DNA of 58,727 bases from Candidatus Woesearchaeota archaeon (GTDB taxonomy: Archaea; Nanobdellota; Nanobdellia; Pacearchaeales; GW2011-AR1): the NCBI GenBank assembly GCA_964443535.1, contig CAYUCQ010000001.1:1-58727 (forward strand), given 5' to 3'. Positions 1-58,727 of this stretch are shown in pieces. The notes beneath the pieces are model-generated. The model had not been told where the DNA came from. It searched no databases and saw nothing but the letters and a program-made list of their open reading frames with translations. The number at the start of each line of letters is the position of its first letter. Positions within the stretch are counted from its first letter, which is position 1. The position numbers were made by a program, and so were the translations under genes.

Positions 1-2
1 AA

Positions 3-80
3 ACAAGAGCGTCAGACGAAGCAGAAACCAAATTCTATAAGTGCTTAAAGTGCAGCCATTCATGGAGAATCTATAGATAA
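3..80 (+). CDS. C-terminal fragment of a transcription factor S / RNAP subunit M-type zinc ribbon protein (5' end outside window)
   Basis: Frame 3 reads TRASDEAETKFYKCLKCSHSWRIYR*, resembling the conserved C-terminal Zn-ribbon of archaeal TFS. The TAA stop overlaps the ATG of the next ORF. Confidence 0.55.
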   Translation, partial: TRASDEAETKFYKCLKCSHSWRIYR

Positions 81-340
81 TGAAAATTGAGAAAAAAATC
101 TGGCCAGAGTTCTTCCAAAAAATAATGGAAGGAAAAAAGAATTTTGAGTTAAGATTGGCTGATTTTGAATGCAATCCTGGTGATGCTCTAATCTTAAAAG
201 AATGGAATCCAAAGACAAAACAATACACGGGAAGAGAAATAGAAAAAGAAGTCACTCATGTTATAAAGACTAAAAACCAAAGATTCTGGCCTGAAGAAGA
301 AGTAGACAAATATGGATTTCAGATAATCTCATTCAAATAA
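80..340 (+). CDS. small ASCH/PUA-like protein (DUF3850-like)
   Basis: 86-aa ORF. The KIWPEFFQKIMEGKKNFELR...GD.LILKEW....YTGR pattern resembles ASCH-fold DUF3850 proteins. Confidence 0.45.
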   Translation: MKIEKKIWPEFFQKIMEGKKNFELRLADFECNPGDALILKEWNPKTKQYTGREIEKEVTHVIKTKNQRFWPEEEVDKYGFQIISFK

Positions 341-636
341 AAGTATTCATTCTCTTTAACTGCGCTAAGCCATCTTTGAGTAGCATCATATTTTCTTGCA
401 GCCTGATATCCCCAAATTTCTATCAATAACATCTATATGATATCTACTCTTCCATCTTAGGGGTTATTCTAAGAGGTATTTGCGCATTTCTACCTCCCAT
501 AAACTTACTCTGGGAAATAGGGTCTTTATCATCACTCATATGACTCCGCTTCATTTTGAATATTTAAATTAATCTATTCTCAGCTATAATATCGCATTAA
601 CAACTTTTTTAAACCAATTAATTCTCCAATTATCAG

Positions 637-729
637 GGTTCCGTAGCTCAGCCTGGCAGAGCACTAGGCTCTTAAACAATAGTTGATAGAGTTACCTAGG
701 TGTCGCGGGTTCAAATCCCGTCGGGACCA
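637..729 (+). tRNA. tRNA-Lys(CUU) with a 19-nt canonical intron (675..693)
   Basis: Acceptor GGTTCCG/CGGGACC, D arm GCTC-AGCCTGGCA-GAGC, anticodon stem CTAGG/CCTAG, T arm GCGGG-TTCAAAT-CCCGT, discriminator A, no encoded CCA. Loop is CT-CTT-A then intron. A 4-bp helix (669-672/688-691) is flanked by two 3-nt bulges, giving a bulge-helix-bulge motif at position 37/38. Confidence 0.85.
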
Positions 730-797
730 GTTCGTTTTCCGCAGCGAGAAAGCCCGCAACGAAGTGAGGAGCTTCGCAGCAAGAGAAAACGAACTGG
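727..797. repeat. perfect 13-bp inverted repeat (CCAGTTCGTTTTC / GAAAACGAACTGG) enclosing a 45-nt relatively GC-rich loop, overlapping the tRNA-Lys 3' end
   Basis: Arms at 727-739 and 785-797 are exact reverse complements. The loop contains a further GAAG..CTTC mini-hairpin. Confidence 0.7.
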
Positions 798-839
798 AGG
801 AACCGCGCAACAAGAGCGAACAAAGTTAAGAAGAAAAAA

Positions 840-1211
840 ATGAAATTCAATCAATCACTTAGAAACCAAATAGGAAAATATCAAGATTACGTGATAATTG
901 TAGAAGGAAATAAAGATGTTAATGCCTTAAAGGCATTGGGTTTTCAAAATGTTCACGCAATACACTCAACAGGCGTTTCGCTCAAAGAAAGAGCAGAGCA
1001 AATTGCAAGTCAGTTAACCAAAAAAGACAAGGTATGCATCCTCACAGACCTTGACAAAAGAGGAAGGCAATTATACCACTTATTAAAAACAATTTTTCAA
1101 GAGCTTGGCGCACGTTTAGACTCAACTTTCAGAGGCATATTGATAAAATCAAAGGTCTCTCACATTGAAGGCCTTGACAAATTTATAGATAAAATAGAAG
1201 CAATTGAATAA
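840..1211 (+). CDS. stand-alone Toprim domain protein (RNase M5 / DnaG-Toprim-like)
   Basis: Has VIIVEGNKDVNALKALGF (Toprim Glu) and ILTDLDKRGRQL (DxD motif). 123 aa, with no zinc finger or helicase-binding domain. Confidence 0.6.
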   Translation: MKFNQSLRNQIGKYQDYVIIVEGNKDVNALKALGFQNVHAIHSTGVSLKERAEQIASQLTKKDKVCILTDLDKRGRQLYHLLKTIFQELGARLDSTFRGILIKSKVSHIEGLDKFIDKIEAIE

Positions 1212-1215
1212 TCAA

Positions 1216-1479
1216 TCAAAGACGAATTTTATACTTTTTATTCTCTCGCCTGAAAGAGGAATAATTAGAAATAAAAACATTATCACTATCCCTCTTAAAT
1301 CTTAATCGTACTCTATTCAACAAATCAGTCCTATCATTATCAGAATCAACCATATTAGTATCAAATATAGCTACATATCTATCTTCTCCATAAATCCTTA
1401 AAATATCATCAATATATTCAAAAAAATAATTCGCATTTAATAAATAATCTAAAGACTTATCTGATTCACCCATAATCAA
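1216..1479 (-). CDS. hypothetical protein, 4-nt overlap with upstream wHTH gene
   Basis: 87-aa ORF co-oriented and overlapping with 1476..1739. No recognisable motif. Confidence 0.35.
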   Translation of the reverse strand: MIMGESDKSLDYLLNANYFFEYIDDILRIYGEDRYVAIFDTNMVDSDNDRTDLLNRVRLRFKRDSDNVFISNYSSFRRENKKYKIRL

Positions 1480-1739
1480 ATTCTCTCTTTGATATTCTCT
1501 ATATTTTCAGCAATTTCCTGTCCTTTCTTTGTCAGCTTTATCAGCTTAATCCTTCCCTTTTTCTCAAATCCAACAAGGCTTAATCTCTCCAAGCTCTGCA
1601 AAATCTTGACAGCATGGCTATAAGTGCAATCAACTTCTTTTGCTAGAACACTGCCATATCTCGCTCTGCTGATTCTCTTTAATGCAACCAGCATCAAGGC
1701 CGGTTTTCTCCTGAAAAATATGTCAAAGTTGTCTTTCAT
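1476..1739 (-). CDS. winged helix-turn-helix transcriptional regulator (ArsR/MarR-like)
   Basis: GSVLAKEVDCTYSHAVKILQSLERLSLVGFEKKGRIKLIKLTKKG is a typical wHTH recognition helix plus wing. Confidence 0.6.
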   Translation of the reverse strand: MKDNFDIFFRRKPALMLVALKRISRARYGSVLAKEVDCTYSHAVKILQSLERLSLVGFEKKGRIKLIKLTKKGQEIAENIENIKERI

Positions 1740-1850
1740 CTTAAAATATACTTTCTAAACTATATATTAAAGCCTTATTGCTCCTTTTAAAGTTTTCTAA
1801 AGCATTGTTATTCTAAAAAGTAACAAAATACCACTTGTTGAATACAACAT

Positions 1851-1925
1851 CAAAAAAACTTTGAATCTCTTCGTTAGTTTTTTAGAGGATCAAGATTGCA
1901 CTCATGCATAAACAATCTTGACATA
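1851..1925 (+). repeat. 75-nt intergenic repeat, copy A (second copy at 38130..38204)
   Basis: 65/75 identical to copy B with no indels. Contains an A7C...GT6 hairpin and a CAAGATTG...CAATCTTG hairpin. Confidence 0.8.
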
Positions 1926-1931
1926 TAAATC

Positions 1932-2441
1932 TCAAGACAACTCATCATAAATCTTCAAATATCCTTTTGCAGCTAACTCTAATTTTCCTGCAACAAGCTC
2001 AGCACTGCTTTGCCCGCTTCTAAAAGATTCTTTAATATAATCTCTATCTAAAACCATTTTAGCTCCTTCTTCCTTGCTTGTCCTGATTATAATGTCTTCG
2101 CCTTCTATTTCTCCTCTATCAACATTTACACTCCCACGAATGACTTCAGCGCTGAAAATATCGTCCCCAACATAAAGATTAATTTTAGGATTGCTTCCAA
2201 ATATTGGCTTGCTCAAATCACTTGCTCCAATGCTTATCAGTAAATAATAAACAAAACTCTCATCAAACCTTGCAGCAGCTTCTTCAACGCTCAAGCCTTC
2301 TGCAGGATTTGCAAGTCCTGCACCTGCAGAACCTCCTTCATAGCTCTTCTCCTCACGCAATCCAAAATAATAATAATAGCTAATTCCAACTATCAAAACA
2401 ACAGCAAGAACAGCCAATAAAATAATTACCCTCTTTTTCAT
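1932..2441 (-). CDS. N-terminally membrane-anchored hypothetical protein
   Basis: MKKRVIILLAVLAVVLIVGISYYYYF is a hydrophobic N-terminal anchor followed by a soluble domain. Confidence 0.5.
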   Translation of the reverse strand: MKKRVIILLAVLAVVLIVGISYYYYFGLREEKSYEGGSAGAGLANPAEGLSVEEAAARFDESFVYYLLISIGASDLSKPIFGSNPKINLYVGDDIFSAEVIRGSVNVDRGEIEGEDIIIRTSKEEGAKMVLDRDYIKESFRSGQSSAELVAGKLELAAKGYLKIYDELS

Positions 2442-2465
2442 TGCAAAATCAATAATTCTCTGTTT

Positions 2466-3005
2466 TTATTCTTTGCCAATTTTGCATAAATATCTTATAT
2501 TATTAAGCATATTCAGAAAAATATCTCCAAAATCTTTGCGATAAAATATTTCCTCTTTTAATTCTTTTTTATGGTGCTCATATATCTTCCACCCTACACC
2601 TTTAACAGGATCAATAAAAGAATTAGCAATTCCTGAATATAGAATCTCCTTCTTACCTCTCTTTTCAAACTTAGCAAGAGGAACTCTAATTCTCGTAAAT
2701 AAAGTTAAAGCTTCTCTAAAAATTTTATTTATTTTTTCTTTAAAGACATCTTTATTTTTAGTTATTTTTTCGACTAATCTAATAATCTCATAAGCTCCAA
2801 TAATCCATAATTTAGAGAGGACTATATATCTAGCAATTCTAGAAAGATCTTCTGGTAACTGCAAACCTATTTTTAATTGTAAAAGTTCTTCTAATAACTC
2901 AACATCTAATATGCCTAGACCTTGAACTTCAGAAAGTAAAAGCATTTCTATATACTGCATACCAAAAGAGCTATTAATCCACTCAGAGTATCTATTTTTA
3001 TCCAT
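2466..3005 (-). CDS. hypothetical protein
   Basis: 179-aa ORF with consistent codon usage and no recognisable motif. Confidence 0.4.
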   Translation of the reverse strand: MDKNRYSEWINSSFGMQYIEMLLLSEVQGLGILDVELLEELLQLKIGLQLPEDLSRIARYIVLSKLWIIGAYEIIRLVEKITKNKDVFKEKINKIFREALTLFTRIRVPLAKFEKRGKKEILYSGIANSFIDPVKGVGWKIYEHHKKELKEEIFYRKDFGDIFLNMLNNIRYLCKIGKE

Positions 3006-3103
3006 TATATATCCCTAAATATATTAGAATTAACATAAACTCCATTCAAAAACATTTCCACATCTTTAAAAACCTTTATAACTCTTGCTCTACAGTTTAA
3101 AAC

Positions 3104-3712
3104 ATGGCAAAGAAACTGAAAATTCTGGCAGCATCAGATTTGCACGGAGATTCACGCCAAGTCAAAAAACTGGCTGAAAGAGCAGAGAAAGAAAAAGTAG
3201 ATTTAGTCATACTTTGCGGAGATATAACTGGATTTGTTGAAACAAAAAACATCATAAAGCCATTCAAGGAAAAAAACAAGCACGTTCTTCTAATTCCAGG
3301 AAATTGGGATTCATTTGCAACAGCAGATTTCCTTGCAAATGTTTACGGAGTAAAAAATATTCACGGCTATTCTGTCCAATATGAAAACATAGGATTTTTT
3401 GGCGCAGGCGGAGCAGAAGGTCCTGGCCCTGGCAGAATAACTGAAAAAGAACTATTAGATACTCTTGAAAAAGCGCATCATGGAATAAAAAACATAGAAA
3501 AGAAAATAATGGTGACGCACATGCATCCTTCTCCAAGCATGTCTGAATTTTCAGGAATAAAAGGCAGTGAAGCAATAACAAAAGCAGTTAAAAAATTCAA
3601 GCCCGCTTTCCTCCTGCATGGCCATATCCATGAAGCCTCAGGCATTGAAGAAAAAATAGGCAATACAAAAATAATCAATGTCGGAAAAGAAGGCAAGATT
3701 ATTGAGATTTGA
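3104..3712 (+). CDS. calcineurin-like metallophosphoesterase
   Basis: Motifs SDLHGD, LCGDITG, GNWD, THMHP and GHIHE appear in canonical order. Confidence 0.8.
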   Translation: MAKKLKILAASDLHGDSRQVKKLAERAEKEKVDLVILCGDITGFVETKNIIKPFKEKNKHVLLIPGNWDSFATADFLANVYGVKNIHGYSVQYENIGFFGAGGAEGPGPGRITEKELLDTLEKAHHGIKNIEKKIMVTHMHPSPSMSEFSGIKGSEAITKAVKKFKPAFLLHGHIHEASGIEEKIGNTKIINVGKEGKIIEI

Positions 3713-3777
3713 ACTTTATCATAAATTTTGGTAAAGAACTTCGTCAGGTTTATAACATTTAATTCTATCATTAAATT

Positions 3778-4224
3778 ATGGGCAAAAATGATTTTGGTTT
3801 GTATATAGATGAAAATATTAGTAAAGGGCTTGCTGAGCATTTAAAAGAAGATCACAACTTAAATATAAAATGTGCAAAATCATTAGGTAAAAGCGGCCAT
3901 GCAGATTCAAGAGTTTTACAAGAAGCAAATAAATTAAATAGACTTCTTCTCACAAATGATGAAGATTTTATAAAAGACCATCATAAATTCCCATTTAAGA
4001 ATTTAGTCGGAATTATAAAAATAAATGAAAGCAAAGAATTTGATGCTTGTCAAGATATCGATGTTCTTTGTTCCCATAGATCATTGAAAGAAATTTATGG
4101 AAAGAAGATCATTATTTCTAAAAATAGAATAAAACTTCTATCTCAAAATAAAGAGGGTAGCATAAAAGAAGAGGATATTAAAGAAGGAGAATGCCCTTGT
4201 AAATTAAATCCAAATAAAAGATAA
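3778..4224 (+). CDS. PIN-like/Mut7-C-like (DUF5615-type) protein
   Basis: N-terminus LYIDENISKGLAEHL...GHADSRVLQEANKLNRLLLTNDEDF resembles the DUF5615 pattern (D-E-N ... D ... T-D-D-F). Confidence 0.4.
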   Translation: MGKNDFGLYIDENISKGLAEHLKEDHNLNIKCAKSLGKSGHADSRVLQEANKLNRLLLTNDEDFIKDHHKFPFKNLVGIIKINESKEFDACQDIDVLCSHRSLKEIYGKKIIISKNRIKLLSQNKEGSIKEEDIKEGECPCKLNPNKR

Positions 4225-4318
4225 TTATTGTTTATTCTAGAATATAGCATTCTCCTCGCAATCACAATAAAAACTATATACTTTTAAACCATAATTATAT
4301 TCTAGGAAACTCGCTAAA

Positions 4319-6601
4319 ATGCCGGTAAAAGATTTTATTCCAATACAGGATGCAAGGCTTACTATAGAAAAAGAAGTAAAGCCAAAGCTGACAACAAAAG
4401 AGCTGACAACTATAGAAAAGCCAGGCATTCCTGTTCCAGCGCTTCAGCTGATGCCGCAAAAAAAGAAAGCAAGAGTTAAAATTCAAAAGCCGAAAAAAGA
4501 GCCCAGTTCTATAATGGAGCCAAAAGCAGATTCAATATTAATAATAACAGAAAAGCCGCAGGCTGCTGAAAAAATAGCAAATGCAATCGGCCATCCAATA
4601 AGGCGCGTAGAAAACAGGGTTTCATATTACGAGCTTAATCGCGGCTCTGAAAAAATTATGGTTGCTTCAGCAGTAGGGCATTTATTCAATTTAACTTACA
4701 TTAAAGGGCAAAAAGGATGGCCTGTCTTTAATATTGAATGGACTCCTTCATTCTTGTCAAAGAGAGCAGAATTCACAAAATCATATCATGATGTTCTAAA
4801 GAAGCTCTCAAAAAAAGCAAAAGAAATAATAGTTGCAACAGACTATGACATAGAAGGCGAAGTAATAGGCTGGAATGTTGTAAGATTCATATGCGGAAAA
4901 GATTCTGCAAAAAGAATGAAATATTCAACTCTGACAAAAGATGAATTAGTAAGGTCTTATGAAAATCCCATGCCAGAATTAGACTGGGGACAAGCTTATG
5001 CAGGAGAAACACGCCATATTCTTGACTGGCTTTATGGAATAAATCTCTCAAGAGCATTGATGTCTTCAATAAAAAATCAAGGCTCATTTAAGATTCTCTC
5101 AATAGGTCGAGTCCAAGGCCCTGCATTGAAAATAATAGTTGACAAAGAAAGAGAAATAGACAATTTTAAATCAGTGCCTTTCTGGGAAGTATCTGCTTTC
5201 GTAAATTCAAAGGAGGGGGGAACCTTGGTGCCCCGGGAATATAAACATCCAAAAGACATATTTAACGAAAAAGAGCTGGAAAAATTCAAGGACATAAAAG
5301 AAGCTGATGCAGAAACAAAAAAAACAGAAGAATATCTTCCTCCTCCCCATCCATTTGATTTGACAACTCTACAAAGAGAAGCTTACAGGCTTCACAATAT
5401 AAGCCCTTCTCAAACTCTTACAGCAGCTCAAAAATTATACTTGGACAGCCTTATATCTTATCCAAGAACATCATCGCAAAAAATACCTCCTTCAATAGAA
5501 CCAAAAAAAATTCTTAAAGAATTAGAAAAGCATTTTCCGCAATATGCAAAACTTGCAACTAGAGCAAAGCCAATAGAAGGAAAAAAAGCAGACCCAGCTC
5601 ATCCATCAATTTATCCAACAGGCGAATTCAAAGCTCTTTCAGGCAATGAACAAAAACTTTACGAGCTAATAGTAAAGAGATTTATTTCTGTATTCTCTCC
5701 AGATGCAATAACTCATAATAAAAGAATAAAATTAACAGCAATAAAGAATAATGAAGAAATAATATTCACAAATTCAGGACTGAAAATAAAAGAAAAGGGC
5801 TGGACAAAAATATATCCTGCAATATTGCAGGAAAAAGATATCCCTGACTTAAACGGAAAAGTAAAAATAGATGAAATAAAGCATTTTAAAAAAGAGACAC
5901 AGCCCCCAAAAAGATTTACTCCAACATCACTAATAACATTAATGGAAAAAAAGAATCTTGGAACAAAAACAACTCGCAGCCTTATAATAGAAACTTTGTT
6001 TGACCGAGGTTATTTAGACGGAAAAAGCATAAAAGCAACAAAGCTCGGAATCAAGCTTATAGAGTCGTTAGAAAAATATTCTCCAATAATAATAGACGAA
6101 AATCTTACAAGAAAAATGGAAGAAGAAATGGATTCAATACTTTCTTCAAAAGAAAATCTTAAGGAAAAAGAAAAAGGCATAATAAGCAAGATAGAGCACA
6201 TAATAACAGATATTTCAAAAGAATTCAAGATAAAAGAAGCAGAAATAGGAAAAGCTCTTTTAGAAGGAATACAAGAGCACATAAAAGAAGAGCGCGAGAA
6301 TAACACCTTGATTCAATGCCCCACGTGTAAACAGGGAAATCTAAGAATACTTTATTCAAAAAAAACTAGAAGATCTTTTGTAGCTTGTTCTGCCTATCCA
6401 GAATGCAGACAGACTTACAATCTTCCGCCGAATGCACTCATAAAAAAATCAGGAAAAAACTGCGAAACATGCAATTATCCAAAACTCCTCTCAATAAAAA
6501 AAGCAAAACGCCCTTGGGAATTCTGCTTTAATCCAAATTGCCCAATAGTTATAAAAAGAAGAGAAGAATGGGAAGCCAAGAAATCTGCTCAAAATGTCTA
6601 A
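4319..6601 (+). CDS. topA: DNA topoisomerase, type IA
   Basis: Toprim motifs (LIITEKPQAAEKIA; ATDYDIEGEVIGWN), active-site Tyr motif ISYPRTSSQ, and two C-terminal Zn ribbons (CPTCKQ...CSAYPEC; CETCNYP...CFNPNCP). The true start may be the internal Met near 4514. Confidence 0.9.
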   Translation: MPVKDFIPIQDARLTIEKEVKPKLTTKELTTIEKPGIPVPALQLMPQKKKARVKIQKPKKEPSSIMEPKADSILIITEKPQAAEKIANAIGHPIRRVENRVSYYELNRGSEKIMVASAVGHLFNLTYIKGQKGWPVFNIEWTPSFLSKRAEFTKSYHDVLKKLSKKAKEIIVATDYDIEGEVIGWNVVRFICGKDSAKRMKYSTLTKDELVRSYENPMPELDWGQAYAGETRHILDWLYGINLSRALMSSIKNQGSFKILSIGRVQGPALKIIVDKEREIDNFKSVPFWEVSAFVNSKEGGTLVPREYKHPKDIFNEKELEKFKDIKEADAETKKTEEYLPPPHPFDLTTLQREAYRLHNISPSQTLTAAQKLYLDSLISYPRTSSQKIPPSIEPKKILKELEKHFPQYAKLATRAKPIEGKKADPAHPSIYPTGEFKALSGNEQKLYELIVKRFISVFSPDAITHNKRIKLTAIKNNEEIIFTNSGLKIKEKGWTKIYPAILQEKDIPDLNGKVKIDEIKHFKKETQPPKRFTPTSLITLMEKKNLGTKTTRSLIIETLFDRGYLDGKSIKATKLGIKLIESLEKYSPIIIDENLTRKMEEEMDSILSSKENLKEKEKGIISKIEHIITDISKEFKIKEAEIGKALLEGIQEHIKEERENNTLIQCPTCKQGNLRILYSKKTRRSFVACSAYPECRQTYNLPPNALIKKSGKNCETCNYPKLLSIKKAKRPWEFCFNPNCPIVIKRREEWEAKKSAQNV

Positions 6602-6664
6602 AATTCAATAATGTAGTTGCTAAAAGATACAAATAATTATAAAAGAATATCTTTTCCAATCTCT

Positions 6665-7086
6665 ATGAAAATATACTTTGCTGGCTCAATCAGAGGAGGA
6701 AGAGATGACGCAGATTTATATTTACAAAGATTAGACACCTCCAACAATATGGAGAAGTGCTTACTGAACATGTTGGTGATAAAAGATTAGCACTTCTAGG
6801 TGAAGATGGAAAAACTGATGACTATATTCATAAAAGAGATATGAGTTGGATTCTAAAATCTAATGTAATTGTTGCAGAAGTAACAACACCAAGCCTTGGA
6901 GTTGGCTATGAAATCGGTAGAGGAGTGGAAAATAAAAAAGAGATTTTATGTTTGCATAGACCTCAAGATGGAAAAAGTCTATCTGCTATGATATCGGGAT
7001 GTCCAGATGTAACAAATAGACAATATAGAAATCTGGACGAAGCAAGACAAATTATAGATGAGTTCTTTCAGTTAAAATTTAGATAA
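6665..7086 (+). pseudogene. 2'-deoxynucleoside 5'-phosphate N-hydrolase (DNPH1/Rcl-like), interrupted by one frameshift near 6722-6735
   Basis: The ATG at 6665 gives MKIYFAGSIRGGRDDADLYL, the conserved family N-terminus. The rest (HLQQYGEVLTEHVGD...VAEVTTPSLGVGYEIGR...LSAMISG) continues in another frame (ORF 6757..7086). Confidence 0.7.
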
Positions 7087-7102
7087 TAGAAACTATTCAA
7101 GC

Positions 7103-7489
7103 TCAATTCAAATAAACAACACCATCAATTTTTCTTATGAAATTATCTCCCATAACAACATCTCCCGTGACATTAAAAACAGGCAATACAATAGCATGCC
7201 TGTTTTCTATTCTTATATAAACAGAATCTTCCAAGATATTAATTTCATAGGCAATTCCCTCAATTCCATTGGGAAGCACAAAATGCCTTGAATATCCGTC
7301 GCTTGATGCAGATGCAAGCGCAACTTCATCCTGAACAGTGAGGGCAACTTCTCTAAGTGAAATATCTATTTTCTTTTTTACGTTGTCTGCTATGTTTGTC
7401 TGCACTGCAAGAAGAAAAGTTATAAAGAAAAACAAAGCCATTCCAAAAAGCGCAAGAAACTCAATTGCTGACTGGGCTTTTTTAGTCAT
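7103..7489 (-). CDS. archaeal type IV pilin-like protein (class III signal peptide)
   Basis: N-terminus MTKKAQSAIEFLALFGMALFFFITFLLAV has a basic residues-A-Q-S-x-x-E motif followed by a hydrophobic helix. Confidence 0.7.
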   Translation of the reverse strand: MTKKAQSAIEFLALFGMALFFFITFLLAVQTNIADNVKKKIDISLREVALTVQDEVALASASSDGYSRHFVLPNGIEGIAYEINILEDSVYIRIENRHAIVLPVFNVTGDVVMGDNFIRKIDGVVYLN

Positions 7490-7492
7490 GGC

Positions 7493-7906
7493 TCATCCCT
7501 CGCTCCAGACAACCCCGCTAGTCTGCGCAACAATATTAATTTTCTTTGCGCCTTCATTAATGCTCAAGCTTCCTTGAATTGGGACATTGCTTGTGAAAGC
7601 AATTCTCGAAACTCCTCCTGTGCTTGAAATGTTAAAAACCAAATTATTTTCAACTATTTCTATAGCTTCAACTCCAGAAGGCAGATAAGCAATTATTGTT
7701 GCTCTTGATGGCTCTCCTGAATAAAAAACACTTTCAGAGCTTGATATAATCTTGTTTGCAAAGTTCTGCAATTGGTTAAATTTAATTCTCTCTTTGGTTT
7801 GCTCAGAATAAAACAAGCTTACTCCTAAAGTGCTGATAATTAAAAATATTATAAATGCTACTGTAATAAGATATTCTATGCTAATTTGTCCTCTTCTTTC
7901 AATCAT
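7493..7906 (-). CDS. archaeal type IV pilin-like protein (class III signal peptide, DUF361-type QxSxEY motif)
   Basis: From the ATG at 7906 it reads MIERRGQISIEYLITVAFIIFLIISTLGV. The upstream TTG extension in the ORF track is less plausible. Confidence 0.7.
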   Translation of the reverse strand: MIERRGQISIEYLITVAFIIFLIISTLGVSLFYSEQTKERIKFNQLQNFANKIISSSESVFYSGEPSRATIIAYLPSGVEAIEIVENNLVFNISSTGGVSRIAFTSNVPIQGSLSINEGAKKINIVAQTSGVVWSEG

Positions 7907-7998
7907 TTTAAACTCTATTCCCGCTATAACTAACAAATCATGCCATAAAAAAATAGGAAAAAAGATATTTAAAGGTTCTTACTTTAATAAAATAAACA

Positions 7999-8523
7999 AT
8001 GGAGCATAAAAAGAGGCTGTTTGGGATATTAATATCTGTATTAGCCATAGTAGCTATCCTGCATCTTACAATGCAATTCACTATTTTCGGCACAGGCATT
8101 TCTGGCTTTTATGAAAATGGCATTTCAGGAATGTCAATAGGAAAGTTCAGCCCAGGAGATGAGCCAAGAAATATCTCTTCAGCTTCCCCTATATCAAAAT
8201 TTGTTTTAATAATTGAATGGGCTTTTCTCATTGGTGCGATGATATACATATTTGCAAGAAATAAAAGAGAGGCAAGAAAAGAAGCAGAAGAAGTAAAGCT
8301 TCCTCAAAAACGCAAGTTGGAAAAATCTGAAAAAAGCACTGAATTAGATACTCTTTATGATTTGCTAAAAGAAAAAAAGCACTTAAAGTTATCAACAATT
8401 TCCAAGCTCTTTAACATATCTAAGAAGGTGGCTTTAGACTGGGCAAAAACTTTAGAGTCAGGAAATCTTGCAACAATAACTTATCCAAGATTTGGAGAGC
8501 CAGAATTAGTATTGAACGAATAG
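7999..8523 (+). CDS. membrane protein with C-terminal winged-helix domain, first gene of the pilus assembly operon
   Basis: Two hydrophobic segments, a charged linker, then a C-terminal HTH-like segment LKLSTISKLFNISKKVALDWAKTLESGNLATI. Confidence 0.5.
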   Translation: MEHKKRLFGILISVLAIVAILHLTMQFTIFGTGISGFYENGISGMSIGKFSPGDEPRNISSASPISKFVLIIEWAFLIGAMIYIFARNKREARKEAEEVKLPQKRKLEKSEKSTELDTLYDLLKEKKHLKLSTISKLFNISKKVALDWAKTLESGNLATITYPRFGEPELVLNE

Positions 8524-8532
8524 AGGTATAAA

Positions 8533-10410
8533 ATGCAAAAGCATAAGCTAATAGAAGTAATAAAAAAACATAAAAATTTTGAAACAGCAAAGCAGCAGCT
8601 CATAGCGCATCATAAACGCATTGCTAATGTAAATCATTCTGTAACTATTCATCAGAAACAGGAAGAAAAACATCATACTCCTGTTCATCATGAAACTCCT
8701 AAGCATCATGAGCCTCATAAACCTCTAGAACATCACGAGCATCACGAAGCTAAACATGAGCATAAAGGCGCACATCACGAAGCCCACAAGCATATACATG
8801 AGCATCAAAAACTCTATCACATATCTCATAAACATCACGACAAGCATGAGCATAGCAAGCAGCATGAACACATTAAGCATTACGAGCATCAAAAGCATGA
8901 AGAAAAGAAGCAAGAACTTAAAAAAAATGTAGTAGAAAAATACGAGATAAATGTTGATGGCGCAAAAGTTGATGTTGAAATAGCTAAAGAAGATTTAGGA
9001 ATGAAATATAATCTTTTCATACCAAAAGTTGATGTAGCAACATCTTTGCTTCTTGAAAACATAAGAAACGAGCTCATCTCTATAACAGCAGTAAGCATGA
9101 AAGAACTTGTTGACCCTTCTCTTTTCTCAACAATAAAAAGCAGGTTCATAAAAGACGCTGGAAATTTAATAAGAGAAAAACTTCCAAAAATAGAAAAAGA
9201 ACTTGAAGAATTCTTAGTTGGCAAGATAATACAGGAAATGCTTGGTCTAGGTGAAATAGAATTTCTCATAAACGACCCTTCTCTTGAAGAAATAGTTATT
9301 CCTTCTTCAAAAGAAAGCATAAGAGTTTACAGCAAAAAATACGGATGGCTTGAGACAAACATTAACATCCGTGATGAAGAAAAAATAATAAATTACTCCA
9401 ACATTATTGCAAGAAGAATTGGAAGGCAGATAACAGTATTAAGCCCTCTTCTAGACGCTCATCTTGTTACAGGAGACAGAGTCAATGCAGTTCTATATCC
9501 AATAGATACAAAGGGAAATACAATAACAATAAGAAAATTTGCGCGTGATCCATTTACAATAATTGATTTGATAAATAACAAGACCTGCAGCCTTGACGTC
9601 ATCACACTTATATGGCTTGGAATAGAATATGAAATGAACATCTTGATATCAGGAGGCACAGGTTCTGGAAAAACATCTTTTCTTAACGCATGCATGCCTT
9701 TTGTCCCTCCAAATCAAAGAATCATTAGCATTGAAGATACAAGAGAATTAATGCTTCCTAATTTTCTATATTGGACCCCTCTAGTAACAAGAACTCCTAA
9801 TCCAGAAGGCAAAGGAGAAGTCTCTATGCTTGATCTTTTGATAAACTCCCTTAGAATGCGTCCTGACAGAATAATTCTTGGAGAAATGAGAAAGCAGCAA
9901 GAAGCAATGGTATTATTTGAGGCAATGCATACCGGACATTCTGTCTATGCAACCGTGCACGCAGATACTGCTGCAGAAACTATCTCAAGACTAATTAATC
10001 CTCCGCTAAGTGTTCCGCCAAACTTGCTAAAAGCAGTGCATCTAAATGTTGTAATGTTCAGGGATAGAAGAAAAGGCATAAGAAGAATATCTCAAATAGC
10101 AGAAATTCAGGCAGAAAAAGACGACGCAAAAGTCAACATATTATACAGATGGTCTCCTGAAGAAGACAAAATAGTAAAGCACAATGACAGCTTAAGATTT
10201 TTTGAAGACATAGGCAGAAATACTGGAATGTCACAGGCAGACATAGCAAAGGATTTGGAAGACAAAAAGCAAATCCTTGAATGGCTTATAAAAAATAATA
10301 TAAGAGAATTAAATAATTTTGGAAAAGTTATGAATATGTATTATAGAAATCGCCCTCTGCTGGCAGAAGCTATTAAGAAAAACGATAAAAAAATTATTCT
10401 TGAGGCATAA
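8533..10410 (+). CDS. type IV pilus/archaellum assembly ATPase (FlaI/ArlI-PilB-VirB11 family) with His-rich N-terminal extension
   Basis: Walker A ISGGTGSGKTSFLNA, the IISIEDTREL box, Walker B-like RPDRIILGEMR and a GHSVYATVHA His box. Residues ~25-125 are a His/Glu/Lys low-complexity tract. Confidence 0.9.
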   Translation: MQKHKLIEVIKKHKNFETAKQQLIAHHKRIANVNHSVTIHQKQEEKHHTPVHHETPKHHEPHKPLEHHEHHEAKHEHKGAHHEAHKHIHEHQKLYHISHKHHDKHEHSKQHEHIKHYEHQKHEEKKQELKKNVVEKYEINVDGAKVDVEIAKEDLGMKYNLFIPKVDVATSLLLENIRNELISITAVSMKELVDPSLFSTIKSRFIKDAGNLIREKLPKIEKELEEFLVGKIIQEMLGLGEIEFLINDPSLEEIVIPSSKESIRVYSKKYGWLETNINIRDEEKIINYSNIIARRIGRQITVLSPLLDAHLVTGDRVNAVLYPIDTKGNTITIRKFARDPFTIIDLINNKTCSLDVITLIWLGIEYEMNILISGGTGSGKTSFLNACMPFVPPNQRIISIEDTRELMLPNFLYWTPLVTRTPNPEGKGEVSMLDLLINSLRMRPDRIILGEMRKQQEAMVLFEAMHTGHSVYATVHADTAAETISRLINPPLSVPPNLLKAVHLNVVMFRDRRKGIRRISQIAEIQAEKDDAKVNILYRWSPEEDKIVKHNDSLRFFEDIGRNTGMSQADIAKDLEDKKQILEWLIKNNIRELNNFGKVMNMYYRNRPLLAEAIKKNDKKIILEA

Positions 10411-11293
10411 AATGAGATTTCACATCCCATTTACGCTGTCAGACATTGAAAAGCTAAAAAGAAAGCGCCGGTGGTTTAATTTTAGGATAAAACAGGACAA
10501 GCTAAAAAAACTTCAGCAATACTTGAATAATGTAGATGCAAATATTGATGCAAATGATTATATTTTAATCTGCACTGAAACACTTATCCCTGCATTCCTT
10601 ATTTCATTCGTTTTCGCGTCAACTGTTTTATATATAGCGGGCGCAAGACTGCCATTTCTATATTCATTTGGCCTTGCAATTCTTTTCTCTGCATTCATAT
10701 TTTTCAGCCAGCTTATTTATCCAAAAGTTTATGATTCAAGAAGGATCAAAAACATAGAAAGAAATCTTATTCCAGCTCTCCAAGACATGTTTGTCCAGCT
10801 GAATTCAGGAATACCTTTATTCAATATACTGATAAATATCTCATCTTCAGATTATGGTTTCTTGAGCGAAGAATTCAAAAAAGGAGTAAGAAAAATAAGC
10901 TCTGGAGTTTCAGAAGTAGAGGTTCTTGAAGAGCTAGGAGAAAAAAATTCATCAAGTTTCTTCAAAAGAACATTATGGCAGCTAAGCAATGGAATGAAGG
11001 CAGGAAGCGACATTTCCACAATTATAGGAGAAGGAATTAAAATGCTTAATGAAGAACAGCTTCTCCAGATACAAAACTATGGAAACAAGCTAAACCCCTT
11101 GATAATGTTCTACATGGTAATCTCAATAATAATTCCAGCACTATCAATAGCTCTTCTGACAATAATTTCCTCAATGATAAATCTGCCTTCAGCAGTAACA
11201 ATGTTTCTCTTTATAGCATTATTCGTCTTCGCAATACTGATACAAGTCGTCTTCCTTGGAATAATACGTTCAGCGCGTCCAAGCCTGCTATAA
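10400..11293 (+). CDS. T2SS-F/TadB-TadC/FlaJ-type platform membrane protein, first half
   Basis: One T2SSF-like cytoplasmic domain (LIPALQDMFVQLNSGIPLFN...LWQLSNGMKAGSDIS) flanked by TM helices. Overlaps the ATPase gene end. Confidence 0.7.
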   Translation: MRHKMRFHIPFTLSDIEKLKRKRRWFNFRIKQDKLKKLQQYLNNVDANIDANDYILICTETLIPAFLISFVFASTVLYIAGARLPFLYSFGLAILFSAFIFFSQLIYPKVYDSRRIKNIERNLIPALQDMFVQLNSGIPLFNILINISSSDYGFLSEEFKKGVRKISSGVSEVEVLEELGEKNSSSFFKRTLWQLSNGMKAGSDISTIIGEGIKMLNEEQLLQIQNYGNKLNPLIMFYMVISIIIPALSIALLTIISSMINLPSAVTMFLFIALFVFAILIQVVFLGIIRSARPSLL

Positions 11294-11294
11294 A

Positions 11295-12314
11295 ATGAAA
11301 CAAACAAAACCAATAAAGAAAGAAGAACTAAAACCAATAGCCAAGAAAGAGCAATTGCCAATAATTAAGAAAGATGCAGCAAAACAAGCTAAAAAAGATA
11401 TACTCTCAAAAAAAGAATTAATGCAAAATGAGAAAATAAGAAAAGTAATTAGATGGGTCATAATAAGCGCTGTCTCTGCTCTTGCAATAAGCATACTAAC
11501 AATTCCTCTCACAAGAAGCTTAAAGGGTTTTGCATTAATGTTTATTGCCCCTCTCGTGCTGATTAACGTTTATTTCGTAGCGCGCGAGCTGATGAAGAAA
11601 TCAGCAGGCATTAAGAAAATGGAAGAGGTATTTCCTGACTTCATAGAATTAATGGCTTCAAATTTAAGAGCAGGAATGACAATAGATAAAGCCCTGCTTT
11701 TAAGCTCAAGAAAAGAGTTTTCTCCTCTTGACAAGGAAATCCTGAATCTTGGAAAAGACATCATGACTGGCAAAGAGCTGACGCAAGCCCTTATAGAAAT
11801 GGCAAAGAAAACAAAATCAGACAAAATAATGAAAACAATAAATGTCATAAATTCAGGAATAAGATCAGGAGGCAATCTTGCGATATTGCTTGAGCAGACA
11901 GCTATAAATGCAAGAGAGCGCAGTTTTGTAGAAAAAAGAGCTGCTTCAAATGTCCTTATGTATGTAATCTTTATTTTCTTCGCAGTTGCAGTAGGCGCAC
12001 CTTTATTGTTCTCCCTATCAACTGTTCTTGTCCAAGTGCTCACAACTATTTTGGGAGACCTTCCCGCAATAGAAACACAGGCAAACCTTCCTATTGCCTT
12101 GACATCTGTAAATATTTCAACAACATTCATATTCTATTTCGCAATACTATTCATGGTAGTCATAGATATTCTTGCCTCTCTTCTTCTAGGATTAGTAAGC
12201 AAGGGAGAAGAAAGAGAAGGATTGAAATACATAGCTCCTTTAATAGCAGTAAGCATGACTGTTTTCCTAATAATAAGAACTTTCCTCAACTCGTATTTTG
12301 AGGGCATTGTATAA
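11295..12314 (+). CDS. T2SS-F/TadC/FlaJ-type platform membrane protein, second half
   Basis: T2SSF-like domain (FPDFIELMASNLRAGMTIDKAL...VINSGIRSGGNLAILLEQTA) plus C-terminal TM helices. Starts 2 nt after the previous stop. Confidence 0.75.
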   Translation: MKQTKPIKKEELKPIAKKEQLPIIKKDAAKQAKKDILSKKELMQNEKIRKVIRWVIISAVSALAISILTIPLTRSLKGFALMFIAPLVLINVYFVARELMKKSAGIKKMEEVFPDFIELMASNLRAGMTIDKALLLSSRKEFSPLDKEILNLGKDIMTGKELTQALIEMAKKTKSDKIMKTINVINSGIRSGGNLAILLEQTAINARERSFVEKRAASNVLMYVIFIFFAVAVGAPLLFSLSTVLVQVLTTILGDLPAIETQANLPIALTSVNISTTFIFYFAILFMVVIDILASLLLGLVSKGEEREGLKYIAPLIAVSMTVFLIIRTFLNSYFEGIV

Positions 12315-12349
12315 GATAAATTTTTATAGAGGCAAATATTCTAAGAACC

Positions 12350-13117
12350 ATGAAAAAAGGGAAAAAAAGAGTGGTTAAGAAGAAAAGTGTAAAAAGGTCA
12401 GCAGGAAATACTCCAAGAATTCGCACAGGCATACCTAAGTTTGACAGCCTCATTGAAGGCGGATTTGAAAAGAATTCTACAAACTTAATAGTCGGCGGCT
12501 CTGGAAGCGGAAAATCAATATTTGCCACGCAATTTTTAGTAGAAGGAATGAAAAAAGGAGAAAAATGCCTTTACATAACATTTGAAGAAAAGAAAAAGCA
12601 ATTCTACTCAAACATGCTTGATTTTGGGTGGAAATTGGAAGAATACGAAAAAAAGAACTTATTCAAATTCTTGGAATACACTCCAATAAAAGTCAAGACA
12701 ATGCTTGAAGAAGGAGGAGGAACTATAGAAACAATTGTCTTAACAGAAAAAATATCAAGAATTGTTATAGACAGCGTAACTTCTTTCGCTCTTCTTTTTG
12801 AAGATGAATTAGCAAGAAGAGAAGCAGCATTGTCATTATTCAACATGATTAAAAAATGGAGCTGCACTTCTCTCTTGACGTCTGAAGAAGAGCCTTCAGA
12901 AGACAAAAAAGCTTCTTCAAAATCTCTGGAATTTGAATCAGATTCAATAATTTTCCTATACTTAGTAAAAGAAAAAAATCAAAGAGAAAGATACATGGAA
13001 ATATTGAAAATGCGCGGCACAAAGCATTCAGAAAAGATTTACGGATTTTCCATAGGAAAGTCAGGCATTGAAATAGAAAGAGAGGCGTCCAGGCACCCTC
13101 TCCAAAAAAATAGATGA
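12350..13117 (+). CDS. KaiC/RecA-superfamily ATPase (FlaH/ArlH-like)
   Basis: GIPKFDSLIEGGF...LIVGGSGSGKSIFATQFLVEG (Walker A), RIVIDSVTS (Walker B), and the KaiC-like tail ILKMRGTKHS. Confidence 0.8.
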   Translation: MKKGKKRVVKKKSVKRSAGNTPRIRTGIPKFDSLIEGGFEKNSTNLIVGGSGSGKSIFATQFLVEGMKKGEKCLYITFEEKKKQFYSNMLDFGWKLEEYEKKNLFKFLEYTPIKVKTMLEEGGGTIETIVLTEKISRIVIDSVTSFALLFEDELARREAALSLFNMIKKWSCTSLLTSEEEPSEDKKASSKSLEFESDSIIFLYLVKEKNQRERYMEILKMRGTKHSEKIYGFSIGKSGIEIEREASRHPLQKNR

Positions 13118-13118
13118 G

Positions 13119-13607
13119 ATGATTTTTATGGAAAAGAAAGCTCAGGCATGGGGTTTTGATTTGCTGATAGCATTTATGATTTTTATAGGAGGAATAATTG
13201 TATTCTACTTGTATTCGCTTAACTTCCCAAATGAAACAGAAAACACTATAAACACTTTGACATACGAAGGAAGTGTTGTAGCAAATGCTGTTCTCTCATC
13301 AGGATTTCCTTCTGATTGGAATGAAAACAATGTTGTAACTCCCGGAATATTGACAAATGGAAAGATAGATCAGACAAAAATAGAAAGGCTGTATAATCTT
13401 ACAATAAGTAATTATGAAAAAACAAAATCATTGTTTAACACACAGTATGAATATTACTTATTGTTTTCAGAAAACATTACAATAGGGGGCGTTGAGATAC
13501 CTGCAATTGGAAATAACCCGCAAAATCCAAAAAACCTAATAAAAATAACAAGAATAATAATTTATAAGGAAAAGCCTATAACATTAGATATACAAATATG
13601 GGAATAA
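13119..13607 (+). CDS. pilin-like / FlaF-FlaG-like protein with class III signal peptide-like N-terminus
   Basis: MEKKAQAWGFDLLIAFMIFIGGIIVFY (alternative ATG at 13128): basic residues-A-Q then a hydrophobic helix. Confidence 0.55.
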   Translation: MIFMEKKAQAWGFDLLIAFMIFIGGIIVFYLYSLNFPNETENTINTLTYEGSVVANAVLSSGFPSDWNENNVVTPGILTNGKIDQTKIERLYNLTISNYEKTKSLFNTQYEYYLLFSENITIGGVEIPAIGNNPQNPKNLIKITRIIIYKEKPITLDIQIWE

Positions 13608-16606
13608 AAAAAGAGAGAGGAGTATTCTTCAGCATAGATGCGCTAATAGCTATTGCAATTATACTTTCAGTAATATTGATAGCTTATCCTGCAATCAAGT
13701 CATCAAAGCAAGAGACATTTGTTCATTACGATCTTTTAAAAACACTCTCTGTCCTGAAAACTTCAGAAATAGACAATCCTTACATCCAGTCGCTTATTTC
13801 CCAAGGTTACATAAATGAAACAAACAAATCTCTTCTCGAGCAAATAGGAGAATTTTACGTAACTAATCCTGCTCTAGCAAGCTCAATGGCAGATTCAATT
13901 CTATCAACTCTTGAAATAAACAAAAACATAGGAATTTGGTATGGTAACAAGCTAATCTCTTCAAAAAATTCAACTCCTCTTGAATCTGCAGAAAACATAG
14001 AAACAGTAAGGCAGTTGATTACAGGAATAAAGGAGGGGGAAAGCGTCACAGGATTCTCTGCAAGAGCATTTCTCACAAGCGGTTCAAGAACGCAATACTT
14101 CTATTTTGGAGGTTATGTCGGAGATGGAAATATTTCTGCCCAGATAGATTATATTGGAAATATAAGTTCTGCGAAGATAGAACTAGTCGTAAGCAATAAT
14201 TTTAGTCTTTACATTAACAATATATTTTCAGGCAATTATCCAAAATCTGCTTCTGAATTCTCTCCAGACTCTTATTCTATTCCAATTGAAAATTTTGCAT
14301 CAGGCGAAAATATTGTGGAATTAAGAGGAAATAATCTTCACGTAGCAGGAGGCTTCATAAAAATAACATATGACAACTCTGTCCAATACGAGCATCCAAC
14401 ATTTTATTTCTTTCCAGGCATAAATGGACTGATAAATATCTACGACGGCCTTTATGTTCCTGGAAATCTCACCTCGTTAGACATCTCGCTTCATCTTGAC
14501 AGCCCAACAGAAGCATTTCTAACAATAGGCAATACAACAGTATTTAGAAATATCACGCAAGGAGAGCAAACACTAACTATAACAAATAACAAGCTCTCCT
14601 CTTTGCTTAACTATAACGAAATAAGTAAAAAAACAATTCCTCTAAGATTAGGCTTGGAAAACGTATCCTATGTAATTTCAGGAAATAAGACAAATGCAGA
14701 GGTAATTTCAGTAACAGACTTGTCAGGAAGCATGGATGGGGATAAAATAACAAATGCAAAAGAGGCAAATAAGATTCTTATTGATTCAATTCTCAACATA
14801 ACTGGAAACAGAGTTGGATTAGCAGGCTATGATACTCTGGCAAAAAAGTCAGATTACCATCTCTTGTCTAATAACAGCGCCAGCTTAAAGAACATAGTAG
14901 ATAATGTATGGGATGCAGACGGATGGACTTGTATTTGCTGCGGAATTCTAAAAGCTATAAGCTGCTATGATAAAAATATATTTGCAGATAATTTTAATGA
15001 TCAAACAGTCGGCACAAATCCCATAGGCTGGGCAGTAGCAGAAAGCGGCACTGGATTCATTAATATAACAAGCAAAAGCTTGGAAGGAAACAGAGCAGTC
15101 ATTGTCAGCAGAACAGGCAGCTCCAGTCCAGATATGAATCATCAATTTGCTTCTCAAGAAAATGACTTATCACTAGAATTCCTGATTAATCACACATCTG
15201 GCTCTGGCAGAGTAAAAATAGACATAGAAGACAGAGAAGGATTAGGATCATTTAATGATTATATTGTCATAAAAATGTATAGTGGGCAAATACGCAATAA
15301 CGACGCTCCTGTAATCTCATATAATATAAATACCACATATAAAATAAAAGTCCAAGTTATTCCAGGTTCATCTACTTATAATCTATATGTAGATGACGTT
15401 CTAGCAGGCGCTAATCTTCCTGTATTTACAACTCGCACAAACATAGCCAGAATAGCGTTCACAACACAAACTGCGGCAATAACCTATACAATAGATGACA
15501 TTAAAGTTTATCTTAACGAGGATTTATGTACAGATGTTAATTCTCAAAATAAAACAAGATCTGCAATTATAATGAGCGACGGCCAGGCAAATGCAGGCTG
15601 CGGCTTGGACCCAGTTCCTGACCATGACATAGACGGAGACTCAACAAATGATCCTGATGACCATGCAATAGAGGCTTCTTGCAGAGCATATAATAATTAT
15701 AACATAACAACTCATGCAGTAGGATTTGGCTCTGGTGCAGATGAGACAACTCTCCAAAAAATAGCACAATGCGGAAATGGCAATTACTATTTTGGAAACG
15801 TAGATGAAATAGTTGCAATATATCAGCAAATAGCAGATAATATTTTAGAAGCAACATATGCAGAGCAGACAATTGAAACAACTGCAAACATAAATACAAT
15901 CCTCTATCCTGACTCTTATATAAGCTTCTCTTATCAGCCAGAGCCATTCCCCTATGGATTAATAATCACAACAGAAAAGAAATTTGACAACGAATTCTCC
16001 GGAAGTTTTGCGCTTCCCGTAAAATCAAATATAATTGAAACAAAAGCAACATCATACTCAAGCGCAAAATGGACAGATAAAGTATCAATAAATAACAACA
16101 TAGTCTATAATTTAAGCAATTTCGGAGCAGAATACATAAAATTAGGCGATCCTCATGTCATAAACATCCCAAACTCCTTGGTAATGCAGAACAATACAAT
16201 AGCCATTAGCACAGCAACTTCTCCAATAAATTCTTCGTCTGGCTCTGAAAACAACAAGATAATCTACACTATAGTAAAAAACGCTTCAACATATTCAAAG
16301 ATATCTCCAATAAAAGACGGATGCATATGGAACATACAATTTGAGGATAATACAAATATAACAACGCCGATTCCGCAGGCATACTCTGGCTCAACCAACT
16401 GCTATTATCAGGAAAGCAGGCTGGAATATGACGACAACGACGCAGCTCAAAGCGCAATATTTGAATTGCTAAAGCTCCTAGATCTTGAGTTAAACAACAA
16501 GATAGACGTAAAGTTCACAGAGCAAGATTTGCAAATCTCTCTCACAGAAATTACGGGCATTCCCTACACATGGTCAACAGAGGTGCAAATAAGAACATGG
16601 TACTGA
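13598..16606 (+). CDS. 1002-aa pilin-like N-terminus protein with vWA domain interrupted by a beta-sandwich (LamG/lectin-like) insert; candidate pilus adhesin
   Basis: N-terminus KKERGVFFSIDALIAIAIILSVILIA. MIDAS-like DLSGSMDG near nt 14716. The vWA resumes at AIIMSDGQAN...THAVGFGSGADETTLQKIA after a ~190-aa insert. Many N-x-S/T sequons. Confidence 0.7.
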   Translation: MGIKKERGVFFSIDALIAIAIILSVILIAYPAIKSSKQETFVHYDLLKTLSVLKTSEIDNPYIQSLISQGYINETNKSLLEQIGEFYVTNPALASSMADSILSTLEINKNIGIWYGNKLISSKNSTPLESAENIETVRQLITGIKEGESVTGFSARAFLTSGSRTQYFYFGGYVGDGNISAQIDYIGNISSAKIELVVSNNFSLYINNIFSGNYPKSASEFSPDSYSIPIENFASGENIVELRGNNLHVAGGFIKITYDNSVQYEHPTFYFFPGINGLINIYDGLYVPGNLTSLDISLHLDSPTEAFLTIGNTTVFRNITQGEQTLTITNNKLSSLLNYNEISKKTIPLRLGLENVSYVISGNKTNAEVISVTDLSGSMDGDKITNAKEANKILIDSILNITGNRVGLAGYDTLAKKSDYHLLSNNSASLKNIVDNVWDADGWTCICCGILKAISCYDKNIFADNFNDQTVGTNPIGWAVAESGTGFINITSKSLEGNRAVIVSRTGSSSPDMNHQFASQENDLSLEFLINHTSGSGRVKIDIEDREGLGSFNDYIVIKMYSGQIRNNDAPVISYNINTTYKIKVQVIPGSSTYNLYVDDVLAGANLPVFTTRTNIARIAFTTQTAAITYTIDDIKVYLNEDLCTDVNSQNKTRSAIIMSDGQANAGCGLDPVPDHDIDGDSTNDPDDHAIEASCRAYNNYNITTHAVGFGSGADETTLQKIAQCGNGNYYFGNVDEIVAIYQQIADNILEATYAEQTIETTANINTILYPDSYISFSYQPEPFPYGLIITTEKKFDNEFSGSFALPVKSNIIETKATSYSSAKWTDKVSINNNIVYNLSNFGAEYIKLGDPHVINIPNSLVMQNNTIAISTATSPINSSSGSENNKIIYTIVKNASTYSKISPIKDGCIWNIQFEDNTNITTPIPQAYSGSTNCYYQESRLEYDDNDAAQSAIFELLKLLDLELNNKIDVKFTEQDLQISLTEITGIPYTWSTEVQIRTWY

Positions 16607-17535
16607 TGAACAAAAAAGGAATATTTTTTACAACACTTGCAATCGTAGTAATATTGCTATTCTTGCTAACATTGACGCTATACTCCAGCGTGAAAGAAAG
16701 AAAAACAACTCAAAAAAGAATTGAAACTCTCAATAATTTAGTCTTTTCAATTGAAGAAAATATTCCAAGGCAGTTAAGAACAAGCGGCTTCAGAATATTA
16801 TTTCTCTTTGAAAAAAGAATAGCAGAAACAGGGGCATACGCCTCAAATATAGAAGCAGGATTTCAGGAAGCTTTTTTCAATGGGACAATATACGGAGGCA
16901 CTAGCACTGAAATTGAGACAGTCATGGCTGGAGCCACATTTCCAGACATACTTTCATCATTGAAAGAAAAAACAGCAAAAGTTAATGCAGATATAGACAT
17001 AATCAATCCTTCAATATATATAAATCAAACAGACCCTTGGTATGTTGAAATAATTCTATCAGCAAATGTAATAATAAAAGATAATGGTAATTTAGTAATC
17101 TGGGATAAAAATTCAAACATAACTGCCTACGCCCAGATAGAAAATCTTGAAGACCCTCTATATTTGATAAATACAAACGGTCTGGTATCAAATAAAATAA
17201 TAAAAACCCCATTTGCAAACTTCGTGCAAGGAAGCAACATTGCTAATTTGTCTATGCAATCTACAAACTCTTACTATCTTGCTTCCACATCAGCTCCAAG
17301 CTTCCTTGACAGAATGCAAGGAATGAATGCTCCTAATCTATATGGAATTGAATCTCTTGTAAATCTTGCAGAACTGTCATCTCAAAGCATACAAATAAAA
17401 GATAAGTCAGTAGTTGACTATATTTATTTCTCAAACTCAAATCCGACAGCCTGCAATGTTATTCCAGCAGGAATGCCAAGCTGGTTTAAATTAGATAGTG
17501 ATCATTTAGCAGCCTATCAGGTTTCATGCGCCTAA
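16606..17535 (+). CDS. pilin-like protein (class III signal peptide-like N-terminus)
   Basis: The ATG at 16606 overlaps the previous stop (TGATG). N-terminus is MNKKGIFFTTLAIVVILLFLLTL. Confidence 0.6.
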   Translation: MNKKGIFFTTLAIVVILLFLLTLTLYSSVKERKTTQKRIETLNNLVFSIEENIPRQLRTSGFRILFLFEKRIAETGAYASNIEAGFQEAFFNGTIYGGTSTEIETVMAGATFPDILSSLKEKTAKVNADIDIINPSIYINQTDPWYVEIILSANVIIKDNGNLVIWDKNSNITAYAQIENLEDPLYLINTNGLVSNKIIKTPFANFVQGSNIANLSMQSTNSYYLASTSAPSFLDRMQGMNAPNLYGIESLVNLAELSSQSIQIKDKSVVDYIYFSNSNPTACNVIPAGMPSWFKLDSDHLAAYQVSCA

Positions 17536-17538
17536 ATT

Positions 17539-18168
17539 TTAGCAAATCTCTTCTTTAGGCACTTTGCTTGTAATAGAAGAACAAGAAAGCTCTTTGTTTG
17601 CTCTTCCAGTTTCGCCAGAACTTTCTACTTCTAAAACCCCCTCAAAAGTTTTATATGCATTGGGCGCAACATCAAAACTTTGTAGCATGAAATCAAAAGC
17701 AATTCCTTCTTCTAAAAAATCAAACCTCATCTCAAACATACCATTAAGATTATCATCTAAATTATAAACATCTATAGTGCAATTAATCATTTTTTTAATG
17801 CATATTTCTCCGTCAAAATCATTGCAATCTGAATTCTGCTTAAAGTCTTTTAAAGAATAAGCTATCTGCTGTTCAAAACAATTTTCTCCAACAACCTCTC
17901 CGCTTATGCCTCCAGCGCCGCCCCCAGAGCTACCGCCTCCGCCAGCACCCCCGCCGCCTCCGCCAGAACCTCCGCCAAAGCTTCTCTCTTCTCTATCATT
18001 TACAATGACATTATCGTCACTCGTGTCAACGCTATCCAAGATTTCTCCAGACCCATCTACGCTTTTATTTGTATTATTAAAGAAAAAAATACCATAAGCT
18101 CCAGCAATAAGAACAGCAGTAAAAGCGCAAATTATAAAAATTTTGATATAATTTTTCATCTTCTTCAA
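17539..18168 (-). CDS. membrane-anchored protein with poly-Gly linker and Cys-containing C-terminal domain
   Basis: N-terminal TM (IKIFIICAFTAVLIAGAYGIFFF), a GGGSGGGGGGAGGGGSSGGGAGG tract encoded by a GC-rich island at 17905-17985, then a domain with 7 Cys. Confidence 0.55.
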   Translation of the reverse strand: MKKMKNYIKIFIICAFTAVLIAGAYGIFFFNNTNKSVDGSGEILDSVDTSDDNVIVNDREERSFGGGSGGGGGGAGGGGSSGGGAGGISGEVVGENCFEQQIAYSLKDFKQNSDCNDFDGEICIKKMINCTIDVYNLDDNLNGMFEMRFDFLEEGIAFDFMLQSFDVAPNAYKTFEGVLEVESSGETGRANKELSCSSITSKVPKEEIC

Positions 18169-18197
18169 GCTAATTTAATAAAACGACGATAATAAGA

Positions 18198-18245
18198 TTT
18201 ATATATCCTTCTAATCTTAATATAATATTAACAATAAAAAGGAGG
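18198..18245 (+). promoter_or_regulatory. putative TATA-like box (TTTATATAT, 18198-18206) and strong Shine-Dalgarno (GGAGG, 18241-18245) upstream of the pilin gene
   Basis: AT-rich TATA-like element about 50 nt upstream of the ATG, and GGAGG 7 nt upstream of ATG 18253. Confidence 0.4.
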
Positions 18246-18252
18246 TTTAAAA

Positions 18253-18738
18253 ATGCAGAAAAAGGGACAAGCAGCAATGGAATTCTTGATGACTTATGGC
18301 TGGGCAATCTTAGCCGCAATCATAGCAATCGGAGTTCTTGCGTATTTCGGAGTATTCAGTCCTGGTAGACTTGTAGCAGGAGCTGCAACAGCAAACGCTC
18401 CTTTCGGAATAAGTGCACATAATGTTCTATCAACAGGAACAAATGACGGCACAGTCAACATTGACATGATCCAAAACTCTGGAGACACGCTTCAAAATGT
18501 TGTAGTAACTGTAACAGGCACTGGCGCATTATCAGCAGTAACTTGCACTTCAGCAGCAGTTGCACAATGGTTTACTGGCACAGAGCAAAGTTTAGCTTTA
18601 GATTGCACTGACGGAACAGCAGCAGATCTTATGGGTTCAGGAGACACATTTTCCGGAAACATAGCTATAAGTTATAACAAAGCAGGAAGCACATTAGCTT
18701 TGCAGACAACTGGCAGCGTTAGAGACAGAGCTCAATAA
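18253..18738 (+). CDS. type IV pilin (likely major pilin), class III signal peptide
   Basis: MQKKGQAAMEFLMTYGWAILAAIIAIGVLAYFG, followed by an Ala/Thr/Gly/Ser-rich body. Strong RBS and composition distinct from neighbours. Confidence 0.75.
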   Translation: MQKKGQAAMEFLMTYGWAILAAIIAIGVLAYFGVFSPGRLVAGAATANAPFGISAHNVLSTGTNDGTVNIDMIQNSGDTLQNVVVTVTGTGALSAVTCTSAAVAQWFTGTEQSLALDCTDGTAADLMGSGDTFSGNIAISYNKAGSTLALQTTGSVRDRAQ

Positions 18739-18745
18739 GCTCATA

Positions 18746-18773
18746 TTTTTTTATTTTTTTATTTTATTTTTTA
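18746..18773 (+). terminator. oligo-T tracts downstream of the pilin gene (archaeal-type terminator candidate)
   Basis: TTTTTTTATTTTTTTATTTTATTTTTT lies immediately after the stop codon. Confidence 0.5.
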
Positions 18774-18887
18774 ATTGCTAATTCTAGAAAATCTCTAATT
18801 TCCACTTTCTTTTCTATTTTAGTGCTATAAGCCATATCTTTGCATAAACAATAATATTTATAGAATTATCTTTCTGAAACAATAATA

Positions 18888-19463
18888 TTATTTTCCAGTT
18901 CTATGCCATGCTCTTAAGCTTGGCCTTACTTTCATATCAACTGACTTTGTTCTTAATCCTCTTGATTTCTTTGCAGCAGAAGTCAATCCTCTCTCTGCTC
19001 TATTCTTGTTCGTCCCTCTAGAAACCCATCCTAATACTCTATCGCTCTTGATTTCAGGCTTAGAAGCATCTGCCATTATAACTTCAAAGAAATAATACTT
19101 TCCGTCTTTTCCAATCCAATATGAATTTAATACTTCAAGATTCTGGTATTTTCTGGAAGCCCTTATTTCAGCTATCCATTTGTAATTCATCTTAAGCATT
19201 TTTCTTATTGTCTGCTTTCTTGATTTTCTTCCCTTAACGCCGTATCTGCGTCTTCTTCTTCCGCCTCTCTTTAATCTGACTCTGACAACTACAATTCCTT
19301 TTTTAGCTTTATAGCCCAAAGCTCTGGCTCTATCCAAGCGCAATGGTTTCTCAACTTTGACAATGCTGTTGCCTTTTCTCCACTCAATCAGCTTTTCCTG
19401 CATCAATTCCCTTGATGGATTTTTCCACAATTCCCCAATATAATGGTACATTCCGTGCGCCAT
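18888..19463 (-). CDS. rpl15e: 50S ribosomal protein L15e
   Basis: MAHGMYHYIGELWKNP...RLDRARALGYKAKKGIVVVRVRLKRGGRRR is the L15e signature. ATG at 19463 is preferred over the upstream TTG at 19478. Confidence 0.9.
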   Translation of the reverse strand: MAHGMYHYIGELWKNPSRELMQEKLIEWRKGNSIVKVEKPLRLDRARALGYKAKKGIVVVRVRLKRGGRRRRRYGVKGRKSRKQTIRKMLKMNYKWIAEIRASRKYQNLEVLNSYWIGKDGKYYFFEVIMADASKPEIKSDRVLGWVSRGTNKNRAERGLTSAAKKSRGLRTKSVDMKVRPSLRAWHRTGK

Positions 19464-19550
19464 TAATGAACTTCTCAAAAGCTATTTTTAAATCTTCGCT
19501 TTGTCAAAAATCTCCGCAATTTTTATATATTCTAAATATTAACAAAAATA

Positions 19551-20483
19551 ATGAGAGAAATGATTTTCAGCTACAGGCCTCTTGATTTCCCTGAAACAAC
19601 TTCAGAAAAAAACAGGATAAATAGAATTCAATTCAGCAGAAAAATGCGTCTAGAAGGCATGAATGCTTTTCTGGGAAAAAGAGTAATTGAACCATTTGAA
19701 GATTCTGTAAGACAATCTTACTTAGAAAAAAAACTTAGCCCTTTTAGTAACGAAGGATTTAAAATAGAATCTAGCCCAAAACCTCTTTCAACAAGCTGGA
19801 AAGAGGTTTACGAAGGAATATTGTCATTCCTAGAAATAAGAGCAGAAGACAGCAGGGCATTTAGCCAAGATGAGGTTGAATATATCCAAGGCATTGGTTA
19901 CACGATAAAACTAGACTCTCTTATAGAAAGAATAAATAAACTAAAAGAAGAAGCTGCTTCAAAACCAAGCTTAACAACAAAAATTAGCTGGCCAAAAAAA
20001 GAAAAAGGCGAATTTGCAAGAAAAATATCTCTTCCTGACAGAGATTATTCAAGAATAAATGTCGAAAACTATCATTCTGTTTTGCAAGCAAAAAGATTCT
20101 GTACAGATGCTAAAAAAGAGGTCATAGATCCTTTTAAGCAAGAATTAATAAGATGGTTTGAAATAAACACAGGCCATCAAAGACCAAACAATATTCCAGA
20201 TAACAAAACAAGACATGTTGAAAGAACCATAGAAATAGCTTCAGGAAGTTATATTCAAGTTCAGCTTGTAAGAGAAGAAAATCCAAGATACATAGAAGTA
20301 ATTTCAGATATAATTTCTGAACTTGAGAAAATAAAAGAAGGCAATACCTCAAGCTTAAGGCATTCAGAGATAAAAGGCCATCAATTTGTGAATATTGGCT
20401 CCATTAAAGAATACCTCTCAAGAGAAAATCTGGAAAAAAGAAATCTTATTGCTATAGATTCAAGATATTGCATAGTTCCTTAA
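19551..20483 (+). CDS. hypothetical protein
   Basis: 310-aa ORF with no recognisable motif. Confidence 0.4.
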   Translation: MREMIFSYRPLDFPETTSEKNRINRIQFSRKMRLEGMNAFLGKRVIEPFEDSVRQSYLEKKLSPFSNEGFKIESSPKPLSTSWKEVYEGILSFLEIRAEDSRAFSQDEVEYIQGIGYTIKLDSLIERINKLKEEAASKPSLTTKISWPKKEKGEFARKISLPDRDYSRINVENYHSVLQAKRFCTDAKKEVIDPFKQELIRWFEINTGHQRPNNIPDNKTRHVERTIEIASGSYIQVQLVREENPRYIEVISDIISELEKIKEGNTSSLRHSEIKGHQFVNIGSIKEYLSRENLEKRNLIAIDSRYCIVP

Positions 20484-20532
20484 AAACTAGCTAAAACAAA
20501 TAATTTTTATACCTTCTTCATCTCAATTTTTG

Positions 20533-21969
20533 ATGAAAGAAAAAAATACCTTTTACATAACAACCGCAATTGATTATGTGAATGCAAATCCGCACGTGGG
20601 CCATGCATATCAAAAAATAGCAGCAGACGCTCTGGCTAGATGGAACAAGCTCATAGGAAAAGAAGTATTTTTCCTTACTGGAACTGATGAGCATGGAAAA
20701 AAGATAGCAAAAACCGCAGAAAAAGCAGGCAAATCTCCAAGAGAGTTCGTGGATGAAAACTCAAAAAAGTTCAAAGACGCCTGGGAAAAGTTAGGTATAA
20801 AATATGATAGGTTCATAAGAACAACAGACAAAGACCACAAAGTCGTAGTAGAAAAATTAACAGAAAAAATAAACGAGAAAGGAGATATTTACAAGGGAGA
20901 ATATGAAGGATTATACTGCACAGACTGCGAAGCATATTACACAGAAAAAGAAGCTCCTGATTTAACCTGCTCTATTCATAAAAAACCTCTAGAAAAGCTA
21001 AAAGAAGAATCATATTTCTTCAAGCTATCAAAATATCAAAAATTTCTTTTAGAGCATTATAAGGCTCATCCTGAATTTATCCTGCCAAAAGAGCGCAGGC
21101 AGGAAATAATCAATAGGGTAAAAGAAGGCTTAAAAGATTTAAGCATAACCCGCTCCTCATTAGAATGGGGCATACCTTTTCCATTAGATAAAAAGCATGT
21201 ATTTTATGTATGGTATGAAGCTCTGATAAATTACTACACTGCAACTCAAACTCCAAAAACAAAAAAGTTCTGGCCAGCAGATCTTCACATTCTTGGCAAA
21301 GACAATACATGGTTTCATACAGTAATCTGGCCAGCCATGCTAAAATCAGCAGAAATAGCTCTTCCAATATCAACTTTCAACCACGGATTTTTAACATTCA
21401 ACAATCAAAAAATTTCAAAATCACTTGGAAATGCTATTTCTCCTATATCTTTAGTTGAAAAATACGGAGCAGATGCAACAAGATATTTCTGCCTTAGACA
21501 TTTTCCATTTGGCGAAGACGGTGATTTTGACGAAAAAGCCCTTATAGAGCGCCACAACAGCGAATTAGCAAACAAATTAGGCAACTTAGTAAGCAGAGTC
21601 TCAACACTTGCTGAAAAATACGGAATTGAAAAATCAAGCGCCATATCTTCCGCAGAAACAATAAAAAAAACAGAATCTCACATAAAATCTCTTGAGCTTG
21701 ACAAGGCAATAAATGAAATATTTGCATTTATAGATAAATTAAATGAATTTGTGCAGGAAAAAAAGCCATGGGAAACAAAAGATAAAAAAGTTCTCTATCA
21801 ATTAACAAACGGCATAAAAGACGCTGCAATTCTCCTTTCGCCCTTTACGCCAGAAACATCAGAAAAGATTGCAAAAATATTCAACTTTGAAATATCATTA
21901 AAATCGCTAAATGCAGAATTAAAAGTCAGCAAGATTAAGAAATCAGAAATTTTATTCAAAAAAATATGA
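20533..21969 (+). CDS. metG: methionyl-tRNA synthetase core (lacks C-terminal tRNA-binding domain)
   Basis: HVGHAY (HIGH motif), Zn knuckle CTDCEAY...C, and KISKSLGN (KMSKS motif). 478 aa. Confidence 0.9.
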   Translation: MKEKNTFYITTAIDYVNANPHVGHAYQKIAADALARWNKLIGKEVFFLTGTDEHGKKIAKTAEKAGKSPREFVDENSKKFKDAWEKLGIKYDRFIRTTDKDHKVVVEKLTEKINEKGDIYKGEYEGLYCTDCEAYYTEKEAPDLTCSIHKKPLEKLKEESYFFKLSKYQKFLLEHYKAHPEFILPKERRQEIINRVKEGLKDLSITRSSLEWGIPFPLDKKHVFYVWYEALINYYTATQTPKTKKFWPADLHILGKDNTWFHTVIWPAMLKSAEIALPISTFNHGFLTFNNQKISKSLGNAISPISLVEKYGADATRYFCLRHFPFGEDGDFDEKALIERHNSELANKLGNLVSRVSTLAEKYGIEKSSAISSAETIKKTESHIKSLELDKAINEIFAFIDKLNEFVQEKKPWETKDKKVLYQLTNGIKDAAILLSPFTPETSEKIAKIFNFEISLKSLNAELKVSKIKKSEILFKKI

Positions 21970-22355
21970 CAGATAAAATAAAAATTTTAGGAATGGGAAA
22001 TCAAGGTAATTTTAATTATATAATTGTAAAAAAGGAAGAATTCTTTTTCATTTGGTTAAAAGAATTATTTGCGTCGTTGACAAAAATAGTTACAGATGAT
22101 GTAACAATTAACGAATTTGTAGATAAAAATGAAAAATTTGTTAGAAAAAAGAAAAATATTAAGAAATTTACAGATATACATGAATATTATAATATGGGGG
22201 GAATTAGATTTGATATTTTTTATGGCTCTAAAAAAGTATTTATTGCATTCAATTGCTCAAACAATCAAAGAAGAAAAGTAATGTCTAAATTAGAGGAAAT
22301 ATCTAATTTTACAGAATACAAAGGTAAATGGAAAGTCCCTAAAGCATTAAAATGA
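21966..22355 (+). CDS. hypothetical protein inserted between MetRS core and its detached tRNA-binding domain
   Basis: 129-aa ORF overlapping both neighbours by 4 nt (ATGA junctions). Confidence 0.4.
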   Translation: MTDKIKILGMGNQGNFNYIIVKKEEFFFIWLKELFASLTKIVTDDVTINEFVDKNEKFVRKKKNIKKFTDIHEYYNMGGIRFDIFYGSKKVFIAFNCSNNQRRKVMSKLEEISNFTEYKGKWKVPKALK

Positions 22356-22684
22356 CGCAAAAAATCCCCTATTCAGATTTTGAAAAATTAGACATGAGAG
22401 TTGGCAAAATCTTAGAAGTTGAAGACCATCCAAAAGCAGACAAATTATATGTCTTAAAAGTAGAATTAGGAGAAGAAAACCCAAGGCAAATTGTGGCAGG
22501 ACTAAAGCCCTATTATAAAAAAGAGCAATTATTGGGCAAGAAAGCAATTTTCATAATAAATTTAGAGCCAAGAATGCTAAGAGGCGCTGAAAGCAATGGC
22601 ATGATTCTTGCAGCAGGCAATGAAAGCGAAGTATTCTTTCTCACGCCTGAAAAAGACATTGAAGAAGGCTCTAAGATTAGATAA
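22352..22684 (+). CDS. stand-alone tRNA-binding domain protein (Trbp111/CsaA/MetRS C-terminal EMAP-like OB fold)
   Basis: FEKLDMRVGKILEVEDHPKADKLYVLKVELGEE..RQIVAGL...LEPRMLRGAESNGMILAA is the conserved OB-fold tRNA-binding signature. Confidence 0.8.
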   Translation: MTQKIPYSDFEKLDMRVGKILEVEDHPKADKLYVLKVELGEENPRQIVAGLKPYYKKEQLLGKKAIFIINLEPRMLRGAESNGMILAAGNESEVFFLTPEKDIEEGSKIR

Positions 22685-22694
22685 TATAATCTAC

Positions 22695-23123
22695 TCAATC
22701 AGAACTCTCTTTCTTTTTTCCGCTCATTCTAATCATATCAATATTTGTATAAATTTTGTATTTTTCCTGTTCTTTAAAATGCAAATCATGTGTCCATATC
22801 CCATCTGCCTTAATTGAAAGGCAGGCTGCAAAATAAGCTAAATCATTAATATCGCTTATTTCATTTTTTAATTTATCAATAAAAGAATTATATTCACTTT
22901 TAGGAACAATAGTAATATATTCAAAAATTAAAGAAATTAAAATCTCAAATTCTTTATTATTAATATCTGCTCTCTGTATTATTTCATTTTTATATTTCTC
23001 AATTTCATCCCTTATATATTCTGGAGCAAAGAATTTAAAATTTCTATTGAAAAGAATTTCTCTAGTAGTTCCATCTTTTATCAATGCAGCAATTACTCTG
23101 TTGCTGTCTACGACAATTTTCAT
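22695..23123 (-). CDS. PIN domain toxin-like protein
   Basis: N-terminal KIVVDSNRVIAALI, a later E, and D...THD acidic residues. Overlaps the upstream small gene. Confidence 0.7.
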   Translation of the reverse strand: MKIVVDSNRVIAALIKDGTTREILFNRNFKFFAPEYIRDEIEKYKNEIIQRADINNKEFEILISLIFEYITIVPKSEYNSFIDKLKNEISDINDLAYFAACLSIKADGIWTHDLHFKEQEKYKIYTNIDMIRMSGKKKESSD

Positions 23124-23356
23124 TTAATAAAACCATGCTTCTTTGCAATTTCTCTATTAACTTTTCTTCCAATCTCTAAAGTATCTTCCTCTGTAAGCTT
23201 GCTCTTGGCCAGAATTCCATCCATAAGCTCAAGATTCTTTGCATGCGTCCAAAGCGCCCGCCTAGCTAGCTCGCTCCACTTTATCTCTTGATGCTTTCTC
23301 ATAATTTTATGTAAATCCTCTGGTATAGCTAAAGTCATATTTGTCATTTTTATCAA
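23120..23356 (-). CDS. antitoxin-like small DNA-binding protein
   Basis: 78 aa, MTLAIPEDLHKIMRKHQEIKWSELARRALW (RHH/CopG-like). 4-nt overlap with the PIN gene. Confidence 0.55.
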   Translation of the reverse strand: MIKMTNMTLAIPEDLHKIMRKHQEIKWSELARRALWTHAKNLELMDGILAKSKLTEEDTLEIGRKVNREIAKKHGFIK

Positions 23357-23409
23357 TTAAGTAGAATAAGTATAATTACTTATTTAAATCTTTCGTTCAA
23401 GTAAAAAAA

Positions 23410-24159
23410 TCACCCAAATAATCTTTCCCAAAATCCGCTTTGATAATCTTCTTTTCCAATCAAGCGTGCAGCAAGCTTCTTATACGCCCTTGAAGCCTTG
23501 CTCTTTGGATGAGTATAAACTAAAGCATTCTTCATTACAACTGACTTGATAACATTCTTATCTTCTGGTATAACTGCTATAATTGGCAGTTCAAGCATGT
23601 CTTCAACATTAGATATTGGCATTTGCGACTTATTCCCGCTTGCCCTTGTAACAACAACGCCAATAACATCTTTGCCCAATTGCTCAACAAGCTTGCTCGT
23701 CTTTAATGCGTCTGTAACAGCTGGAATCTCTGGATTAGTGACTATGATAACCTCATCTCCTGCTTCTAAAGCAGCCACAGCTTCATCACCAAGCCCTGCA
23801 GCAGAGTCTAAAATAACAAAATCTGCAGCAAGCTTCCTCAATTTCTTACTCACATCCTTTAATTTATCATGATTCAACTGTCTTAATTCCTTTATAGAAA
23901 GCGAACTTGGAATGATCTTTAATCCTGATTCATGCTCATAAAGCGCATCAGATACCTTTGCCTTGCCTGACAAAACATGATTAAGACTCACAGGTACAAT
24001 AGGAGCGCCTAAATGAAGGCCTATATTAGGAGTAGTTAAATTAGCATCAACAACTATTACGTCTTTTCCTAAGTGATTAAGAGCTGCGCCTATGTTAATA
24101 GCACTTGTTGTTTTCCCAACACCACCTTTGCCAGAGGTTATTGTAATTACCCGTGTCAT
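23410..24159 (-). CDS. minD: MinD/ParA-family P-loop ATPase
   Basis: Deviant Walker A ITSGKGGVGKTT, plus VVDAN and ILDSAAG motifs. Confidence 0.85.
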   Translation of the reverse strand: MTRVITITSGKGGVGKTTSAINIGAALNHLGKDVIVVDANLTTPNIGLHLGAPIVPVSLNHVLSGKAKVSDALYEHESGLKIIPSSLSIKELRQLNHDKLKDVSKKLRKLAADFVILDSAAGLGDEAVAALEAGDEVIIVTNPEIPAVTDALKTSKLVEQLGKDVIGVVVTRASGNKSQMPISNVEDMLELPIIAVIPEDKNVIKSVVMKNALVYTHPKSKASRAYKKLAARLIGKEDYQSGFWERLFG

Positions 24160-24204
24160 TTATAAATCAAAATTTAAAGTTATTTAAATCCTCGGTAACA
24201 GAAA

Positions 24205-24630
24205 TTATTTAAGAGTGCTTATAAATCTTTCTAACAAATCAGCATATTCCTTTAATTTATCTAAGTTTATGTTGATTGTCTCACCTTTGTAAAAAACCTT
24301 TAAATTTACCCCCTTTCTAAATTCACTTTCTCTTATCTTATCAAGATTCTCAATATCGCGAAAAAGTTCGTATATATCCAAAATCTGTTTTATTAGTGCG
24401 TCAGCACCATATATCCTTCTCAACTGAACTATCTTAGCTCTTGGTGCATCTGGAATAGGCTTCCATTTCTTTTGTTTCTTTGCTTTTTCAATAAGAAGGT
24501 CAAGAGCATATTCTATCATCTTGCTCCATCTCAATAACAAATTAAGAATAACATCGCATGTTTTTGTGTATTTTAAGCTTACATAAAGGAGATGGTCTGC
24601 ACTAATTTTCTCCTTTATTATTTTCTCCAT
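24205..24630 (-). CDS. hypothetical protein
   Basis: 141-aa ORF with no motif recognised. Confidence 0.4.
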   Translation of the reverse strand: MEKIIKEKISADHLLYVSLKYTKTCDVILNLLLRWSKMIEYALDLLIEKAKKQKKWKPIPDAPRAKIVQLRRIYGADALIKQILDIYELFRDIENLDKIRESEFRKGVNLKVFYKGETININLDKLKEYADLLERFISTLK

Positions 24631-24713
24631 CTAAAAATTAACTCCAAACTAAGCGAAAATTAAAAAAGTCTTTCTGCTTTAAATACCTTTCTAATTAAAG
24701 AATAACAACACAA

Positions 24714-25049
24714 TTAGCTTAGTTTGATAATCGCCTCTGCTATATTACCGCCAGCATCTTCTAAAGCTTCTCTAACCTCTTCTTCGCCTTTTCCTGTCTT
24801 TTCCATTACAAGTTCTATATCTTCCTGCTTTATTCCTTCGTTATTTTCCTCTCTAGCTTCTCCTGTAATTTGCCAGCTTTCCTGCCCCTGCATTTTAATC
24901 TTCTGCACTCCAGGGTTTTCAATAACAATCCTCCCATCAGATTTCTCAATAATTACCCTTTCTGCATCTATTTCTTCCTGATTAATGCCGAGCTGCTTCA
25001 TCATAGCCTGCATTTTCTTAGGATCTAATTTGCCAAGTCCAGGTATCAT
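24714..25049 (-). CDS. nac: nascent polypeptide-associated complex protein (archaeal NAC alpha)
   Basis: MIPGLGKLDPKKMQAMMKQLGI...VIIE...IENP, with a C-terminal UBA-like EEEVREALEDAGGNIAEAIIKL. Confidence 0.85.
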   Translation of the reverse strand: MIPGLGKLDPKKMQAMMKQLGINQEEIDAERVIIEKSDGRIVIENPGVQKIKMQGQESWQITGEAREENNEGIKQEDIELVMEKTGKGEEEVREALEDAGGNIAEAIIKLS

Positions 25050-25083
25050 AACTCAAGAAAAAACTCGCCTTATTTATAGTTTT

Positions 25084-25248
25084 CTACGCAGTAGGCCAGA
25101 AAACCTTCAAAGCCAATACAAAAAGAATAACAATTATAACAAACCCTATTACTTGCGTAGGCTTGAGCATGAATTTGCTCTGATATTCATCATCATATCT
25201 CATAAGCCCGCCAAATCCGCCAGGCATGTTTATCTTGTTATCTGCCAT
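25084..25248 (-). CDS. secG: preprotein translocase subunit Sec61-beta (SecG, archaeal), 54 aa, absent from the ORF track
   Basis: The minus-strand translation is MADNKINMPGGFGGLMRYDDEYQSKFMLKPTQVIGFVIIVILFVLALKVFWPTA*. The G-G-L-M-R-Y/F motif plus a single C-terminal TM is the Sec61-beta signature. Confidence 0.7.
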   Translation of the reverse strand: MADNKINMPGGFGGLMRYDDEYQSKFMLKPTQVIGFVIIVILFVLALKVFWPTA

Positions 25249-25278
25249 ATATTACTAAAAAAACATTTATATAAAAAC

Positions 25279-25560
25279 TTATCTGCTCGAAACTTCTCTA
25301 AATAATGCTCTCTCTTTAGCCCTTAATTCCACAACATATTTAGATTTTCCAAAAATATCATCGCCAGTCACCTTAACAAATGGAAAACTTGTCCTTCCCT
25401 CAATAGGCAAAATATTCCATGGCTCAAGAATTAAATCCTCGCCTGCCCAAGAAAACTCATATCCTCTTGTGCCTTTGCTTTCTCTAGAAATTTCCAATGC
25501 GCCTAATAAAACTCTTTGCTGATAAGACAAACCTCTATAACTCATAAGAAAATTAAGCAA
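25279..25560 (-). CDS. hypothetical protein
   Basis: 93-aa ORF; the likely start is the internal MSYRGL. Confidence 0.35.
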   Translation of the reverse strand: MLNFLMSYRGLSYQQRVLLGALEISRESKGTRGYEFSWAGEDLILEPWNILPIEGRTSFPFVKVTGDDIFGKSKYVVELRAKERALFREVSSR

Positions 25561-25589
25561 TAGAACATTATAAATTTTGTTGTAATCAA

Positions 25590-26204
25590 CTAATCATCCA
25601 ATTTCTCCAATATCTTCTTTTTATCTCTCCCTGAAATGTCCTTTCCCCATAAAACAAAAATCCTATTTATCCTGCTCCAATATTCTTCAGGAGCTATTTT
25701 CATCAAAGCTAACTCTGTCTCATAAGGTTTCTTGGTATCAACAAGTTTCAGTACATTTGAAATCCTATGCACATGCGTATCAACACAAATCCCACTTTTC
25801 TTATAAAGTTCTGAAATAACAAGATTAGCAGTTTTTCTGCCAACTCCAGGCAATTTAACTAATTCTTCAATGCTATCAGGAATTTTTCCTTTAAAATCAG
25901 AAACAAGTATGCCTGCACTGGCAATAACATTTTTTGCCTTTGTTTTATTATAATTCAAGCCCTTGAATATTCTCAAGACATCATTATATTCCGCATTAGC
26001 TAATTTCTCTAATTTATCGTGCTTTCTAAACAAATTCTCTGCAACCCTTATAGTCGTCTCATCACGCGATTGCGCAGACATTATAGTAGCAATTAATAAC
26101 TTCCAGCCTGCATCCCATCCTTCTCCTGCAAGCCTTTTTTCAGATTTTCCATACTTTTTCTCTGCACTTGCAAAAATCTTCAAAAAATACTGCTTCTTAT
26201 TCAT
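25590..26204 (-). CDS. nth: endonuclease III-like HhH-GPD DNA glycosylase, apparently lacking the C-terminal 4Fe-4S Cys cluster
   Basis: LIATIMSAQSRDE, HhH LPGVGRKTANLVISE and catalytic Asp context VDTHVHRI. The C-terminal 40 aa contain no Cys. Confidence 0.8.
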   Translation of the reverse strand: MNKKQYFLKIFASAEKKYGKSEKRLAGEGWDAGWKLLIATIMSAQSRDETTIRVAENLFRKHDKLEKLANAEYNDVLRIFKGLNYNKTKAKNVIASAGILVSDFKGKIPDSIEELVKLPGVGRKTANLVISELYKKSGICVDTHVHRISNVLKLVDTKKPYETELALMKIAPEEYWSRINRIFVLWGKDISGRDKKKILEKLDD

Positions 26205-26254
26205 AAAAAATAAAAAACCTCAATCTTTATAACCATTTCCAAATTATATATAAA

Positions 26255-28582
26255 ATGGAAAACTCAGCTCAAGAAACAGAAAAGAAAATACTCCCCTTCT
26301 GGGAAAAAGAAGAAATATACAAATTCAAGAATTCAAGTAAAAAAATATACTCAATTGACACTCCTCCTCCAACAGTTTCAGGAAAAATGCACATAGGCCA
26401 TGCATTTTCTTATTCGCAGCAGGATTTTATAGCCAGATTCAAAAGAATGTCTGGCTTTGAAGTATTTTACCCCTTTGGCACAGATGATAATGGTCTGCCA
26501 ACAGAAAGATTAATTGAAAAATTAAAAAATACAAAGAGCAAGTCAATGCCAAGGCATGAGTTCATAAAACTCTGCTTGAAAACATTGAAAGAAATCACTC
26601 CTGAATTTGTACAAGACTGGAAAAATATAGGCATATCGTGCGACTACGACCTTTATTATTCAACTATAGACAAAAACTCGCAGAAAATCTCCCAAAAATC
26701 ATTCATAGACTTGCATAAAAAAGGACTAATTTACAAAGAAAAATTCCCAACAATATACTGCCCAGAATGCCAAACTCCTGTTGCGCAGGCAGAATTAGAA
26801 GATAAACAAAAAACAACTTCTTTCACAACTTTAAAATTCAAAGTTGAGAATCAAGATTTGCCAATAGCAACAACACGGCCAGAACTCTTGGCAGCCTGTG
26901 TTGCAGTTTTCGTCAATCCAGGCGATAAGAGATATAAAAATTTCATAGGAAAAAAAGCAAAAGTCCCCATATTTAATCACGAAGTGCCAATTATAGCAGA
27001 TTCTTTAGCAGATATTGAAAAAGGAACAGGAGTTTTAATGATATGCTCATATGGGGATAAATATGACGTAGATGCAATAAAGCGCCATAAATTACAGCAG
27101 AGAATAATAATAAACAAGGAAGGTAAATTAGAAATTCCAAAATATCAAAAATTGCCGATAAAAGAAGCAAGAAAAAGAATTCTTGAAGACTTAAAATCAG
27201 CAAATCTAATAAAAGAACAGAAAATAATAGAGCACAGTGTTAATGTTCATGATAAATGCCAGACAGAAATAGAATTCCTTCCAATTGAGACATGGTTCAT
27301 AAAAATTCTTGATAAAAAAGAAGAGCTGATAAAGCAAGGAAGAAAAATAAACTGGCATCCAGAATATATGCGCAAGAGATATGAAAACTGGATTAATGGA
27401 TTAGAATGGGATTGGAGCATTTCAAGAGACAGGCATTTTGGAATTCCAATTCCTGCATGGGAATGCAGAAATTGCAATCTAGTTATCTTTCCAAGTGAAT
27501 CAGAGCTCCCAATAGATCCTTCTGAAAAAGAAAAAGCCTGCCCAAAATGCAAGTCAAAAGCAATTCCAGAAGCAAAAGTTCTTGATACATGGGCTACTTC
27601 ATCTCTAACTCCGCAAATAGCTTCTTCTATTGCAAAAAACAAGATAAAAATCCCTTATTCTTTAAGGCCTCAAGCTCACGATATAATAAGAACATGGGCA
27701 TTTTACACAATTGTAAAGTCATATCTGCATGAAAATAAAACTCCTTGGGAAAACATAATAATTTCTGGATTCGCAAAATTAGAAGGCGAGAAAATGTCAA
27801 AAAGCAAGGGCAATGTTATAGAACCTCAAGCTGTAATGCAGAAATTTGGAGCAGATGCTCTAAGATATTGGGCATCTTCATCAAAATTAGGAGAAGATTT
27901 AGACTATCACGAAAAAGATGTCCTTGCAGGAAAGAAATTCATAACAAAAATACTAAATGTAACAAAATTTGTCTTTCTAGGCTTGAAAGAAAAAATAAAG
28001 CAGCCAAAACTAATTGAAACAGATAGATTATTCCTCTTCCAGCTTAATAATTTAGTAAAGTCAGCAACAAATGCATTCAATGATTATAATTACTCAAAAG
28101 CAAAACTAGAAACAAATAATTTCTTCTGGCATGCATTTGCAGACAATTATCTTGAAATTATAAAAACTCGCGTCTATCAAGGCAATGAACAGGAAAAATC
28201 TTCAGCACTGTACACTTTATACAATTCGCTATTAATCATTCTAAAACTATTTTCTCCAATAACTCCATTTATCACAGAGCATTTGTATCAAGAATATTTC
28301 AAAAAGCACGAAAAAGACAGCTCCATTCATTTGTCTCAATGGCCAGAGGAAATAAAAATAAACGAAGGAAAAAAAGACGAAGAAACATGGAACAAGCTCA
28401 TGGAAATAATCTCAAAAATCAGGCAAGCCAAATCCAATGCAAAGAAGCCAATGAATGCACAAATAATATTAACGCTTCCAGAAGACGACATAAAGATATT
28501 TCTAAACTTGATGCATGACTTGATTGCAGTCTCAAACGCCCAGCAAGTCAAAAAGGGCGATTTTAATGTTGAAATTGTATAA
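26255..28582 (+). CDS. valS: valyl-tRNA synthetase (class Ia)
   Basis: PPPTVSGKMHIGHAFSYSQQDFIARFKRM (HIGH), TDDNGLPTE, editing domain, Zn motif CPECQT...C..C, and KMSKSKGN. Confidence 0.8.
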   Translation: MENSAQETEKKILPFWEKEEIYKFKNSSKKIYSIDTPPPTVSGKMHIGHAFSYSQQDFIARFKRMSGFEVFYPFGTDDNGLPTERLIEKLKNTKSKSMPRHEFIKLCLKTLKEITPEFVQDWKNIGISCDYDLYYSTIDKNSQKISQKSFIDLHKKGLIYKEKFPTIYCPECQTPVAQAELEDKQKTTSFTTLKFKVENQDLPIATTRPELLAACVAVFVNPGDKRYKNFIGKKAKVPIFNHEVPIIADSLADIEKGTGVLMICSYGDKYDVDAIKRHKLQQRIIINKEGKLEIPKYQKLPIKEARKRILEDLKSANLIKEQKIIEHSVNVHDKCQTEIEFLPIETWFIKILDKKEELIKQGRKINWHPEYMRKRYENWINGLEWDWSISRDRHFGIPIPAWECRNCNLVIFPSESELPIDPSEKEKACPKCKSKAIPEAKVLDTWATSSLTPQIASSIAKNKIKIPYSLRPQAHDIIRTWAFYTIVKSYLHENKTPWENIIISGFAKLEGEKMSKSKGNVIEPQAVMQKFGADALRYWASSSKLGEDLDYHEKDVLAGKKFITKILNVTKFVFLGLKEKIKQPKLIETDRLFLFQLNNLVKSATNAFNDYNYSKAKLETNNFFWHAFADNYLEIIKTRVYQGNEQEKSSALYTLYNSLLIILKLFSPITPFITEHLYQEYFKKHEKDSSIHLSQWPEEIKINEGKKDEETWNKLMEIISKIRQAKSNAKKPMNAQIILTLPEDDIKIFLNLMHDLIAVSNAQQVKKGDFNVEIV

Positions 28583-28584
28583 AC

Positions 28585-29018
28585 ATGGTATTAAGACAAT
28601 TAGACTTATTTGAAGGCCCTCAATCTCCTGAAAGAATTAAGCCCTTAAGATTAGAAGACTTAAATGTGACGGACATAGGAAAATATTTTTTAGGAAATAA
28701 CATGAAAAGACAAAAAAATGGAAATTATAAAGGAAAATGCATATTTCATGTTGAAAAAATCCCTCATTCCATTTAGAAAGAGACAAAAATAGATATCATT
28801 GTTATGGATGTGGAAAAATTGGAGGGCCTTTTTCTCTCTTATTTACACTAACAAATAACTCATTAGATTATTTAAAAAGAGAATTTGATTTTGATATTAG
28901 TTCAGCTAGTGATATATCAAATCTAGTAGATATTATTTCAAAAGAAAAAAGTAGATTTGGAAATACATCTAAAATTCTTAATGATTTTCTTCTAAGCTCT
29001 TCAGCTGCAAAACCCTAA
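28585..29018 (+). pseudogene. small CHC2 (DnaG-type) zinc-finger protein, interrupted by a frameshift in an A6 run at ~28756-28761
   Basis: ORF 28585..28776 ends KGKCIFHVEKIPHSI*. The +1 frame continues NPSFHLERDKNRYHCYGCGKIGGPFSLLF...AAKP* (stop 29016-29018). Together they form C-x-F-H-x-E-K-x-P-S-F...H-C-x-G-C-G. Confidence 0.6.
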
Positions 29019-29048
29019 ATTTATTAACCCATTTCTCTTTCAAAAATT

Positions 29049-30164
29049 ATGGCGATTAAAACAGCAGAAATCACACCCAAGCAGAAGCAAGAGCTTCAGG
29101 AACTGATAGACTTGCTTGGAAGCATAAAAGGAAGGCATACTGAACTAGTAACTGTCTATGTTCCTGCAAACTTCAACCTGCCTACAATCACAAGACAATT
29201 AGAATATGAAAAATCAACTGCTGCAAACATAAAATCAAAAGCAACAAGAAATGCAGTTGAGGACTCATTAGAAAGAATTATAAGAGAATTAAAGAATTTA
29301 AAGCAAACTCCTCAAAGCGGACTAGCAATTTTCTGCGGCAATGTCTCCAAGAAAGAAGGCGTCCAAGACATTCAGCTCTGGGTTTATCAGCCTCCAAAGC
29401 CATTGAACATCAGGCTTTATCATTGCGACCAAACATTTATCATAGCGCCGCTAAAAGAATTGCTGGAAGCAAGCGACATATATGGACTTTTAGTAATAGA
29501 CAGACAGGCAGCAGCAATAGGAATATTAGAAGGCAAGCAAATTAAAGTTATCAATAAATTCACTTCAGGCGTTCCTGGAAAAGTAAGAGCAGGAGGACAA
29601 AGCTCAGCCCGTTATGGCCGAGTTACCGAGGGCCTTGCAAAAGAATTCTTCAGAAGAATTGCAGAAGAAATGAAAAAAGTATTCTTTGATATGCCAAAAT
29701 TAAAAGGCATTCTAGTTGGCGGACCAGTGCCAACAAAAGAAGAATTCTTGGAAGAAGGAGATCTAGCCACTAAACTAAAGGAAAAAGTAATTGCAGTAAA
29801 AGACATAGGCTATGTTGATGAACACGGCTTGGAATTGCTAGTAGAAGAATCTCAAAGAGACATATCAGAGCAAGAGCTGATAAAAGAGAAAAACATTTTG
29901 CAAAAATTCTTTGAAACATTAGGAAAAAACAGGTCAAAAGCAGCTTATGGTATGGAAAAAGTCCGCCTAGCTTTTGGAAGAGGCGCAGTAGAGCTGCTTT
30001 TAATTTCAGTAAAGCTGCCAAAAAGCGACAGAGACGAACTGGAAAACGCAGCCTTGAGCACGGGCGCAGAAGTCGTAATAATCTCCATGGATAATCAAGA
30101 TGGAGAGCAATTCTTCAATCTAACAAAGGGCGTCGGCGTAATTCTAAGATTTCCAATTGAATAG
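29049..30164 (+). CDS. prf1: peptide chain release factor aRF1
   Basis: NIKS motif (TAANIKSKATR) and GGQ motif (RAGGQSSARY). Confidence 0.9.
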   Translation: MAIKTAEITPKQKQELQELIDLLGSIKGRHTELVTVYVPANFNLPTITRQLEYEKSTAANIKSKATRNAVEDSLERIIRELKNLKQTPQSGLAIFCGNVSKKEGVQDIQLWVYQPPKPLNIRLYHCDQTFIIAPLKELLEASDIYGLLVIDRQAAAIGILEGKQIKVINKFTSGVPGKVRAGGQSSARYGRVTEGLAKEFFRRIAEEMKKVFFDMPKLKGILVGGPVPTKEEFLEEGDLATKLKEKVIAVKDIGYVDEHGLELLVEESQRDISEQELIKEKNILQKFFETLGKNRSKAAYGMEKVRLAFGRGAVELLLISVKLPKSDRDELENAALSTGAEVVIISMDNQDGEQFFNLTKGVGVILRFPIE

Positions 30165-30200
30165 CAAAAATCTTAAATACCCTAAATTCTTATATAATAT

Positions 30201-30350
30201 ATGAAAAAGAAGGCAAAGTTATCAATAACGCAAAAAGCTGAAGAATATGCGTTAGATGAAATAAAAAGAAAGATAAAGGAAAATCCTGCATTGTCCGGCG
30301 GCCTAAACCCTGAAAAAGGCGGAAAAGACGCAGGCGACATTGAAGAATAA
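30201..30350 (+). CDS. possible 49-aa small protein
   Basis: ATG-initiated ORF MKKKAKLSITQKAEEYALDEIKRKIKENPALSGGLNPEKGGKDAGDIEE* in the aRF1-MCM gap. No homology recognised. Confidence 0.25.
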   Translation: MKKKAKLSITQKAEEYALDEIKRKIKENPALSGGLNPEKGGKDAGDIEE

Positions 30351-30399
30351 TTCTCAATCATAACAAACAATTTAAATCCTGTTTTCTCCTGTAAATTTC

Positions 30400-32274
30400 A
30401 TGGAAAAAAGAAAAGAGTATGACGAACTTCTATTACAAGCAAAGAATTTCTTTGGCTTAAAAAGTATAAAAGAGGATATAACTGAATCAGCAAGAAAAGG
30501 AGAGCGAGTCATCCAGCTTCCCTTCCCAAAGCTGTCCGAGATGTACCCAAATCTTGCAGATAACCTTACAGATAAGCCAGAAGAAACACTAGCACTCTTA
30601 GAAATTGCTCTTGAAGAATCTGAATTTGTAAAAAACCCAAGAATAAGGCTGCTTGACATTCCAAAAACATTAAGCATAAAAATTCGCGATATCAGGGCAA
30701 AGCATCTTGATCAATTGCTTAGCGTGGAAGGAATAGTAAAGCAGGCATCAGAAGTCAGGCCGCAAGTCGTCAATGCAAGATTTGAATGTCCAAGCTGCGG
30801 CGCAATTCTTTCAGTATTGCAGGTTGATAGAAAATTTAGGGAGCCCTCAAGATGCTCATGCAACTGGAAAGGCAATTTTAAAACTCTTTCAAAAGAAATG
30901 GTTGACGTGCAAAGAGTTGTCATAGAAGAATCTCCTGACACACTAGAAGGCGGAGAGCAGCCAAGAAGAATAAACTCATTCTTAAAAGAAGATTTAGTAG
31001 ATCCTAAAATGGAAGAATGGATAACTCCTGGAAGCAGAGTAAGGCTATATGGAGTATTAAAAGAAGTTCCAATGCCTCTTCCAACAGGAATTTCAACTCG
31101 TTTTGATATAGCTATAGAAGTAAACAATACAATTGCTCTTGAAGAATCATTTGAAAATCTAAAAATAGTTGAAGAGGACATAAAAGACATTCTGGAATTA
31201 TCAGCAAACCCAAATATATTCAAGCGCCTTGCACAAAGCATTGCTCCCAGCGTTTACGGCTTTGCCCAGATAAAAGAAGCAATCTTGCTGCAGTTATTTG
31301 GCGGAGTAAAAAAACTAAAATCAGACGGAGGCTCTACAAGAGGAGATATACACATTCTCCTAGTCGGCGATCCTGGCGTGGCAAAATCAGTAATGCTAAA
31401 AGTTGTAGCAAGCATTGCTCCAAAGGGGCGCTATGTTTCAGGAAAAGCAGCAACAGCAGCAGGACTGACAGCGGCCGTAGTAAAAGATGAATTTCTAAAA
31501 GGCTGGTCTTTAGAAGCAGGAGCAATGGTCTTGGCAAATAAAGGCCTTGTTGCAATAGATGAAATAGAAAAGATGAACGAGCACGACAGAAGCACAATGC
31601 ACGAAGCAATGGAGCAGCAGACTGTAACAATTTCAAAAGCAAATATACAAGCAAGCTTAAGAGCAGAAACAACTGTTCTCGCTGCAGGAAATCCCAAGCT
31701 CGGGAGATTTGATCCTTACACTCCAATCCCTCAGCAAATAGACATATCTCCTGCACTATTAAGCAGATTTGATGTAATATTCATAATAAGAGACCTGCCA
31801 AATAAATCAACAGATGAAGCAATAGCAGCTCATGTCTTGGAAGAGCATAAGCAAAATGTCATAAGGGATGTTCTTGAACCAAAACTTCTGCGCAAATACA
31901 TTGCTTATGCAAAGCAGAAAATAAAGCCAAAACTAACAGATGAAGCAATTGAAGAAATAAAAGATTTCTATGTAAAATTAAGAAATAGGTCTATAAAAAC
32001 AGAATCAGATATAAAGCCAATTCCAATAACAGCTCGTCAATTAGAAGGAATTGTAAGAATGGCAGAAGCTCATGCCAAGCTTCATCTTAGAGAAAAAGTT
32101 ACTGCAAAAGACGCAAAAGTAGCAATTGACCTGCTGAAAATGTCCCTCTCTCAAGTAGGCTATGATGAAGAAACTCAAGATTTTGATATTGACAGAATAA
32201 CAACAGGAATAACTTCCTCTAAACGCGGAAAAATACTTATAGTTAAGGAAGCTTGGAAAGCTGATACCGCTTGA
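30400..32274 (+). CDS. mcm: MCM replicative helicase (main frame; C-terminal winged helix lies in another frame)
   Basis: Zn motif CPSCG...C.C, Walker A LLVGDPGVAKS, Walker B VAIDEIEKM, and arginine finger SRFDVIF. Confidence 0.9.
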   Translation: MEKRKEYDELLLQAKNFFGLKSIKEDITESARKGERVIQLPFPKLSEMYPNLADNLTDKPEETLALLEIALEESEFVKNPRIRLLDIPKTLSIKIRDIRAKHLDQLLSVEGIVKQASEVRPQVVNARFECPSCGAILSVLQVDRKFREPSRCSCNWKGNFKTLSKEMVDVQRVVIEESPDTLEGGEQPRRINSFLKEDLVDPKMEEWITPGSRVRLYGVLKEVPMPLPTGISTRFDIAIEVNNTIALEESFENLKIVEEDIKDILELSANPNIFKRLAQSIAPSVYGFAQIKEAILLQLFGGVKKLKSDGGSTRGDIHILLVGDPGVAKSVMLKVVASIAPKGRYVSGKAATAAGLTAAVVKDEFLKGWSLEAGAMVLANKGLVAIDEIEKMNEHDRSTMHEAMEQQTVTISKANIQASLRAETTVLAAGNPKLGRFDPYTPIPQQIDISPALLSRFDVIFIIRDLPNKSTDEAIAAHVLEEHKQNVIRDVLEPKLLRKYIAYAKQKIKPKLTDEAIEEIKDFYVKLRNRSIKTESDIKPIPITARQLEGIVRMAEAHAKLHLREKVTAKDAKVAIDLLKMSLSQVGYDEETQDFDIDRITTGITSSKRGKILIVKEAWKADTA

Positions 32275-32395
32275 AGAATTAGAGAAAATGCTCGCAAATA
32301 AAATATCTAAAGAAGAATTAGAAGAATCAATAGATCAATTGTCAAAAGCAGGAGATGTATTCAAGCCAAAAAAAGGATATATACAAAAAATATGA
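32243..32395 (+). other. out-of-frame (+1) continuation encoding the MCM C-terminal winged-helix segment
   Basis: The +1 frame is open from 32243: LRKLGKLIPLEELEKMLANKISKEELEESIDQLSKAGDVFKPKKGYIQKI*. Its TGA overlaps the ATG of the next gene (ATGA at 32392-32395). Confidence 0.6.
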
Positions 32396-33021
32396 ACGAT
32401 TCAATATCAACAGAGCAATTCAAGCGCCATGTAGCGCACAAGCTTAGAATAGGAAAGATATTATCAGGCAAGCCTATCTTGGAAAATGAGAAGCTAAGAT
32501 TCCTTGAAATAGACAATAAAACAATACTAAGAGTAAATCTAATAGCAAATGTAATAGACAAATTTGTCCAAGAAGGAGAAAAGAAATTTGCTTCAGTCAC
32601 ACTAGATGATGCAACAGGCCAGATAAAAATAAAATCATTTGGAGAAGAAACAGCTAAATTCACTCCATTAAATCAAGGAGATACGATTTTAGTAATAGGT
32701 CTTCTCCGCTATTGGAACAATGAAGTTTACATAACTCCTGAAATAATAAAAAAGAAAGATCCTTCATTTCTTTTAATAAGAAAGCTTGAAGTTGAGGCAG
32801 AAGAGCCAAAATCCCTAGACAAAGGAAAGCTGATAGAATTAAAAGATAAAATTGTTTTCATGATAAAAGACTCTGAAAAAAACAATGGCATTGAAACAGA
32901 AAAGATTATCCTTGACCTCAAGGAAAACTCGTCAATCATCAATCAAGAAATTAAAAAACTACTAGAAGACGGCCTTATTTATGAGCCTCGCCCAGGCAAG
33001 TTAAGATATTTAGGACAATAA
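32392..33021 (+). CDS. OB-fold plus C-terminal winged-helix protein (RPA32/Stn1-like ssDNA-binding candidate)
   Basis: The OB-like core VNLIANVIDKFVQEGEKKFASVTLDDATGQIKIKSFG and the C-terminal IINQEIKKLLEDGLIYEPRPGKLRYL wHTH. Coupled to mcm. Confidence 0.5.
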   Translation: MNDSISTEQFKRHVAHKLRIGKILSGKPILENEKLRFLEIDNKTILRVNLIANVIDKFVQEGEKKFASVTLDDATGQIKIKSFGEETAKFTPLNQGDTILVIGLLRYWNNEVYITPEIIKKKDPSFLLIRKLEVEAEEPKSLDKGKLIELKDKIVFMIKDSEKNNGIETEKIILDLKENSSIINQEIKKLLEDGLIYEPRPGKLRYLGQ

Positions 33022-33023
33022 TC

Positions 33024-33623
33024 TCACTTCTTAATCCCAAACTTTTGCAAAAATCCTTTCTTTTCCTTGTTAATCCTTAAAGCTATCCATATAAGCAAAA
33101 CAAGTGAAGCAAGCAGCAATAGGAATCTCCATACATCGCTTAAATTCTGCCAATTTCTTATGCTTCCATAAACTATTGCTCCAACTCCAGAAGCCATTAA
33201 AGCGCTTCCAACAGGCTCAACACTTAGAATAGCAAAGCCTGTAATAAGAGTAATAACTCCTGCAATCAAGGAAATAATGAAAACTATCTTAGAATATTGC
33301 TTATTCGCATCATTAAACTCTTTGTTGCAATAATCACATTCCTTTATGGCAACTGTACATCCACTGTTGTCATATTCAAAAATAGGCTGCCCTCCGTCAG
33401 CATAACACTCATCCTGCGCATCCTGCAAATTCTTGGAAAATGTGCAATTCGTTCCTGTTCCATAATCATACGCTTTTACTGGATAAGGTCCAGTAAATCT
33501 TCCAGAAGAGCAAAAATCTTCATATTTAGGAGAAGGATAAAACGCCTCAATTCCATAGCCAAGCATCAGCAAATAGACAATAAATATACCAATTCCCAAT
33601 ATTAAGTTCTTAACGCTAAACAT
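33024..33623 (-). CDS. membrane protein with Cys-rich extracytoplasmic domain
   Basis: An N-terminal TM, a domain with 8 Cys, then three C-terminal TM helices. Confidence 0.5.
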   Translation of the reverse strand: MFSVKNLILGIGIFIVYLLMLGYGIEAFYPSPKYEDFCSSGRFTGPYPVKAYDYGTGTNCTFSKNLQDAQDECYADGGQPIFEYDNSGCTVAIKECDYCNKEFNDANKQYSKIVFIISLIAGVITLITGFAILSVEPVGSALMASGVGAIVYGSIRNWQNLSDVWRFLLLLASLVLLIWIALRINKEKKGFLQKFGIKK

Positions 33624-33736
33624 AAAAACCTAAAGTCAAATCTCTTTATAAATCCTTCTTTAACTTCAACAATTTTTGTAATTATCTCTATCTTGCAAGC
33701 CAACACCTTTTTAAAGCTTTTAATTTTAGTAGGAAA

Positions 33737-34147
33737 ATGGAAACATACGAAGAAATGCTTAAAAGAGCATACAGCAAGCTGAAAACAATTAGCCGCAGCT
33801 CTGAAAGATTCACAATCCCAAAAGTAGAAGGATTTGTTGCAGGAAAAAATACAATAGTCACAAACATAACAGCCATATCTTCATCTTTGAGAAGGCCTAT
33901 AGAAGACATAATTAAATTCCTTCAAAAAGAGCTTGCTGTATCAAGCAAAATAAAAGATGACAGATTAATGCTGAATTCCCGCATTAATTCAGCAAAAGTA
34001 AACGAGAAAATAGAATTATACGCAAAATATTTCGTAATATGCAGCGAATGCGGCAAGCCAGATACAGAAATAATCTCTGAAAAAGGCATAAAATTCAAGC
34101 ACTGCCTTGCATGCGGAGCAAAATCTCCTGCAAAATATGTAATATGA
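33737..34147 (+). CDS. eif2b: translation initiation factor aIF2 beta subunit
   Basis: YEEMLKRAYSKL..ERFTIPKVEGFVAGKNTIVTN and the C-terminal Zn ribbon CSECGKPDT...CLACGA. Confidence 0.9.
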   Translation: METYEEMLKRAYSKLKTISRSSERFTIPKVEGFVAGKNTIVTNITAISSSLRRPIEDIIKFLQKELAVSSKIKDDRLMLNSRINSAKVNEKIELYAKYFVICSECGKPDTEIISEKGIKFKHCLACGAKSPAKYVI

Positions 34148-34329
34148 AAAAGTCAAGAAGATACCAAATAAGAGAAGATGAAACTCCTAGATTTGCAAAT
34201 ATGTACGGATTTCATGATAGAAGATTTATAGGCCATAATCCTAAATTAATACAAGATGAGATAATCCCAAGAGAATACTGGGGATATGGAAGAATAAGAG
34301 CTTGCCTCAGGAGATTTAGGCCAAGATAA
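34144..34329 (+). CDS. small basic protein (61 aa) in the aIF2-beta operon
   Basis: The ATG overlaps the aIF2-beta stop (ATGA). MKKSRRYQIREDETPRFANMYGF...RACLRRFRPR. No family recognised. Confidence 0.35.
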   Translation: MKKSRRYQIREDETPRFANMYGFHDRRFIGHNPKLIQDEIIPREYWGYGRIRACLRRFRPR

Positions 34330-34331
34330 AA

Positions 34332-34628
34332 ATGTACATAAAAATCCACAAATCATATAGAACAGTTGTAGCATTATGCGACGCAGAATTAGTTGGAAAG
34401 AAATTTGAAGAAGGAGTAAGGCAATTAGATTTAAGGGAAAATTTCTACAAGGATAAAAAAGTTGCAAAGGCAGAAGCAATCAAGATATTAAGAATCCAAA
34501 CAGCTCAAGACGCAACATTCAACATAGCTGGCGAAAAATCAATTCAGGCAGCTATAGAAGCAGGGCTCATAACAAAAGATTCTGTTCATAAAGTGCAAGA
34601 CATTCCATTCACCCTTATTTTAATATAA
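34332..34628 (+). CDS. DUF424-family protein
   Basis: MYIKIHKSYRTVVALCDAELVGKKFEEG..QLDL...FY resembles the archaeal DUF424 pattern. Confidence 0.55.
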   Translation: MYIKIHKSYRTVVALCDAELVGKKFEEGVRQLDLRENFYKDKKVAKAEAIKILRIQTAQDATFNIAGEKSIQAAIEAGLITKDSVHKVQDIPFTLILI

Positions 34629-34634
34629 CACACA

Positions 34635-35117
34635 ATGATCTTCCAAAACATAAAGGAGCTAAGAAGGGCGAAAAGCGAGCTTGAAAAAAGCCTAAACATA
34701 GAAATAAAAATACAAGGAAGAAAAGTAGAAATAAAAGGCAGTGCATTGGAAGAATACGAAGCATCCATAATTCTTGATGCTATAAACTCTGGATTTTCAG
34801 CAAAAAAAGCTTTGCTATTAAAAGACGAATCAAAAATATTCAGAACTCTAAATATAAAAGATTTCACAAAAAAGAAGAATCTGGAAGAAGTAAGGGCAAG
34901 AATAATAGGCAAAGACGGCAAAACAAAAAAGACCATAGAAAACATAGCTGACTGCGATATCACAATAAGAGACAACACAATAAGCATTATAGCAGATTCA
35001 GAATCCATAGAAGAGCTGATAACAGCAATAACAAGCCTCATAAAGGGAACAAAGCAGTCAAACACTTACCGCTATTTAGAAAAAATGAATAGAAGAAATA
35101 AAGATATTAGTATTTAG
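34635..35117 (+). CDS. KH-domain RNA-binding protein (Dim2/Pno1-like)
   Basis: The KH GxxG context RIIGKDGKTKKTIENIADCDITI in a two-KH-sized protein. Confidence 0.65.
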   Translation: MIFQNIKELRRAKSELEKSLNIEIKIQGRKVEIKGSALEEYEASIILDAINSGFSAKKALLLKDESKIFRTLNIKDFTKKKNLEEVRARIIGKDGKTKKTIENIADCDITIRDNTISIIADSESIEELITAITSLIKGTKQSNTYRYLEKMNRRNKDISI

Positions 35118-35173
35118 TCCCACTAGCTTATCTTGAAAGCAAAAATATAAATAGCAAATAATTATTTAATATT

Positions 35174-35938
35174 GTGTATTTAATATTAAAAGAAAATGTG
35201 CTTAAAGACATTGTAAATCTTGCATTAAAAGAGGCAGGAGACATAAGAAATTTATCTAAAAAGATATCTATTCCTCGCTCAACATTATCTGATTATCATA
35301 TGGAAAAAAGGTCAATAACTGACATAAACCTAAAAAGACTTATAGAATTTACACAATATAATATAAAAAAAGAAGATGTATTGAAAGAACTACCAAATAA
35401 TTTTAGACAAAAGATAGGGGGCATAAAATGCGTGAAGAGAAAAAAAGAAAGAGGAGTTTTTGATGAGCAATTAAAATTATGCCAAAAAGGAAGTTCTGAA
35501 TATATGAAGAAGTGGCATAAAATAATGAAAAGAGAAAATCCTGAAGAGTATTATAAATCTCAATATGAAAAATTTAAATTAGTAAGTAATTATAAGCTAA
35601 AAACAAAAAAAGGAGAGAAAGTAAGAAATAAATTAGAAAAAGAAGTAGCAGATATCTTAAAAGAAATGAATATAGAATACAAATATGAGCCATTAGTCAA
35701 ATCAAAGAACAAATATTTTTTTCCAGACTTTCTTATAAAAAACAAAATAATAATAGAATGCACAATGTGGAGGGGCACAGATAAAGCAATTAAATTAAAA
35801 GAAAAAATAGAGTATCTAAAAGAAAATTATAAAGTATATATAATCATCCCAAAACATTTAAATAACTACTACCAAATCCTTGATAATCACCTAATCAAAG
35901 GATTAGATGAATTTGTCCCGGTAGCTCAGACCTTTTGA
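35174..35938 (+). CDS. HTH plus endonuclease-like (PD-(D/E)xK/DUF559-like) protein; 3' end overlaps tRNA-Asn by 24 nt
   Basis: N-terminal HTH (ISIPRSTLSDYHMEKRSI). C-terminal VADILKEMNIEYKYEP....YFFPDFLIKNKIIIECT resembles the Vsr/DUF559 nuclease core. Confidence 0.4.
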   Translation: MYLILKENVLKDIVNLALKEAGDIRNLSKKISIPRSTLSDYHMEKRSITDINLKRLIEFTQYNIKKEDVLKELPNNFRQKIGGIKCVKRKKERGVFDEQLKLCQKGSSEYMKKWHKIMKRENPEEYYKSQYEKFKLVSNYKLKTKKGEKVRNKLEKEVADILKEMNIEYKYEPLVKSKNKYFFPDFLIKNKIIIECTMWRGTDKAIKLKEKIEYLKENYKVYIIIPKHLNNYYQILDNHLIKGLDEFVPVAQTF

Positions 35939-36056
35939 GACCTTAAATGAGTTAAGAAGGGAGCAATCGGTAGAGCACATGGCTGTTACAAGCTATCCTA
36001 CTGCGGTAGGCCTCATAGAAACCATGGGGTCAGAGGTTCGAGTCCTCTCCGGGACG
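35915..36056 (+). tRNA. tRNA-Asn(GUU) with two introns: ~36 nt in the D-loop and 32 nt (35989..36020) at canonical 37/38
   Basis: Acceptor GTCCCGG/CCGGGAC, D stem GCTC(35924-27)/GAGC(35973-76) enclosing a 45-nt loop, anticodon stem CATGG/CCATG, loop CT-GTT-A plus intron. A 4-bp helix (35983-86/36015-18) is flanked by 3-nt bulges. T arm AGAGG-TTCGAGT-CCTCT, discriminator G. Confidence 0.75.
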
Positions 36057-36070
36057 TCATATTCAAAAGC

Positions 36071-36295
36071 TCAAAATATCCAAGCAAGTATTCCTGCTAG
36101 AACAACAATAATAATCAGAACAATAATGAAAAACTTCTTTTTGCGCTCTCTTCTCTTTCTCTCATAATACTCTTCATAAGCTCCCTCAATTTCTCTTTTC
36201 TGCTCATCCCCAATCTTAGGCGCTTCGCGCTTTGAATAATCAAAACTCATTAATCCGCCTGTTTCAACTCTTTCGCTCATAGAAACGCAAAGCAC
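36071..36295 (-). CDS. small C-terminally membrane-anchored protein
   Basis: A charged N-terminal region and a C-terminal TM FFIIVLIIIVVLAGILAWIF. The likely start is the internal MSERVE. Confidence 0.4.
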   Translation of the reverse strand: MLCVSMSERVETGGLMSFDYSKREAPKIGDEQKREIEGAYEEYYERKRRERKKKFFIIVLIIIVVLAGILAWIF

Positions 36296-36330
36296 AAAAC
36301 ACTTATAAATATTTTCATATTAATAGTTAT

Positions 36331-37020
36331 ATGAAAAATCCAGTTCTCAATAGAATTTTAGGGCGCAGAGAATTTAGCTATTATCACGGCGAGAATAGCA
36401 AATCAACTCCATTTGAAGTAATATTATCAATAATAATAGCAATCTTATCTCTAATCTATCTTATTTCATTGGAAGATTTGTGGATATTAGTTTTCATAAT
36501 ACCTATCTTAACTTTGATATTTATAGTTGTAAAAATAAGGCACATAATAAAAGAAAAAGGTACTGTGCTTGAAGATTATACTATAACTGCCGTAATGATA
36601 GTCTTCCTTTTATTATATATAATTCTAAAAGGCAAAATGAACTCTGCGCTGGCAATAGTCTTCATTTTCATGCTATTTTATTCTGCAGGAATAATGATAT
36701 GGCTAAAAGCAAGAATAACTTCAAAAAAGATAACGCACTTTATAGTAAGCTACATAACAACGATAATCCTCACAGTTCTTTTATTCGCAGGAGCATATAC
36801 TTCTGGAACAGGAGCATTTTTAGAAGCAGGGCAGGTGAAAGAATTAAAATTTCGAGACGCTTTATACTTCAGCGCGATAACATTTACTACAGTAGGCTAT
36901 GGAGACATAGTCCCTTTAGACACTTACCGCTTATTCGCTGCTCTGGAAGCTATTTTAGGCATAACTATCAATACAGCACTTATAGGATACATTCTTGCGT
37001 CAGCAAAAGAAAATTCCTAA
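36331..37020 (+). CDS. potassium channel (2TM pore domain preceded by extra TM helices)
   Basis: Selectivity filter TFTTVGYGDIVP between the last two TM helices. Confidence 0.8.
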   Translation: MKNPVLNRILGRREFSYYHGENSKSTPFEVILSIIIAILSLIYLISLEDLWILVFIIPILTLIFIVVKIRHIIKEKGTVLEDYTITAVMIVFLLLYIILKGKMNSALAIVFIFMLFYSAGIMIWLKARITSKKITHFIVSYITTIILTVLLFAGAYTSGTGAFLEAGQVKELKFRDALYFSAITFTTVGYGDIVPLDTYRLFAALEAILGITINTALIGYILASAKENS

Positions 37021-37057
37021 GCGATTCTTTTTTAAACCTTCAACCATTTTTACCTAA

Positions 37058-38128
37058 ATGCAAAAGACAATCCTTTTAGCACTATCAGGAGGCGTAGATT
37101 CAAGTGTAGCTGCGCTGCTCTTGAAAAAGCAGGGCTATAATGTTATCGCTGTATTCATGAAAAACTTCTCAGATACAAAAAACCCTTTGACAATGGAATG
37201 CAATTATGTTGAAGAGAAAAAAATGGCGCAAAAAATGGCTGCAATTTTAAACATTCCATTGATAATCATGGATTTAGAAAAAGAATACAAAAGAGATATA
37301 ATAAAATTAATGTACAATTCTTATTCAAAAGGGCTAACTCCAAATCCAGATATTTTATGCAATAAAATAATAAAATTTCCTTTTCTCTGGAAAAAAGCAA
37401 AATCATTGAAAGCAGACTTCATAGCAACAGGCCATTATGCAAGAATTAAAAAAACAAAATTAAGCTATGAGTTATTAGAAGGCAAGGACAAAACAAAAGA
37501 CCAATCTTACTTTCTCTCGCAGCTAACTCAAGATGACCTTTCACACACGATATTTCCTCTAGGCGAGCTAAAAAAATCAGAAGTCAGAAAAATCGCAAAA
37601 GAAAACAAATTCCCAAATCACAGCAAGAAATCAACAAGTGGAATTTGTTTCATAGGCAAAGTAAATATGAAATCATTTTTAGAAAAGAAAATAAAAAACA
37701 AGAAGGGAGCAATTTTAGACGAAAATAACAATCTAATAGGACGTCATCCTGGAATTATGTATTATACAATTGGGCAAAGAATAGGAAACAGAATAGGCAT
37801 GGAAATAACTAATAAAATAAATAAAAAGCTATACGTAGCAGAAAAAAAGAAGCCAAATACAATTATAGCAGTTCCAAAAGACAGCCCGCTTTTAAAAAAG
37901 CAAATAATAAAGATAAAAAAACTGCACTTAATCAATCCAAAAGAAGCAATTTCAAAAAATCTAGAAGCAAGAATAAGGCATTTAGGCATTTCATACAAAG
38001 GCAGCCTAATAAAAAAAGACAAAAACTATTACTTCAAATTCACTAAGCCAGTGGAAGCAATAGCAGAAGGGCAATTTCTAGTAATTTACGAGAAAGAAAA
38101 GCTCATTGGAAGCGGGGAAATTAGATGA
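37058..38128 (+). CDS. mnmA: tRNA-specific 2-thiouridylase MnmA
   Basis: PP-loop ALSGGVDSSVAA, NPDILCN, ATGHYAR, DQSYFL and SxGICF motifs. Confidence 0.9.
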   Translation: MQKTILLALSGGVDSSVAALLLKKQGYNVIAVFMKNFSDTKNPLTMECNYVEEKKMAQKMAAILNIPLIIMDLEKEYKRDIIKLMYNSYSKGLTPNPDILCNKIIKFPFLWKKAKSLKADFIATGHYARIKKTKLSYELLEGKDKTKDQSYFLSQLTQDDLSHTIFPLGELKKSEVRKIAKENKFPNHSKKSTSGICFIGKVNMKSFLEKKIKNKKGAILDENNNLIGRHPGIMYYTIGQRIGNRIGMEITNKINKKLYVAEKKKPNTIIAVPKDSPLLKKQIIKIKKLHLINPKEAISKNLEARIRHLGISYKGSLIKKDKNYYFKFTKPVEAIAEGQFLVIYEKEKLIGSGEIR

Positions 38129-38129
38129 T

Positions 38130-38204
38130 CAAAAAAACTTTGAATCTTTTCGTTAGTTTTTTGGATGTCCAAGATTGCATTCGTGTATCAGCAATCTTGA
38201 CATA
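38130..38204 (+). repeat. 75-nt intergenic repeat, copy B (see 1851..1925)
   Basis: Starts 2 nt after the mnmA stop. 65/75 identical to copy A, with the same two hairpins. Confidence 0.8.
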
Positions 38205-38241
38205 ACAAAACATTCTTATATTCTCCAAGCCTAACCTATAA

Positions 38242-38823
38242 ATGGAATTTGACTCTGTAATAAGAAAAAGAAAATCAGTAAGATCTTTCTTATCAAAAAG
38301 ACCAAGCTGGAAGGCAATTCTTGACGCAGTTGAATCTGCAAATCAATGCTCTTTCGCAGGAAACAATAACAACTTAAAATTCTTAGTCATAGAAGAAAAA
38401 GAGAAAATAAATAAAATATCAAAGATTGCAGAGCAAGCATGGATTAGCGAATCTTCTATTTTAGTTCTTGTCTGCTCTGATGAAACAAATCTGGAAAACA
38501 TTTACGGCGAGCGAGGCCGAGTCTATTCAAGACAGCAGGCAGGCGCAGCTATTCAAACATTCCTATTAAAGATAGTTGACTTAGGGCTTTCAGCCTGCTG
38601 GGTAGGCGCTTACAGCGATGAAATACTTAAAGAAGTCTTAGAAATACCGCAGCACATTCAAATTGAGGCAATTATTCCAGTTGGCTATGAAAATAAAAAA
38701 GCAATCGCAGGAAAAACAAGAAAAAAAGAATTGGAAAACGCAGTTTACTGGGAAAAATGGGAAAATGATAAAAAACCCTCTTTATTCAAAGAGCCTAAAG
38801 ATCAAGATGCACTTGTAAAATAA
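38242..38823 (+). CDS. nitroreductase-family flavoprotein
   Basis: IRKRKSVRSF, QAGAAIQTFLL and the ACWVGAY motif, typical of the NADH oxidase/nitroreductase fold. Confidence 0.75.
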   Translation: MEFDSVIRKRKSVRSFLSKRPSWKAILDAVESANQCSFAGNNNNLKFLVIEEKEKINKISKIAEQAWISESSILVLVCSDETNLENIYGERGRVYSRQQAGAAIQTFLLKIVDLGLSACWVGAYSDEILKEVLEIPQHIQIEAIIPVGYENKKAIAGKTRKKELENAVYWEKWENDKKPSLFKEPKDQDALVK

Positions 38824-38834
38824 AAACTATACTT

Positions 38835-39188
38835 TCATCTTTCAAGCACAATTTCTTCTTTCTCAACTGTCTTATGTCCTAAATCTATCGTAAGAGGTAT
38901 AGAAATATCTCTCTCGCTACCAGCAAATTTTATATTAAGTAAAATATAAACATAATTTGGCTTATATAATACTGATAAAGAAGCCTTTTCCACTTTTTCA
39001 AGCATTTTACTTTCAATTCTTAGATTTACACTAGCATTAAGAATTTCCAACCCGCTTATATAGCCTCTGCTATCAACATCTATAATAAAATCTCCTATTT
39101 CTATTGAAGCCTGCGAAGGCTTTCCTCTCCAAAAAGAGAGTATATCTTCGCTCTCCTCGTATCTTATTTCTGCATTGCCTTTTGCCAT
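38835..39188 (-). CDS. DUF2283-family protein (antitoxin-like partner)
   Basis: EIRYEESEDILSFW......IDVDSRGYISGLEILNAS is a typical DUF2283 pattern. Confidence 0.55.
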   Translation of the reverse strand: MAKGNAEIRYEESEDILSFWRGKPSQASIEIGDFIIDVDSRGYISGLEILNASVNLRIESKMLEKVEKASLSVLYKPNYVYILLNIKFAGSERDISIPLTIDLGHKTVEKEEIVLER

Positions 39189-39481
39189 TTTCTATTCGTC
39201 TTCCAAGCCGTTATTATATTTAAATGTTCCTTATCTATCTCCATTACAACAACCAAAGTATATTTACCGCTCAATTCAATACCAATTCTATATCTAATTA
39301 CGCCTTTAATATTTTCTTCTTGCAATCCGAGATAATTCTCATATTTATTCAAAGTATTTTTTATCAATTCTTCACTCAAATAAGGTCGTTCCTTAAATTT
39401 AGAATAAAAATATGGGATAAAATTAATATTATCGATTCTTCTCCTAATTGCTTCCTTTATATTTTCTAATGTTTCTATCAT
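39164..39481 (-). CDS. DUF4258-like small protein (toxin-like partner of DUF2283)
   Basis: 105 aa, overlaps the downstream DUF2283 gene. The ...LVVVMEIDKEHLNIITAWK tail resembles DUF4258. Confidence 0.4.
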   Translation of the reverse strand: MIETLENIKEAIRRRIDNINFIPYFYSKFKERPYLSEELIKNTLNKYENYLGLQEENIKGVIRYRIGIELSGKYTLVVVMEIDKEHLNIITAWKTNRKWQKAMQK

Positions 39482-39524
39482 ACAAATTAATACTTGACAT
39501 TATATAAAAATTCTTCTTAAACCT

Positions 39525-39556
39525 AAACAAAAAATAAAAAAAGGGGAAAAATCCCC
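39525..39556 (-). terminator. hairpin (GGGGA-TTT-TCCCC) followed by a T-run downstream of ftsZ
   Basis: The minus strand reads GGGGATTTTTCCCCTTTTTTTATTTTTTGTTT, beginning 11 nt after the ftsZ stop. Confidence 0.5.
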
Positions 39557-39567
39557 AACAAAATCTT

Positions 39568-40647
39568 TTAATTATAAAATTCAATTCCTAAATCAGACAT
39601 TTGAGGCTTTGTAGAAACCTGTCTTTCTTCCATGCGCCTTCCAGTTATATATGGAGACTTAACTCCAGTCATTATTGTAATAACTCTTACTCTATTAGCA
39701 AAATCTCTGTTGACTCTTGCTCCGATAATAACTTGTGCGTCTGGACTTATATTCTCTGTGACAAGCTCTCCTACTCCTGCAAATTCTTCAAGCTTAAAGT
39801 CTGGTCCGCAAGTAATATGAATTAATGCTCCTGTAGCGCCTTTGTAGTCTACATCTAGAAGTGGATGTGTTAATGCCTGCCTGACAGCTTCGTCAACTCT
39901 TGCCGTAGTGTCGCTTTCTCCAACTCCAATAACTGCAACTTCGCCGTTCTTCATGATTGCAGAAACATCCGCATAGTCCAAATTAATCAATGAAGGCAAG
40001 GTAATTGTTTCCACAATTCCTTTAATCATTGTACTTTGTAACTCGTTTGCAACTGCAAAAGCCTGCTCCATAGGTAAATTTCCAGCAATGTCAACCAGCC
40101 TATTATTATCAATAAGAATAGCTGTATCAACAACTTCTGTCAATTCTTGCAGGCCGAATTCTGCCTTCTCATGTCTTGCTTTCTCGCAGTCAAATGGCAT
40201 GGTCGCAACAGCGATAACAACAGCCCCTGATTCCTTTGCTAATTGCGCAATAACAGGCGCTGCTCCAGTTCCAGTGCCTCCGCCGAGTCCGACATTAATA
40301 AATACCATGTCAGCTCCGCTTGCAGCTCTCTTCAATTCAGAAAGAGACTCTTTAGCAGCTTCTCTTCCCCTCTGTGGATATCCTCCGCAGCCAAGACCTC
40401 TTGTTAATTCCTTGCCGATAAGAATTTTGTCGTCAGCTTTCGTAATGCTCAAGTGCAAAGCATCTGTATTGACGCCGTAAATTGTTGCTCCATTGATTCC
40501 TTTATTGAACAGCCAAGTTATAGCATTGCATCCAGCGCCTCCAACACCAAAAACTTTTATGTTGGCCTTGCCAGCTCGCAATTCATCAAAATTAATGCTG
40601 TGACTTTGGGCATTTTCTAAAGCCTCTTTTGCAAAATCTAATACCAT
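39568..40647 (-). CDS. ftsZ: cell division protein FtsZ
   Basis: GVGGAGCNAI and the tubulin signature GLGGGTGTGAAPVIA. Confidence 0.95.
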   Translation of the reverse strand: MVLDFAKEALENAQSHSINFDELRAGKANIKVFGVGGAGCNAITWLFNKGINGATIYGVNTDALHLSITKADDKILIGKELTRGLGCGGYPQRGREAAKESLSELKRAASGADMVFINVGLGGGTGTGAAPVIAQLAKESGAVVIAVATMPFDCEKARHEKAEFGLQELTEVVDTAILIDNNRLVDIAGNLPMEQAFAVANELQSTMIKGIVETITLPSLINLDYADVSAIMKNGEVAVIGVGESDTTARVDEAVRQALTHPLLDVDYKGATGALIHITCGPDFKLEEFAGVGELVTENISPDAQVIIGARVNRDFANRVRVITIMTGVKSPYITGRRMEERQVSTKPQMSDLGIEFYN

Positions 40648-40805
40648 TTCATAACCCTCCTTTCAATTTTTAATGAGAACATAAAAAAATATAGATGGAA
40701 ACACTTTAAATATTTGACTATAATGAAATATATTTATTAGCAATGACAAAAAAATTTAAAAAAGCCATTTGTAATGAAACAATGGTAACTAAATCTCAAA
40801 GAAAA

Positions 40806-41489
40806 TCATAATTTCTCAAGCATTTTTGCATTTATTCCATTTTCTTCGCACAATTTCAAAAAACTTTTTGCGTCATCAATAGTTCCAGCAACTCCGGCGC
40901 CATAATGCATTGGAATTGCCAAAGAAGGATTTATCAGGCTTGCTGCTTCGGCAGCTTCTTCTGCGCTCATCACATACTTTCCAGAAACAGGAAGCAGTGC
41001 AACAAAATCCTTGCCAAGTTTTCCATATCCTGTTAAATTTATCATCTCTGGAATTTTATCAGTATCTCCAGCATGATAAATAACTGCATCATTAAGTTTT
41101 ACTAAATATCCAAGCCATCCTTCTTTCTTCGGATGAAATTCCTTGCCAATATTGTAAGCAGGTATTGCTTCTACACGAACGTCGTCAAATTCAAGCTCTT
41201 CTCCTGCTTCTATGATTTGCATTTCAACATTGTCTATTTTTGTAATTTTGCTTTGAGAGTCCGCAGAAACAACAATAATAGTTCCTTCTTTTGCCAATTT
41301 AGTAATATCTTTTATGCTGCAATGATCATAATGGCTGTGCGTTATAAGAATAAAATCAACTTTGCCAGCTCTTTCAGAAACATTGTAAGGGTCAATTGCA
41401 ATTCTCTTCTTTGCATTGCTGATTATGAAGCCTGAATGCCCCAAAAACTCAATCTTTAACTCTCCAATTTCCATATAAGAACGTCCCAA
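40806..41489 (-). CDS. metallo-beta-lactamase fold hydrolase
   Basis: ILITHSHYDH motif, with downstream H and D ligands. Confidence 0.8.
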   Translation of the reverse strand: MGRSYMEIGELKIEFLGHSGFIISNAKKRIAIDPYNVSERAGKVDFILITHSHYDHCSIKDITKLAKEGTIIVVSADSQSKITKIDNVEMQIIEAGEELEFDDVRVEAIPAYNIGKEFHPKKEGWLGYLVKLNDAVIYHAGDTDKIPEMINLTGYGKLGKDFVALLPVSGKYVMSAEEAAEAASLINPSLAIPMHYGAGVAGTIDDAKSFLKLCEENGINAKMLEKL

Positions 41490-41498
41490 ATGAATTTT

Positions 41499-42800
41499 TT
41501 AAATATTTAGTTTCTCAATCTCTCTCGCAATAGAAAGCATTTTCGCCTCTTCTCCTTTGGCGCACATTATCTGCATTCCAACAGGAATTTCACTAACTCT
41601 CCCAGCAGGAATTGAAACTGCGCAAATTTCTGCCAGGTTCGCAGGAATAGTCAAAGCATCAGCAGCATAAACATCTTCTAATTTCATCTTCTTTCCTTCT
41701 CCAATTTTCCAAGGCAAAAAAGGAAGAGTTGGCATGATAAGGCAGTCAACTTTCTTCAAAATTTCAGAAAATTCTTCCTTGATAACTTCCTTGACTTCCA
41801 AAGCTTTTCTGTAATAAGCTCCTTTGAATTCTGCCTTAGTTATCTCACTTCCGCCTAAAATTCTTCTAAGAACTTCCTGTCCGCAATTATCTTCTATTTT
41901 TTTGCCATACTTCCGCCCATCAAATCTTCTTGTTGCAGAAAAAAACTCTGCATAAACTAAAGGATAATAAGTCTGCACAGCTAAATCAATATGCTTGACA
42001 TCAAATTCTTTTATATCAAACTTAAGCTCATTCTTAATTTCGCTAACTCTTTTTTCAATCAACACTCGCAAATTTTTATCAATATTCTTTAAATTAATAA
42101 TTCCAACTTTAGCCTTCTTTGAATCTTTTAATTCAATTTTCTTGGATTCAAAGGTTGTTGTATCTTTTTCGTCTTTTCCTCTGATAACGTCTAAAATTAA
42201 GCTCGCATCACTAACATTTTTTGCAATTGGCCCAATTTGATCCAAGCTCATGCTCAAATCAATCAGTCCGTAGCGGGAAACTAATCCATATGAGGGCTTT
42301 ATTCCTACAACTCCACAGCAAGAAGCAGGGCTTCTTATGCTTCCGCCTGTATCACTTCCTAAAGCTGCATCGCAAAAACCTGCTGCAACAGCAGCAGCAC
42401 TTCCACTGCTTGAGCCCCCACTAATTCGTCCAAAAGCCGCTGGATTTTGCGTAGCTCCAAAAGCACTATTTTCTCCGCTTGAGCCAGCTGCAAACTCATC
42501 CATGTTCGTCATTCCAATTATAATTCCATCTTCAGCCTTAATCCTAGAAATAACACTCGCGTCATAGGGCGCGCGATAATTTTCAAGAACTTTTGAAGCG
42601 CAATTGCAAATCATTCCTTTTACATTAATATTGCTCTTTACTGCAATTACATATCCATAAAGCCTGCCTTTTCCAGCTTTTTTGTCAAGCGCCCGCGCAT
42701 CATTCAAGGCATTTTCATTTAAATGCAAAAAAGCATTTACCTTCTTGTCTTCCCTTTTTATCTTATCCAAATATGCCTTGACCTTGTCTTCAACTCTCAT
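41499..42800 (-). CDS. gatA: amidase-family Glu/Asp-tRNA amidotransferase subunit A
   Basis: Amidase signature GGSSSGSAAAVAAG...GSDTGGSIRSPAS. ATG at 42800 (MRVEDKVKAYL) is preferred over the long ORF-track extension. Confidence 0.85.
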   Translation of the reverse strand: MRVEDKVKAYLDKIKREDKKVNAFLHLNENALNDARALDKKAGKGRLYGYVIAVKSNINVKGMICNCASKVLENYRAPYDASVISRIKAEDGIIIGMTNMDEFAAGSSGENSAFGATQNPAAFGRISGGSSSGSAAAVAAGFCDAALGSDTGGSIRSPASCCGVVGIKPSYGLVSRYGLIDLSMSLDQIGPIAKNVSDASLILDVIRGKDEKDTTTFESKKIELKDSKKAKVGIINLKNIDKNLRVLIEKRVSEIKNELKFDIKEFDVKHIDLAVQTYYPLVYAEFFSATRRFDGRKYGKKIEDNCGQEVLRRILGGSEITKAEFKGAYYRKALEVKEVIKEEFSEILKKVDCLIMPTLPFLPWKIGEGKKMKLEDVYAADALTIPANLAEICAVSIPAGRVSEIPVGMQIMCAKGEEAKMLSIAREIEKLNI

Positions 42801-42849
42801 ATAAAGCAAAGAAAATGCAGATTTATTAACTTTTACTATAACAAAAGAT

Positions 42850-43062
42850 TTGGAAGAATTAATTGGTTCAGAAAATATAGGTCTCGGAGAATCTAAAAAG
42901 ATAAGCAAAAAAAGAAAAGAAAGTGTAGAAGTAAAGCATTATGACCCTTTCTTCAAAAAACTGAAAATAGCTGCTTACAAAGGAGATATTAGTCAATATT
43001 TTTACCTAAAAGTCTATCCTGAAAAAAGAGAATACATTGAATCTATGCTAAAAGAGATTTAA
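42850..43062 (+). CDS. possible small hypothetical protein
   Basis: 70-aa TTG-initiated ORF in the gatA / VOC gap. No motif. Confidence 0.25.
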   Translation: MEELIGSENIGLGESKKISKKRKESVEVKHYDPFFKKLKIAAYKGDISQYFYLKVYPEKREYIESMLKEI

Positions 43063-43076
43063 CTAATTATTAATCA

Positions 43077-43460
43077 CTATTTCTTAGAATATTCCCAAAT
43101 CCCAATAATATTTCCCTCTGTGTCAAAAATCTGCGCATAAAATCCCCTATCTCCAACAACCCTCTTCTCCATTGCAACTTTGCCCCCAGCTTTCTTGGCT
43201 TTCTTTATGTAATCATCAACATTCGCAACTTCTATAACAATTACAGGATAATCGGCAGAAGTTCCGCCTCTCTTGTACATTCCGCCATTAATAGCCCCTG
43301 CCTCTTTAGGCATTTGCTTGTCATCTACATCCACAGTGCGGACAAAATGATAATTCATCTCAGGAATAAAATTCATGCCCCATCCAAAAACCTTGCTATA
43401 AAATGCCTCTGCTCTCTTGGCATCATCAAAAGGAATCTCAAAATGTGCTACTTTATCCAT
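43077..43460 (-). CDS. glyoxalase/bleomycin-resistance (VOC) family protein
   Basis: VAHFEIPFDDAKRAEAFYSKVFGW...FDTEGNIIGIWE is a typical VOC fold. Confidence 0.8.
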   Translation of the reverse strand: MDKVAHFEIPFDDAKRAEAFYSKVFGWGMNFIPEMNYHFVRTVDVDDKQMPKEAGAINGGMYKRGGTSADYPVIVIEVANVDDYIKKAKKAGGKVAMEKRVVGDRGFYAQIFDTEGNIIGIWEYSKK

Positions 43461-43462
43461 GT

Positions 43463-43891
43463 CTAAATTTCTGCTCGTGATTTTTTATATGAGTCTATAT
43501 AAGAGACATCTCCAGAAATATCAAAATTAGTGCCGCCATATGAAAATCTGACTCTATCTTGCACAAAAGTGCCGCCATATGCTTGCCTCCTAGAGTCAAT
43601 GTCCTCATCTATTTCAAAATGAATGCCCTTCTTTTTACCCAACTCGTCAATAGCCTCTAAAAGACTAAATCTTGAGCCGCTATCAGTTATTAATAAATCA
43701 ATATCATCATAACTTTTATCAGAATCTTTAATTAAAGAGCCTCCACGAACAGAAACTCTTTGAATTCCATTATCTCTTAAAGCGCATAAAACATCAGTCA
43801 AATTCCTTCTATCTCTGCCTTTAAGTCTAGCAAAATATTCCCTATTATTACGCCCTGTACCGAGTCTTAAACTACTATTTGCTCTTTCCAT
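43463..43891 (-). CDS. minimal nucleotidyltransferase-fold protein
   Basis: VRGGSLIK....DDIDLLI (G-S ... D-x-D) pattern. Confidence 0.4.
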   Translation of the reverse strand: MERANSSLRLGTGRNNREYFARLKGRDRRNLTDVLCALRDNGIQRVSVRGGSLIKDSDKSYDDIDLLITDSGSRFSLLEAIDELGKKKGIHFEIDEDIDSRRQAYGGTFVQDRVRFSYGGTNFDISGDVSYIDSYKKSRAEI

Positions 43892-43961
43892 AGAAATTAC
43901 AAAAATCAGCCTTATTTAAACATTGCCACAATATTTATATAGTATATAGTTATATAATTAT

Positions 43962-44192
43962 ATGGTAACAACAATACAAATTAACGAGCAGACCCTAGGT
44001 CTTCTAAAAAGAATAAAAGAGGAAACAAAGGCAAAATCCTATGACGAAGCGATAAATAAAATAGTTATAAATAGTGCAAAAGAAAAATATAAGTCAATAG
44101 GCGGCTCTCTAAAAAAGTATTATAAAAATAAATCTCTAAAAGAAATACTGGACGAATTACAAAAAGAGAGGCGTGAAAATGATAAATTCTAA
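43962..44192 (+). CDS. VapB-like antitoxin
   Basis: MVTTIQINEQTLGLLKRIKEE. Overlaps the downstream PIN gene. N-terminus is paralogous to 49008..49238. Confidence 0.55.
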   Translation: MVTTIQINEQTLGLLKRIKEETKAKSYDEAINKIVINSAKEKYKSIGGSLKKYYKNKSLKEILDELQKERRENDKF

Positions 44193-44547
44193 GCTTCTTG
44201 ATTCTTCTATATGGATTAGTTTTATAATAGATAATAAAAATTCAGAGATAATAGAATCTGATCAATTACTGCTATTATCTTCATTATCTATATTTGAAAT
44301 AAAAAGAAAATTAATTAAAGATAAAGTAAAAAATGGAGATATAGAAAGAATAATTGCGTTCATAAAAAAAAGAAGTTCCATAATTAATGTTGACGAAAAA
44401 ATAGCAGAAAAAGCAGCAGAAATATCATCAGAAAAAAATCTTCCTGCAATTGATGCTCTAATTTATAGTACTGCTTTATCTAATAATTTAGAGCTAATAA
44501 CATTAGACAACGATTTTAGAAGCCTTCCAAATGCGAATGTAATCTAA
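44173..44547 (+). CDS. vapC: PIN-domain toxin (VapC-like)
   Basis: LLDSSIWISFI, E in SIFEIKRKL, AIDALIYSTA and ITLDNDF acidic residues. Confidence 0.7.
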   Translation: MKMINSKLLDSSIWISFIIDNKNSEIIESDQLLLLSSLSIFEIKRKLIKDKVKNGDIERIIAFIKKRSSIINVDEKIAEKAAEISSEKNLPAIDALIYSTALSNNLELITLDNDFRSLPNANVI

Positions 44548-44548
44548 C

Positions 44549-44962
44549 TTACCACTCAACTCTTTCCAAAGACCTTCTAACATAAACAATTTCCTGCAAT
44601 TCATAAAATTCCATGCTTGTTTCAGCTTGGTCAGAGAAATATCTTAGCTGATAATCCTTATCTGTCTTAGGATTAAAAATCTCTATTGTCATCTCTTTTG
44701 TCCTGCCGTGATCTATCAAGATATAATGCGCATCAATCTCATATTGCACGCCGTCTACTTTGACTTTATCTCCTTTCTTAAGCTGGGATATTGGCTTGCT
44801 TCCCTTAATAGCTATCCTGTTCACAACTTCATCATTGCTAATATTGCTTATTACAGAGCCTAATTTCTTGACATCTTCTTCAGCATCTTCAATATCTTCC
44901 CCAAGCTCTTTCTCGCTTTCTTCAACTTCTTTCTTCTTAGTTTTATTAGCCTTTTTTACCAT
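44549..44962 (-). CDS. hypothetical protein with acidic/basic N-terminal tail
   Basis: 137-aa ORF overlapping the upstream GatC-like gene by 7 nt. Confidence 0.4.
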   Translation of the reverse strand: MVKKANKTKKKEVEESEKELGEDIEDAEEDVKKLGSVISNISNDEVVNRIAIKGSKPISQLKKGDKVKVDGVQYEIDAHYILIDHGRTKEMTIEIFNPKTDKDYQLRYFSDQAETSMEFYELQEIVYVRRSLERVEW

Positions 44963-45192
44963 TTTTTCTTTTCTGCAACTATGCAGTCCCCTTCTTTGTC
45001 TGGCGCATTATCAAGCATGATTTTCCTAAACTCTTCATCATGCCCATGCCCGCTGCCCTCATTTCTATACCCTCCAGCATCCTTTTTAATCTTTTCTTTT
45101 TTGACCTTAACTTTCTCAAGCGCAGATGCAAAATTATCAAGAATCTTCTTCGCCTCCCGCCTTATCTCATTCCTTTCTTTCTCGTTTATCAT
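44956..45192 (-). CDS. GatC-like small protein (amidotransferase subunit C candidate)
   Basis: 78 aa. AKKILDNFASALEKV and the C-terminal FRKIMLDNAPDKEGDCIVAEK resemble the GatC pattern (..l.nAP..e.g.f.vP). Confidence 0.4.
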   Translation of the reverse strand: MINEKERNEIRREAKKILDNFASALEKVKVKKEKIKKDAGGYRNEGSGHGHDEEFRKIMLDNAPDKEGDCIVAEKKKW

Positions 45193-45222
45193 GAATTTAA
45201 AAGATAAAATCTATTTATAAAG

Positions 45223-45693
45223 TTATTTTCTGCTCTTCTCTCCAACTTTTTCTTCTGTATACTGCTTTAAAAATCTTATTATTTCTTCTTTAAATTTATC
45301 AAAATCATCCAATTCACCAATATTTTCAAAAACCCTTTCGTTATCAACTTTACCATATTTATGTACCAAAATATTTCTAAACCCCTTCATTTCAATCAAT
45401 ATATTCTTCATCCCCATAGATATTACTTTTTTATCTCTTAATTTATCAAATATTATGTCTTCATCGGAAGGTATCCCTAATTTTAAACCTGATATTATAA
45501 TGTTGCATATATCTATAACATTCTCTATTGAGATTTGCAATAATCTTTCACACGCTCTTTTCTTCTCAATAGAACCATTATATTCATCCAAATCCATTGG
45601 TTTTATTTTCTCTAATTCTTCTATATAATCATCTAACTCATCTAATTTAGAGAAGATTTTTTCCTTATCCAAATTTTTATTTCTCATTTTCAA
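45223..45693 (-). CDS. hepT: HEPN-domain toxin (HepT/DUF86)
   Basis: The R-x4-H motif context FRNILVHKYGKVD in a DUF86-sized protein. Overlaps the upstream MNT gene. Confidence 0.75.
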   Translation of the reverse strand: MKMRNKNLDKEKIFSKLDELDDYIEELEKIKPMDLDEYNGSIEKKRACERLLQISIENVIDICNIIISGLKLGIPSDEDIIFDKLRDKKVISMGMKNILIEMKGFRNILVHKYGKVDNERVFENIGELDDFDKFKEEIIRFLKQYTEEKVGEKSRK

Positions 45694-46105
45694 TTGCTTC
45701 CAAATACATTTTATACCCTTTCTCGTATAAATTAAACTCTTTTATAGTAAAAAAAGCAATTTCATACAAAAGTGGCTCATCTTTGCACAATATAATTTTT
45801 CCATCTTTTAGCACTCTCTTTCTAATATAAAGCGGAAGCTGTTGGAAAATATTCAAATCATATTTATCAGAGAGCAGGGATGAATATTTTATTCTCTTCT
45901 TAGACATCTCCAGATTAAGATATTTCTTGTCCAAGACAACGCAGATATCAATGTCTCTATGTTCTTCCCCCCTAGCATAGGAGCCAAAAACAAGCACGGC
46001 TATAACTTCTTTATCTTTCTCAAATTTATCCAAAATTTTTTTATTCAATATCCCCATATTTTTTAAAGAAAAAGCAAGTTTATTAGTCTTTTGATTATAA
46101 AACAA
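45677..46105 (-). CDS. mntA: minimal nucleotidyltransferase antitoxin (MntA)
   Basis: VLVFGSYARGEEHRDIDICVV (GS-x10-DxD). Confidence 0.8.
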   Translation of the reverse strand: MFYNQKTNKLAFSLKNMGILNKKILDKFEKDKEVIAVLVFGSYARGEEHRDIDICVVLDKKYLNLEMSKKRIKYSSLLSDKYDLNIFQQLPLYIRKRVLKDGKIILCKDEPLLYEIAFFTIKEFNLYEKGYKMYLEAIENEK

Positions 46106-46122
46106 TAAAAATTTATATGAAA

Positions 46123-46527
46123 CTATTTCTTAACGAATTCTACATTATCAAGATTTCTAAAGCCTTCATCCCCAGTCAAGAATTTAACTCCATGATTTTT
46201 TGCAGCAATATATCCTATAACATCGGGAATAGACAAATCCTTATGCTTTATCTTTAAATCCATCGCTTCCTCCAAATCATTTAAAGAAATATCAACTAAA
46301 AAATCAAAGTAATCTTCAGTATATTTATCTGCCTTTTCCTTGCTCATCTCTTTCTTTAAATTATAATTAAGTTCAGCAAGATTAAAAATTGCAGTAATAA
46401 TAGAAGATTTTGTATAAAAATTATATTTAGGATTTCCTCTTATAACCTCTATCATCGCATAAGTATCAAAGAAATATGTTTCTCTTTCTTCAACTGGTTT
46501 GTTTTCAGCCGCTATTGTTTCATTCAT
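46123..46527 (-). CDS. PIN-domain toxin
   Basis: YFFDTYAMIEVIRGN, E in FNLAELNYNL, IPDVIGYIAA and FLTGDEGF. Confidence 0.7.
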   Translation of the reverse strand: MNETIAAENKPVEERETYFFDTYAMIEVIRGNPKYNFYTKSSIITAIFNLAELNYNLKKEMSKEKADKYTEDYFDFLVDISLNDLEEAMDLKIKHKDLSIPDVIGYIAAKNHGVKFLTGDEGFRNLDNVEFVKK

Positions 46528-46741
46528 CCCAGCTCTCTTTGTCTCCTTCTTTTAAAATCTCTTCTGTAGACCTCTTAAATTTAAAACTGCCAAAGTGCTC
46601 CTTTAAAGGATTTTTTTTCTTTGCAATCAAAATCCTTATTTTGTCATTCTCAGAAAAATCCTCTTTCTTAATCTTATCCATAGGTATGACTACGCCAAAT
46701 GACCTTCCCCATCTCTTAAGCCTTGCTTCTACTTCTATCAT
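46520..46741 (-). CDS. AbrB/SpoVT/MazE-type antitoxin
   Basis: LKRWGRSFGVVIPMDKIKKEDF is a swapped-hairpin pattern. 8-nt overlap with the PIN gene. Confidence 0.6.
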   Translation of the reverse strand: MIEVEARLKRWGRSFGVVIPMDKIKKEDFSENDKIRILIAKKKNPLKEHFGSFKFKRSTEEILKEGDKESWDE

Positions 46742-46893
46742 GATTATATTGATATAATCATATATATAAATCTTCCTATAAAATATTAAAATTCAACAAC
46801 CTTCCATCCGCCAAAGCCTAAATTATAAACCTTGCTCTTGTGATATAGCTACATGAGATAAAAAATTTATAAAGTTTCTTAACAGATAAATGT

Positions 46894-47517
46894 ATGGATT
46901 ATAGTACATTTATAGAGATATTGAAAAGAACTATAAAAGATTTCAAAGAAATAAGTAATATAGGTTATATTGCCACTTTCGGTTCCTTGAAGATGGAAAG
47001 AGACATAGACCTTATTGTTGCTCCAGAGAAAAATATCAAAAAGGGAGCATTCTTAAAAACATTATCTAATTTTCTCGAAATGCTTTCAAAATATCTTGAT
47101 GAAAAAGGAGCCAGACTAATTGTTGCTATGCACTCGCTTGTTGAAGAAGAAGTCAAATATTTATCAAATAGAAAAGTTGGCAAAGATGTATTGTTGCATA
47201 TAAGTTCTTTTCCAGATTTTATAACATTAGAAAGTCTATCAAAAGGTATTCTAAAAAATGCTAATAAAATATATGGAAATAAGAAAACTGTTGAAGACAT
47301 TCCACAAACAGATAGAGAGATGTATTATAAATATCTCCTTTTTAGTAATTGCTTATATTCTCACTATCCTAAAAAATTAGAAATTGATAAAATTCGTGAA
47401 AAAATTGCTTATATTTACAAGCATAATAAAGGAAAGATAGATTTTCAGAACAAAACTAATAAACAAATATATTTTGAATGTTGTGATTTCCTTGATAAAA
47501 CAGCAAAAAACATCTAA
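46894..47517 (+). CDS. nucleotidyltransferase-fold protein with helical C-terminal domain
   Basis: IATFGSLKMERDIDLIV (GS...DxD). Confidence 0.45.
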   Translation: MDYSTFIEILKRTIKDFKEISNIGYIATFGSLKMERDIDLIVAPEKNIKKGAFLKTLSNFLEMLSKYLDEKGARLIVAMHSLVEEEVKYLSNRKVGKDVLLHISSFPDFITLESLSKGILKNANKIYGNKKTVEDIPQTDREMYYKYLLFSNCLYSHYPKKLEIDKIREKIAYIYKHNKGKIDFQNKTNKQIYFECCDFLDKTAKNI

Positions 47518-48921
47518 CTATTTTTTCTTCCTAACCTTTTCCACGCCTTTAACTTTCAAGGCAGGCATCTCAACTCTAATATGTGCTTCCTTCAATTGCT
47601 TATCATCAACTTCAGCAGGTGAGTTGTCCATGGGATTCTGCGCAGCTTTGTTCTTTGGAAAAGCAATAACTTCCCTTATATCGTTATATCCAAGCATCAA
47701 AGCTGCAAGTCTATCAACTCCTAATCCCATTCCTCCATGAACAGGCCCTCCATATTCATACGCTTCCAGCAAAAATCCAAATTTGCGCCTCGCTTCTTCC
47801 TTAGACATTCCAATAACTTTCATGACTCTTTCCTGCAATTCAGGATTGCTGATTCTTATGCTTCCGCTTCCTAATTCAGTTCCATTTAGCACAACGTCAA
47901 ACAAATCTCCTTTAACTTTCCCAGGCTCTTTCTCCAAATGCTGCAAATGCTCTTTCTTGGGCATTGTAAACATATGATGCTCTGGCTCCCATTTCTTCTC
48001 GTCTTTATTATAAGAAAACAATGGGAAATCATAAACCCAGCAAAATGCAAATTCTTTAGCATCATTTTTGTTCTTTCTCAAATCAGGCTTGTCGCTTCCA
48101 TATTTTCTCATTGCCTCTTCATGCGTTAATCTCTCAAATTTCTTTAATTCAACTCCCAAAACTTTCTTGAAAACATATTTATACATTTCCTCAACAAAAT
48201 GCATTATATCTTCTGATTCTGCAAAACTAATTTCAAAATCAATCTGTGTATGTTCTGGCTGCCTGTCTGCTCTCAAGTCTTCATCACGCAGGCAGCGCGC
48301 AATCTGAAAATACCTGTCAAAGCCGGAAATCATCAGAATCTGCTTGTATAATTGAGGTGATTGAGGCAAGGCGTAAAACTTTCCAGGATTAACTCGTGAA
48401 GGCACAATATAGTCGCGCGCGCCTTCAGGAGTTGGCTTTACAAGCAAAGGCGTCTCTATTTCAATAAAGCTCTTGCTGTTAAAAAACTCTCTGACAGCTT
48501 CAATAACTTTTGCTCTGAACATTAAATTCTTCTGCATAGAAGGCCTGCGCAAATCAAGGAATCTGTATTTCATTCTAACGTCCTCTCCAGCAATCTTCTC
48601 GTCATTGATTTCAATAGCAGGCGTCTTTGAAGCAGCAATAATCTCTATTTTTTCAGAAAATACCTCAACATCTCCTGTCTCTAAATCTTTATTTTCAGTG
48701 CCTTTTTTCCTAGCATTTACTTTTCCATGAACACAGACAACATATTCCAGCTTTAGCTCATGCTTCCCAACAATAATAATCTGCGTCTTTCCATATCTAT
48801 CGCGCAAGTCAATAAAGCTGATTTTCCCATGCTCTCTAATAGTATCTACCCATCCGCATAATCTAACGTTTTTTCCAATATCTCCTTTTCTCAATTCTCC
48901 GCAAGTGTGTGTCCTTAACAT
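47518..48921 (-). CDS. aspS: aspartyl-tRNA synthetase, bacterial-type core without the GAD insertion domain
   Basis: FYALPQSPQLYKQ, QIARCLRDEDLRADRQPEHTQID, and motif 3 GGMGLGVDRL. Only ~25 aa lie where bacterial AspRS carries the ~100-aa GAD domain. ATG at 48921. Confidence 0.88.
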   Translation of the reverse strand: MLRTHTCGELRKGDIGKNVRLCGWVDTIREHGKISFIDLRDRYGKTQIIIVGKHELKLEYVVCVHGKVNARKKGTENKDLETGDVEVFSEKIEIIAASKTPAIEINDEKIAGEDVRMKYRFLDLRRPSMQKNLMFRAKVIEAVREFFNSKSFIEIETPLLVKPTPEGARDYIVPSRVNPGKFYALPQSPQLYKQILMISGFDRYFQIARCLRDEDLRADRQPEHTQIDFEISFAESEDIMHFVEEMYKYVFKKVLGVELKKFERLTHEEAMRKYGSDKPDLRKNKNDAKEFAFCWVYDFPLFSYNKDEKKWEPEHHMFTMPKKEHLQHLEKEPGKVKGDLFDVVLNGTELGSGSIRISNPELQERVMKVIGMSKEEARRKFGFLLEAYEYGGPVHGGMGLGVDRLAALMLGYNDIREVIAFPKNKAAQNPMDNSPAEVDDKQLKEAHIRVEMPALKVKGVEKVRKKK

Positions 48922-49007
48922 ATTACAATCCAAAGAAAATCCTAATTTTTAAACCCTTTCTTTTGAGATTAATAAAACAAAAGTTTATATACTATAGCCT
49001 TCTATAG

Positions 49008-49238
49008 ATGGCTATGGTAACTACAATACAAATAAGCGAAAGCTTGCAAGAAACATTAACTAAGAAAAAATTATATGAAAAAGAAACCTACGAAGAAATA
49101 ATCTGGGATTTAATAGAAGATTCTATGGAGTTATCAGAAGAAGCTAAAAAAAATATAGAAAAATCAGAAAAAGAAATAAGAGAGGGCAAGTTGCATAAGT
49201 GGGAAGACATAAAAAAGGAATTAAAAATAGATGTATGA
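49008..49238 (+). CDS. antitoxin (paralogous N-terminus to 43962..44192)
   Basis: MAMVTTIQISESLQETL. Overlaps the downstream RelE-like gene by 8 nt. Confidence 0.55.
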   Translation: MAMVTTIQISESLQETLTKKKLYEKETYEEIIWDLIEDSMELSEEAKKNIEKSEKEIREGKLHKWEDIKKELKIDV

Positions 49239-49479
49239 AATTTTATTTTCCCATTCAGCAAAAGAAAAACTAAAAGAACTGCCTAATAATATAAAAAATG
49301 ATATAGGGAGAGCATTAGAAAGAATCAAAATAAGGCCCTTCTCTTTTATAAAAAGATTAAGAAATAGCCCCTATTATAGATTAAGAGTGGGAAATTACAG
49401 ATTAATTACTAATATAGATGCCATCAAATTAACAATTAATATTATAGAACTTGGACATAGAAAAGACATTTACAAATAA
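49231..49479 (+). CDS. relE: RelE/ParE-superfamily toxin
   Basis: 82 aa. YRLRVGNYRLITNID....INIIELGHRKDIY is typical of RelE/ParE. Confidence 0.7.
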   Translation: MYEILFSHSAKEKLKELPNNIKNDIGRALERIKIRPFSFIKRLRNSPYYRLRVGNYRLITNIDAIKLTINIIELGHRKDIYK

Positions 49480-49544
49480 GTGCATGATTTGTCAAACACT
49501 TTGACAACAAAAACATTTATCAAGCCAATAAAATCAGAAAATAT

Positions 49545-50777
49545 ATGACTAAAAACTCTCCAATAAAATTTGAGATAATTGCTCAAGATTCAAAAAGCAG
49601 GGCAAGAGCAGGAATAATAAAGACAAGGCGTGGAAACATAGAAACCCCTTATTTAATTCCAGTTGCAACACGCGGTGAAATAAAATCCCTGTCTAGTGAA
49701 GATGTAGAATTCTTGCAAGCCCAATGCTTGCTGGCAAATACATATCATCTGCATCTTAACCCCGGCGATGAAAAAATAAAACAGCAAGGCGGCTTGCACA
49801 ATATGATGAAATTCCAAAAGCCAATATTTACAGACTCAGGAGGATTTCAAGTATTTTCTCTAGGCTTAGGCAAAGAGCAAAGCATAAGAAAAATAGGATT
49901 TTTCCCTGGAGAGAAAACTCAAATAACTAAGGAAAAAAGCAATGTCAAAATAACTGAAAGCGGAGTTGTCTTCAAATCCATATATCCTCCGTATAAAGAG
50001 CATTTCATAGGCCCAAAAGAATCAATGAAGATTCAATCCAATCTAAACGCTGATATAATATTTGCATTTGACGAGTGCACATCTCCTGCATCTGATGAGG
50101 CATATATAAAAGAGTCAATGGAACGCTCTCATAGATGGGAGTTAGAATCATTAGAACATCACAACCCTTCTCAAGCACTTTATGGAATTATTCATGGCGG
50201 CTGGTTTAAAGATTTAAGATTGGAATCTGCGAAATTTATCAATTCACAGCCATTTGATGGCATAGCAATCGGAGGCTCACTAGGAAAATCAAAGGAAGAT
50301 ATGTACGAAATAATTGACTGGGTAATTCCTGAACTAGACTCTCGTCCAAGGCATATGCTAGGCATAGGATGGATAGACGACCTTTTTGAATGCGTTGAAA
50401 GAGGCATAGATACATTTGACTGCGTTGAAATGACTCGCATAGCAAGGCACGGAAGTCTTTACATTACCCCAAAAGCAGGAGGCTCAATAAAAAATAAATT
50501 CAGGATAGATATCGCAAAATCAAAATATAAGAGAGATAATAATCCAATAGATTCTTCATGCACTTGTTACACTTGTCAAAACTACACAAGATCAGATATA
50601 AGAGCACTTTATAAAAAAATGTGCCAGGAGAAAACAAGAGAATCTAGATTAGAATACGGCAGGCTGGCAACACTTCATAATATCTGTTTCACGTCTGATT
50701 TGGCAAGGCAAATCAGGCAAACCATTATAACAGGCAATGGCGAATTTCAAAAGCTCAAGCAAGAATGGCTAGGATAA
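49545..50777 (+). CDS. tgt: tRNA-guanine transglycosylase, bacterial (queuine Tgt)-like, no PUA domain
   Basis: RAGIIKTRRGNIETPYLIPVATRG, LLANTYHLHLNPG, IFTDSGGFQVFSL, FAFDECT, MLGIGW, and Zn site CTCYTC... Confidence 0.8.
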   Translation: MTKNSPIKFEIIAQDSKSRARAGIIKTRRGNIETPYLIPVATRGEIKSLSSEDVEFLQAQCLLANTYHLHLNPGDEKIKQQGGLHNMMKFQKPIFTDSGGFQVFSLGLGKEQSIRKIGFFPGEKTQITKEKSNVKITESGVVFKSIYPPYKEHFIGPKESMKIQSNLNADIIFAFDECTSPASDEAYIKESMERSHRWELESLEHHNPSQALYGIIHGGWFKDLRLESAKFINSQPFDGIAIGGSLGKSKEDMYEIIDWVIPELDSRPRHMLGIGWIDDLFECVERGIDTFDCVEMTRIARHGSLYITPKAGGSIKNKFRIDIAKSKYKRDNNPIDSSCTCYTCQNYTRSDIRALYKKMCQEKTRESRLEYGRLATLHNICFTSDLARQIRQTIITGNGEFQKLKQEWLG

Positions 50778-50810
50778 TGATTCTTAGATCAAGATATAGA
50801 TTCTTCCATT

Positions 50811-51203
50811 TTACCAGACTTCTAATTTAACATCTATATTTTCAAAATCTTTCTTATCTCTTGTTATAAGAATAAGTCCATTCGCTCTAGATATAGAAGC
50901 AATCATTAAATCAAATTCTTTAGTTTGTTTTCCAATTTTATTTAATCTAGAATACTCTTGGCCAAATGTTTGGCAAGAATCAATATTTAGATCCAAGACT
51001 TTAACAGAATCTAAAAAATCATTAATAATGATAAGTTCTTTCTCAGATCTAGAAGATAAAAAAGCTCCTTTGAATAATTCACATAAACTTATGCAGGTTA
51101 TAGATAAATCGCTATGTAGACTAATATTCCTTATCTTTTCTATGATAATTTTATTCCCTCTTAAAAAATCGACAACGATATTTGTATCTAAGCAATACGT
51201 CAA
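50811..51203 (-). CDS. vapC: PIN-domain toxin (VapC-like)
   Basis: YCLDTNIVVDFLRGN, LCELFKGA, FDLMIASISR and LITRDKKDF. Confidence 0.75.
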   Translation of the reverse strand: MTYCLDTNIVVDFLRGNKIIIEKIRNISLHSDLSITCISLCELFKGAFLSSRSEKELIIINDFLDSVKVLDLNIDSCQTFGQEYSRLNKIGKQTKEFDLMIASISRANGLILITRDKKDFENIDVKLEVW

Positions 51204-51427
51204 AATTTAACCTCTCTTAATTTAGCTTTTTTTCTATCCTCATAAATTTTCTTTTTAATTGCATCCCATTCATTTGCATTATCAGAAAACGCCCCCGCAA
51301 AGTCCATTATATTCTTTCTCTTCTTTCCCATACTAAGTTCTATCACAGTCTCAGAAAAAGACTTGCCTTTCTTTAGAACCTTTAATTTCTCATAGGCATC
51401 ATTTGATAAAGATATAACTTTAACCAT
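51200..51427 (-). CDS. VapB-like antitoxin
   Basis: From the ATG at 51427: MVKVISLSNDAYEKLKVLKKGKSFSETV. 4-nt overlap with the PIN gene. Confidence 0.6.
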   Translation of the reverse strand: MVKVISLSNDAYEKLKVLKKGKSFSETVIELSMGKKRKNIMDFAGAFSDNANEWDAIKKKIYEDRKKAKLREVKF

Positions 51428-51461
51428 ATATGCGCATATGCATACGCATATATAAAACTTT

Positions 51462-52513
51462 CTATTGAGTTGTATTCCATAAAATATCAATAATTTCTCT
51501 TTTTAATCGTTCTCTTAATTTATAACTCTCTGCCCAGACTGAATAAGCCTTCCATCCACGATAACTATAAAAAATATCTCCAAAGCCCATCTTGCCATCT
51601 CTATATAGTCCTATTTTTCTCTTCATATTCCTAATGTTTCTTTTTCTCAATAATTTCCATTTTTTATAATTTCTAAATCCTACAAAATCAATACCGCGGT
51701 AGATAGAAATAATTCTAGATTTATTAGGATGCAAACAGAGTTTTAATTTTTGGCTCAAGAAATTCTCAATTTCTATTTTCCAAGTTTTCAATTGCTTCAA
51801 AGAGTAATGCAAAATAACAAAATCATCAACATACCTAATATAATACTTAATCTTCAAAATATGTTTTACAAAATAATCTAACTCATTTAAATAGACATTA
51901 GCAAAAAATTGAGAAGTCAAATTGCCGAGAGGCATGCCTTTCAGAGTTACTCTCTCTCTCTCTGCCTTCCAAAGTTCGCATTATTCAAAATTCTTCTAAT
52001 CAATTGTATAATTTTTTCATCTTTTATTTTTTTACAAATAATCTCCATTAAAATATCATGATTAACTTCTTGAAAATAATGCTTAATATCTGCTTTTAAG
52101 CAAAATCCAGAATAAGTGAAATTACGAGTTACCTTTCTTCTAAATTCATCAAATCTTTGCAAAGCAAACAAATTGCCTTTATTTTTCTGATTTGCACAAG
52201 AATCGTAAATAAAGCTTTTTTCAAAGATTTTTCCTATGATATTAATTAGTGCGTGATGAACAATTCTGTCTCTAAAATCTGATTTTGAAATAACTCTTGT
52301 TTTAGGATCTCTTAAAACAAAGGTAGTTAATGGAAGAGGACTATAACTCATATTAATAAGTTCATTATGCAATTCAAGCAGATTCTTCTCAAGATTCTGC
52401 TCAAAGTCAATAATATCTTGTCTTTGAGTTTTACCTTCTCTTGCTTTCCTCCAAGCAATTACTAAATTACCCATAGAGCAAAAAATAGGATAAAGATTTT
52501 TGTAAGTTTCCAT
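51462..52513 (-). CDS. DGR-type reverse transcriptase, split into two ORFs (52513..51947 and 51935..51462) by a frameshift in an (AG)7 tract
   Basis: The N-terminal ORF carries RT motifs 1-3 (PKTRVISKSDFRDRIVHHAL; CLKADIKHYFQEVNH). The C-terminal ORF starts MPLGNLTSQFFANVYLNELD (DGR-RT-like GNLTSQ motif) and has YVDDFVIL plus a thumb. Removing one AG unit gives a continuous ~349-aa protein. Confidence 0.85.
51950..51963 (-). repeat. (AG)7 dinucleotide tract ((CT)7 on the plus strand) at the RT frameshift site
   Basis: Plus strand is CTCTCTCTCTCTCT. It lies inside the only ~34-nt window where both RT reading frames are open. Confidence 0.9.
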
Positions 52514-52537
52514 AATATTATCCTGACTATGTTATGA

Positions 52538-52622
52538 GCTATTCTGCCATTCTCATTCGAGTTAGCGAGGTTATCGTTGTTCGAGTTGAGATTAAGGTTG
52601 CTGTTCAAGTTCAACCTCGAAA
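52538..52622 (-). repeat. DGR template repeat (TR), 85 nt
   Basis: Aligns to VR 52960..53047. On the coding (minus) strand it is rich in AAC/AAT codons (LNLNSNLNLNSNNDNLANSNEN). Confidence 0.9.
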
Positions 52623-52820
52623 GGTATAGCCTATTGCTCTTCATATCACCATAACTTCAGTTTTCATATAATCAAAGAGATTAATATTCTATCAATTAAA
52701 TCTTCGCTATATTTACTATCTGTCATTATTGTATTTTATAACTATAAAGTCATAAGCAACAAGCGTGTAGCCCAATTATGTTCCAACATAATCAGGAATC
52801 TAACTAATAAGAATCTATTT

Positions 52821-53657
52821 TTATTCTTTTCCCTGCAATATTCTTAACGCTCTCTCTCTTCTCTCCAAGAGTTCGCTTTCTTGTCTTCCAAATTCTGCTT
52901 GAATTTCAGAGATATATCTGCCCAAAAAATTTTGCGAACTGGCTTCGCCACGAACTAACGCTACCCTGCCACTCCCACCCGAGCAAGCGAGGTAACCGCC
53001 GCCGTACGAGCCGAGATAAAGGCCGCAGTCCAAGCCCAACCCCGAAATTCCAGAATCTCTAGCATACCAAGTTCTACTTCCTTTTGTATCAAATAAAGGC
53101 AGACCTAATACATCTGTCTCTGTAAATTTTTTTCCATTCCATTTTCCATCAAGTCGTTCATCATAAACAACACTAAAATCATCTCTTGGAATAACTTTCC
53201 ATCCATATCCGGCTTTATCTTCAGATAAAGCAACATCTAATCCACTTATTAAAACAGGAAGCTTTAATTTTCCTTGTTTATTTTCAATATGAGGAATAAG
53301 TTCTTTAATAACTTCTTTATTTGGCGCATAACTATCTCTTTCACTTCTTAAAACAAGAGAAGGCGTATCAGAATAATGTTTATCTTTTACTATCTCCATA
53401 ATTTCAGGTCTGCTTAAATCAGCCAAGTTAGCAACTCTTATTCCTAAAGGTCTTAATATGCTGTCTACTCTTGCAGCAACAGGAAAATTGCTTCCCAACA
53501 TAGTCTTAGTTTTTTCATCATACCAAACATTTCCAAAACTCTTAACTTGTTCGTAAATACTTTTTGCGCCAGCCCCTTCTATAAAACTCTTAATAAATAT
53601 AGTTGGAACTCTCCAATTAAAATTTCCTTCTGCTTCAGTTTTAGTCTCTAAACTCAT
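52821..53657 (-). CDS. DGR target protein with C-terminal variable region (C-type-lectin-fold-like)
   Basis: 278 aa. The VR encodes SGLGLDCGLYLGSYGGGYLACSGGSGRVALVR, against TR-encoded SRLNLNSNLNLNSN-NDNLANSNENGRIAH. No signal peptide or TM seen. Confidence 0.8.
   Translation of the reverse strand: MSLETKTEAEGNFNWRVPTIFIKSFIEGAGAKSIYEQVKSFGNVWYDEKTKTMLGSNFPVAARVDSILRPLGIRVANLADLSRPEIMEIVKDKHYSDTPSLVLRSERDSYAPNKEVIKELIPHIENKQGKLKLPVLISGLDVALSEDKAGYGWKVIPRDDFSVVYDERLDGKWNGKKFTETDVLGLPLFDTKGSRTWYARDSGISGLGLDCGLYLGSYGGGYLACSGGSGRVALVRGEASSQNFLGRYISEIQAEFGRQESELLERRERALRILQGKE
52940..52950 (-). promoter_or_regulatory. small GC hairpin (TGGC-GAA-GCCA on the coding strand) 10 nt 3' of VR; candidate DGR homing-associated hairpin
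   Basis: Seen only next to VR, with no equivalent 3' of TR. The stem is only 4 bp, so this is weak. Confidence 0.3.
52960..53047 (-). repeat. DGR variable repeat (VR), 88 nt
   Basis: 23-24 mismatches to TR, all at TR adenines on the coding strand, plus one in-frame 3-nt insertion. Confidence 0.9.
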
Positions 53658-53744
53658 AATTTTACCTATAAATGGGAGTATTTAAAGATTTCTATATTGT
53701 AACTATATAATAGTAATATAGAAAATAATTCCTTTAGATAAATT

Positions 53745-55193
53745 TTAAGTCTCAATAACTTTCTTGATAATCTCCATAGCTCTTTTCTTATCAACTTTGC
53801 CGCTAAATTTTGCTATAATCATTCCCATGTAAGCGTTTTCTCTTAATCCAGGCTTTTCCATTACAATTTTCCTGACTTCTTCTTCTAATTCATCATTTCC
53901 AGCTTTTTCAACTTTAACTGCCTCTTCAGCACTCTTGCCGTTTAAAATATCCCATAAAACTTCCCTGACATGCTCTTTATCCAGCTTTCCAGCGCAAACT
54001 CTCTCAAGCACGCTCTCCAAAATTCTCTCATTTAAAACGCCTTTAACCTCTTCAAAACTTTTCCCGCTCTTTTTCGCAAAATCATTTCTCCATAATGCAA
54101 TCATCTTGGCAATCAAATTAGCATCCTTATCATAAACATTCATTAATAAATTAAATTCTTCAAGCAGCTCGCTGTCAGCTAAGATTAAGTTGGACATCTC
54201 TTCACTTAGCCCTTTCTTTCTTAATTCGTCCCTAATATCTTGCTTTAATCTCGGCAGCTCTTTCTTTATCTTATTAATTTTCTCCCTGCCAATTTTCAGC
54301 AAAGGCAGATCTGTTTCAGGATACATTCTTGCGCCTCCTGGAATTGGCCTTAAGAATTCAGTTTTTCCATCAGGCAAAGCGTTTCTTACATTTCCATCTT
54401 TCTTGCTATTCTTCAAATCCTCAATCTGCCTTTCAATTTCCAATTCAGTTGTTTTTACCATTATTTTTGGCTCTTGAAATCCTTTTATCTCAACTCTATC
54501 ATGCCCTTTAATTGAAATATTCAAATCCTGTCTTATAGTCCCTATTCCTCTTTTTACACGGCAAGCTCTCAAAATCTCGCCTAATTTTAAGGCAGTTTCC
54601 TTTATCTGTTCAGGAGTTTTCAAGTCAGCATTTGTGCCTATTTCAACAAGAGGAGTTCCAAGCCTGTCAAGCCTGTAAATACTCTCTGCTCCATCCTTGC
54701 TTACTAATCTCGCAGAATCTTCCTCAATCATTATAGTTGCAATGCCTACTTTTCCAAAACTCATTTCAATATATCCATCATGCGCAATTAAAACAGTTCT
54801 CTGAAATCCAGAAGTATTGCTTCCGTCAATAACAGTTTTCCTCATGATTTGGCTAAAAGGATAAATCTCGCAATTCAAAAGAAGAGCAATTTTAATTGCT
54901 TCATCTAAAGCAGCTTCATCAATGAAGTGCGGCGGCTCTTCATCTAATTCAACCAAGCATGTGCTGTCAGAATATCCTTCATAAGCAAACTCTTTTCTTT
55001 TTGAAGCTTCATATTCAACAGCTGCATCAATCTCGCCTGACTCTCCTGCAACAGGATGCAGCCTTCTCCTCACAATAAAATGCGGCTTGTCACTCCTTAA
55101 AAAAGCAGGGCATCTGCAGAATAGCTTTCTTCCTGTATCAAGCTGCTGATGAATTTCTAATCCTGCTTTCATTCCTAATTTTGCATAGTCCAT
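53745..55193 (-). CDS. gatE: GatE-like (GatB/GatE family) tRNA amidotransferase subunit, short form lacking the AspRS-like insertion domain
   Basis: N-terminus MDYAKLGMKAGLEIHQQLDTGRKLFCRCP (GatE-type IHQQL), RQDLNISI, ARMYPETDLP and a YqeY-like tail. 482 aa. Confidence 0.75.
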   Translation of the reverse strand: MDYAKLGMKAGLEIHQQLDTGRKLFCRCPAFLRSDKPHFIVRRRLHPVAGESGEIDAAVEYEASKRKEFAYEGYSDSTCLVELDEEPPHFIDEAALDEAIKIALLLNCEIYPFSQIMRKTVIDGSNTSGFQRTVLIAHDGYIEMSFGKVGIATIMIEEDSARLVSKDGAESIYRLDRLGTPLVEIGTNADLKTPEQIKETALKLGEILRACRVKRGIGTIRQDLNISIKGHDRVEIKGFQEPKIMVKTTELEIERQIEDLKNSKKDGNVRNALPDGKTEFLRPIPGGARMYPETDLPLLKIGREKINKIKKELPRLKQDIRDELRKKGLSEEMSNLILADSELLEEFNLLMNVYDKDANLIAKMIALWRNDFAKKSGKSFEEVKGVLNERILESVLERVCAGKLDKEHVREVLWDILNGKSAEEAVKVEKAGNDELEEEVRKIVMEKPGLRENAYMGMIIAKFSGKVDKKRAMEIIKKVIET

Positions 55194-55237
55194 AAAAGAG
55201 ATAAAAATAGGATATTATTAAAAGTTACTAAAAAGCG

Positions 55238-56101
55238 CTATCTCTTTTTAGTTCTGAAAAGAGGGAGAACTTTCTCTTGAAATAACTCAAGCATTTCTGG
55301 CGTGTTAAATGCCTCAAATAGCTGTGCTTTTTTATATTCGTGAACATTTCTTAATATATCATCAATAGCTGCTCCAGTAACATTTTCAAAATTAAAATTC
55401 TTTCCATTCACGCGCAAATTTTGGGCAACTTTAATCATTCTCCTAAGAGTAACGTATCTTTCAATTCCAATTTTATCAGGACTTATTTCCTGAAATTCAG
55501 GGTTGAAGTATTTCTCCATTCTTAATCCCTGTCTAAACGAATCATGGTATTTATGAATAACAATTCCTTCTTTTAGCCCATCATAAAAGTCGCTTTTATC
55601 TTGAACCAAGGTATCAGCTATATCTCCAGTCATATTCTTCGTGTGCAAAACAGGCAATCTCACAATATTTTTTTCTATGCCTAAAGAATTAACAAATTCA
55701 TCAACTTGAAAAGGATGCAAGTATTTTCCTCTATCCTTGTCAAATACTCCTAAAAGAAAAAATTTCTCCATATATTCAGGATTATAGCAAATATGGCCAA
55801 AACCATAATGAGTCCATTCTCCGCATAAAATTTTATCTTCAGGCAAGCTTTGCAATTCTGGAATAGAGTGAGCCCAATTAAAAAGATCGCGAAAATAAAA
55901 AGCACTCAAACCATTTGAAGTTAATCTACGAGCACGGCTATAAGGTGTGACAATGCCGTCTTCTTTTCTTATAGAACAATTTCCCCCATCAATCTTTTCG
56001 TATGCAAAAAGGCCACTATGAGCGCGCTCTGCTCCACTATATTCTTCAACATGCATAAACTTAAAATTTCCTTTAGTATTGCTTGCCATTTTCTCAATCA
56101 T
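55238..56101 (-). CDS. ATP-dependent RNA ligase-like nucleotidyltransferase (Rnl2/PF09414-like)
   Basis: Motif I YEKIDGGN (KxDG), motif III LCGEW, motif IV EGIVIH, and motif V-like MEKYFNPEF. Confidence 0.65.
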   Translation of the reverse strand: MIEKMASNTKGNFKFMHVEEYSGAERAHSGLFAYEKIDGGNCSIRKEDGIVTPYSRARRLTSNGLSAFYFRDLFNWAHSIPELQSLPEDKILCGEWTHYGFGHICYNPEYMEKFFLLGVFDKDRGKYLHPFQVDEFVNSLGIEKNIVRLPVLHTKNMTGDIADTLVQDKSDFYDGLKEGIVIHKYHDSFRQGLRMEKYFNPEFQEISPDKIGIERYVTLRRMIKVAQNLRVNGKNFNFENVTGAAIDDILRNVHEYKKAQLFEAFNTPEMLELFQEKVLPLFRTKKR

Positions 56102-56820
56102 ATATACTCCCTTGGATTAAATGCCTGAAGATAATCTCTATATGAAACTCCTTCGGGACGAGTAATAAAAGCATTTATTGGTCTGTAAATATGTGAATCA
56201 GGAGAAATTACTGCAGTTCTGTATGTTCCGCCAATAGCAGAAGGTACGTCTCCACTCTTTTCTTGACGAAGGCGAAACTCAAACAAAGATTTAACAGCCA
56301 ATTTAATCGCGCTGTTAACTAATTCCAAATCATTTTCAGAAATAGGGTCTTTTCCATTAACTTTTTTCCCGCCTTTTTTCCCGCCATTAACTTCTTCATG
56401 GAGAGATTTTATAATCTCTTGAAGCTTGTCAACTTCTACATGATAAGATTCGCTATAATGATAATCAAAATTTAGCTCTTCCAAAAGGCATTTAGATCCG
56501 TGATGATAACGTTCTGTGAGATCGCATATTTCTTTTCCTATTTCTGATCTTCCATTCTTTCTCCCCTTACAGCCATGTTCCATAACCTCATTATAGATGC
56601 CTCTGGTAAAAATAACATAATCTGCCATATTTCCAAGATTGCTAAAAAACTTTCCAGCTATTTTATGAGGTGCTTCACCAGACCTTTTTTGCTTAGCTAT
56701 TTCTTCAAGATCTATTAAAGTCCCAGTATCCACTATTAAAACAGGGATCTGTCCTGCACTTGGCTGAAAATAATTATGTATTACCTCGTATAGCTCGTTC
56801 TTGCTTTTCGCTTTACTCAT
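56098..56820 (-). CDS. PIN-like nuclease domain protein with Lys/Gly-rich insert
   Basis: Four acidic positions at PIN-like spacing: VLIVDTGTLID, IYNEVMEHG, ISENDLELVNSAIKLA and AVISPDSHI. Its stop overlaps the ligase ATG (ATGA). Confidence 0.45.
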   Translation of the reverse strand: MSKAKSKNELYEVIHNYFQPSAGQIPVLIVDTGTLIDLEEIAKQKRSGEAPHKIAGKFFSNLGNMADYVIFTRGIYNEVMEHGCKGRKNGRSEIGKEICDLTERYHHGSKCLLEELNFDYHYSESYHVEVDKLQEIIKSLHEEVNGGKKGGKKVNGKDPISENDLELVNSAIKLAVKSLFEFRLRQEKSGDVPSAIGGTYRTAVISPDSHIYRPINAFITRPEGVSYRDYLQAFNPREYI

Positions 56821-56952
56821 AAAAATACTCCTCTTTTCACATATTTAAATCTTTCTACATATAACTCCTAGATAGTTACAACAGAATCCTCATCATCTGC
56901 TATGCTGAACCATTTCCTTGCCATAATATAGTCACAATGAAACATAGCGCAA

Positions 56953-57171
56953 TTATCTTAATCTTTTAATTAATTCTTCTCTGATAATTTTTTTCTTTTC
57001 ATCAGATAAAGAAAACAAAAATTTCTTAGCCATTTTTTCAGATATTTTCCATTCTTCATCCTCTTTATTATCCCAAAGCTCTTTCATTTTTTCCTTTTGT
57101 ATCTTATGTAAAAATTCATCATATTGATTTCTCTTTTTAGCGCCTAAATAAATAGATATCACCTCTTCCAA
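56953..57171 (-). CDS. small charged hypothetical protein
   Basis: 72-aa ORF, 25 nt downstream of gatD. Confidence 0.35.
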   Translation of the reverse strand: MEEVISIYLGAKKRNQYDEFLHKIQKEKMKELWDNKEDEEWKISEKMAKKFLFSLSDEKKKIIREELIKRLR

Positions 57172-57196
57172 AAACTAACTATACATTTAAACATTT

Positions 57197-58471
57197 CTAA
57201 ACGCCCAATCTCTCGCTAATCTCCCCAGAAAAATTCTCAAGCATTTTTTCTTTAACTTTTCCAATCCATCCTCTATGCCCCATTACCCATCCTAATTTTA
57301 CAAGTGCTGTCTCACTAAGCATATCTTCAAGGAAAATTACACCTGCATCAACAAGCTCTCTTCCATTAGAATAAACATAAGGATCAAGCCTGCCAAAAAT
57401 TGTCTGGCTGGCAGCACATACTGCAAATCCTTCTCTAATATGCTTCTTCAGCTTTGCAATCCAGCTATGGCTTGCCTCGCTTGGCGCAAGATGCCCAAGC
57501 CCTGCTGCCTCAACAATCACTCCTTTGTATTTTAAGGCATAATAATCAAGTATGTCTGCACTCTGCCCAGGATAATATTTTACCAAAGCAATTTTATCAT
57601 TAAAAGCAACATCTAATTCAACTCTTTTCTTCTCATCTCTCTTATTATAATCTCCAATAAATTCAACCTTGTCTTTCCAAACTTTTGCAATTTCTGCAGA
57701 ATTAACTGGTTTGAAAGCATCTCTTCTTGAGCTGTGCATTTTCCTTGTCTTTGTCCCGCTCATTGCATAGCAAAAATCATCATTAATTGAAGCATGTCCT
57801 ACAATAAAAACTCCAGAGCAATCAGTTAAAGCCATTCTTGCTGCGCACTGCAAGTTCAAATTAGCATCACTGCTTGCTCTGTCAATGCTTTTTTGAGAAT
57901 ATGTCAAAACAACAGGCTTGCCTAAATTTCTCAAAAAAAAGCTCAAGGCTGCAGCAGTATAGCTCAAAAAATCAGTCCCATGAGTCACAATAATTCCTCT
58001 AATGTCTTTGTCATTAAGCATCTTTTCAGCACTTTCAGCTATCTTGACCCAATGCTCGCTTGTCATTGACTCAGAAGCAATCATAAAAGGCACATCTATC
58101 TTTTTCACATTTGCAATATTAAAAATTTCAGGATAAAATTTTGCAAACTCTCCAATTTCTGCCAAATGCTTGACTCCTCCTGTCCTTGAATCTAATTTAG
58201 ACGCAATAGTTCCTCCTGTTATAATCAACCCAATGCTCTGCAAGCCTTCTTTGTTCTCAAGTTTAAGGCTCTCTTTATCATCTTCCTTAAACTTCTTCAA
58301 AACTCTTCCTGCAAGAATATTCTCTCTAGGAATTCCTATATTATATCCCGAATCCAATTTTATAAACAAGATGCTAGATTCAGAACTCTCCAAAACCACG
58401 CCATCTAATTCTTCCTTAGCCAGCCTTAATCTAACTCTATCTCCAACATCAAAATTCAGTTCAGCCATCAA
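57197..58471 (-). CDS. gatD: Glu-tRNA(Gln) amidotransferase subunit D (asparaginase-like)
   Basis: An N-terminal GDRVRL beta-domain, plus asparaginase motifs ITGGTIAS and VTHGTD. Confidence 0.88.
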   Translation of the reverse strand: MMAELNFDVGDRVRLRLAKEELDGVVLESSESSILFIKLDSGYNIGIPRENILAGRVLKKFKEDDKESLKLENKEGLQSIGLIITGGTIASKLDSRTGGVKHLAEIGEFAKFYPEIFNIANVKKIDVPFMIASESMTSEHWVKIAESAEKMLNDKDIRGIIVTHGTDFLSYTAAALSFFLRNLGKPVVLTYSQKSIDRASSDANLNLQCAARMALTDCSGVFIVGHASINDDFCYAMSGTKTRKMHSSRRDAFKPVNSAEIAKVWKDKVEFIGDYNKRDEKKRVELDVAFNDKIALVKYYPGQSADILDYYALKYKGVIVEAAGLGHLAPSEASHSWIAKLKKHIREGFAVCAASQTIFGRLDPYVYSNGRELVDAGVIFLEDMLSETALVKLGWVMGHRGWIGKVKEKMLENFSGEISERLGV

Positions 58472-58503
58472 ATACCAAAAACTAAGAAGATATAAAAAAT
58501 TAC

Positions 58504-58727
58504 CTATTTTCCATAAGAAGAAGGAATAATTTCTCCCTCCATTAAATCTACTCTTTTATCATCATATCGAATAAACCCTGAAACCATATTTTTTCTTGCT
58601 TTTAAGCTAGCCATTACACTGCCTTTTTCATCATAAATCTCAATACTTAAATCATTAAATCCAGAACAAACATTTTCAATAACTCTCAATTCCACACCCC
58701 CTACTTTCCCAGTTGCCCGCGTAATAT
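58504..58727 (-). CDS. partial hypothetical CDS (5' end probably outside window)
   Basis: The frame stays open to the window edge (ITRATGKVGGVELRVIEN...). Confidence 0.35.
   Translation of the reverse strand, partial: ITRATGKVGGVELRVIENVCSGFNDLSIEIYDEKGSVMASLKARKNMVSGFIRYDDKRVDLMEGEIIPSSYGK

Follow-up and report, generated by a model that had tools for sequence, protein, structure and literature searches.

Avd is found in about 74% of diversity-generating retroelements (DGRs), and Wu et al. inferred that an "Avd-independent" homing mechanism must exist (PMC5758913). The DGRs described from DPANN and CPR hosts have targets without a recognizable domain ("unknown VR"), often lack Avd, and show TR-VR indels of 3n nucleotides (PMC5758913). 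With regard to the RT motifs, Weinberg et al. 2017 tie RT-10 alone to a DGR and treat DGR work of the others as speculation (PMC5737381). The papers that we could search make no mention of a link of RT-16 or of an AG microsatellite to DGRs, and a search for DGRs together with phase variation yielded nothing specific.

Against this background, we analyzed a stretch of 58,727 nucleotides (hereafter the window) from Candidatus Woesearchaeota archaeon. It holds a genuine DGR in a DPANN-type archaeon, ordinary in kind, as DGRs of groundwater DPANN archaea have been catalogued before, and the locus may carry a microsatellite on/off switch within its reverse transcriptase (RT), as judged from comparison of related sequences.

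Locus layout and archaeal setting

On the minus strand, the order is target gene with VR, RT-16 RNA, TR and RT, and Avd is absent. The features of the locus, in window coordinates, are:

52821..53657, minus strand: target (variable-protein) gene, 278 aa, from the open reading frame list
52960..53047, minus strand: VR, 88 nt, codons 204-233 of the 278-aa ORF
52836..52928, minus strand: predicted long C-terminal alpha-helix after VR, residues 244-274, missing in some homologues
52621..52796, minus strand: RT-16 RNA (Rfam RF03019), 78.1 bits against a gathering score of 50, E=1.5e-12, model positions 1-158 of 158
52538..52622, minus strand: TR, 85 nt, with 30 adenines and, in the reading frame of VR, 12 AAY codons
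52514..52537, minus strand: TR-RT spacer, 24 nt, with AGGA at 52521-52524, 8 nt ahead of the RT ATG
51947..52513, minus strand: N-terminal RT ORF, 188 aa, motifs 1-3, with TAA just past the AG run
51950..51963, minus strand: (AG)7 microsatellite, site of the frameshift, in the loop that precedes RT motif 4
51462..51935, minus strand: C-terminal RT ORF, 157 aa, with GNLTSQ (51909-51926), YVDD (51822-51833) and the thumb region

A sequence-only reading of this DNA had proposed a DGR in an archaeal context, and both parts were borne out: the RT is closest to bRT, the TR/VR mismatches are adenine-only and VR lies within the target ORF, while GatD/GatE and the occurrence of homologues of both the target and the RT in MAGs of Woesearchaeota, Pacearchaeota and Nanoarchaeota indicate the archaeal setting. 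VR is part of a protein-coding target, and TR is non-coding and adjoins the RT. That reading had put the RT 25 nt beyond TR; the adjacency stands, with the distance to the RT ATG corrected to 24 nt. Because this spacer is 24 nt long, a 140-nt Sp region like that of BPP-1 cannot fit.

Related loci were gathered with a 10-sequence target alignment, and their TR/VR pairs were located by asymmetric A-tolerant Smith-Waterman alignment; BLAST-style self-comparison overlooked pairs of ~74% identity. More than 30 related loci share the target - TR - RT order and likewise have mismatches specific to adenines. As for Avd, no ORF lies between target and RT, since that gap is RT-16, and neighbor clustering of 81 related loci yielded no recurrent or conserved small ORF.

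Adenine-specific differences between TR and VR

Compared on the minus strand, TR and VR differ by 23 substitutions, all 23 at TR adenines (hypergeometric P = 5.9e-15), and by one 3-nt indel. Exhaustive placing of a single 3-nt gap gave 23 substitutions with the gap at TR positions 43-49 and 24 at positions 41-42, and in every placement with 23 or 24 substitutions all mismatches fell on TR adenines of the coding (minus) strand. We thus recovered by exhaustive one-gap alignment what the sequence-only reading had reported, namely 23-24 substitutions according to indel position with none off adenine, and its TR (52538-52622) and VR (52960-53047) coordinates were reproduced exactly. Its figure of six unchanged adenines among 30 holds for the 24-substitution placement; under the 23-substitution placement, 23/30 adenines are changed and 7/30 unchanged. 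The replacement of TR-encoded Asn codons by Gly, Asp, Tyr, Cys or Ser codons in VR was also confirmed, as was the position of VR in the 3′ part of the 278-aa gene. VR has one codon more than TR, and one more than 69 target-family members. Its sequence is a direct sign of past adenine mutagenesis and retrohoming at the locus.

With A-tolerant scoring across the 58.7-kb window, the TR-VR match scored 100.5, whereas the next match reached at most 26.5 and shuffled TRs at most 33.5; therefore the window contains exactly one VR, and no second VR was detected in it by this scoring. The TR/VR homology stops at ...GGCAG(G/A)(G/A)TAGC. A search for a BPP-1-like hairpin after VR gave a 76-nt DNA fold of -6.6 kcal/mol (z=-0.64) in which no strong hairpin formed. 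We rejected an RNA-pairing role for the conserved GAATAGC at TR 3′ ends: the element is conserved because the end of VR encodes a conserved protein motif (G-R-V/I-A), and the AGGA that follows it is a ribosome-binding site.

In four other assemblies (L001-L004), VR carries the window's bases at all adenine-derived sites that are present; it is identical to the window's in L002-L004 and differs in L001 by a 24-nt deletion only, in a between-sample comparison of consensus assemblies, which mask within-sample variation.

Classification of the reverse transcriptase

Once its frame is repaired, the RT aligns over its full length with bRT of Bordetella phage BPP-1 (E=3e-39; PDB 8ub7, established by sequence as BPP-1 brt), whereas group II intron RTs reach 3e-19 at best and retron-type RTs reach 9e-18. 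Its LGNLTSQ fits the DGR motif 4, [I/L/V]GxxxSQ. These HMM and sequence searches against DGR, group II intron and retron RTs, which the sequence-only reading had suggested, group the RT with DGR enzymes. The GNLTSQ and YVDD motifs that it had noticed are present, but the reading frame that carries them is interrupted, which it did not mention.

Could the RT instead be of group II intron, retron or defense type, standing beside an ordinary duplication? Sources do label its relatives "retron-type" or "RT/maturase family," and the top NCBIfam match by name is group_II_RT_mat (TIGR04416). Yet that match scores 147.9 bits against a cut-off of 300, retron_St85_RT reaches 43.7 bits against a cut-off of 235, and an Rfam search returned no group II intron or retron RNA at E<=1. 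Defense-type enzymes fare similarly, with PADLOC DRT models giving at most 112 bits and the phage DGR-type RT family phrog_1423 giving 375 bits, and duplication does not yield adenine-only mismatches. We consider that the locus is almost certainly not of this kind, and treat it as a DGR in what follows.

RT-16 RNA at the 5′ flank of TR

The RT-16 RNA fills the gap from the target stop to TR, and its 3′ end abuts the 5′ end of TR. The arrangement is conserved: RT-16 adjoins TR in 38 of 39 related loci and scores 48.2 bits, just under threshold, in the 39th; it lies 107 nt upstream of the RT ATG here, against a median of 114.5 nt in 38 relatives; and nine of the ten pairs in its long-range closing stem have compensatory changes. 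From this position and conservation, we propose that RT-16 is the structured 5′ part of the template RNA, which would recruit or position the RT in this Avd-less clade. A curated RNA family that was an orphan thereby gains an exact genomic setting: it is conserved immediately 5′ of TR in a DGR clade that lacks Avd and has thousands of RT relatives. As such, it is a specific candidate RNA for the homing without Avd that Wu et al. inferred.

Target protein

At least 71 proteins make up the family of the target, which matched no Pfam or NCBIfam domain. Among 70 target homologues, entropy was 2.16 bits at positions corresponding to A-containing TR codons, compared with 0.47 bits at A-free ones (p=3e-4). 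The sequence-only reading had raised a C-type lectin fold for the target C-terminus. AlphaFold models were confident (pLDDT 89.5 and 93.8, with the full-length protein and a trimmed domain searched), but searches with them gave no significant match: the best Foldseek hit in PDB had E 0.12, and that of the full-length model in BFVD was a crAss-like phage tail fiber with E 0.013. Among the Foldseek matches that fell short of significance were C-type lectin CRDs (langerin; CD23, TM 0.46) as well as two DGR proteins, TaqVP and AvpA, and a sequence profile of the target found nothing among PDB sequences. A C-type lectin fold, as judged from these predicted models, is thus not demonstrated.

A microsatellite interrupts the RT

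The RT is split into two ORFs (188 and 157 aa) within the (AG)7 run, and the frame would be restored by (AG)6 or (AG)9. Since the RT is frameshifted, the element as sequenced cannot make a full-length enzyme, a lesion that bears on its present activity and not on its identity as a DGR. No other dinucleotide run in the window reaches 12 nt. In five other assemblies the tract has seven or eight AG units, and either length leaves the RT out of frame; (AG)7 is found in the window, L093 and L094, and (AG)8 in L001 and L092. Apart from the tract, these loci are ~99.5% identical with a single, synonymous change in the RT, and the RT is frameshifted in every assembly of the window's lineage.

A second lineage (L018/L099) shows both states. 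Its contigs are 99.6-100% identical and carry four discrete alleles over 11 contigs (L018, L095-L104), with the RT truncated at (AG)8 and (AG)10 and intact at (AG)9 and (AG)12. Thus ON and OFF alleles both occur in the second lineage, whereas the window's lineage has OFF alleles only. The VR consensus in the second lineage is the same with the RT ON or OFF, so we observed no tie of tract state to VR turnover. Across 410 kb of related loci, six dinucleotide runs reach 12 nt or more, and all six are in this RT loop. Carriers of AG runs are scattered over the RT tree, and RERERE appears in the loop in 9 of the 120 top RT clusters.

Polymerase stutter is common at dinucleotide repeats and several assemblies may share read sets, which would fit an error of sequencing or assembly at this low-complexity repeat that masks a really intact RT. 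Runs of 14-16 nt are, however, well inside Illumina accuracy, and each allele is present in at least two assemblies from different assemblers or samples. The discrete alleles of the second lineage also speak against an artefact, as does the fact that an in-frame version of the window's RT was never called among 5.8 billion proteins, in which the best match was 75% identical. We therefore regard this account as very improbable.

It is also improbable, though somewhat less so, that the broken enzyme would still work, be it as two associating polypeptides or by ribosomal frameshifting. Twelve nucleotides past the stop of the first ORF, the second has an ATG of its own, at the conserved Met of GMPLGN with AAAGG ahead, and the break falls in a surface loop whose length varies among relatives. 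In contrast, the RT is a single polypeptide in 80/80 relatives, and there is no slippery heptamer; programmed frameshifting was rejected because (AG)7 and (AG)8 demand opposite shifts.

A more serious competitor is simple decay, in which the frameshift is the first lesion of a pseudogenizing RT and the AG polymorphism is neutral drift with no switch. It remains a rival because the window's lineage shows OFF alleles only, with (AG)7 and (AG)8 as its only states and no intact allele in the protein database. VR is static between samples, with the 24-nt deletion in one of them, and among related loci the RT is truncated in L009 and missing within 6 kb in L005-L008. Against decay, both RT halves, tract aside, contain neither stops nor indels and can be aligned from end to end with intact relatives; the sole RT change between haplotypes is synonymous, and TR and RT-16 are intact. 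Moreover, the sister lineage has interconvertible ON/OFF alleles, and AG runs recur at this loop alone in several lineages. On balance, we find decay rather unlikely.

The explanation that we favor, and consider probable as a whole, is that the locus is a chromosomal DGR of a DPANN-archaeal clade and that this haplotype would be in an RT-OFF state with its current VR frozen, because the tract has seven units (eight in the sister samples).

Proposed mechanism and significance

By analogy with the Bordetella phage DGR, the RT-16 and TR transcript would be reverse-transcribed by the RT with misincorporation opposite adenines, and the cDNA would then replace VR, recoding about 17 surface positions of the target. 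The (AG)n tract in the surface loop before motif 4 would be hypermutable, with the frame restorable in principle at (AG)6 or (AG)9, and could serve as a stochastic on/off switch for the hypermutation machine. We advance only tentatively, as possible but short of an even chance, the fuller proposal that the AG tract phase-varies the RT across a large Avd-less DPANN DGR clade, freezing and releasing the variable protein, and that RT-16, fused to the template's 5′ end, assumes the scaffolding or priming work done in the Bordetella phage DGR by Avd and the 3′ Sp/RT-10 RNA.

Long dinucleotide repeats in about 470 kb (this and the related loci) occur only in one RT loop. Should the AG tract prove to be under selection as a contingency tract, a hypermutation device would be controlled by a simple genetic switch, and archaea would provide a case of repeat-mediated phase variation.

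Comparison with known systems

The DGR of phage BPP-1 (mtd-avd-TR-brt) resembles the present locus in its RT family, its I/LGxxxSQ motif, a TR adjoining the RT, a VR in the 3′ part of the target and adenine-specific changes concentrated in AAY codons. It differs in carrying avd and in residing in a phage, whereas this locus is chromosomal, archaeal and without avd. Here a structured RNA lies 5′ of TR, whereas in BPP-1 RT-10/Sp lies between TR and brt (PMC5737381). In the present locus, moreover, no stable hairpin is predicted after VR, the target is not demonstrably a C-type lectin, and the RT is broken by a microsatellite.

In an annotated phage collection, the top match was the archaeal virus ANMV-1 (KP703175), with an RT 40.5% identical over 97%. 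Its DGR (Paul et al. 2015, PMC4372165) shares the order target, TR region, RT, but it is viral and its target is a tail-fiber-type protein; RT-16 found no match in ANMV-1 even at E<=1.

The SSR contingency loci of Haemophilus, Neisseria and Campylobacter (PMC3315296, PMC6321876) likewise have an intragenic tract that varies among near-identical genomes and toggles the frame. Unlike in those bacterial loci, the putatively switched gene here encodes the RT of a hypermutation element, in archaeal hosts.

The closest setting is that of the groundwater DPANN/CPR DGRs (the "CPR set" of Wu et al. 2018; Paul et al. 2017, as cited in PMC5758913), which come from the same host groups. The contigs are from Rifle groundwater projects PRJNA268031 and PRJNA292723, the habitat of the DPANN/CPR DGR set, and a domainless target, a missing Avd and a 3-nt TR-VR indel are found here too; the difference is that the RT of the present locus is frameshifted. 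Compared with the Rfam description of RT-16 (RF03019), the RNA here is likewise a full-length match above the gathering score and adjoins an RT gene, and relative to the RT-16 of Weinberg et al. it is placed exactly, ending at the first TR base of an Avd-less DGR clade.

Identification of the retroelement

All parts of the diversity-generating retroelement (DGR), comprising the target gene with its variable region (VR), an RT-16 RNA, the template repeat (TR) and the reverse transcriptase (RT), lie on the minus strand.

Features of the DGR locus (window positions)
52821-53657, minus strand: target ORF, 278 aa
52960-53047, minus strand: VR, 88 nt, codons 204-233 of the target ORF
52621-52796, minus strand: RT-16 RNA (Rfam RF03019), full-length match, 78.1 bits (gathering score 50)
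52538-52622, minus strand: TR, 85 nt
51947-52513, minus strand: N-terminal RT ORF, 188 aa, ending at a TAA directly 3′ of the (AG)7 run
51950-51963, minus strand: (AG)7 run inside the RT gene
51462-51935, minus strand: second RT ORF, 157 aa, beginning 12 nt later with MPLGNLTSQ

With a single 3-nt gap placed at every position in turn, the best alignments of TR with VR carried 23 substitutions (24 at two neighboring gap placements), all at TR adenines and never at a C, G or T of TR (hypergeometric P = 5.9e-15 for 23 of 23 mismatches on A). This exhaustive alignment upheld the TR/VR coordinates and adenine-only mismatches of the sequence-only reading, and amended its count of unchanged adenines among the 30 in TR from six to seven in the 23-substitution alignment. 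Under an adenine-tolerant score the pair reached 100.5, compared with at most 26.5 for the runner-up in the window and at most 33.5 for shuffled TRs, and a single VR was found in the 58.7 kb. Codon reading agreed with the earlier placement of VR in a 278-aa protein, with twelve AAY (Asn) codons of TR, read in the VR frame, changed to G, D, Y, C or S. The changes were strongly biased toward A>G (18 of 23, with five A>T and no A>C), which may stem from either selection favoring Gly/Asp codons or a misincorporation bias of the RT; a similar G bias was seen in a second lineage (L099, 947-1034). The extra VR codon of the window lineage occurs in no other of 70 sequences compared, and so represents an insertion in VR instead of a loss in TR. 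No BPP-1-like hairpin was found 3′ of VR.

The RT is encoded by two ORFs, not one, and the GNLTSQ and YVDD motifs noted earlier are both present in the 157-aa ORF. With one AG unit fewer or two more, the frame is restored to give a 349-aa RT, residues 4-333 of which (full length) matched PDB 8ub7 chain A with E=3.3e-39; over an aligned stretch of 102 residues, 8ub7 matches Bordetella phage BPP-1 brt at 100% identity. The repaired RT reached 375 bits against the phage RT family phrog_1423, and its top annotated match in the phage collection was the RT of archaeal virus ANMV-1 (40.5% identity, 97% of length). A group II intron or retron RT was rejected, given weaker E-values than for bRT (2.9e-19 for the best group II intron RT, 9e-18 for retron-type RTs) and family models below cut-off (147.9 bits where the NCBIfam group II model requires 300, and 43.7 bits where retron St85 requires 235); PADLOC DRT models gave at most 112 bits. 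Judged by these three matches and the sub-cut-off scores, the RT is of the DGR type. The DGR interpretation stands, for a real element of the known DPANN/groundwater kind; the sequence-only reading had itself acknowledged that DGRs are on record from DPANN-type archaea.

More than 4,000 RT relatives were found at E<=1e-60, those with a source name being assigned to Nanoarchaeota, Pacearchaeota or an uncultured archaeon. Among the best 80 metagenomic RT loci (56-66% identity), the RT was uninterrupted in all 80, and at least 30 had a TR of ~85-90 nt located 25-45 nt upstream of the RT and a VR 400-450 nt or more upstream with adenine-specific mismatches. Several of these pairs include 3-nt gaps; 3n indels between TR and VR were also reported by Wu et al. 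(PMC5758913). Target homologs adjoin these RTs in a dozen loci. Five further loci, L009 (6758-7348) and L005-L008, retain a target-family gene whose C-terminus is VR-like and rich in N/D/Y/G; the RT is truncated in L009, and in the others neither an RT nor a TR lies within 6 kb. Such loci represent decayed cassettes or else DGRs that act in trans.

Target protein

None of the 71 target homologs, six of which come from MAGs labeled Woesearchaeota, Pacearchaeota or 'archaeon', has a Pfam domain. Across 70 homologs, mean VR entropy was 2.16 bits at A-containing TR codons vs 0.47 at A-free codons (p=3e-4), with a residue spectrum of N/D/Y/G/C/S at A-codon positions, a contrast that is the family-wide footprint of DGR diversification. 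Structure prediction, as proposed earlier, yielded a confident AlphaFold2 model (pLDDT 89.5 with 70 homologs; pLDDT 93.8 and pTM 0.91 for residues 21-243), in which the VR segment is modeled as strands and loops close to where the globular part ends, with a long helix predicted after it (244-274). Foldseek returned no significant structural neighbor in PDB (best E 0.12), the non-significant list being mostly C-type lectin CRDs (langerin; CD23, TM 0.46) with the DGR variable proteins TaqVP and AvpA at E ~2, and a profile search of PDB sequences gave no match. The top BFVD match was a crAss-like phage tail fiber (E=0.013, probability 0.82). A C-type lectin fold is neither confirmed nor excluded by the predicted model.

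AG microsatellite and RT state

The same Rifle groundwater population is represented by five further assemblies that span the tract. The (AG)7 allele occurs in the window, L093 (SRR1658465) and L094, and (AG)8 in L001 (SAMN03202996) and L092 (SRR1658462); neither allele is in frame, and the two differ in the frame they produce. Between the haplotypes there are 6 substitutions over 7.3 kb, with a single, synonymous one in the RT. Plain decay of the RT in place of a tract switch is the main rival explanation, and no in-frame allele of the window RT was found in a collection of 5.8 billion proteins, where the most similar full-length RT has 75% identity.

The second Rifle lineage (RT cluster P0119) has four tract alleles on contigs 99.6-100% identical.

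Tract alleles of the second lineage
(AG)8, L095 and L096: 194-aa truncated product
(AG)9, L018 and L099-L104 (seven contigs): intact 350-aa RT
(AG)10, L097: truncated product
(AG)12, L098: intact 352-aa RT

Apart from the (AG)7 tract, no dinucleotide run in the window reaches 12 nt. Related loci totaling 410 kb contain six runs of 12 nt or more, all AG and all in the same loop (RT residues 177-198), and the 328 kb lying beyond the RT genes contains none; the carriers are scattered across the neighbor-joining RT tree, and among the 120 closest RT clusters, nine encode RERERE at this loop. Of all sites in these loci, the AG tract is thus the most mutable, toggling the RT between intact and truncated, and we infer that selection may maintain it as an on/off switch. 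In a comparison of the RT relatives P0151 and P0119, the sequence near the tract is RFQRERERERRDES in one relative and TISERERERLDES in its close relatives, which looks, from protein sequence, like an upstream 1-nt shift offset by a tract-length change.

VR was identical at every adenine-derived position present in all five assemblies covering it (window, L001-L004). The sole difference was in L001, an in-frame 24-nt deletion (window 53013-53036) flanked by GGCT microhomology, with every remaining adenine-derived base kept. A new homing event would re-randomize these positions, so their constancy suggests that, at the consensus level, no homing separates the samples; the static consensus is consistent with the RT being off. 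In the second lineage, ON and OFF alleles share one VR consensus. Nine contigs of this lineage agree at all adenine-derived positions, and L096 and L104 have a common C>A change in VR at a non-adenine TR position.

RT-16 RNA upstream of TR

RT-16 fills most of the 198-nt gap between target and TR, starting 24 nt past the target stop codon and overlapping the first two bases of TR with its 3′ end. It scored above threshold in 38 of 39 related loci (48.2 bits in the other) and ends at TR in all 39; in 38 relatives the median distance from its end to the RT ATG was 114.5 nt, equal to TR plus a ~25-nt spacer with an AGGA-type ribosome-binding site. RNAalifold on a plain MAFFT alignment recovered its long-range closing stem, with double compensatory changes in 9 of 10 pairs. 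The template RNA in this clade would comprise RT-16 and TR. With a TR-RT spacer of only 24 nt (not 25, as first counted), the structured RNA for recruiting or priming the RT would lie upstream of TR, not downstream; from anatomy alone, we infer that RT-16 may serve this role.

Genomic context

GatD (57197-58471) and GatE (53745-55193) flank the locus; between these two genes, at 55238-56820 on the minus strand, are a 240-aa ORF without a family match and an RNA-ligase-domain ORF. Directly downstream of the RT is a VapB antitoxin/VapC PIN toxin pair (50811-51490, minus strand), with an AT-rich near-palindrome, TATATGCGCATATGCATACGCATATATA, at 51427-51454, where it separates the RT stop codon from the VapB coding region; sibling contig L001 has an additional ParE-type pair past the TGT gene. 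The independent assemblies L002, L003, L004 and L093 are broken inside the RT gene's 5′ half or close to the stop codon of the target (window 52274, 52449), and no repeat ends at these points. A 93-nt tRNA at 637-729 (plus strand; Rfam 55.3 bits) went undetected when ARAGORN was run in bacterial mode; it is probably an archaeal tRNA with an intron.

Comparison with known systems

As far as we searched, the RT-off state via a polymorphic (AG)n recurring at one RT loop is new for this locus and clade, as is RT-16 as a conserved 5′ flank of TR in an Avd-less clade. No Avd-like ORF occurs at the window locus and none is conserved among 81 loci; avd is missing from 26% of DGRs, for which an Avd-independent mechanism was inferred (Wu et al., PMC5758913). 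The target, having no recognized fold, resembles the 'unknown VR' classes of the same authors' DPANN/groundwater DGR set (PMC5758913). Motifs RT-1 to RT-19, located close to RT genes, come from Weinberg et al. (PMC5737381), who linked RT-10 alone to a DGR and speculated that the others might be so too; our search brought up no subsequent paper connecting RT-16 with DGRs. The ANMV-1 DGR lacks RT-16, unlike the window clade, and whereas in BPP-1 RT-10 lies between TR and brt (PMC5737381), here RT-16 lies 5′ of TR.

Follow-up and report, generated by a model that had tools for sequence, protein, structure and literature searches.

A conserved dinucleotide repeat in a reverse transcriptase loop as a probable phase-variation switch of DGR hypermutation in DPANN archaea

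In the SSR contingency loci of Helicobacter, Campylobacter, Neisseria, and Haemophilus, including the phase-variable methyltransferases of phasevarions, an intragenic mono- or dinucleotide repeat sets, by its number of units, the reading frame of an ORF that is otherwise intact, the tract is polymorphic in close relatives, and the repeat is strongly over-represented at a single position. The units typical of such loci are poly-G and AG/CT (PMC11868660). The DGR locus described here is like them in all of these respects. It differs from the bacterial loci in that its host is a DPANN archaeon, and the gene that would be switched is the engine of another diversity generator and not a surface or restriction-modification gene. 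It is also unlike them in that the position of the repeat is conserved across a deeply diverged family (about 60% identity) and that 87% of the alleles among the matches listed are OFF. A 2025 review of phase variation (PMC11868660) treats archaeal cases as future work.

DGRs diversify proteins more drastically than any other natural system. They are particularly frequent in the ultra-small archaea of the DPANN group, and their regulation is largely unknown. The DPANN DGRs surveyed to date (Paul et al. 2015, PMC4372165; Wu et al. 2018, PMC5758913; Roux et al. 2021, PMC8144416) share with our locus a 3' variable repeat (VR) in the target gene, an adenine-rich template repeat (TR) directly upstream of the reverse transcriptase (RT), adenine-specific TR/VR differences, an RT with the [LIV]GxxxSQ and YxDD motifs, and Nano-, Pace-, and Woesearchaeota hosts from groundwater. 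The RT described here is interrupted at a conserved repeat, in this lineage and in about 90 related lineages among the matches listed. Term searches of the three surveys (PMC4372165, PMC5758913, PMC8144416) gave no passage in which a frameshift, a repeat, or phase variation is mentioned for the RT gene. Across the DGR surveys and reviews and the phase-variation review, a repeat, frameshift, or phase variation of a DGR RT is likewise undescribed; Paul et al. 2017 (PMC5436926) lies outside this coverage. We found no published description of a contingency locus in Archaea that controls a DGR.

Two further kinds of system bear a resemblance to the locus. In the rescue of genes by transcriptional slippage (endosymbiont poly(A) tracts, IS elements, and dnaX), out-of-frame genes with intact halves are maintained by selection and are broken at a slippery repeat; however, the repeats there are A/T homopolymers with a fixed frame, whereas the DGR locus has AG or G units, occurs in both registers, and changes its length observably in the DNA. 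Reversible mutator switches, such as the control of mismatch-repair genes by a repeat or by prophage excision, are similar in that the capacity to generate mutations is switched stochastically, but they alter the mutation rate of the whole genome, while a DGR switch would gate the targeted hypermutation of a single gene.

The window, by which we mean the whole stretch of DNA that was analyzed (58,727 nucleotides, 58.7 kb), carries the DGR on its minus strand. An adenine-rich TR of 85 nt (52538..52622) is found just upstream of the RT start, between the RT and a target (variable-protein) gene of 278 aa (52821..53657), and a VR of 88 nt (52960..53047) lies inside the 3' part of that gene. The TR and the VR differ by 24 substitutions, all of which fall at TR adenines (20 A>G and 4 A>T), and by one 3-nt indel, while the non-adenine positions are identical in 55 of 55 cases. 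The clade of the RT, the adenine-specific TR/VR pair, and the 3' location of the VR in the adjacent target ORF identify the element as a DGR. When its reading frame is restored, the RT is a 349-aa protein that matches Pfam RVT_1 (E=2.7e-20) and carries the DGR-type motif 4 (LGNLTSQ) as well as YVDD, both invariant in our family alignment A2. Motif 3 (KADIKHYF, with the first catalytic Asp; 52073..52096, minus strand) contains the invariant A2 columns K140, D142, Y146, and F147; motif 4 (MPLGNLTSQ, the DGR-type signature in alignment A2; 51909..51935, minus strand) served as the anchor of the family scans; and the catalytic YVDD of motif 5 (51822..51833, minus strand) corresponds to the invariant A2 columns Y227, V228, D229, and D230. 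All 68 of the 68 family-invariant residues in A2 are retained in the RT of this locus. Its homologs number in the thousands in DPANN archaea, where the source names are Nano-, Pace-, and Woesearchaeota. These names, together with a GatE gene next to the DGR, assign the host to the DPANN archaea.

As sequenced, this RT gene consists of two minus-strand ORFs in different frames. The N-terminal ORF (51947..52513, 188 aa) encodes motifs 1 to 3 and ends with ...NNANFGRQRERE, the last residues being RERE, and its TAA stop codon (51949..51947) abuts a run of seven AG units. The C-terminal ORF (51462..51935, 157 aa) encodes motifs 4 to 7 and the thumb and begins with MPLGNLTSQFF at the Met of GMPLGNLTSQ. 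Direct reading of the sequence placed the frame-toggling (AG)7 tract at 51950..51963 on the minus strand, where a reading of the DNA made from its letters alone (the sequence-only reading) had located the break in the RT; the minus-strand context is ...GGAAGGC AGAGAGAGAGAGAG TAACTCTGAAAGGCATGCC... or, in its longer form, ...AATGCGAACTTTGGAAGGC(AG)7TAACTCTGAAAGGCATGCCTCTCGGCAAT.... The open overlap of about 34 nt between the two ORFs that had been inferred with it was recovered by three-frame translation and simulated alleles as a 34-nt stretch open in both RT frames (51947..51980, minus strand), in which the tract is contained. The C-terminal frame is open back to 51980 and is closed by a TAA at 51983..51981. 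Since the tract lies within this doubly open stretch, a change in the number of units is by itself sufficient to restore the RT gene. The predicted effect of deleting one AG was reproduced, as the simulated (AG)6 allele encodes a continuous RT of 349 aa (...NNANFGRQRERVTLKGMPLGNLTSQFF...). The (AG)9 allele encodes one of 351 aa, and simulated alleles of 4, 5, 7, 8, or 10 AG units give a truncated RT. Across the 349 RT codons, the (AG)7 tract is the sole lesion.

A single copy of the 14-mer formed by the tract is present in the 58.7-kb window, and 100 dinucleotide-preserving shuffles contain none. It is the sole dinucleotide run of at least 7 units in the whole window; apart from it, runs of 5 units or more are limited to a (CT)5 at 52850..52859, inside the DGR cassette, and no long homopolymers were found in the 58.7 kb.

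Contigs of the same lineage in other assemblies, which carry the same locus of 7 to 9 kb, revealed that the tract varies in length. Three assemblies have (AG)7 (the window, L003 from run SRR1658465, and L004), and two have (AG)8 (L001 and L002, run SRR1658462). An additional contig, L008, starts inside the tract with G(AG)7; since the (AG)7 tract is preceded by a C, this start must derive from an allele of at least 8 units. The contigs carrying the locus come from a groundwater project. Over 7.3 kb, L001 differs from the window by 2 SNPs, one AG unit, a 24-nt deletion in the VR, and a scaffold gap, and by nothing else, which means that the tract changes faster than almost everything else in the locus. 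The sequence-only reading had proposed counting the units in related genomes, and these counts found (AG)7 and (AG)8 in the same groundwater population; a uniform (AG)7 with additional inactivating lesions, which it had named as a refutation of phase variation, is not what we observed, as both 7 and 8 units are present and there is no other lesion.

With the RT out of frame in every recovered allele of the lineage, the element as sequenced is an OFF (or throttled) DGR. None of the five or six assemblies has an allele of this lineage that is in frame, and an exact look-up among 15 billion proteins did not return the in-frame 349-aa and 351-aa RT products. The truncated products, on the other hand, are represented: the 188-aa N-terminal protein has an exact copy in a public protein collection (2 contigs), the 157-aa C-terminal protein has exact copies on 4 contigs, and the 205-aa product predicted for (AG)8 is present in the public collection. 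Among 5.8 billion clusters, the best full-length relative shares just 75% identity, and accordingly an ON allele of the lineage has not been called anywhere. Mixtures of tract lengths within a sample cannot be revealed by a contig consensus. Between the (AG)7 and (AG)8 contigs, the VR is unchanged except for an indel, and there is thus no sign of present DGR activity at the locus.

At the level of the family, we scanned metagenomes with a pattern of (AG)6, then 8 to 38 nt, then the codons of MPLGN[LY]T. The scan returned at least 120 related RT loci of DPANN archaea with (AG)≥6 just before motif 4. Among the matches listed, the frame between motif 3 and motif 4 was intact in 13, shifted by +1 in 45, and shifted by +2 in 49, while it could not be measured in 13. 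Dereplication at 95% flank identity left 94 lineages and 101 lineage-alleles among the matches listed, with 13, 40, and 48 lineage-alleles in frame, at +1, and at +2, respectively. The in-frame share among these listed matches is therefore 13%, as against the 33% expected if the frame were neutral (binomial p=2.3e-6 against 1/3), and for tracts of 14 to 17 nt it is 1 of 45. Whether orthologous DGR RTs share the position of the repeat, a question posed by the sequence-only reading, can accordingly be answered in the affirmative for about 94 lineages among the matches listed. The loci come from many projects and include contigs with 23-28x coverage. Several assemblies break in or near the tract (L008, L123, L129, and L180). 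No second RT copies were found on the metagenome contigs. Viral contigs searched with the AG and poly-G patterns gave 0 matches, and on these grounds a viral origin of the repeat-bearing RTs was rejected.

The out-of-frame genes are not decaying. Among the matches listed, a change of one unit joins motif 3 and motif 4 in a single uninterrupted ORF in 86 of 88 out-of-frame alleles. The ORF that precedes motif 3 has its full length in 74 of the 76 cases that could be measured, and the one running from motif 4 to the stop codon in 76 of 80, which is no different from intact genes. In the lineage representatives, again among the matches listed, 78 of the 79 N-halves are free of stops, as are 80 of the 81 C-halves, and the dN/dS is 0.17-0.19 in both halves of the RT and equal in pairs with in-frame members. 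Intact halves and a dN/dS of about 0.18 are what we observed in these repeat-bearing genes, and not the marks of decay.

Tract length is polymorphic in 7 of the 12 multi-member lineages among the matches listed. L108 and L176 are identical over 9.4 kb but for 6 nt of the tract, and L098 and L191 are identical over 1 kb but for 2 nt of the tract. Pairs of in-frame and out-of-frame alleles were found in two sister lineages (L106/L173 and L097/L140). The VRs of L106, which is out of frame, and L173, which is in frame, differ at 16 positions, and 16 of the 16 are TR adenines. For L181 and L167, two alleles of one lineage that are both out of frame, 11 of 15 VR differences in a MAFFT alignment are at TR adenines, and the two tract lengths flank an in-frame length (a 15-nt allele). 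These VR changes in L106/L173 and L181/L167 indicate that retro-mutagenesis occurred within the time of the tract change.

As a sample not picked for repeats, we took the best 80 family loci in genomes by score, a set that is biased to intact genes. All of these best 80 loci are in frame, and 11 of them nevertheless carry a loop tract of (AG)5 to (AG)13, (TC)13, or G7 to G11. When the 110 nt that precede motif 4 in the best 80 loci are compared with the rest of their sequence (384 kb), tracts of (AG)≥5 or G≥8 prove 109-fold denser in the former, and 3 of the 4 tracts in those 384 kb are also within RT genes. The Met of motif 4 is encoded by ATG in 76 of these best 80 intact genes.

Split RT genes were also collected from the protein side. 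A search with the C-half protein revealed more than 120 clusters of C-half-only ORFs, many on long contigs, and at least 90 of the clusters start at the Met of MPLGN. This search, which was word-indexed, returned solely proteins of similar length, and most of what an exhaustive search of the cluster representatives found were fragments and members of distant families. Eight split genes were then fetched blind to their DNA, picked solely because they were C-half-only ORFs, and in 8 of 8 we observed a repeat at the break. Four breaks are of the AG type, namely (AG)7, (AG)9, a 17-nt AG tract, and (AG)11 vs (AG)12 in two runs of one project; the others are of the poly-G type, namely G9 vs G10 across samples, G10 vs G9, G12, and G14. 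Poly-G is thus an alternative unit to AG at the same loop of the RT. The GGGGGGCGAAC / GCGAACTTT motif recurs in differing reading frames among the split genes, which is expected if the frame at this place has been repeatedly reshuffled. To judge by these sequences, the (AG)n or poly-G device is conserved at the same loop across DGR RTs of Woese-, Pace-, and Nanoarchaeota-type DPANN archaea.

We examined this loop in an AlphaFold2 (AF2) model of the restored RT (mean pLDDT 86.5). Residues 181-187 (FGRQRER), which include those encoded by the tract, form one of only two segments with a pLDDT below 50, and the model places this segment between a helix and motif 4. In alignment A2, the length of the loop varies from 0 to about 20 residues, and several relatives have RERERE or GGGGER at the exact position of the tract. 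Given a disordered surface loop of variable length between motif 3 and motif 4, in-frame alleles that differ in length should be tolerated. Such tolerance is what a switch made of a repeat requires.

We observed polymorphism of the tract in the DNA, a repeat throughout the family, an excess of out-of-frame alleles, intact halves, and VR turnover between near-identical alleles. We hypothesize that the AG tract is a conserved, hypermutable repeat, that slipped-strand phase variation at this repeat controls hypermutation by the DGR, and that the switch is mostly OFF in nature, and we consider this explanation the probable one. As the DNA is replicated, AG units would be gained or lost, and this would shift the C-terminal half of the RT (motifs 4 to 7, with YVDD) into or out of frame. 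With 7 or 8 units, ordinary translation would give just a 188-aa or 205-aa N-terminal fragment and the DGR would be OFF, although the lack of RT activity in the out-of-frame state is an inference. Tracts of 6 or 9 units would allow the complete RT to be translated, and the VR could again be mutagenized at adenines. A small ON subpopulation, constantly regenerated, might then diversify the target protein and afterward lock in the result; reversible and frequent switching within a clone is likewise inferred. The out-of-frame share of 87%, compared with 67% for a neutral switch, points to selection for OFF. Selection of this kind remains an inferred, added assumption, and the deficit of in-frame alleles fits expression by another route equally well. 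Slipped-strand phase variation had been the suggestion of the sequence-only reading, and it has gained support from the presence of 7 and 8 units within one population at a repeat that toggles the frame. It is backed further by 6 other polymorphic lineages (among the matches listed) together with two further split genes, by the in-frame and out-of-frame pairs of sister lineages with their adenine-specific VR turnover, and by the roughly 100-fold enrichment of repeats at one loop in the best 80 loci.

The same tract might instead be an expression throttle, the out-of-frame form being the working state from which slippage of the RNA polymerase on the (AG)n or poly-G tract, or 2-nt slippage of the ribosome, yields a little full-length RT. 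We regard this as unlikely. Within the repeat the AGA/GAG codons could re-pair perfectly 2 nt away in either direction, and 2-nt slippage either way could rescue both out-of-frame registers, which are near-equal in number (40 vs 48 among the matches listed). In-frame alleles are also below one third (13 of 101 among the matches listed) though both halves are under purifying selection, the VRs of the out-of-frame L181 and L167 differ mainly at TR adenines (11 of 15), and in endosymbionts and IS elements, transcriptional slippage at a long homopolymer rescues frameshifted genes. However, a 15-nt intermediate between L181 and L167 would be in frame, so a transient ON state of the DNA explains their VR turnover, and a change of length in the DNA, which was directly seen, is enough to explain the data. 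Slippage at dinucleotide repeats by RNA polymerases or ribosomes is not known as an established mechanism. The (AG)7 tract, which is followed by a zero-frame TAA, has no canonical slippery heptamer (X XXY YYZ), no one frame relation is conserved as a programmed frameshift needs, and a stimulatory structure downstream of the tract is not conserved (median MFE of -0.6 vs -0.7 kcal/mol in controls, with few strong hairpins). A classical programmed ribosomal frameshift is not supported by the distribution of frames (13, 40, and 48 at 0, +1, and +2 among the matches listed), and one with a downstream structure was rejected as a general feature because, in the 94 lineages, neither controls nor shuffles are surpassed in folding by the region between the tract and motif 4. 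By eye, striking hairpins right after the tract were noticed in L167/L181, L127, L099, L014, and L192. A second route to activity without a change in the DNA is an RT made in two pieces, in which a separate N-half (motifs 1 to 3) and C-half (from the Met of GMPLGN) assemble into an active enzyme. The more than 120 C-half-only clusters, at least 90 of which start at that Met and many of which are on long contigs, would fit such an enzyme, as would the conservation of both halves, the position of the break in a loop that is disordered in the AF2 model, the stop codon of the N-terminal ORF only 11 nt before the ATG of the C-terminal ORF in the (AG)7 allele, and the split genes known in Nanoarchaeota. 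But the Met is kept equally in intact genes (ATG in 76 of the best 80) and is therefore not specific to split genes, no well-spaced ribosome-binding motif was seen by eye before the ATG, and two chains would have to build one active site, with the Asp of motif 3 on the first and YVDD on the second. Because this arrangement also leaves unexplained both the coincidence of the break with a hypermutable repeat in 8 of 8 cases and the in-frame alleles within the same lineages, we find it very doubtful. With the tract as a throttle or the halves as a two-piece enzyme, hypermutation would be dosed continuously and not switched by the DNA, an outcome that we hold open without expecting it.

It could also be that the RT in this one lineage is dead, slippage in a mutation-prone tract having inactivated it, and that the length of the tract now drifts without a return to function. 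Just the out-of-frame alleles (7 and 8 units) have been seen, no in-frame product is in the protein collections, the VR is static between samples but for the 24-nt deletion, and there is a 3-nt indel between the TR and the VR, all of which speak for a dead gene. Yet there is no other lesion in 349 codons, the 68 of 68 invariant residues are kept, and the 7-unit and 8-unit alleles are each one unit step from an intact gene. The absence of any non-adenine substitution between the TR and the VR in 55 positions means that any inactivation must be very recent, and independent recent deaths cannot explain the same state in about 88 lineages among the matches listed, with intact halves and a dN/dS of about 0.18. 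Death of the RT, which the sequence-only reading had left as an alternative, is thus largely excluded by the intact halves, the retained residues, and some 90 kindred out-of-frame genes in which nothing but the tract is damaged; for this one lineage it remains possible but is decidedly unlikely. Still less room is left for the other alternative named there, an error of assembly or sequencing that conceals a true (AG)6 and an intact gene. Repeats are error-prone in some technologies, and assemblies do break near the tract, as in L008, L123, L129, and L180. Nonetheless, (AG)7 was recovered three times and (AG)8 twice across runs and different assemblers (k127 and k141 MEGAHIT-style contigs, scaffolded contigs, and the NCBI record), the 14-nt tract is far below the read and k-mer lengths used, the in-frame version is called nowhere, and the same pattern is present in about 100 loci of many projects among the matches listed, including contigs at 23-28x. 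An artefact is, in our view, scarcely credible.

If slipped-strand phase variation of the RT is indeed what the tract provides, a slippery repeat controls targeted retro-mutagenesis, so that one stochastic mutational device is placed over another, and Archaea have a contingency locus that is conserved throughout a protein family. The majority of cells would retain a version of the target protein that has already proved itself, and new versions would be tried out by a small minority that is constantly replenished. The annotation of many archaeal DGR RTs as fragments would likewise be accounted for by such a switch, and surveys that sort DGRs into active and inactive should then read the length of the tract. 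In time-series metagenomes, diversification of the VR should track the in-frame fraction.

As for the remainder of the cassette, searches of the target protein against Pfam, NCBIfam, and PDB sequences gave no match, and the ORF list contains no Avd-like ORF between the target gene and the RT. Neither Avd nor an IMH/hairpin is known to be universal in archaeal DGRs. A 270-aa variant of the target protein, with the 24-nt VR deletion, is present in L001.

Among the reverse transcriptase (RT) loci, a GCGAAC(TTT) nucleotide motif recurs beside the repeat, at 51971..51982 in the window, in the AG-type metagenome loci L091-L210 and in loci L211-L230. AG-type genes have the arrangement AATGCGAACTTTGRAA-(AG)n and poly-G-type genes have GGGGGGCGAAC, and the motif's reading frame differs from gene to gene. 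In some alleles, for example the (AG)8 allele of the window's locus, the ATG embedded in the motif (51981..51979) shares the reading frame of the C-half, the part of the RT from motif 4 onward, and ORFs from this ATG start MRTLE.RERE.... A strong hairpin of 6 to 10 bp just 3' of the tract, between it and motif 4, was observed in a minority of loci (L167/L181, L127, L099, L014, and L192), one example being CCTTGGCTTGAAGAGCCAAGG and another having a UUCG loop; such a strong hairpin 3' of the tract is not general among the loci examined.

Contigs L008 (at its start), L123, L129, and L180 start or end within the repeat tract, and the RT or variable repeat (VR) region is the break point in many assemblies of the window's population (L005-L010). 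Breaks in this region would be expected if the tract and the VR are heterogeneous in the reads. Dense SNP clusters were observed at the ends of short contigs from the same groundwater population: over window positions 52097..52226 in L002, over 51317..51404 in L003, and over both 52097..52253 and 51317..51404 in L004. Apart from these end clusters, all three contigs have the window sequence. The clusters suggest that several strains co-exist or that the assemblies are chimeras with a related diversity-generating retroelement (DGR).

Metagenome contig Ga0209542_10005738 bears two AG-tract RT genes, L115 and L133. The L133 gene is out of frame; the frame was measured for L133 only, since motif 3 of L115 lies beyond the fetched stretch. 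A second poly-G tract, a G9 encoding S-W-G-G about 50 codons past motif 4, is present within the RT C-half of L024 (at ~3246) and L040 (at ~3204). Its position is the same in both loci, which belong to different genomes, and it could provide another site of slippage. The family RT loci L013, L018, and L071 come from MAGs with the labels Gammaproteobacteria, 'bacterium', and Methanosarcinales; they are probably mis-binned DPANN contigs.

In the window, the VR (52960..53047) exceeds the template repeat (52538..52622) by 3 nt, or one codon. The VR of the (AG)8 contig L001 has a 24-nt in-frame deletion (equivalent to window 53013..53036) bounded by short AACT/GGCT repeats, owing to which its target protein is 270 aa, while outside the deletion the two VRs show no differences. 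Besides the (AG)7 tract, the window holds just one dinucleotide run of 5 or more units, a (CT)5 at 52850..52859 (AG on the coding strand); it lies past the VR, in the 3' end of the DGR target gene.

The RT is followed immediately downstream by two toxin-antitoxin pairs. The pair at 50811..51490 (minus strand) comprises a VapB-like antitoxin (51200..51490) and its partner, a PIN-domain toxin (50811..51203), and that at 49008..49479 (plus strand) a small antitoxin-like ORF (49008..49238) and a ParE/RelE-type toxin (49231..49479), whose homologous gene in L001 matches Pfam ParE_toxin. A GatE homolog of 482 aa is encoded at 53745..55193 (minus strand); it aligns to GatE models of ~620-630 positions in two separate stretches and, judged from sequence alone, an internal domain seems to be missing from it.

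Follow-up and report, generated by a model that had tools for sequence, protein, structure and literature searches.

A predicted HARP-like nuclease and an RNA ligase encoded together in front of gatE in Woesearchaeota

PIN-like nucleases and RNA ligases have been linked before. In the 2017 classification of PIN-like proteins by Matelska et al., the PIN_5 family was found to co-occur with an RNA ligase, a tRNA methyltransferase and a tRNA synthetase (PMC5499597). PIN_5 is the Pfam family of HARP, the minimal protein-only RNase P, of which Aq880, Hhal2243 and PDB entries 7e8j, 7e8k and 8kda are examples. The RNase P activity of HARP removes the 5' leader from pre-tRNA; the protein dimerises through its helical hairpin, and a tetramer or larger assembly is required for activity. 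HARP topology, as described for Hhal2243, consists of four strands with two helices inserted between the second and third acidic motifs (PMC8266387).

Seshadri and Gopalan (2025) reported that the RNA ligase Rnl3 is present in 89% of HARP-positive genomes, often with its gene adjoining that of HARP, and proposed the two as functional partners (PMC12153264). Their joint function is hypothetical; ideas put forward for such pairs are that RNA ends are processed before circularisation, that RNA is repaired, or that the two form a toxin–antitoxin (TA) system. Most of the published pairs are divergent, and only 10 archaeal cases and one bacterial case are co-linear (PMC12153264).

Here, we describe a pair from Woesearchaeota (DPANN archaea) that resembles the HARP–Rnl3 association in that the gene of a predicted PIN_5-type nuclease adjoins that of an ATP-dependent RNA ligase of the PF09414 nucleotidyltransferase superfamily. 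A previous sequence-only reading of this DNA did not recognise the pairing as a described system, a view that the reports of 2017 and 2025 overturn. What is new is the HARP-like family itself, a ligase class other than Rnl3, the strict co-directional coupling of the two genes and the DPANN host. The pairs described here are always co-directional and abut or overlap, unlike the mostly divergent HARP–Rnl3 pairs. Their place before gatE hardly varies between genomes, and the host belongs to another phylum.

The locus and its RNA ligase

The window, the whole stretch of 58,727 nt, carries gatD, gatE and the genes between them. The features are as follows:

57197..58471, minus strand: gatD, 424 aa; NCBIfam PRK04183, 430 bits (equivalog)
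56953..57171, minus strand: 72-aa Lys/Glu-rich ORF with a TTG start; ORF only, without family match
56842..56849, minus strand: TATA-like element TTTAAATA, 22–29 nt upstream of the nuclease ATG
56098..56820, minus strand: predicted 240-aa HARP-like PIN-domain metallonuclease; ORF plus profile and model evidence
56098..56101, minus strand: ATGA stop/start overlap of the nuclease and ligase genes, read from the sequence
55238..56101, minus strand: predicted 287-aa ATP-dependent RNA ligase of Rnl2-like architecture; PF09414
53745..55193, minus strand: gatE, short form, 482 aa; NCBIfam PRK04028, 469.5 bits (equivalog)

All five ORFs lie on the minus strand and are placed as the sequence-only reading had them. 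The overlap of the nuclease stop and the ligase start was also read correctly: the junction runs '...GAG TAT ATATGATTGAG', with a 4-nt ATGA overlap that suggests translational coupling. The gatE start follows 44 nt past the ligase stop, and the encoded GatE is a short form that lacks its insertion domain.

The 72-aa ORF had been counted as part of the cassette, but it does not belong to the conserved unit. It has no family match in Pfam, NCBIfam, PHROG or PADLOC, no BLASTP counterpart in any related locus, and no similarity to a 73-aa ORF that occupies the same slot in locus L007. A role as antitoxin or third component was considered and rejected because the ORF is not conserved. It is probably not part of the nuclease–ligase module and may not be a real gene.

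The 287-aa protein is, on its motifs and modelled fold, predicted to be an intact ATP-dependent RNA ligase with an architecture closest to that of T4 Rnl2. Pfam PF09414 matches residues 34–188 (45.1 bits where 27 are required, E = 1.6e-11), ligases of clade B, one of the two deep clades discussed below, score 73 bits against the same model, and the RNA ligase family phrog_548 matches residues 19–278. Motifs I, III, IV and the V-like motif, which had been picked out earlier, are present as EK36IDGGN, CGE95W, E178GIVIHK and RMEK197. No variation is seen in motifs I, Ia, III, IIIa, IV and V across 10 loci from both deep clades, the patterns being EK36IDGGN, GE95W, FxxxxxxD, KEG[IV]V[IV] and K197.

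The AF2 model of the ligase (pLDDT 82) consists of an N-terminal nucleotidyltransferase (NTase) domain and a C-terminal helical domain with helices spanning residues 212–282. In Foldseek, T4 Rnl2 (2hvr/2hvq) is the best full-length match, with E = 2.5e-8 over 336–337 columns and a TM score of 0.47, followed by NgrRnl and Rnl3, the matches spanning E values from 1e-8 to 1e-5. When the ligase family was aligned with T4 Rnl2 by hhalign, using a manually entered Rnl2 sequence, motifs I–V aligned, K36 fell on Rnl2 K35, and the alignment reached into the C-terminal domain ('YVTLxR...DIL', P = 0.0016). The PF09414 score, the Foldseek match and the position of K36 all argue for the adenylylatable lysine that the sequence-only reading had required.

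The enzyme resembles T4 Rnl2 in having a lysine nucleophile near the N-terminus and the motif order I, III, IIIa, IV, V; its modelled C-terminal helices may form an all-helical domain of the Rnl2 type. Enzymes of this type seal 3'-OH/5'-PO4 nicks in duplex RNA. It differs in length (287 aa against 334 aa in T4 Rnl2) and in motif V, which reads R-M-E-K instead of K-x-K, and is too dissimilar in sequence to T4 Rnl2 for HMMER against PDB. Unlike T4 Rnl2, it is cellular and archaeal and has an operonic nuclease partner.

Assignment to the Rnl3 (Pab1020) type was considered and ruled out. The protein has no match to TIGR01209 or PF18330 (NCBIfam at E <= 1; Pfam gives PF09414 alone), and since the nucleophile is at residue 36, the N-terminal dimerisation domain of Rnl3 must be absent. 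A putative Rnl2-like C-terminal domain is seen instead, and the Rnl3 structures are matched only through the shared NTase fold. Neither of the two Woesearchaeota genes would be found by the Pfam and TIGRFAM queries used in the HARP–Rnl3 study (PMC12153264).

A remote relative of HARP

The 240-aa protein has no match in Pfam, NCBIfam, PHROG, PADLOC or the PDB sequence search, where de novo helical bundles aligned to its hairpin region were set aside as compositional noise. When the 23 members of its family were scanned one by one against Pfam, PIN_12 matched seven of them (best E = 0.004) and PIN_5, PIN_9 and DUF4411 one each, all below the gathering score. The PF08745 gathering threshold was passed by 0/23 members, the best PIN_5 match being that single member at E = 0.067.

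Profile comparison points to HARP. Control HARPs score 164–223 bits against PF08745. A HARP profile was built from 44 confirmed PF08745 HARPs recovered from metagenome contigs. With hhalign, the full 240-aa family profile matches this HARP profile with a probability of 77% (P = 2e-5) and the N-terminal part with 91% (P = 1.2e-6); the C-terminal half, taken by itself, gives a weak alignment (P = 0.016 to 0.0014). After post hoc removal of one 26-residue family-specific insertion, the probability is 93% (P = 3.3e-7) and the alignment is collinear over residues 21–218. When HARP sequences are compared singly with the family profile, the median P is 3e-4 and 29/44 have P < 1e-3, while the controls give P = 0.1–0.2 for reversed HARP and 0.12–0.5 for three canonical VapC-type PINs.

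Structure searches rank the same proteins highly. Foldseek of the AF2 model (pLDDT 87, pTM 0.86) against the PDB places the HARPs 7e8k and 8kda at ranks 1 and 4, a result used for ranking alone as the matches are not significant (E = 0.17, TM 0.3–0.4). The HARP 7e8j is the top hmmsearch match in the PDB for the N-terminal part of the family, and in the sequence search as in the fold search, HARPs are the only PIN-type proteins retrieved.

The model itself has a four-stranded PIN-like core (strands 25–30, 68–70, 200–205 and 231–234) flanked by helices. At the level of the model, this is the α/β/α fold with a central parallel β-sheet that characterises the PIN superfamily. A two-helix hairpin (helices 96–122 and 124–144) is inserted at residues 96–144, between the second and third acidic motifs, so that the modelled topology matches that published for HARP (PMC8266387). 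The helices are collinear with those of HARP in the hhalign alignment, and the hairpin corresponds in position to the spike-helix domain, the part of HARP that binds the elbow of tRNA.

A PIN metal site is made up of three or four conserved acidic residues placed where strands end or helices start, and the family has conserved residues of this kind. D31, E78, D158, D164 and D208, the predicted catalytic residues, are invariant or nearly so in 15–23 homologues, down to 22% identity, and S161, S206 and H210 are invariant alongside them; H82, E93, K152 and K153 are kept as well. In the alignment without the insertion, D31, E78, S161/D164 and D208 fall on the HARP motifs VLDTS, PPGIYxE, DSKED and SAD. 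D164 lies on the second D of DSKED and D158 is 2–3 residues off the first. Acidic residues are found at the positions of the four catalytic aspartates of HARP (D7, D138, D142 and D161 in Aq880). The first and third acidic residues are 127 residues apart, similar to the 131 in Aq880, and the shared motifs can be written as DTS, P-x-GI[YL]-x-E, S-x-x-D-[LFW]-x-L and [VL]S-x-D.

Judged by profiles and model, then, the 240-aa protein is a remote relative of HARP, with a similarity specific to HARP among PIN families. Like HARP, it appears to be a small, single-domain protein, and its gene has genomic links with tRNA-related genes and with that of an RNA ligase. There are also clear differences. 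The protein is below the PF08745 threshold, at about 20% identity to HARP, and its N-terminus is extended by 24 residues that include an additional helix. Another family-specific helix of about 26 residues (approximately 176–201) lies between the third and fourth acidic motifs. An invariant KK(x3-5)DPIS sequence, H82 and H210 are peculiar to the family, whereas the HARP motifs KGLRxAE and YRxALR are missing. HARP is found in thermophiles or halophiles, while this family comes from DPANN Woesearchaeota in non-extreme metagenomes. By these profile comparisons, it constitutes a previously unrecognised HARP-like family that is covered by no curated model.

The sequence-only reading had rested on four acidic residues at PIN-like spacing, and their conservation, the modelled fold and the HARP-specific profile similarity all bear this out. 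What stands is the predicted PIN-like metallonuclease; the generic PIN domain gives way to a HARP-like one.

It is conceivable, though very improbable, that the protein is not a nuclease at all but a tRNA-binding or scaffolding factor accessory to the ligase or to the short GatE, its resemblance to HARP being structural only. The absence of a significant match to any curated nuclease family and the missing insertion domain of GatE would fit such a role, and some recombinant HARPs fail to cleave pre-tRNA (PMC12153264). However, the four acidic positions that fall on the HARP catalytic aspartates are invariant down to 22–28% identity, together with their serine and histidine neighbours, which is the pattern of an active site rather than of a scaffold.

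Conservation and neighbourhood of the pair

The nuclease gene is followed by the ligase gene on the same strand, abutting or overlapping it, in 11/11 other distinct loci in which the order was verified, down to 27–36% identity. By gene call, the two are separated by 0 nt in L001, L004, L009 and L072, by 1 nt in L008 and L073 and by 25 nt in L071, and they overlap by 4 nt in L007, 8 nt in L013 and 32 nt in L070 and L011. The order looks the same in a twelfth contig, where it is unverified at the DNA level. Such an arrangement is far beyond chance. The sequence-only reading had named three outcomes that would count against it, namely a non-nuclease fold, a ligase without the lysine and a pair not conserved elsewhere; none was found, and the genes are neighbours in every related locus examined.

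The description of the pair as inserted between gatD and gatE proved too simple. Of 11 other distinct loci with a visible downstream gene, 10 have gatE after the ligase, nine of them directly. The gatD side is variable: gatD is upstream of the pair in L001, L007, L009, L011, L070 and L073 but not in L004, L072 or L008, and a GNAT gene, a glycosyltransferase with DUF1003, or small ORFs are found on this side. The upstream neighbours of the nuclease gene in other loci are GNAT, DUF1003, epimerase, MgtE or gatD. The stable unit is therefore nuclease–ligase–gatE. ProRS, AspRS and TGT are also encoded near the pair. The intervals around it are variable islands that hold a LAGLIDADG gene, an RT element and VapBC-like genes.

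In the genomes of L009 and L072, a promoter must lie directly upstream of the nuclease gene, since the preceding gene is on the opposite strand. The TATA-like element at 56842..56849 may likewise be the pair's own promoter, serving nuclease, ligase and possibly gatE, in a genome that is AT-rich. Since gatE and the 72-aa ORF have TATA-like elements in front of them as well, joint expression of the pair with gatE is probable rather than proven.

A search of genome contigs with the ligase alignment returned two Woesearchaeota MAG contigs only, both already known. Viral contigs, searched with the ligase family and a HARP fragment, contained no relatives, and a plasmid collection contained no HARP. 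No ligase related to the 287-aa protein was found in the flanks of 54 HARP loci, an uninformative result given that the flanks are short (1.5 kb) and Rnl3 is too distant. Rfam detected no RNase P RNA or other ncRNA beside the module in the window and nine related loci, which is too little sequence to speak for genome-wide absence.

Pairwise identities of nuclease and ligase co-vary (r = 0.81). The pair diverges much faster than GatD and GatE (27–68% against 68–79% identity) and splits into two deep clades within one chromosomal slot, behaviour that is commoner in conflict systems than in core RNA processing. This might suggest a PIN-like nuclease that cleaves tRNA or rRNA and a co-translated ligase that reseals the cut, as an addiction, abortive-infection or RNA-targeting conflict module. 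The VapC structural group includes HARP/PIN_5, TA toxins make up about 20% of PIN-like proteins, and a nuclease–RNA ligase conflict system has been proposed for PIN_3 (PMC5499597), while a TA reading of HARP and its ligase has been discussed as well (PMC12153264). The tight overlap of the genes and the variable islands on the flanks could be read in the same way.

What the pair shares with VapBC is a predicted nuclease of the PIN superfamily, from the VapC structural group, encoded in a unit of two tightly coupled genes. The partner of the 240-aa nuclease is an enzyme, with no DNA-binding, antitoxin-like protein encoded beside it; the only small upstream ORF is the 72-aa ORF, which has no family match and is not conserved. 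The nuclease gene comes first in order. The nuclease is about 110 residues larger than VapBC PIN toxins, has inserted helices and does not resemble canonical VapC PINs at the profile level (P = 0.12–0.5), and the pair is neither mobile nor multi-copy. The TA genes of the window are recognised by Pfam and encode proteins of about 130 aa (PIN at 46123–46527, PIN at 50811–51203, and HepT/MNT), whereas neither protein of the pair has a PADLOC match (E <= 1) or relatives on viral contigs. The pair occupies one syntenic position before gatE in nearly all genomes, neither patchy nor mobile, and a Thermococcus knockout of the ligase of a canonical HARP/Rnl3 pair showed no growth defect (PMC12153264). 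The toxin with an enzymatic antidote that the sequence-only reading had entertained thus finds little support, with no antitoxin-like gene, PADLOC match or viral relative and a fixed housekeeping position. We consider it unlikely, and less likely than coupled cutting and joining.

Possible roles in RNA processing

Coupled cutting and joining is the reading that we favour, with moderate confidence: the pair would be an RNA-processing operon in which the HARP-like nuclease cuts, and the ligase joins, a structured RNA through 5'-phosphate and 3'-OH ends. The PIN-like two-metal-ion core of the nuclease would hydrolyse its substrate, a pre-tRNA or some other structured small RNA, so that a 5'-phosphate and a 3'-OH result. 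The ligase, adenylylated on Lys36, would join the 3'-OH to the 5'-phosphate, either resealing the cut or circularising or joining the processed product. RNase P-type and PIN hydrolysis produce 5'-phosphate and 3'-OH ends, the very ends that Rnl2 and Rnl3 ligases require. The two enzymes would be made beside, and probably with, GatE among tRNA-related housekeeping genes, a context that led the sequence-only reading to tRNA as the putative substrate. One observation speaks against an RNase P-type role: two tRNA genes, one in the window and one in L008, are preceded by a TATA-like box that lies 23 nt before position +1, a hint of leaderless tRNA transcripts that would need no such cut.

The adjacency of the genes could instead reflect co-regulation alone. 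The two would then be independent enzymes in one operon, a HARP-like (pre-)tRNA endonuclease, perhaps with RNase P activity, and a ligase for general repair or circularisation, with no shared substrate. Operons of mixed function are common in DPANN archaea, and the neighbourhood is generally translation-related. The co-occurrence of HARP and ligase could also stem from parallel selection, as its authors concede (PMC12153264). We nevertheless regard independence as improbable. The two genes are adjacent, abutting or overlapping, in every locus examined, including two clades at about 30% identity, and their divergence is correlated. Furthermore, HARP-type nucleases are tied to different classes of RNA ligase in unrelated lineages. 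That the pairing survives the exchange of Rnl3 for an Rnl2-like enzyme suggests that the nuclease needs the 3'-OH/5'-phosphate ligation chemistry itself.

A bolder version of coupled cutting and joining is that the pair forms a dedicated DPANN pathway that works via 5'-phosphate/3'-OH ends, is chemically orthogonal to the canonical archaeal EndA/RtcB route and performs an essential step in the maturation of tRNA or other small RNAs. Protein-only processing of the RNase P type, for instance, could be coupled with exon joining or circularisation. We hold such a pathway to be doubtful. If true, it would account for the fixed place of the pair in the gatE operon and would reveal the long-sought function of the HARP–RNA ligase partnership.

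The Woesearchaeota pair would represent a second, independent version of that partnership, with a nuclease too divergent for Pfam-based surveys and a linkage much tighter than that of the published pairs, as seen in overlapping frames and fixed synteny. It offers a compact test system of two genes with 527 codons in all. It would extend HARP-like enzymes to the DPANN archaea, whose tRNA processing is poorly understood, and it bears on the role of HARPs in organisms that have an RNA-based RNase P and on why they keep company with a ligase.

The interval between gatD and gatE

The window comes from the chromosome of a DPANN archaeon, with Candidatus Woesearchaeota MAGs as the closest genome records, and has genes for a topoisomerase, MCM, FtsZ, aRF1 and ribosomal protein L15e. 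Its translation and tRNA genes encode MetRS, a further class-I tRNA synthetase (Ile/Leu/Val type), AspRS, TGT and an MnmA-like enzyme. The sequence-only reading had placed three co-oriented genes between gatD and gatE, and this arrangement is indeed found, on the minus strand, as is the ATGA overlap between the stop of the 240-aa ORF and the start of the 287-aa ORF.

Features of the gatD–gatE region and its surroundings
57197-58471, minus: gatD, 424 aa (NCBIfam equivalog, 430 bits)
56953-57171, minus: small ORF, 72 aa, not conserved in related loci
56098-56820, minus: HARP-like nuclease, 240 aa (ORF and HARP-directed profile similarity)
55238-56101, minus: RNA ligase, 287 aa (PF09414)
53745-55193, minus: gatE, 482 aa (NCBIfam equivalog, 469.5 bits)
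52821-53657, minus: 278-aa ORF between the RT-16 RNA and gatE, Gly/Ser-rich near its C-terminus
52621-52796, minus: RT-16 RNA (Rfam RF03019, 78 bits), directly upstream of the reverse transcriptase gene
51947-52513, minus: reverse transcriptase, N-terminal part, 188 aa (N-terminal half of PF00078)
51462-51935, minus: reverse transcriptase, C-terminal part, 157 aa (C-terminal half of PF00078)
50811-51203, minus: second PIN protein (PF01850), canonical TA gene, adjoining the RT element
46123-46527, minus: PIN protein (PF01850), canonical toxin-antitoxin (TA) gene
45677-46105, minus: MNT-type nucleotidyltransferase, canonical TA gene
45223-45693, minus: HepT-like RNase, canonical TA gene, overlapping the nucleotidyltransferase gene
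41499-42908, minus: Amidase-family (GatA-like) gene, 469 aa, 11 kb from gatE

A TATA-like element, TTTAAATA, lies 22-29 nt upstream of the nuclease ATG. GC content is even over the gatD–gatE region, which thus shows no sign of recent insertion. Since a GatA-like gene is also present, the organism may have components of both GatDE and GatCAB-type amidotransferases.

The slot between gatE and TGT (51462-52796, minus strand) is variable: it is filled by the RT element in the window and by a PIN_2/RHH toxin-antitoxin pair in the related locus L001. The split reverse transcriptase gene (51462-52513) is either frameshifted or stop-interrupted, or else recoded. For the 278-aa ORF, searches of Pfam, NCBIfam, PHROGs and PADLOC gave no match, and related loci have no counterpart; it may be part of the RT element.

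An Rnl2-like ligase and a HARP-like nuclease

The 287-aa protein is identified from its sequence as an RNA ligase, in agreement with the sequence-only reading. Its score on Pfam RNA_ligase (PF09414) is 45.1 bits (cutoff 27), and its residues 19-278 match PHROG 548, “RNA ligase”. A structure search with its AlphaFold model (pLDDT 82) returned T4 Rnl2 first (2hvr/2hvq, E 2.5e-8, about 336 aligned columns), followed by Naegleria RNA ligase, archaeal Rnl3 and fungal Trl1. The motifs EK36[IL]DGGNC, SR, GE95W, F..D, KEG[IV]V[IV] and K197 are invariant both in eleven close homologues and in three sequences from a second deep clade. In a profile comparison with T4 Rnl2, K36 aligns to the nucleophile K35, placing the adenylylatable lysine where it is expected, and the alignment also covers motifs III, IIIa, IV and V and extends into the C-terminal helical domain (“YVTLxR ... 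DIL”). Assignment to the Rnl3 (Pab1020) type was rejected: the protein has no TIGR01209 or PF18330 match and lacks the N-terminal domain. P0043, a predicted protein of 453 aa from a metagenome contig of 2 kb, shares 57% identity with one half of the ligase but carries the annotation PF00122 (P-type ATPase); it is probably a gene-call or assembly chimera.

Searches of Pfam, NCBIfam, PHROGs, PADLOC and PDB sequences gave no match to the 240-aa protein. Its family is small: clustering at 50% identity gives 19 clusters in a set of 1.84 billion proteins. Family alignments show that E78, K152, K153, D158, S161, D164, D208 and H210 are invariant and that D31, E39, H82, E93 and S206 are nearly so. That the protein is a non-catalytic accessory component is considered very improbable. 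The predicted model is confident (pLDDT 87, pTM 0.86) and shows a four-stranded α/β core; inserted into it, the segment separating the second acidic motif from the third forms a long hairpin of two helices (residues 96-122 and 124-144). In HARPs, the minimal protein-only RNase P enzymes, a core of four strands and six helices carries an inserted “spike-helix” domain made of two helices, and the catalytic residues in Aq880 are D7, D138, D142 and D161 (PMC8266387). The modelled core and inserted hairpin of the nuclease correspond to this published architecture.

Neither fold nor sequence-profile searches of the PDB gave a significant match to the nuclease, and the sole PIN-type proteins among the matches are HARPs. 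Foldseek ranked HARPs first and fourth (7e8k, E 0.17, and 8kda; not significant), and hmmsearch with the family profile found the HARP entry 7e8j, as the top match with the N-terminal part of the profile only. A Pfam scan of 23 family members gave weak matches to PIN_12 in seven and to PIN_5 in one.

A HARP set was assembled from 54 loci recovered from metagenomes, which yielded 44 full-length ORFs; three of these, checked on the HARP family PF08745, scored 164-223 bits. By hhalign, the nuclease family aligned to the 44 HARPs with a probability of 77% (P 2e-5), and its N-terminal part with 91% (P 1.2e-6). After the post-hoc removal of one 26-residue family-specific insertion, the probability was 93% (P 3.3e-7), collinear over residues 21-218, with D31, E78, S161/D164 and D208 falling on the HARP motifs VLDTS, PPGIYxE, DSKED and SAD. 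Individually, 29 of the 44 HARP sequences reached P < 1e-3 against the family. Reversed HARP profiles gave P 0.1-0.2, and three canonical VapC-type PIN proteins used as negative controls, taken from L001 and from the TA genes of the window, gave P 0.12-0.5. The similarity is therefore specific to HARPs rather than generic to PIN domains, and the PIN-like nuclease proposed earlier is better described as HARP-like. The protein falls below the PF08745 threshold and has an N-terminal helix, an extra helix, a KK...DPIS motif, and H82 and H210, all of which HARPs lack. It is placed in a sister family that resembles HARPs rather than among the HARPs themselves.

Conservation and divergence of the pair

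Relatives were found in twelve other distinct loci (L001, L004, L007, L008, L009, L011, L013, L070, L071, L072, L073 and the P0038 contig). The ligase gene directly follows the nuclease gene on the same strand in every one, an order verified by HMM in 11 and apparent from the gene layout on the P0038 contig, where the upstream ORF is truncated; in L011, the contig end cuts the ligase. The junction between the two genes ranges from an overlap of 4-32 nt, through direct abutment, to a gap of at most 25 nt, and searches begun from the ligase alone always found the nuclease upstream. The pair is thus conserved as neighbours outside the window. That the two proteins have independent functions and simply share one operon is judged unlikely.

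gatE lies downstream of the ligase in 10 of the 11 loci showing a downstream gene, in L004 with a free-standing 383-aa LAGLIDADG_3 gene (3576-4727) in between. L008 has no gatDE but has adenylate kinase and Dus tRNA-dihydrouridine synthase genes nearby. gatD is upstream of the pair in six loci, separated by variable genes: a GNAT acetyltransferase gene, a GT4 glycosyltransferase with DUF1003, or unrelated small ORFs of about 72 aa. The 72-aa ORF of the window (56953-57171) has no conserved counterpart in related loci. The intervals flanking the pair are hot spots for variable genes (L001 5468-5899; L009 3619-5161; L004 3576-4727; L007 2487-2708). The gene that precedes the nuclease gene in L009 and L072 lies on the other strand, and the nuclease gene must therefore have its own promoter in these loci.

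Compared with the window proteins, the nuclease is 27-68% and the ligase 30-67% identical, versus 68-79% for GatE/GatD; by these values, the pair evolves much faster than its neighbours. Two deep clades, sharing about 30% identity with one another, are found in the same gatD–gatE slot (L070, L071, L011 and L008 versus the window). For GatD/GatE, identity between those genomes and the window is about 70%, which points either to very fast evolution of the pair or to in-place replacement by a distant homologue. The divergences of nuclease and ligase co-vary (r = 0.81).

Such fast evolution, like the VapC-group ancestry of the nuclease, would suit a toxin with an enzymatic antidote, one of the readings offered from the sequence. 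However, the synteny is fixed, there is no antitoxin-type partner and the pair is absent from defence and viral collections, and this explanation is now regarded as improbable.

GatE itself is short in all relatives with the pair (482-485 aa in the window, 53745-55193, and in L001, L004, L009 and L072, compared with the roughly 630 of the NCBIfam model). The alignment to the model is interrupted past residue 260 (model position 264), and about 135-140 residues are missing. An AspRS-like insertion domain is typical of archaeal GatE and is presumably the missing part.

A proposed cut-and-join module and the HARP–ligase partnership

The predicted PIN-type active site is conserved at all positions, the ligase active site is intact and the coupling of the two genes is obligatory. 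Hydrolysis by PIN nucleases, HARPs and RNase P yields 5′-phosphate and 3′-OH ends, exactly those joined by Rnl2 and Rnl3 ligases, while canonical archaeal splicing by EndA/RtcB uses a 2′,3′-cyclic phosphate and a 5′-OH. Because of the conserved active sites, the gene coupling and the matching end chemistry, the favoured reading, given about an even chance of being correct, is a coupled cut-and-join module acting on structured RNA. The nuclease would cut such RNA, leaving 5′-phosphate and 3′-OH ends that the ligase would join, and the module would be expressed alongside tRNA-related housekeeping genes.

Two tRNA genes bear on an RNase P-type role:

638-729, plus (window): intron-containing tRNA, an Rfam call missed by ARAGORN; the single tRNA gene of the window
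1848-1961, minus (L008): tRNA with a TATA-like element upstream

The former is apparently a tRNA-Lys(CUU), its intron being about 20 nt long. The TATA-like elements TTTTTTAAA (window) and CTTTAAAAG (L008) each end exactly 23 nt before the mature +1, an arrangement that makes Nanoarchaeum equitans tRNA transcripts leaderless. By analogy, this suggests leaderless transcripts here as well, and is a caution against an RNase P-type role for the nuclease, albeit an anecdotal one from two genes in two organisms.

The pairing had been taken as undescribed, but an association of HARP with Rnl3 ligase has already been reported. Seshadri and Gopalan (mBio 2025; PMC12153264) looked at 751 HARP-positive genomes and found Rnl3 in 89% of them, no more than 5 kb from HARP in one third of archaeal and 80% of bacterial cases. 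The genes were mostly divergent, and co-linear in only 10 archaeal cases and one bacterial case. The hosts are mainly halophiles, thermophiles and methanogens, with no DPANN lineage given. The roles put forward are 5′ processing followed by C/D-box RNA circularisation, repair, the removal of adenylylated leaders and, as a less likely option, a TA pair (PMC12153264). Since neither gene of the window matches the models used there, the locus would have been invisible to that survey. What is new here is that DPANN archaea have a HARP-like family not recognised before, firmly tied to an Rnl2-like ligase. The locus provides independent and tighter evidence for the unexplained partnership between HARPs and RNA ligases, and offers a compact system for testing it.
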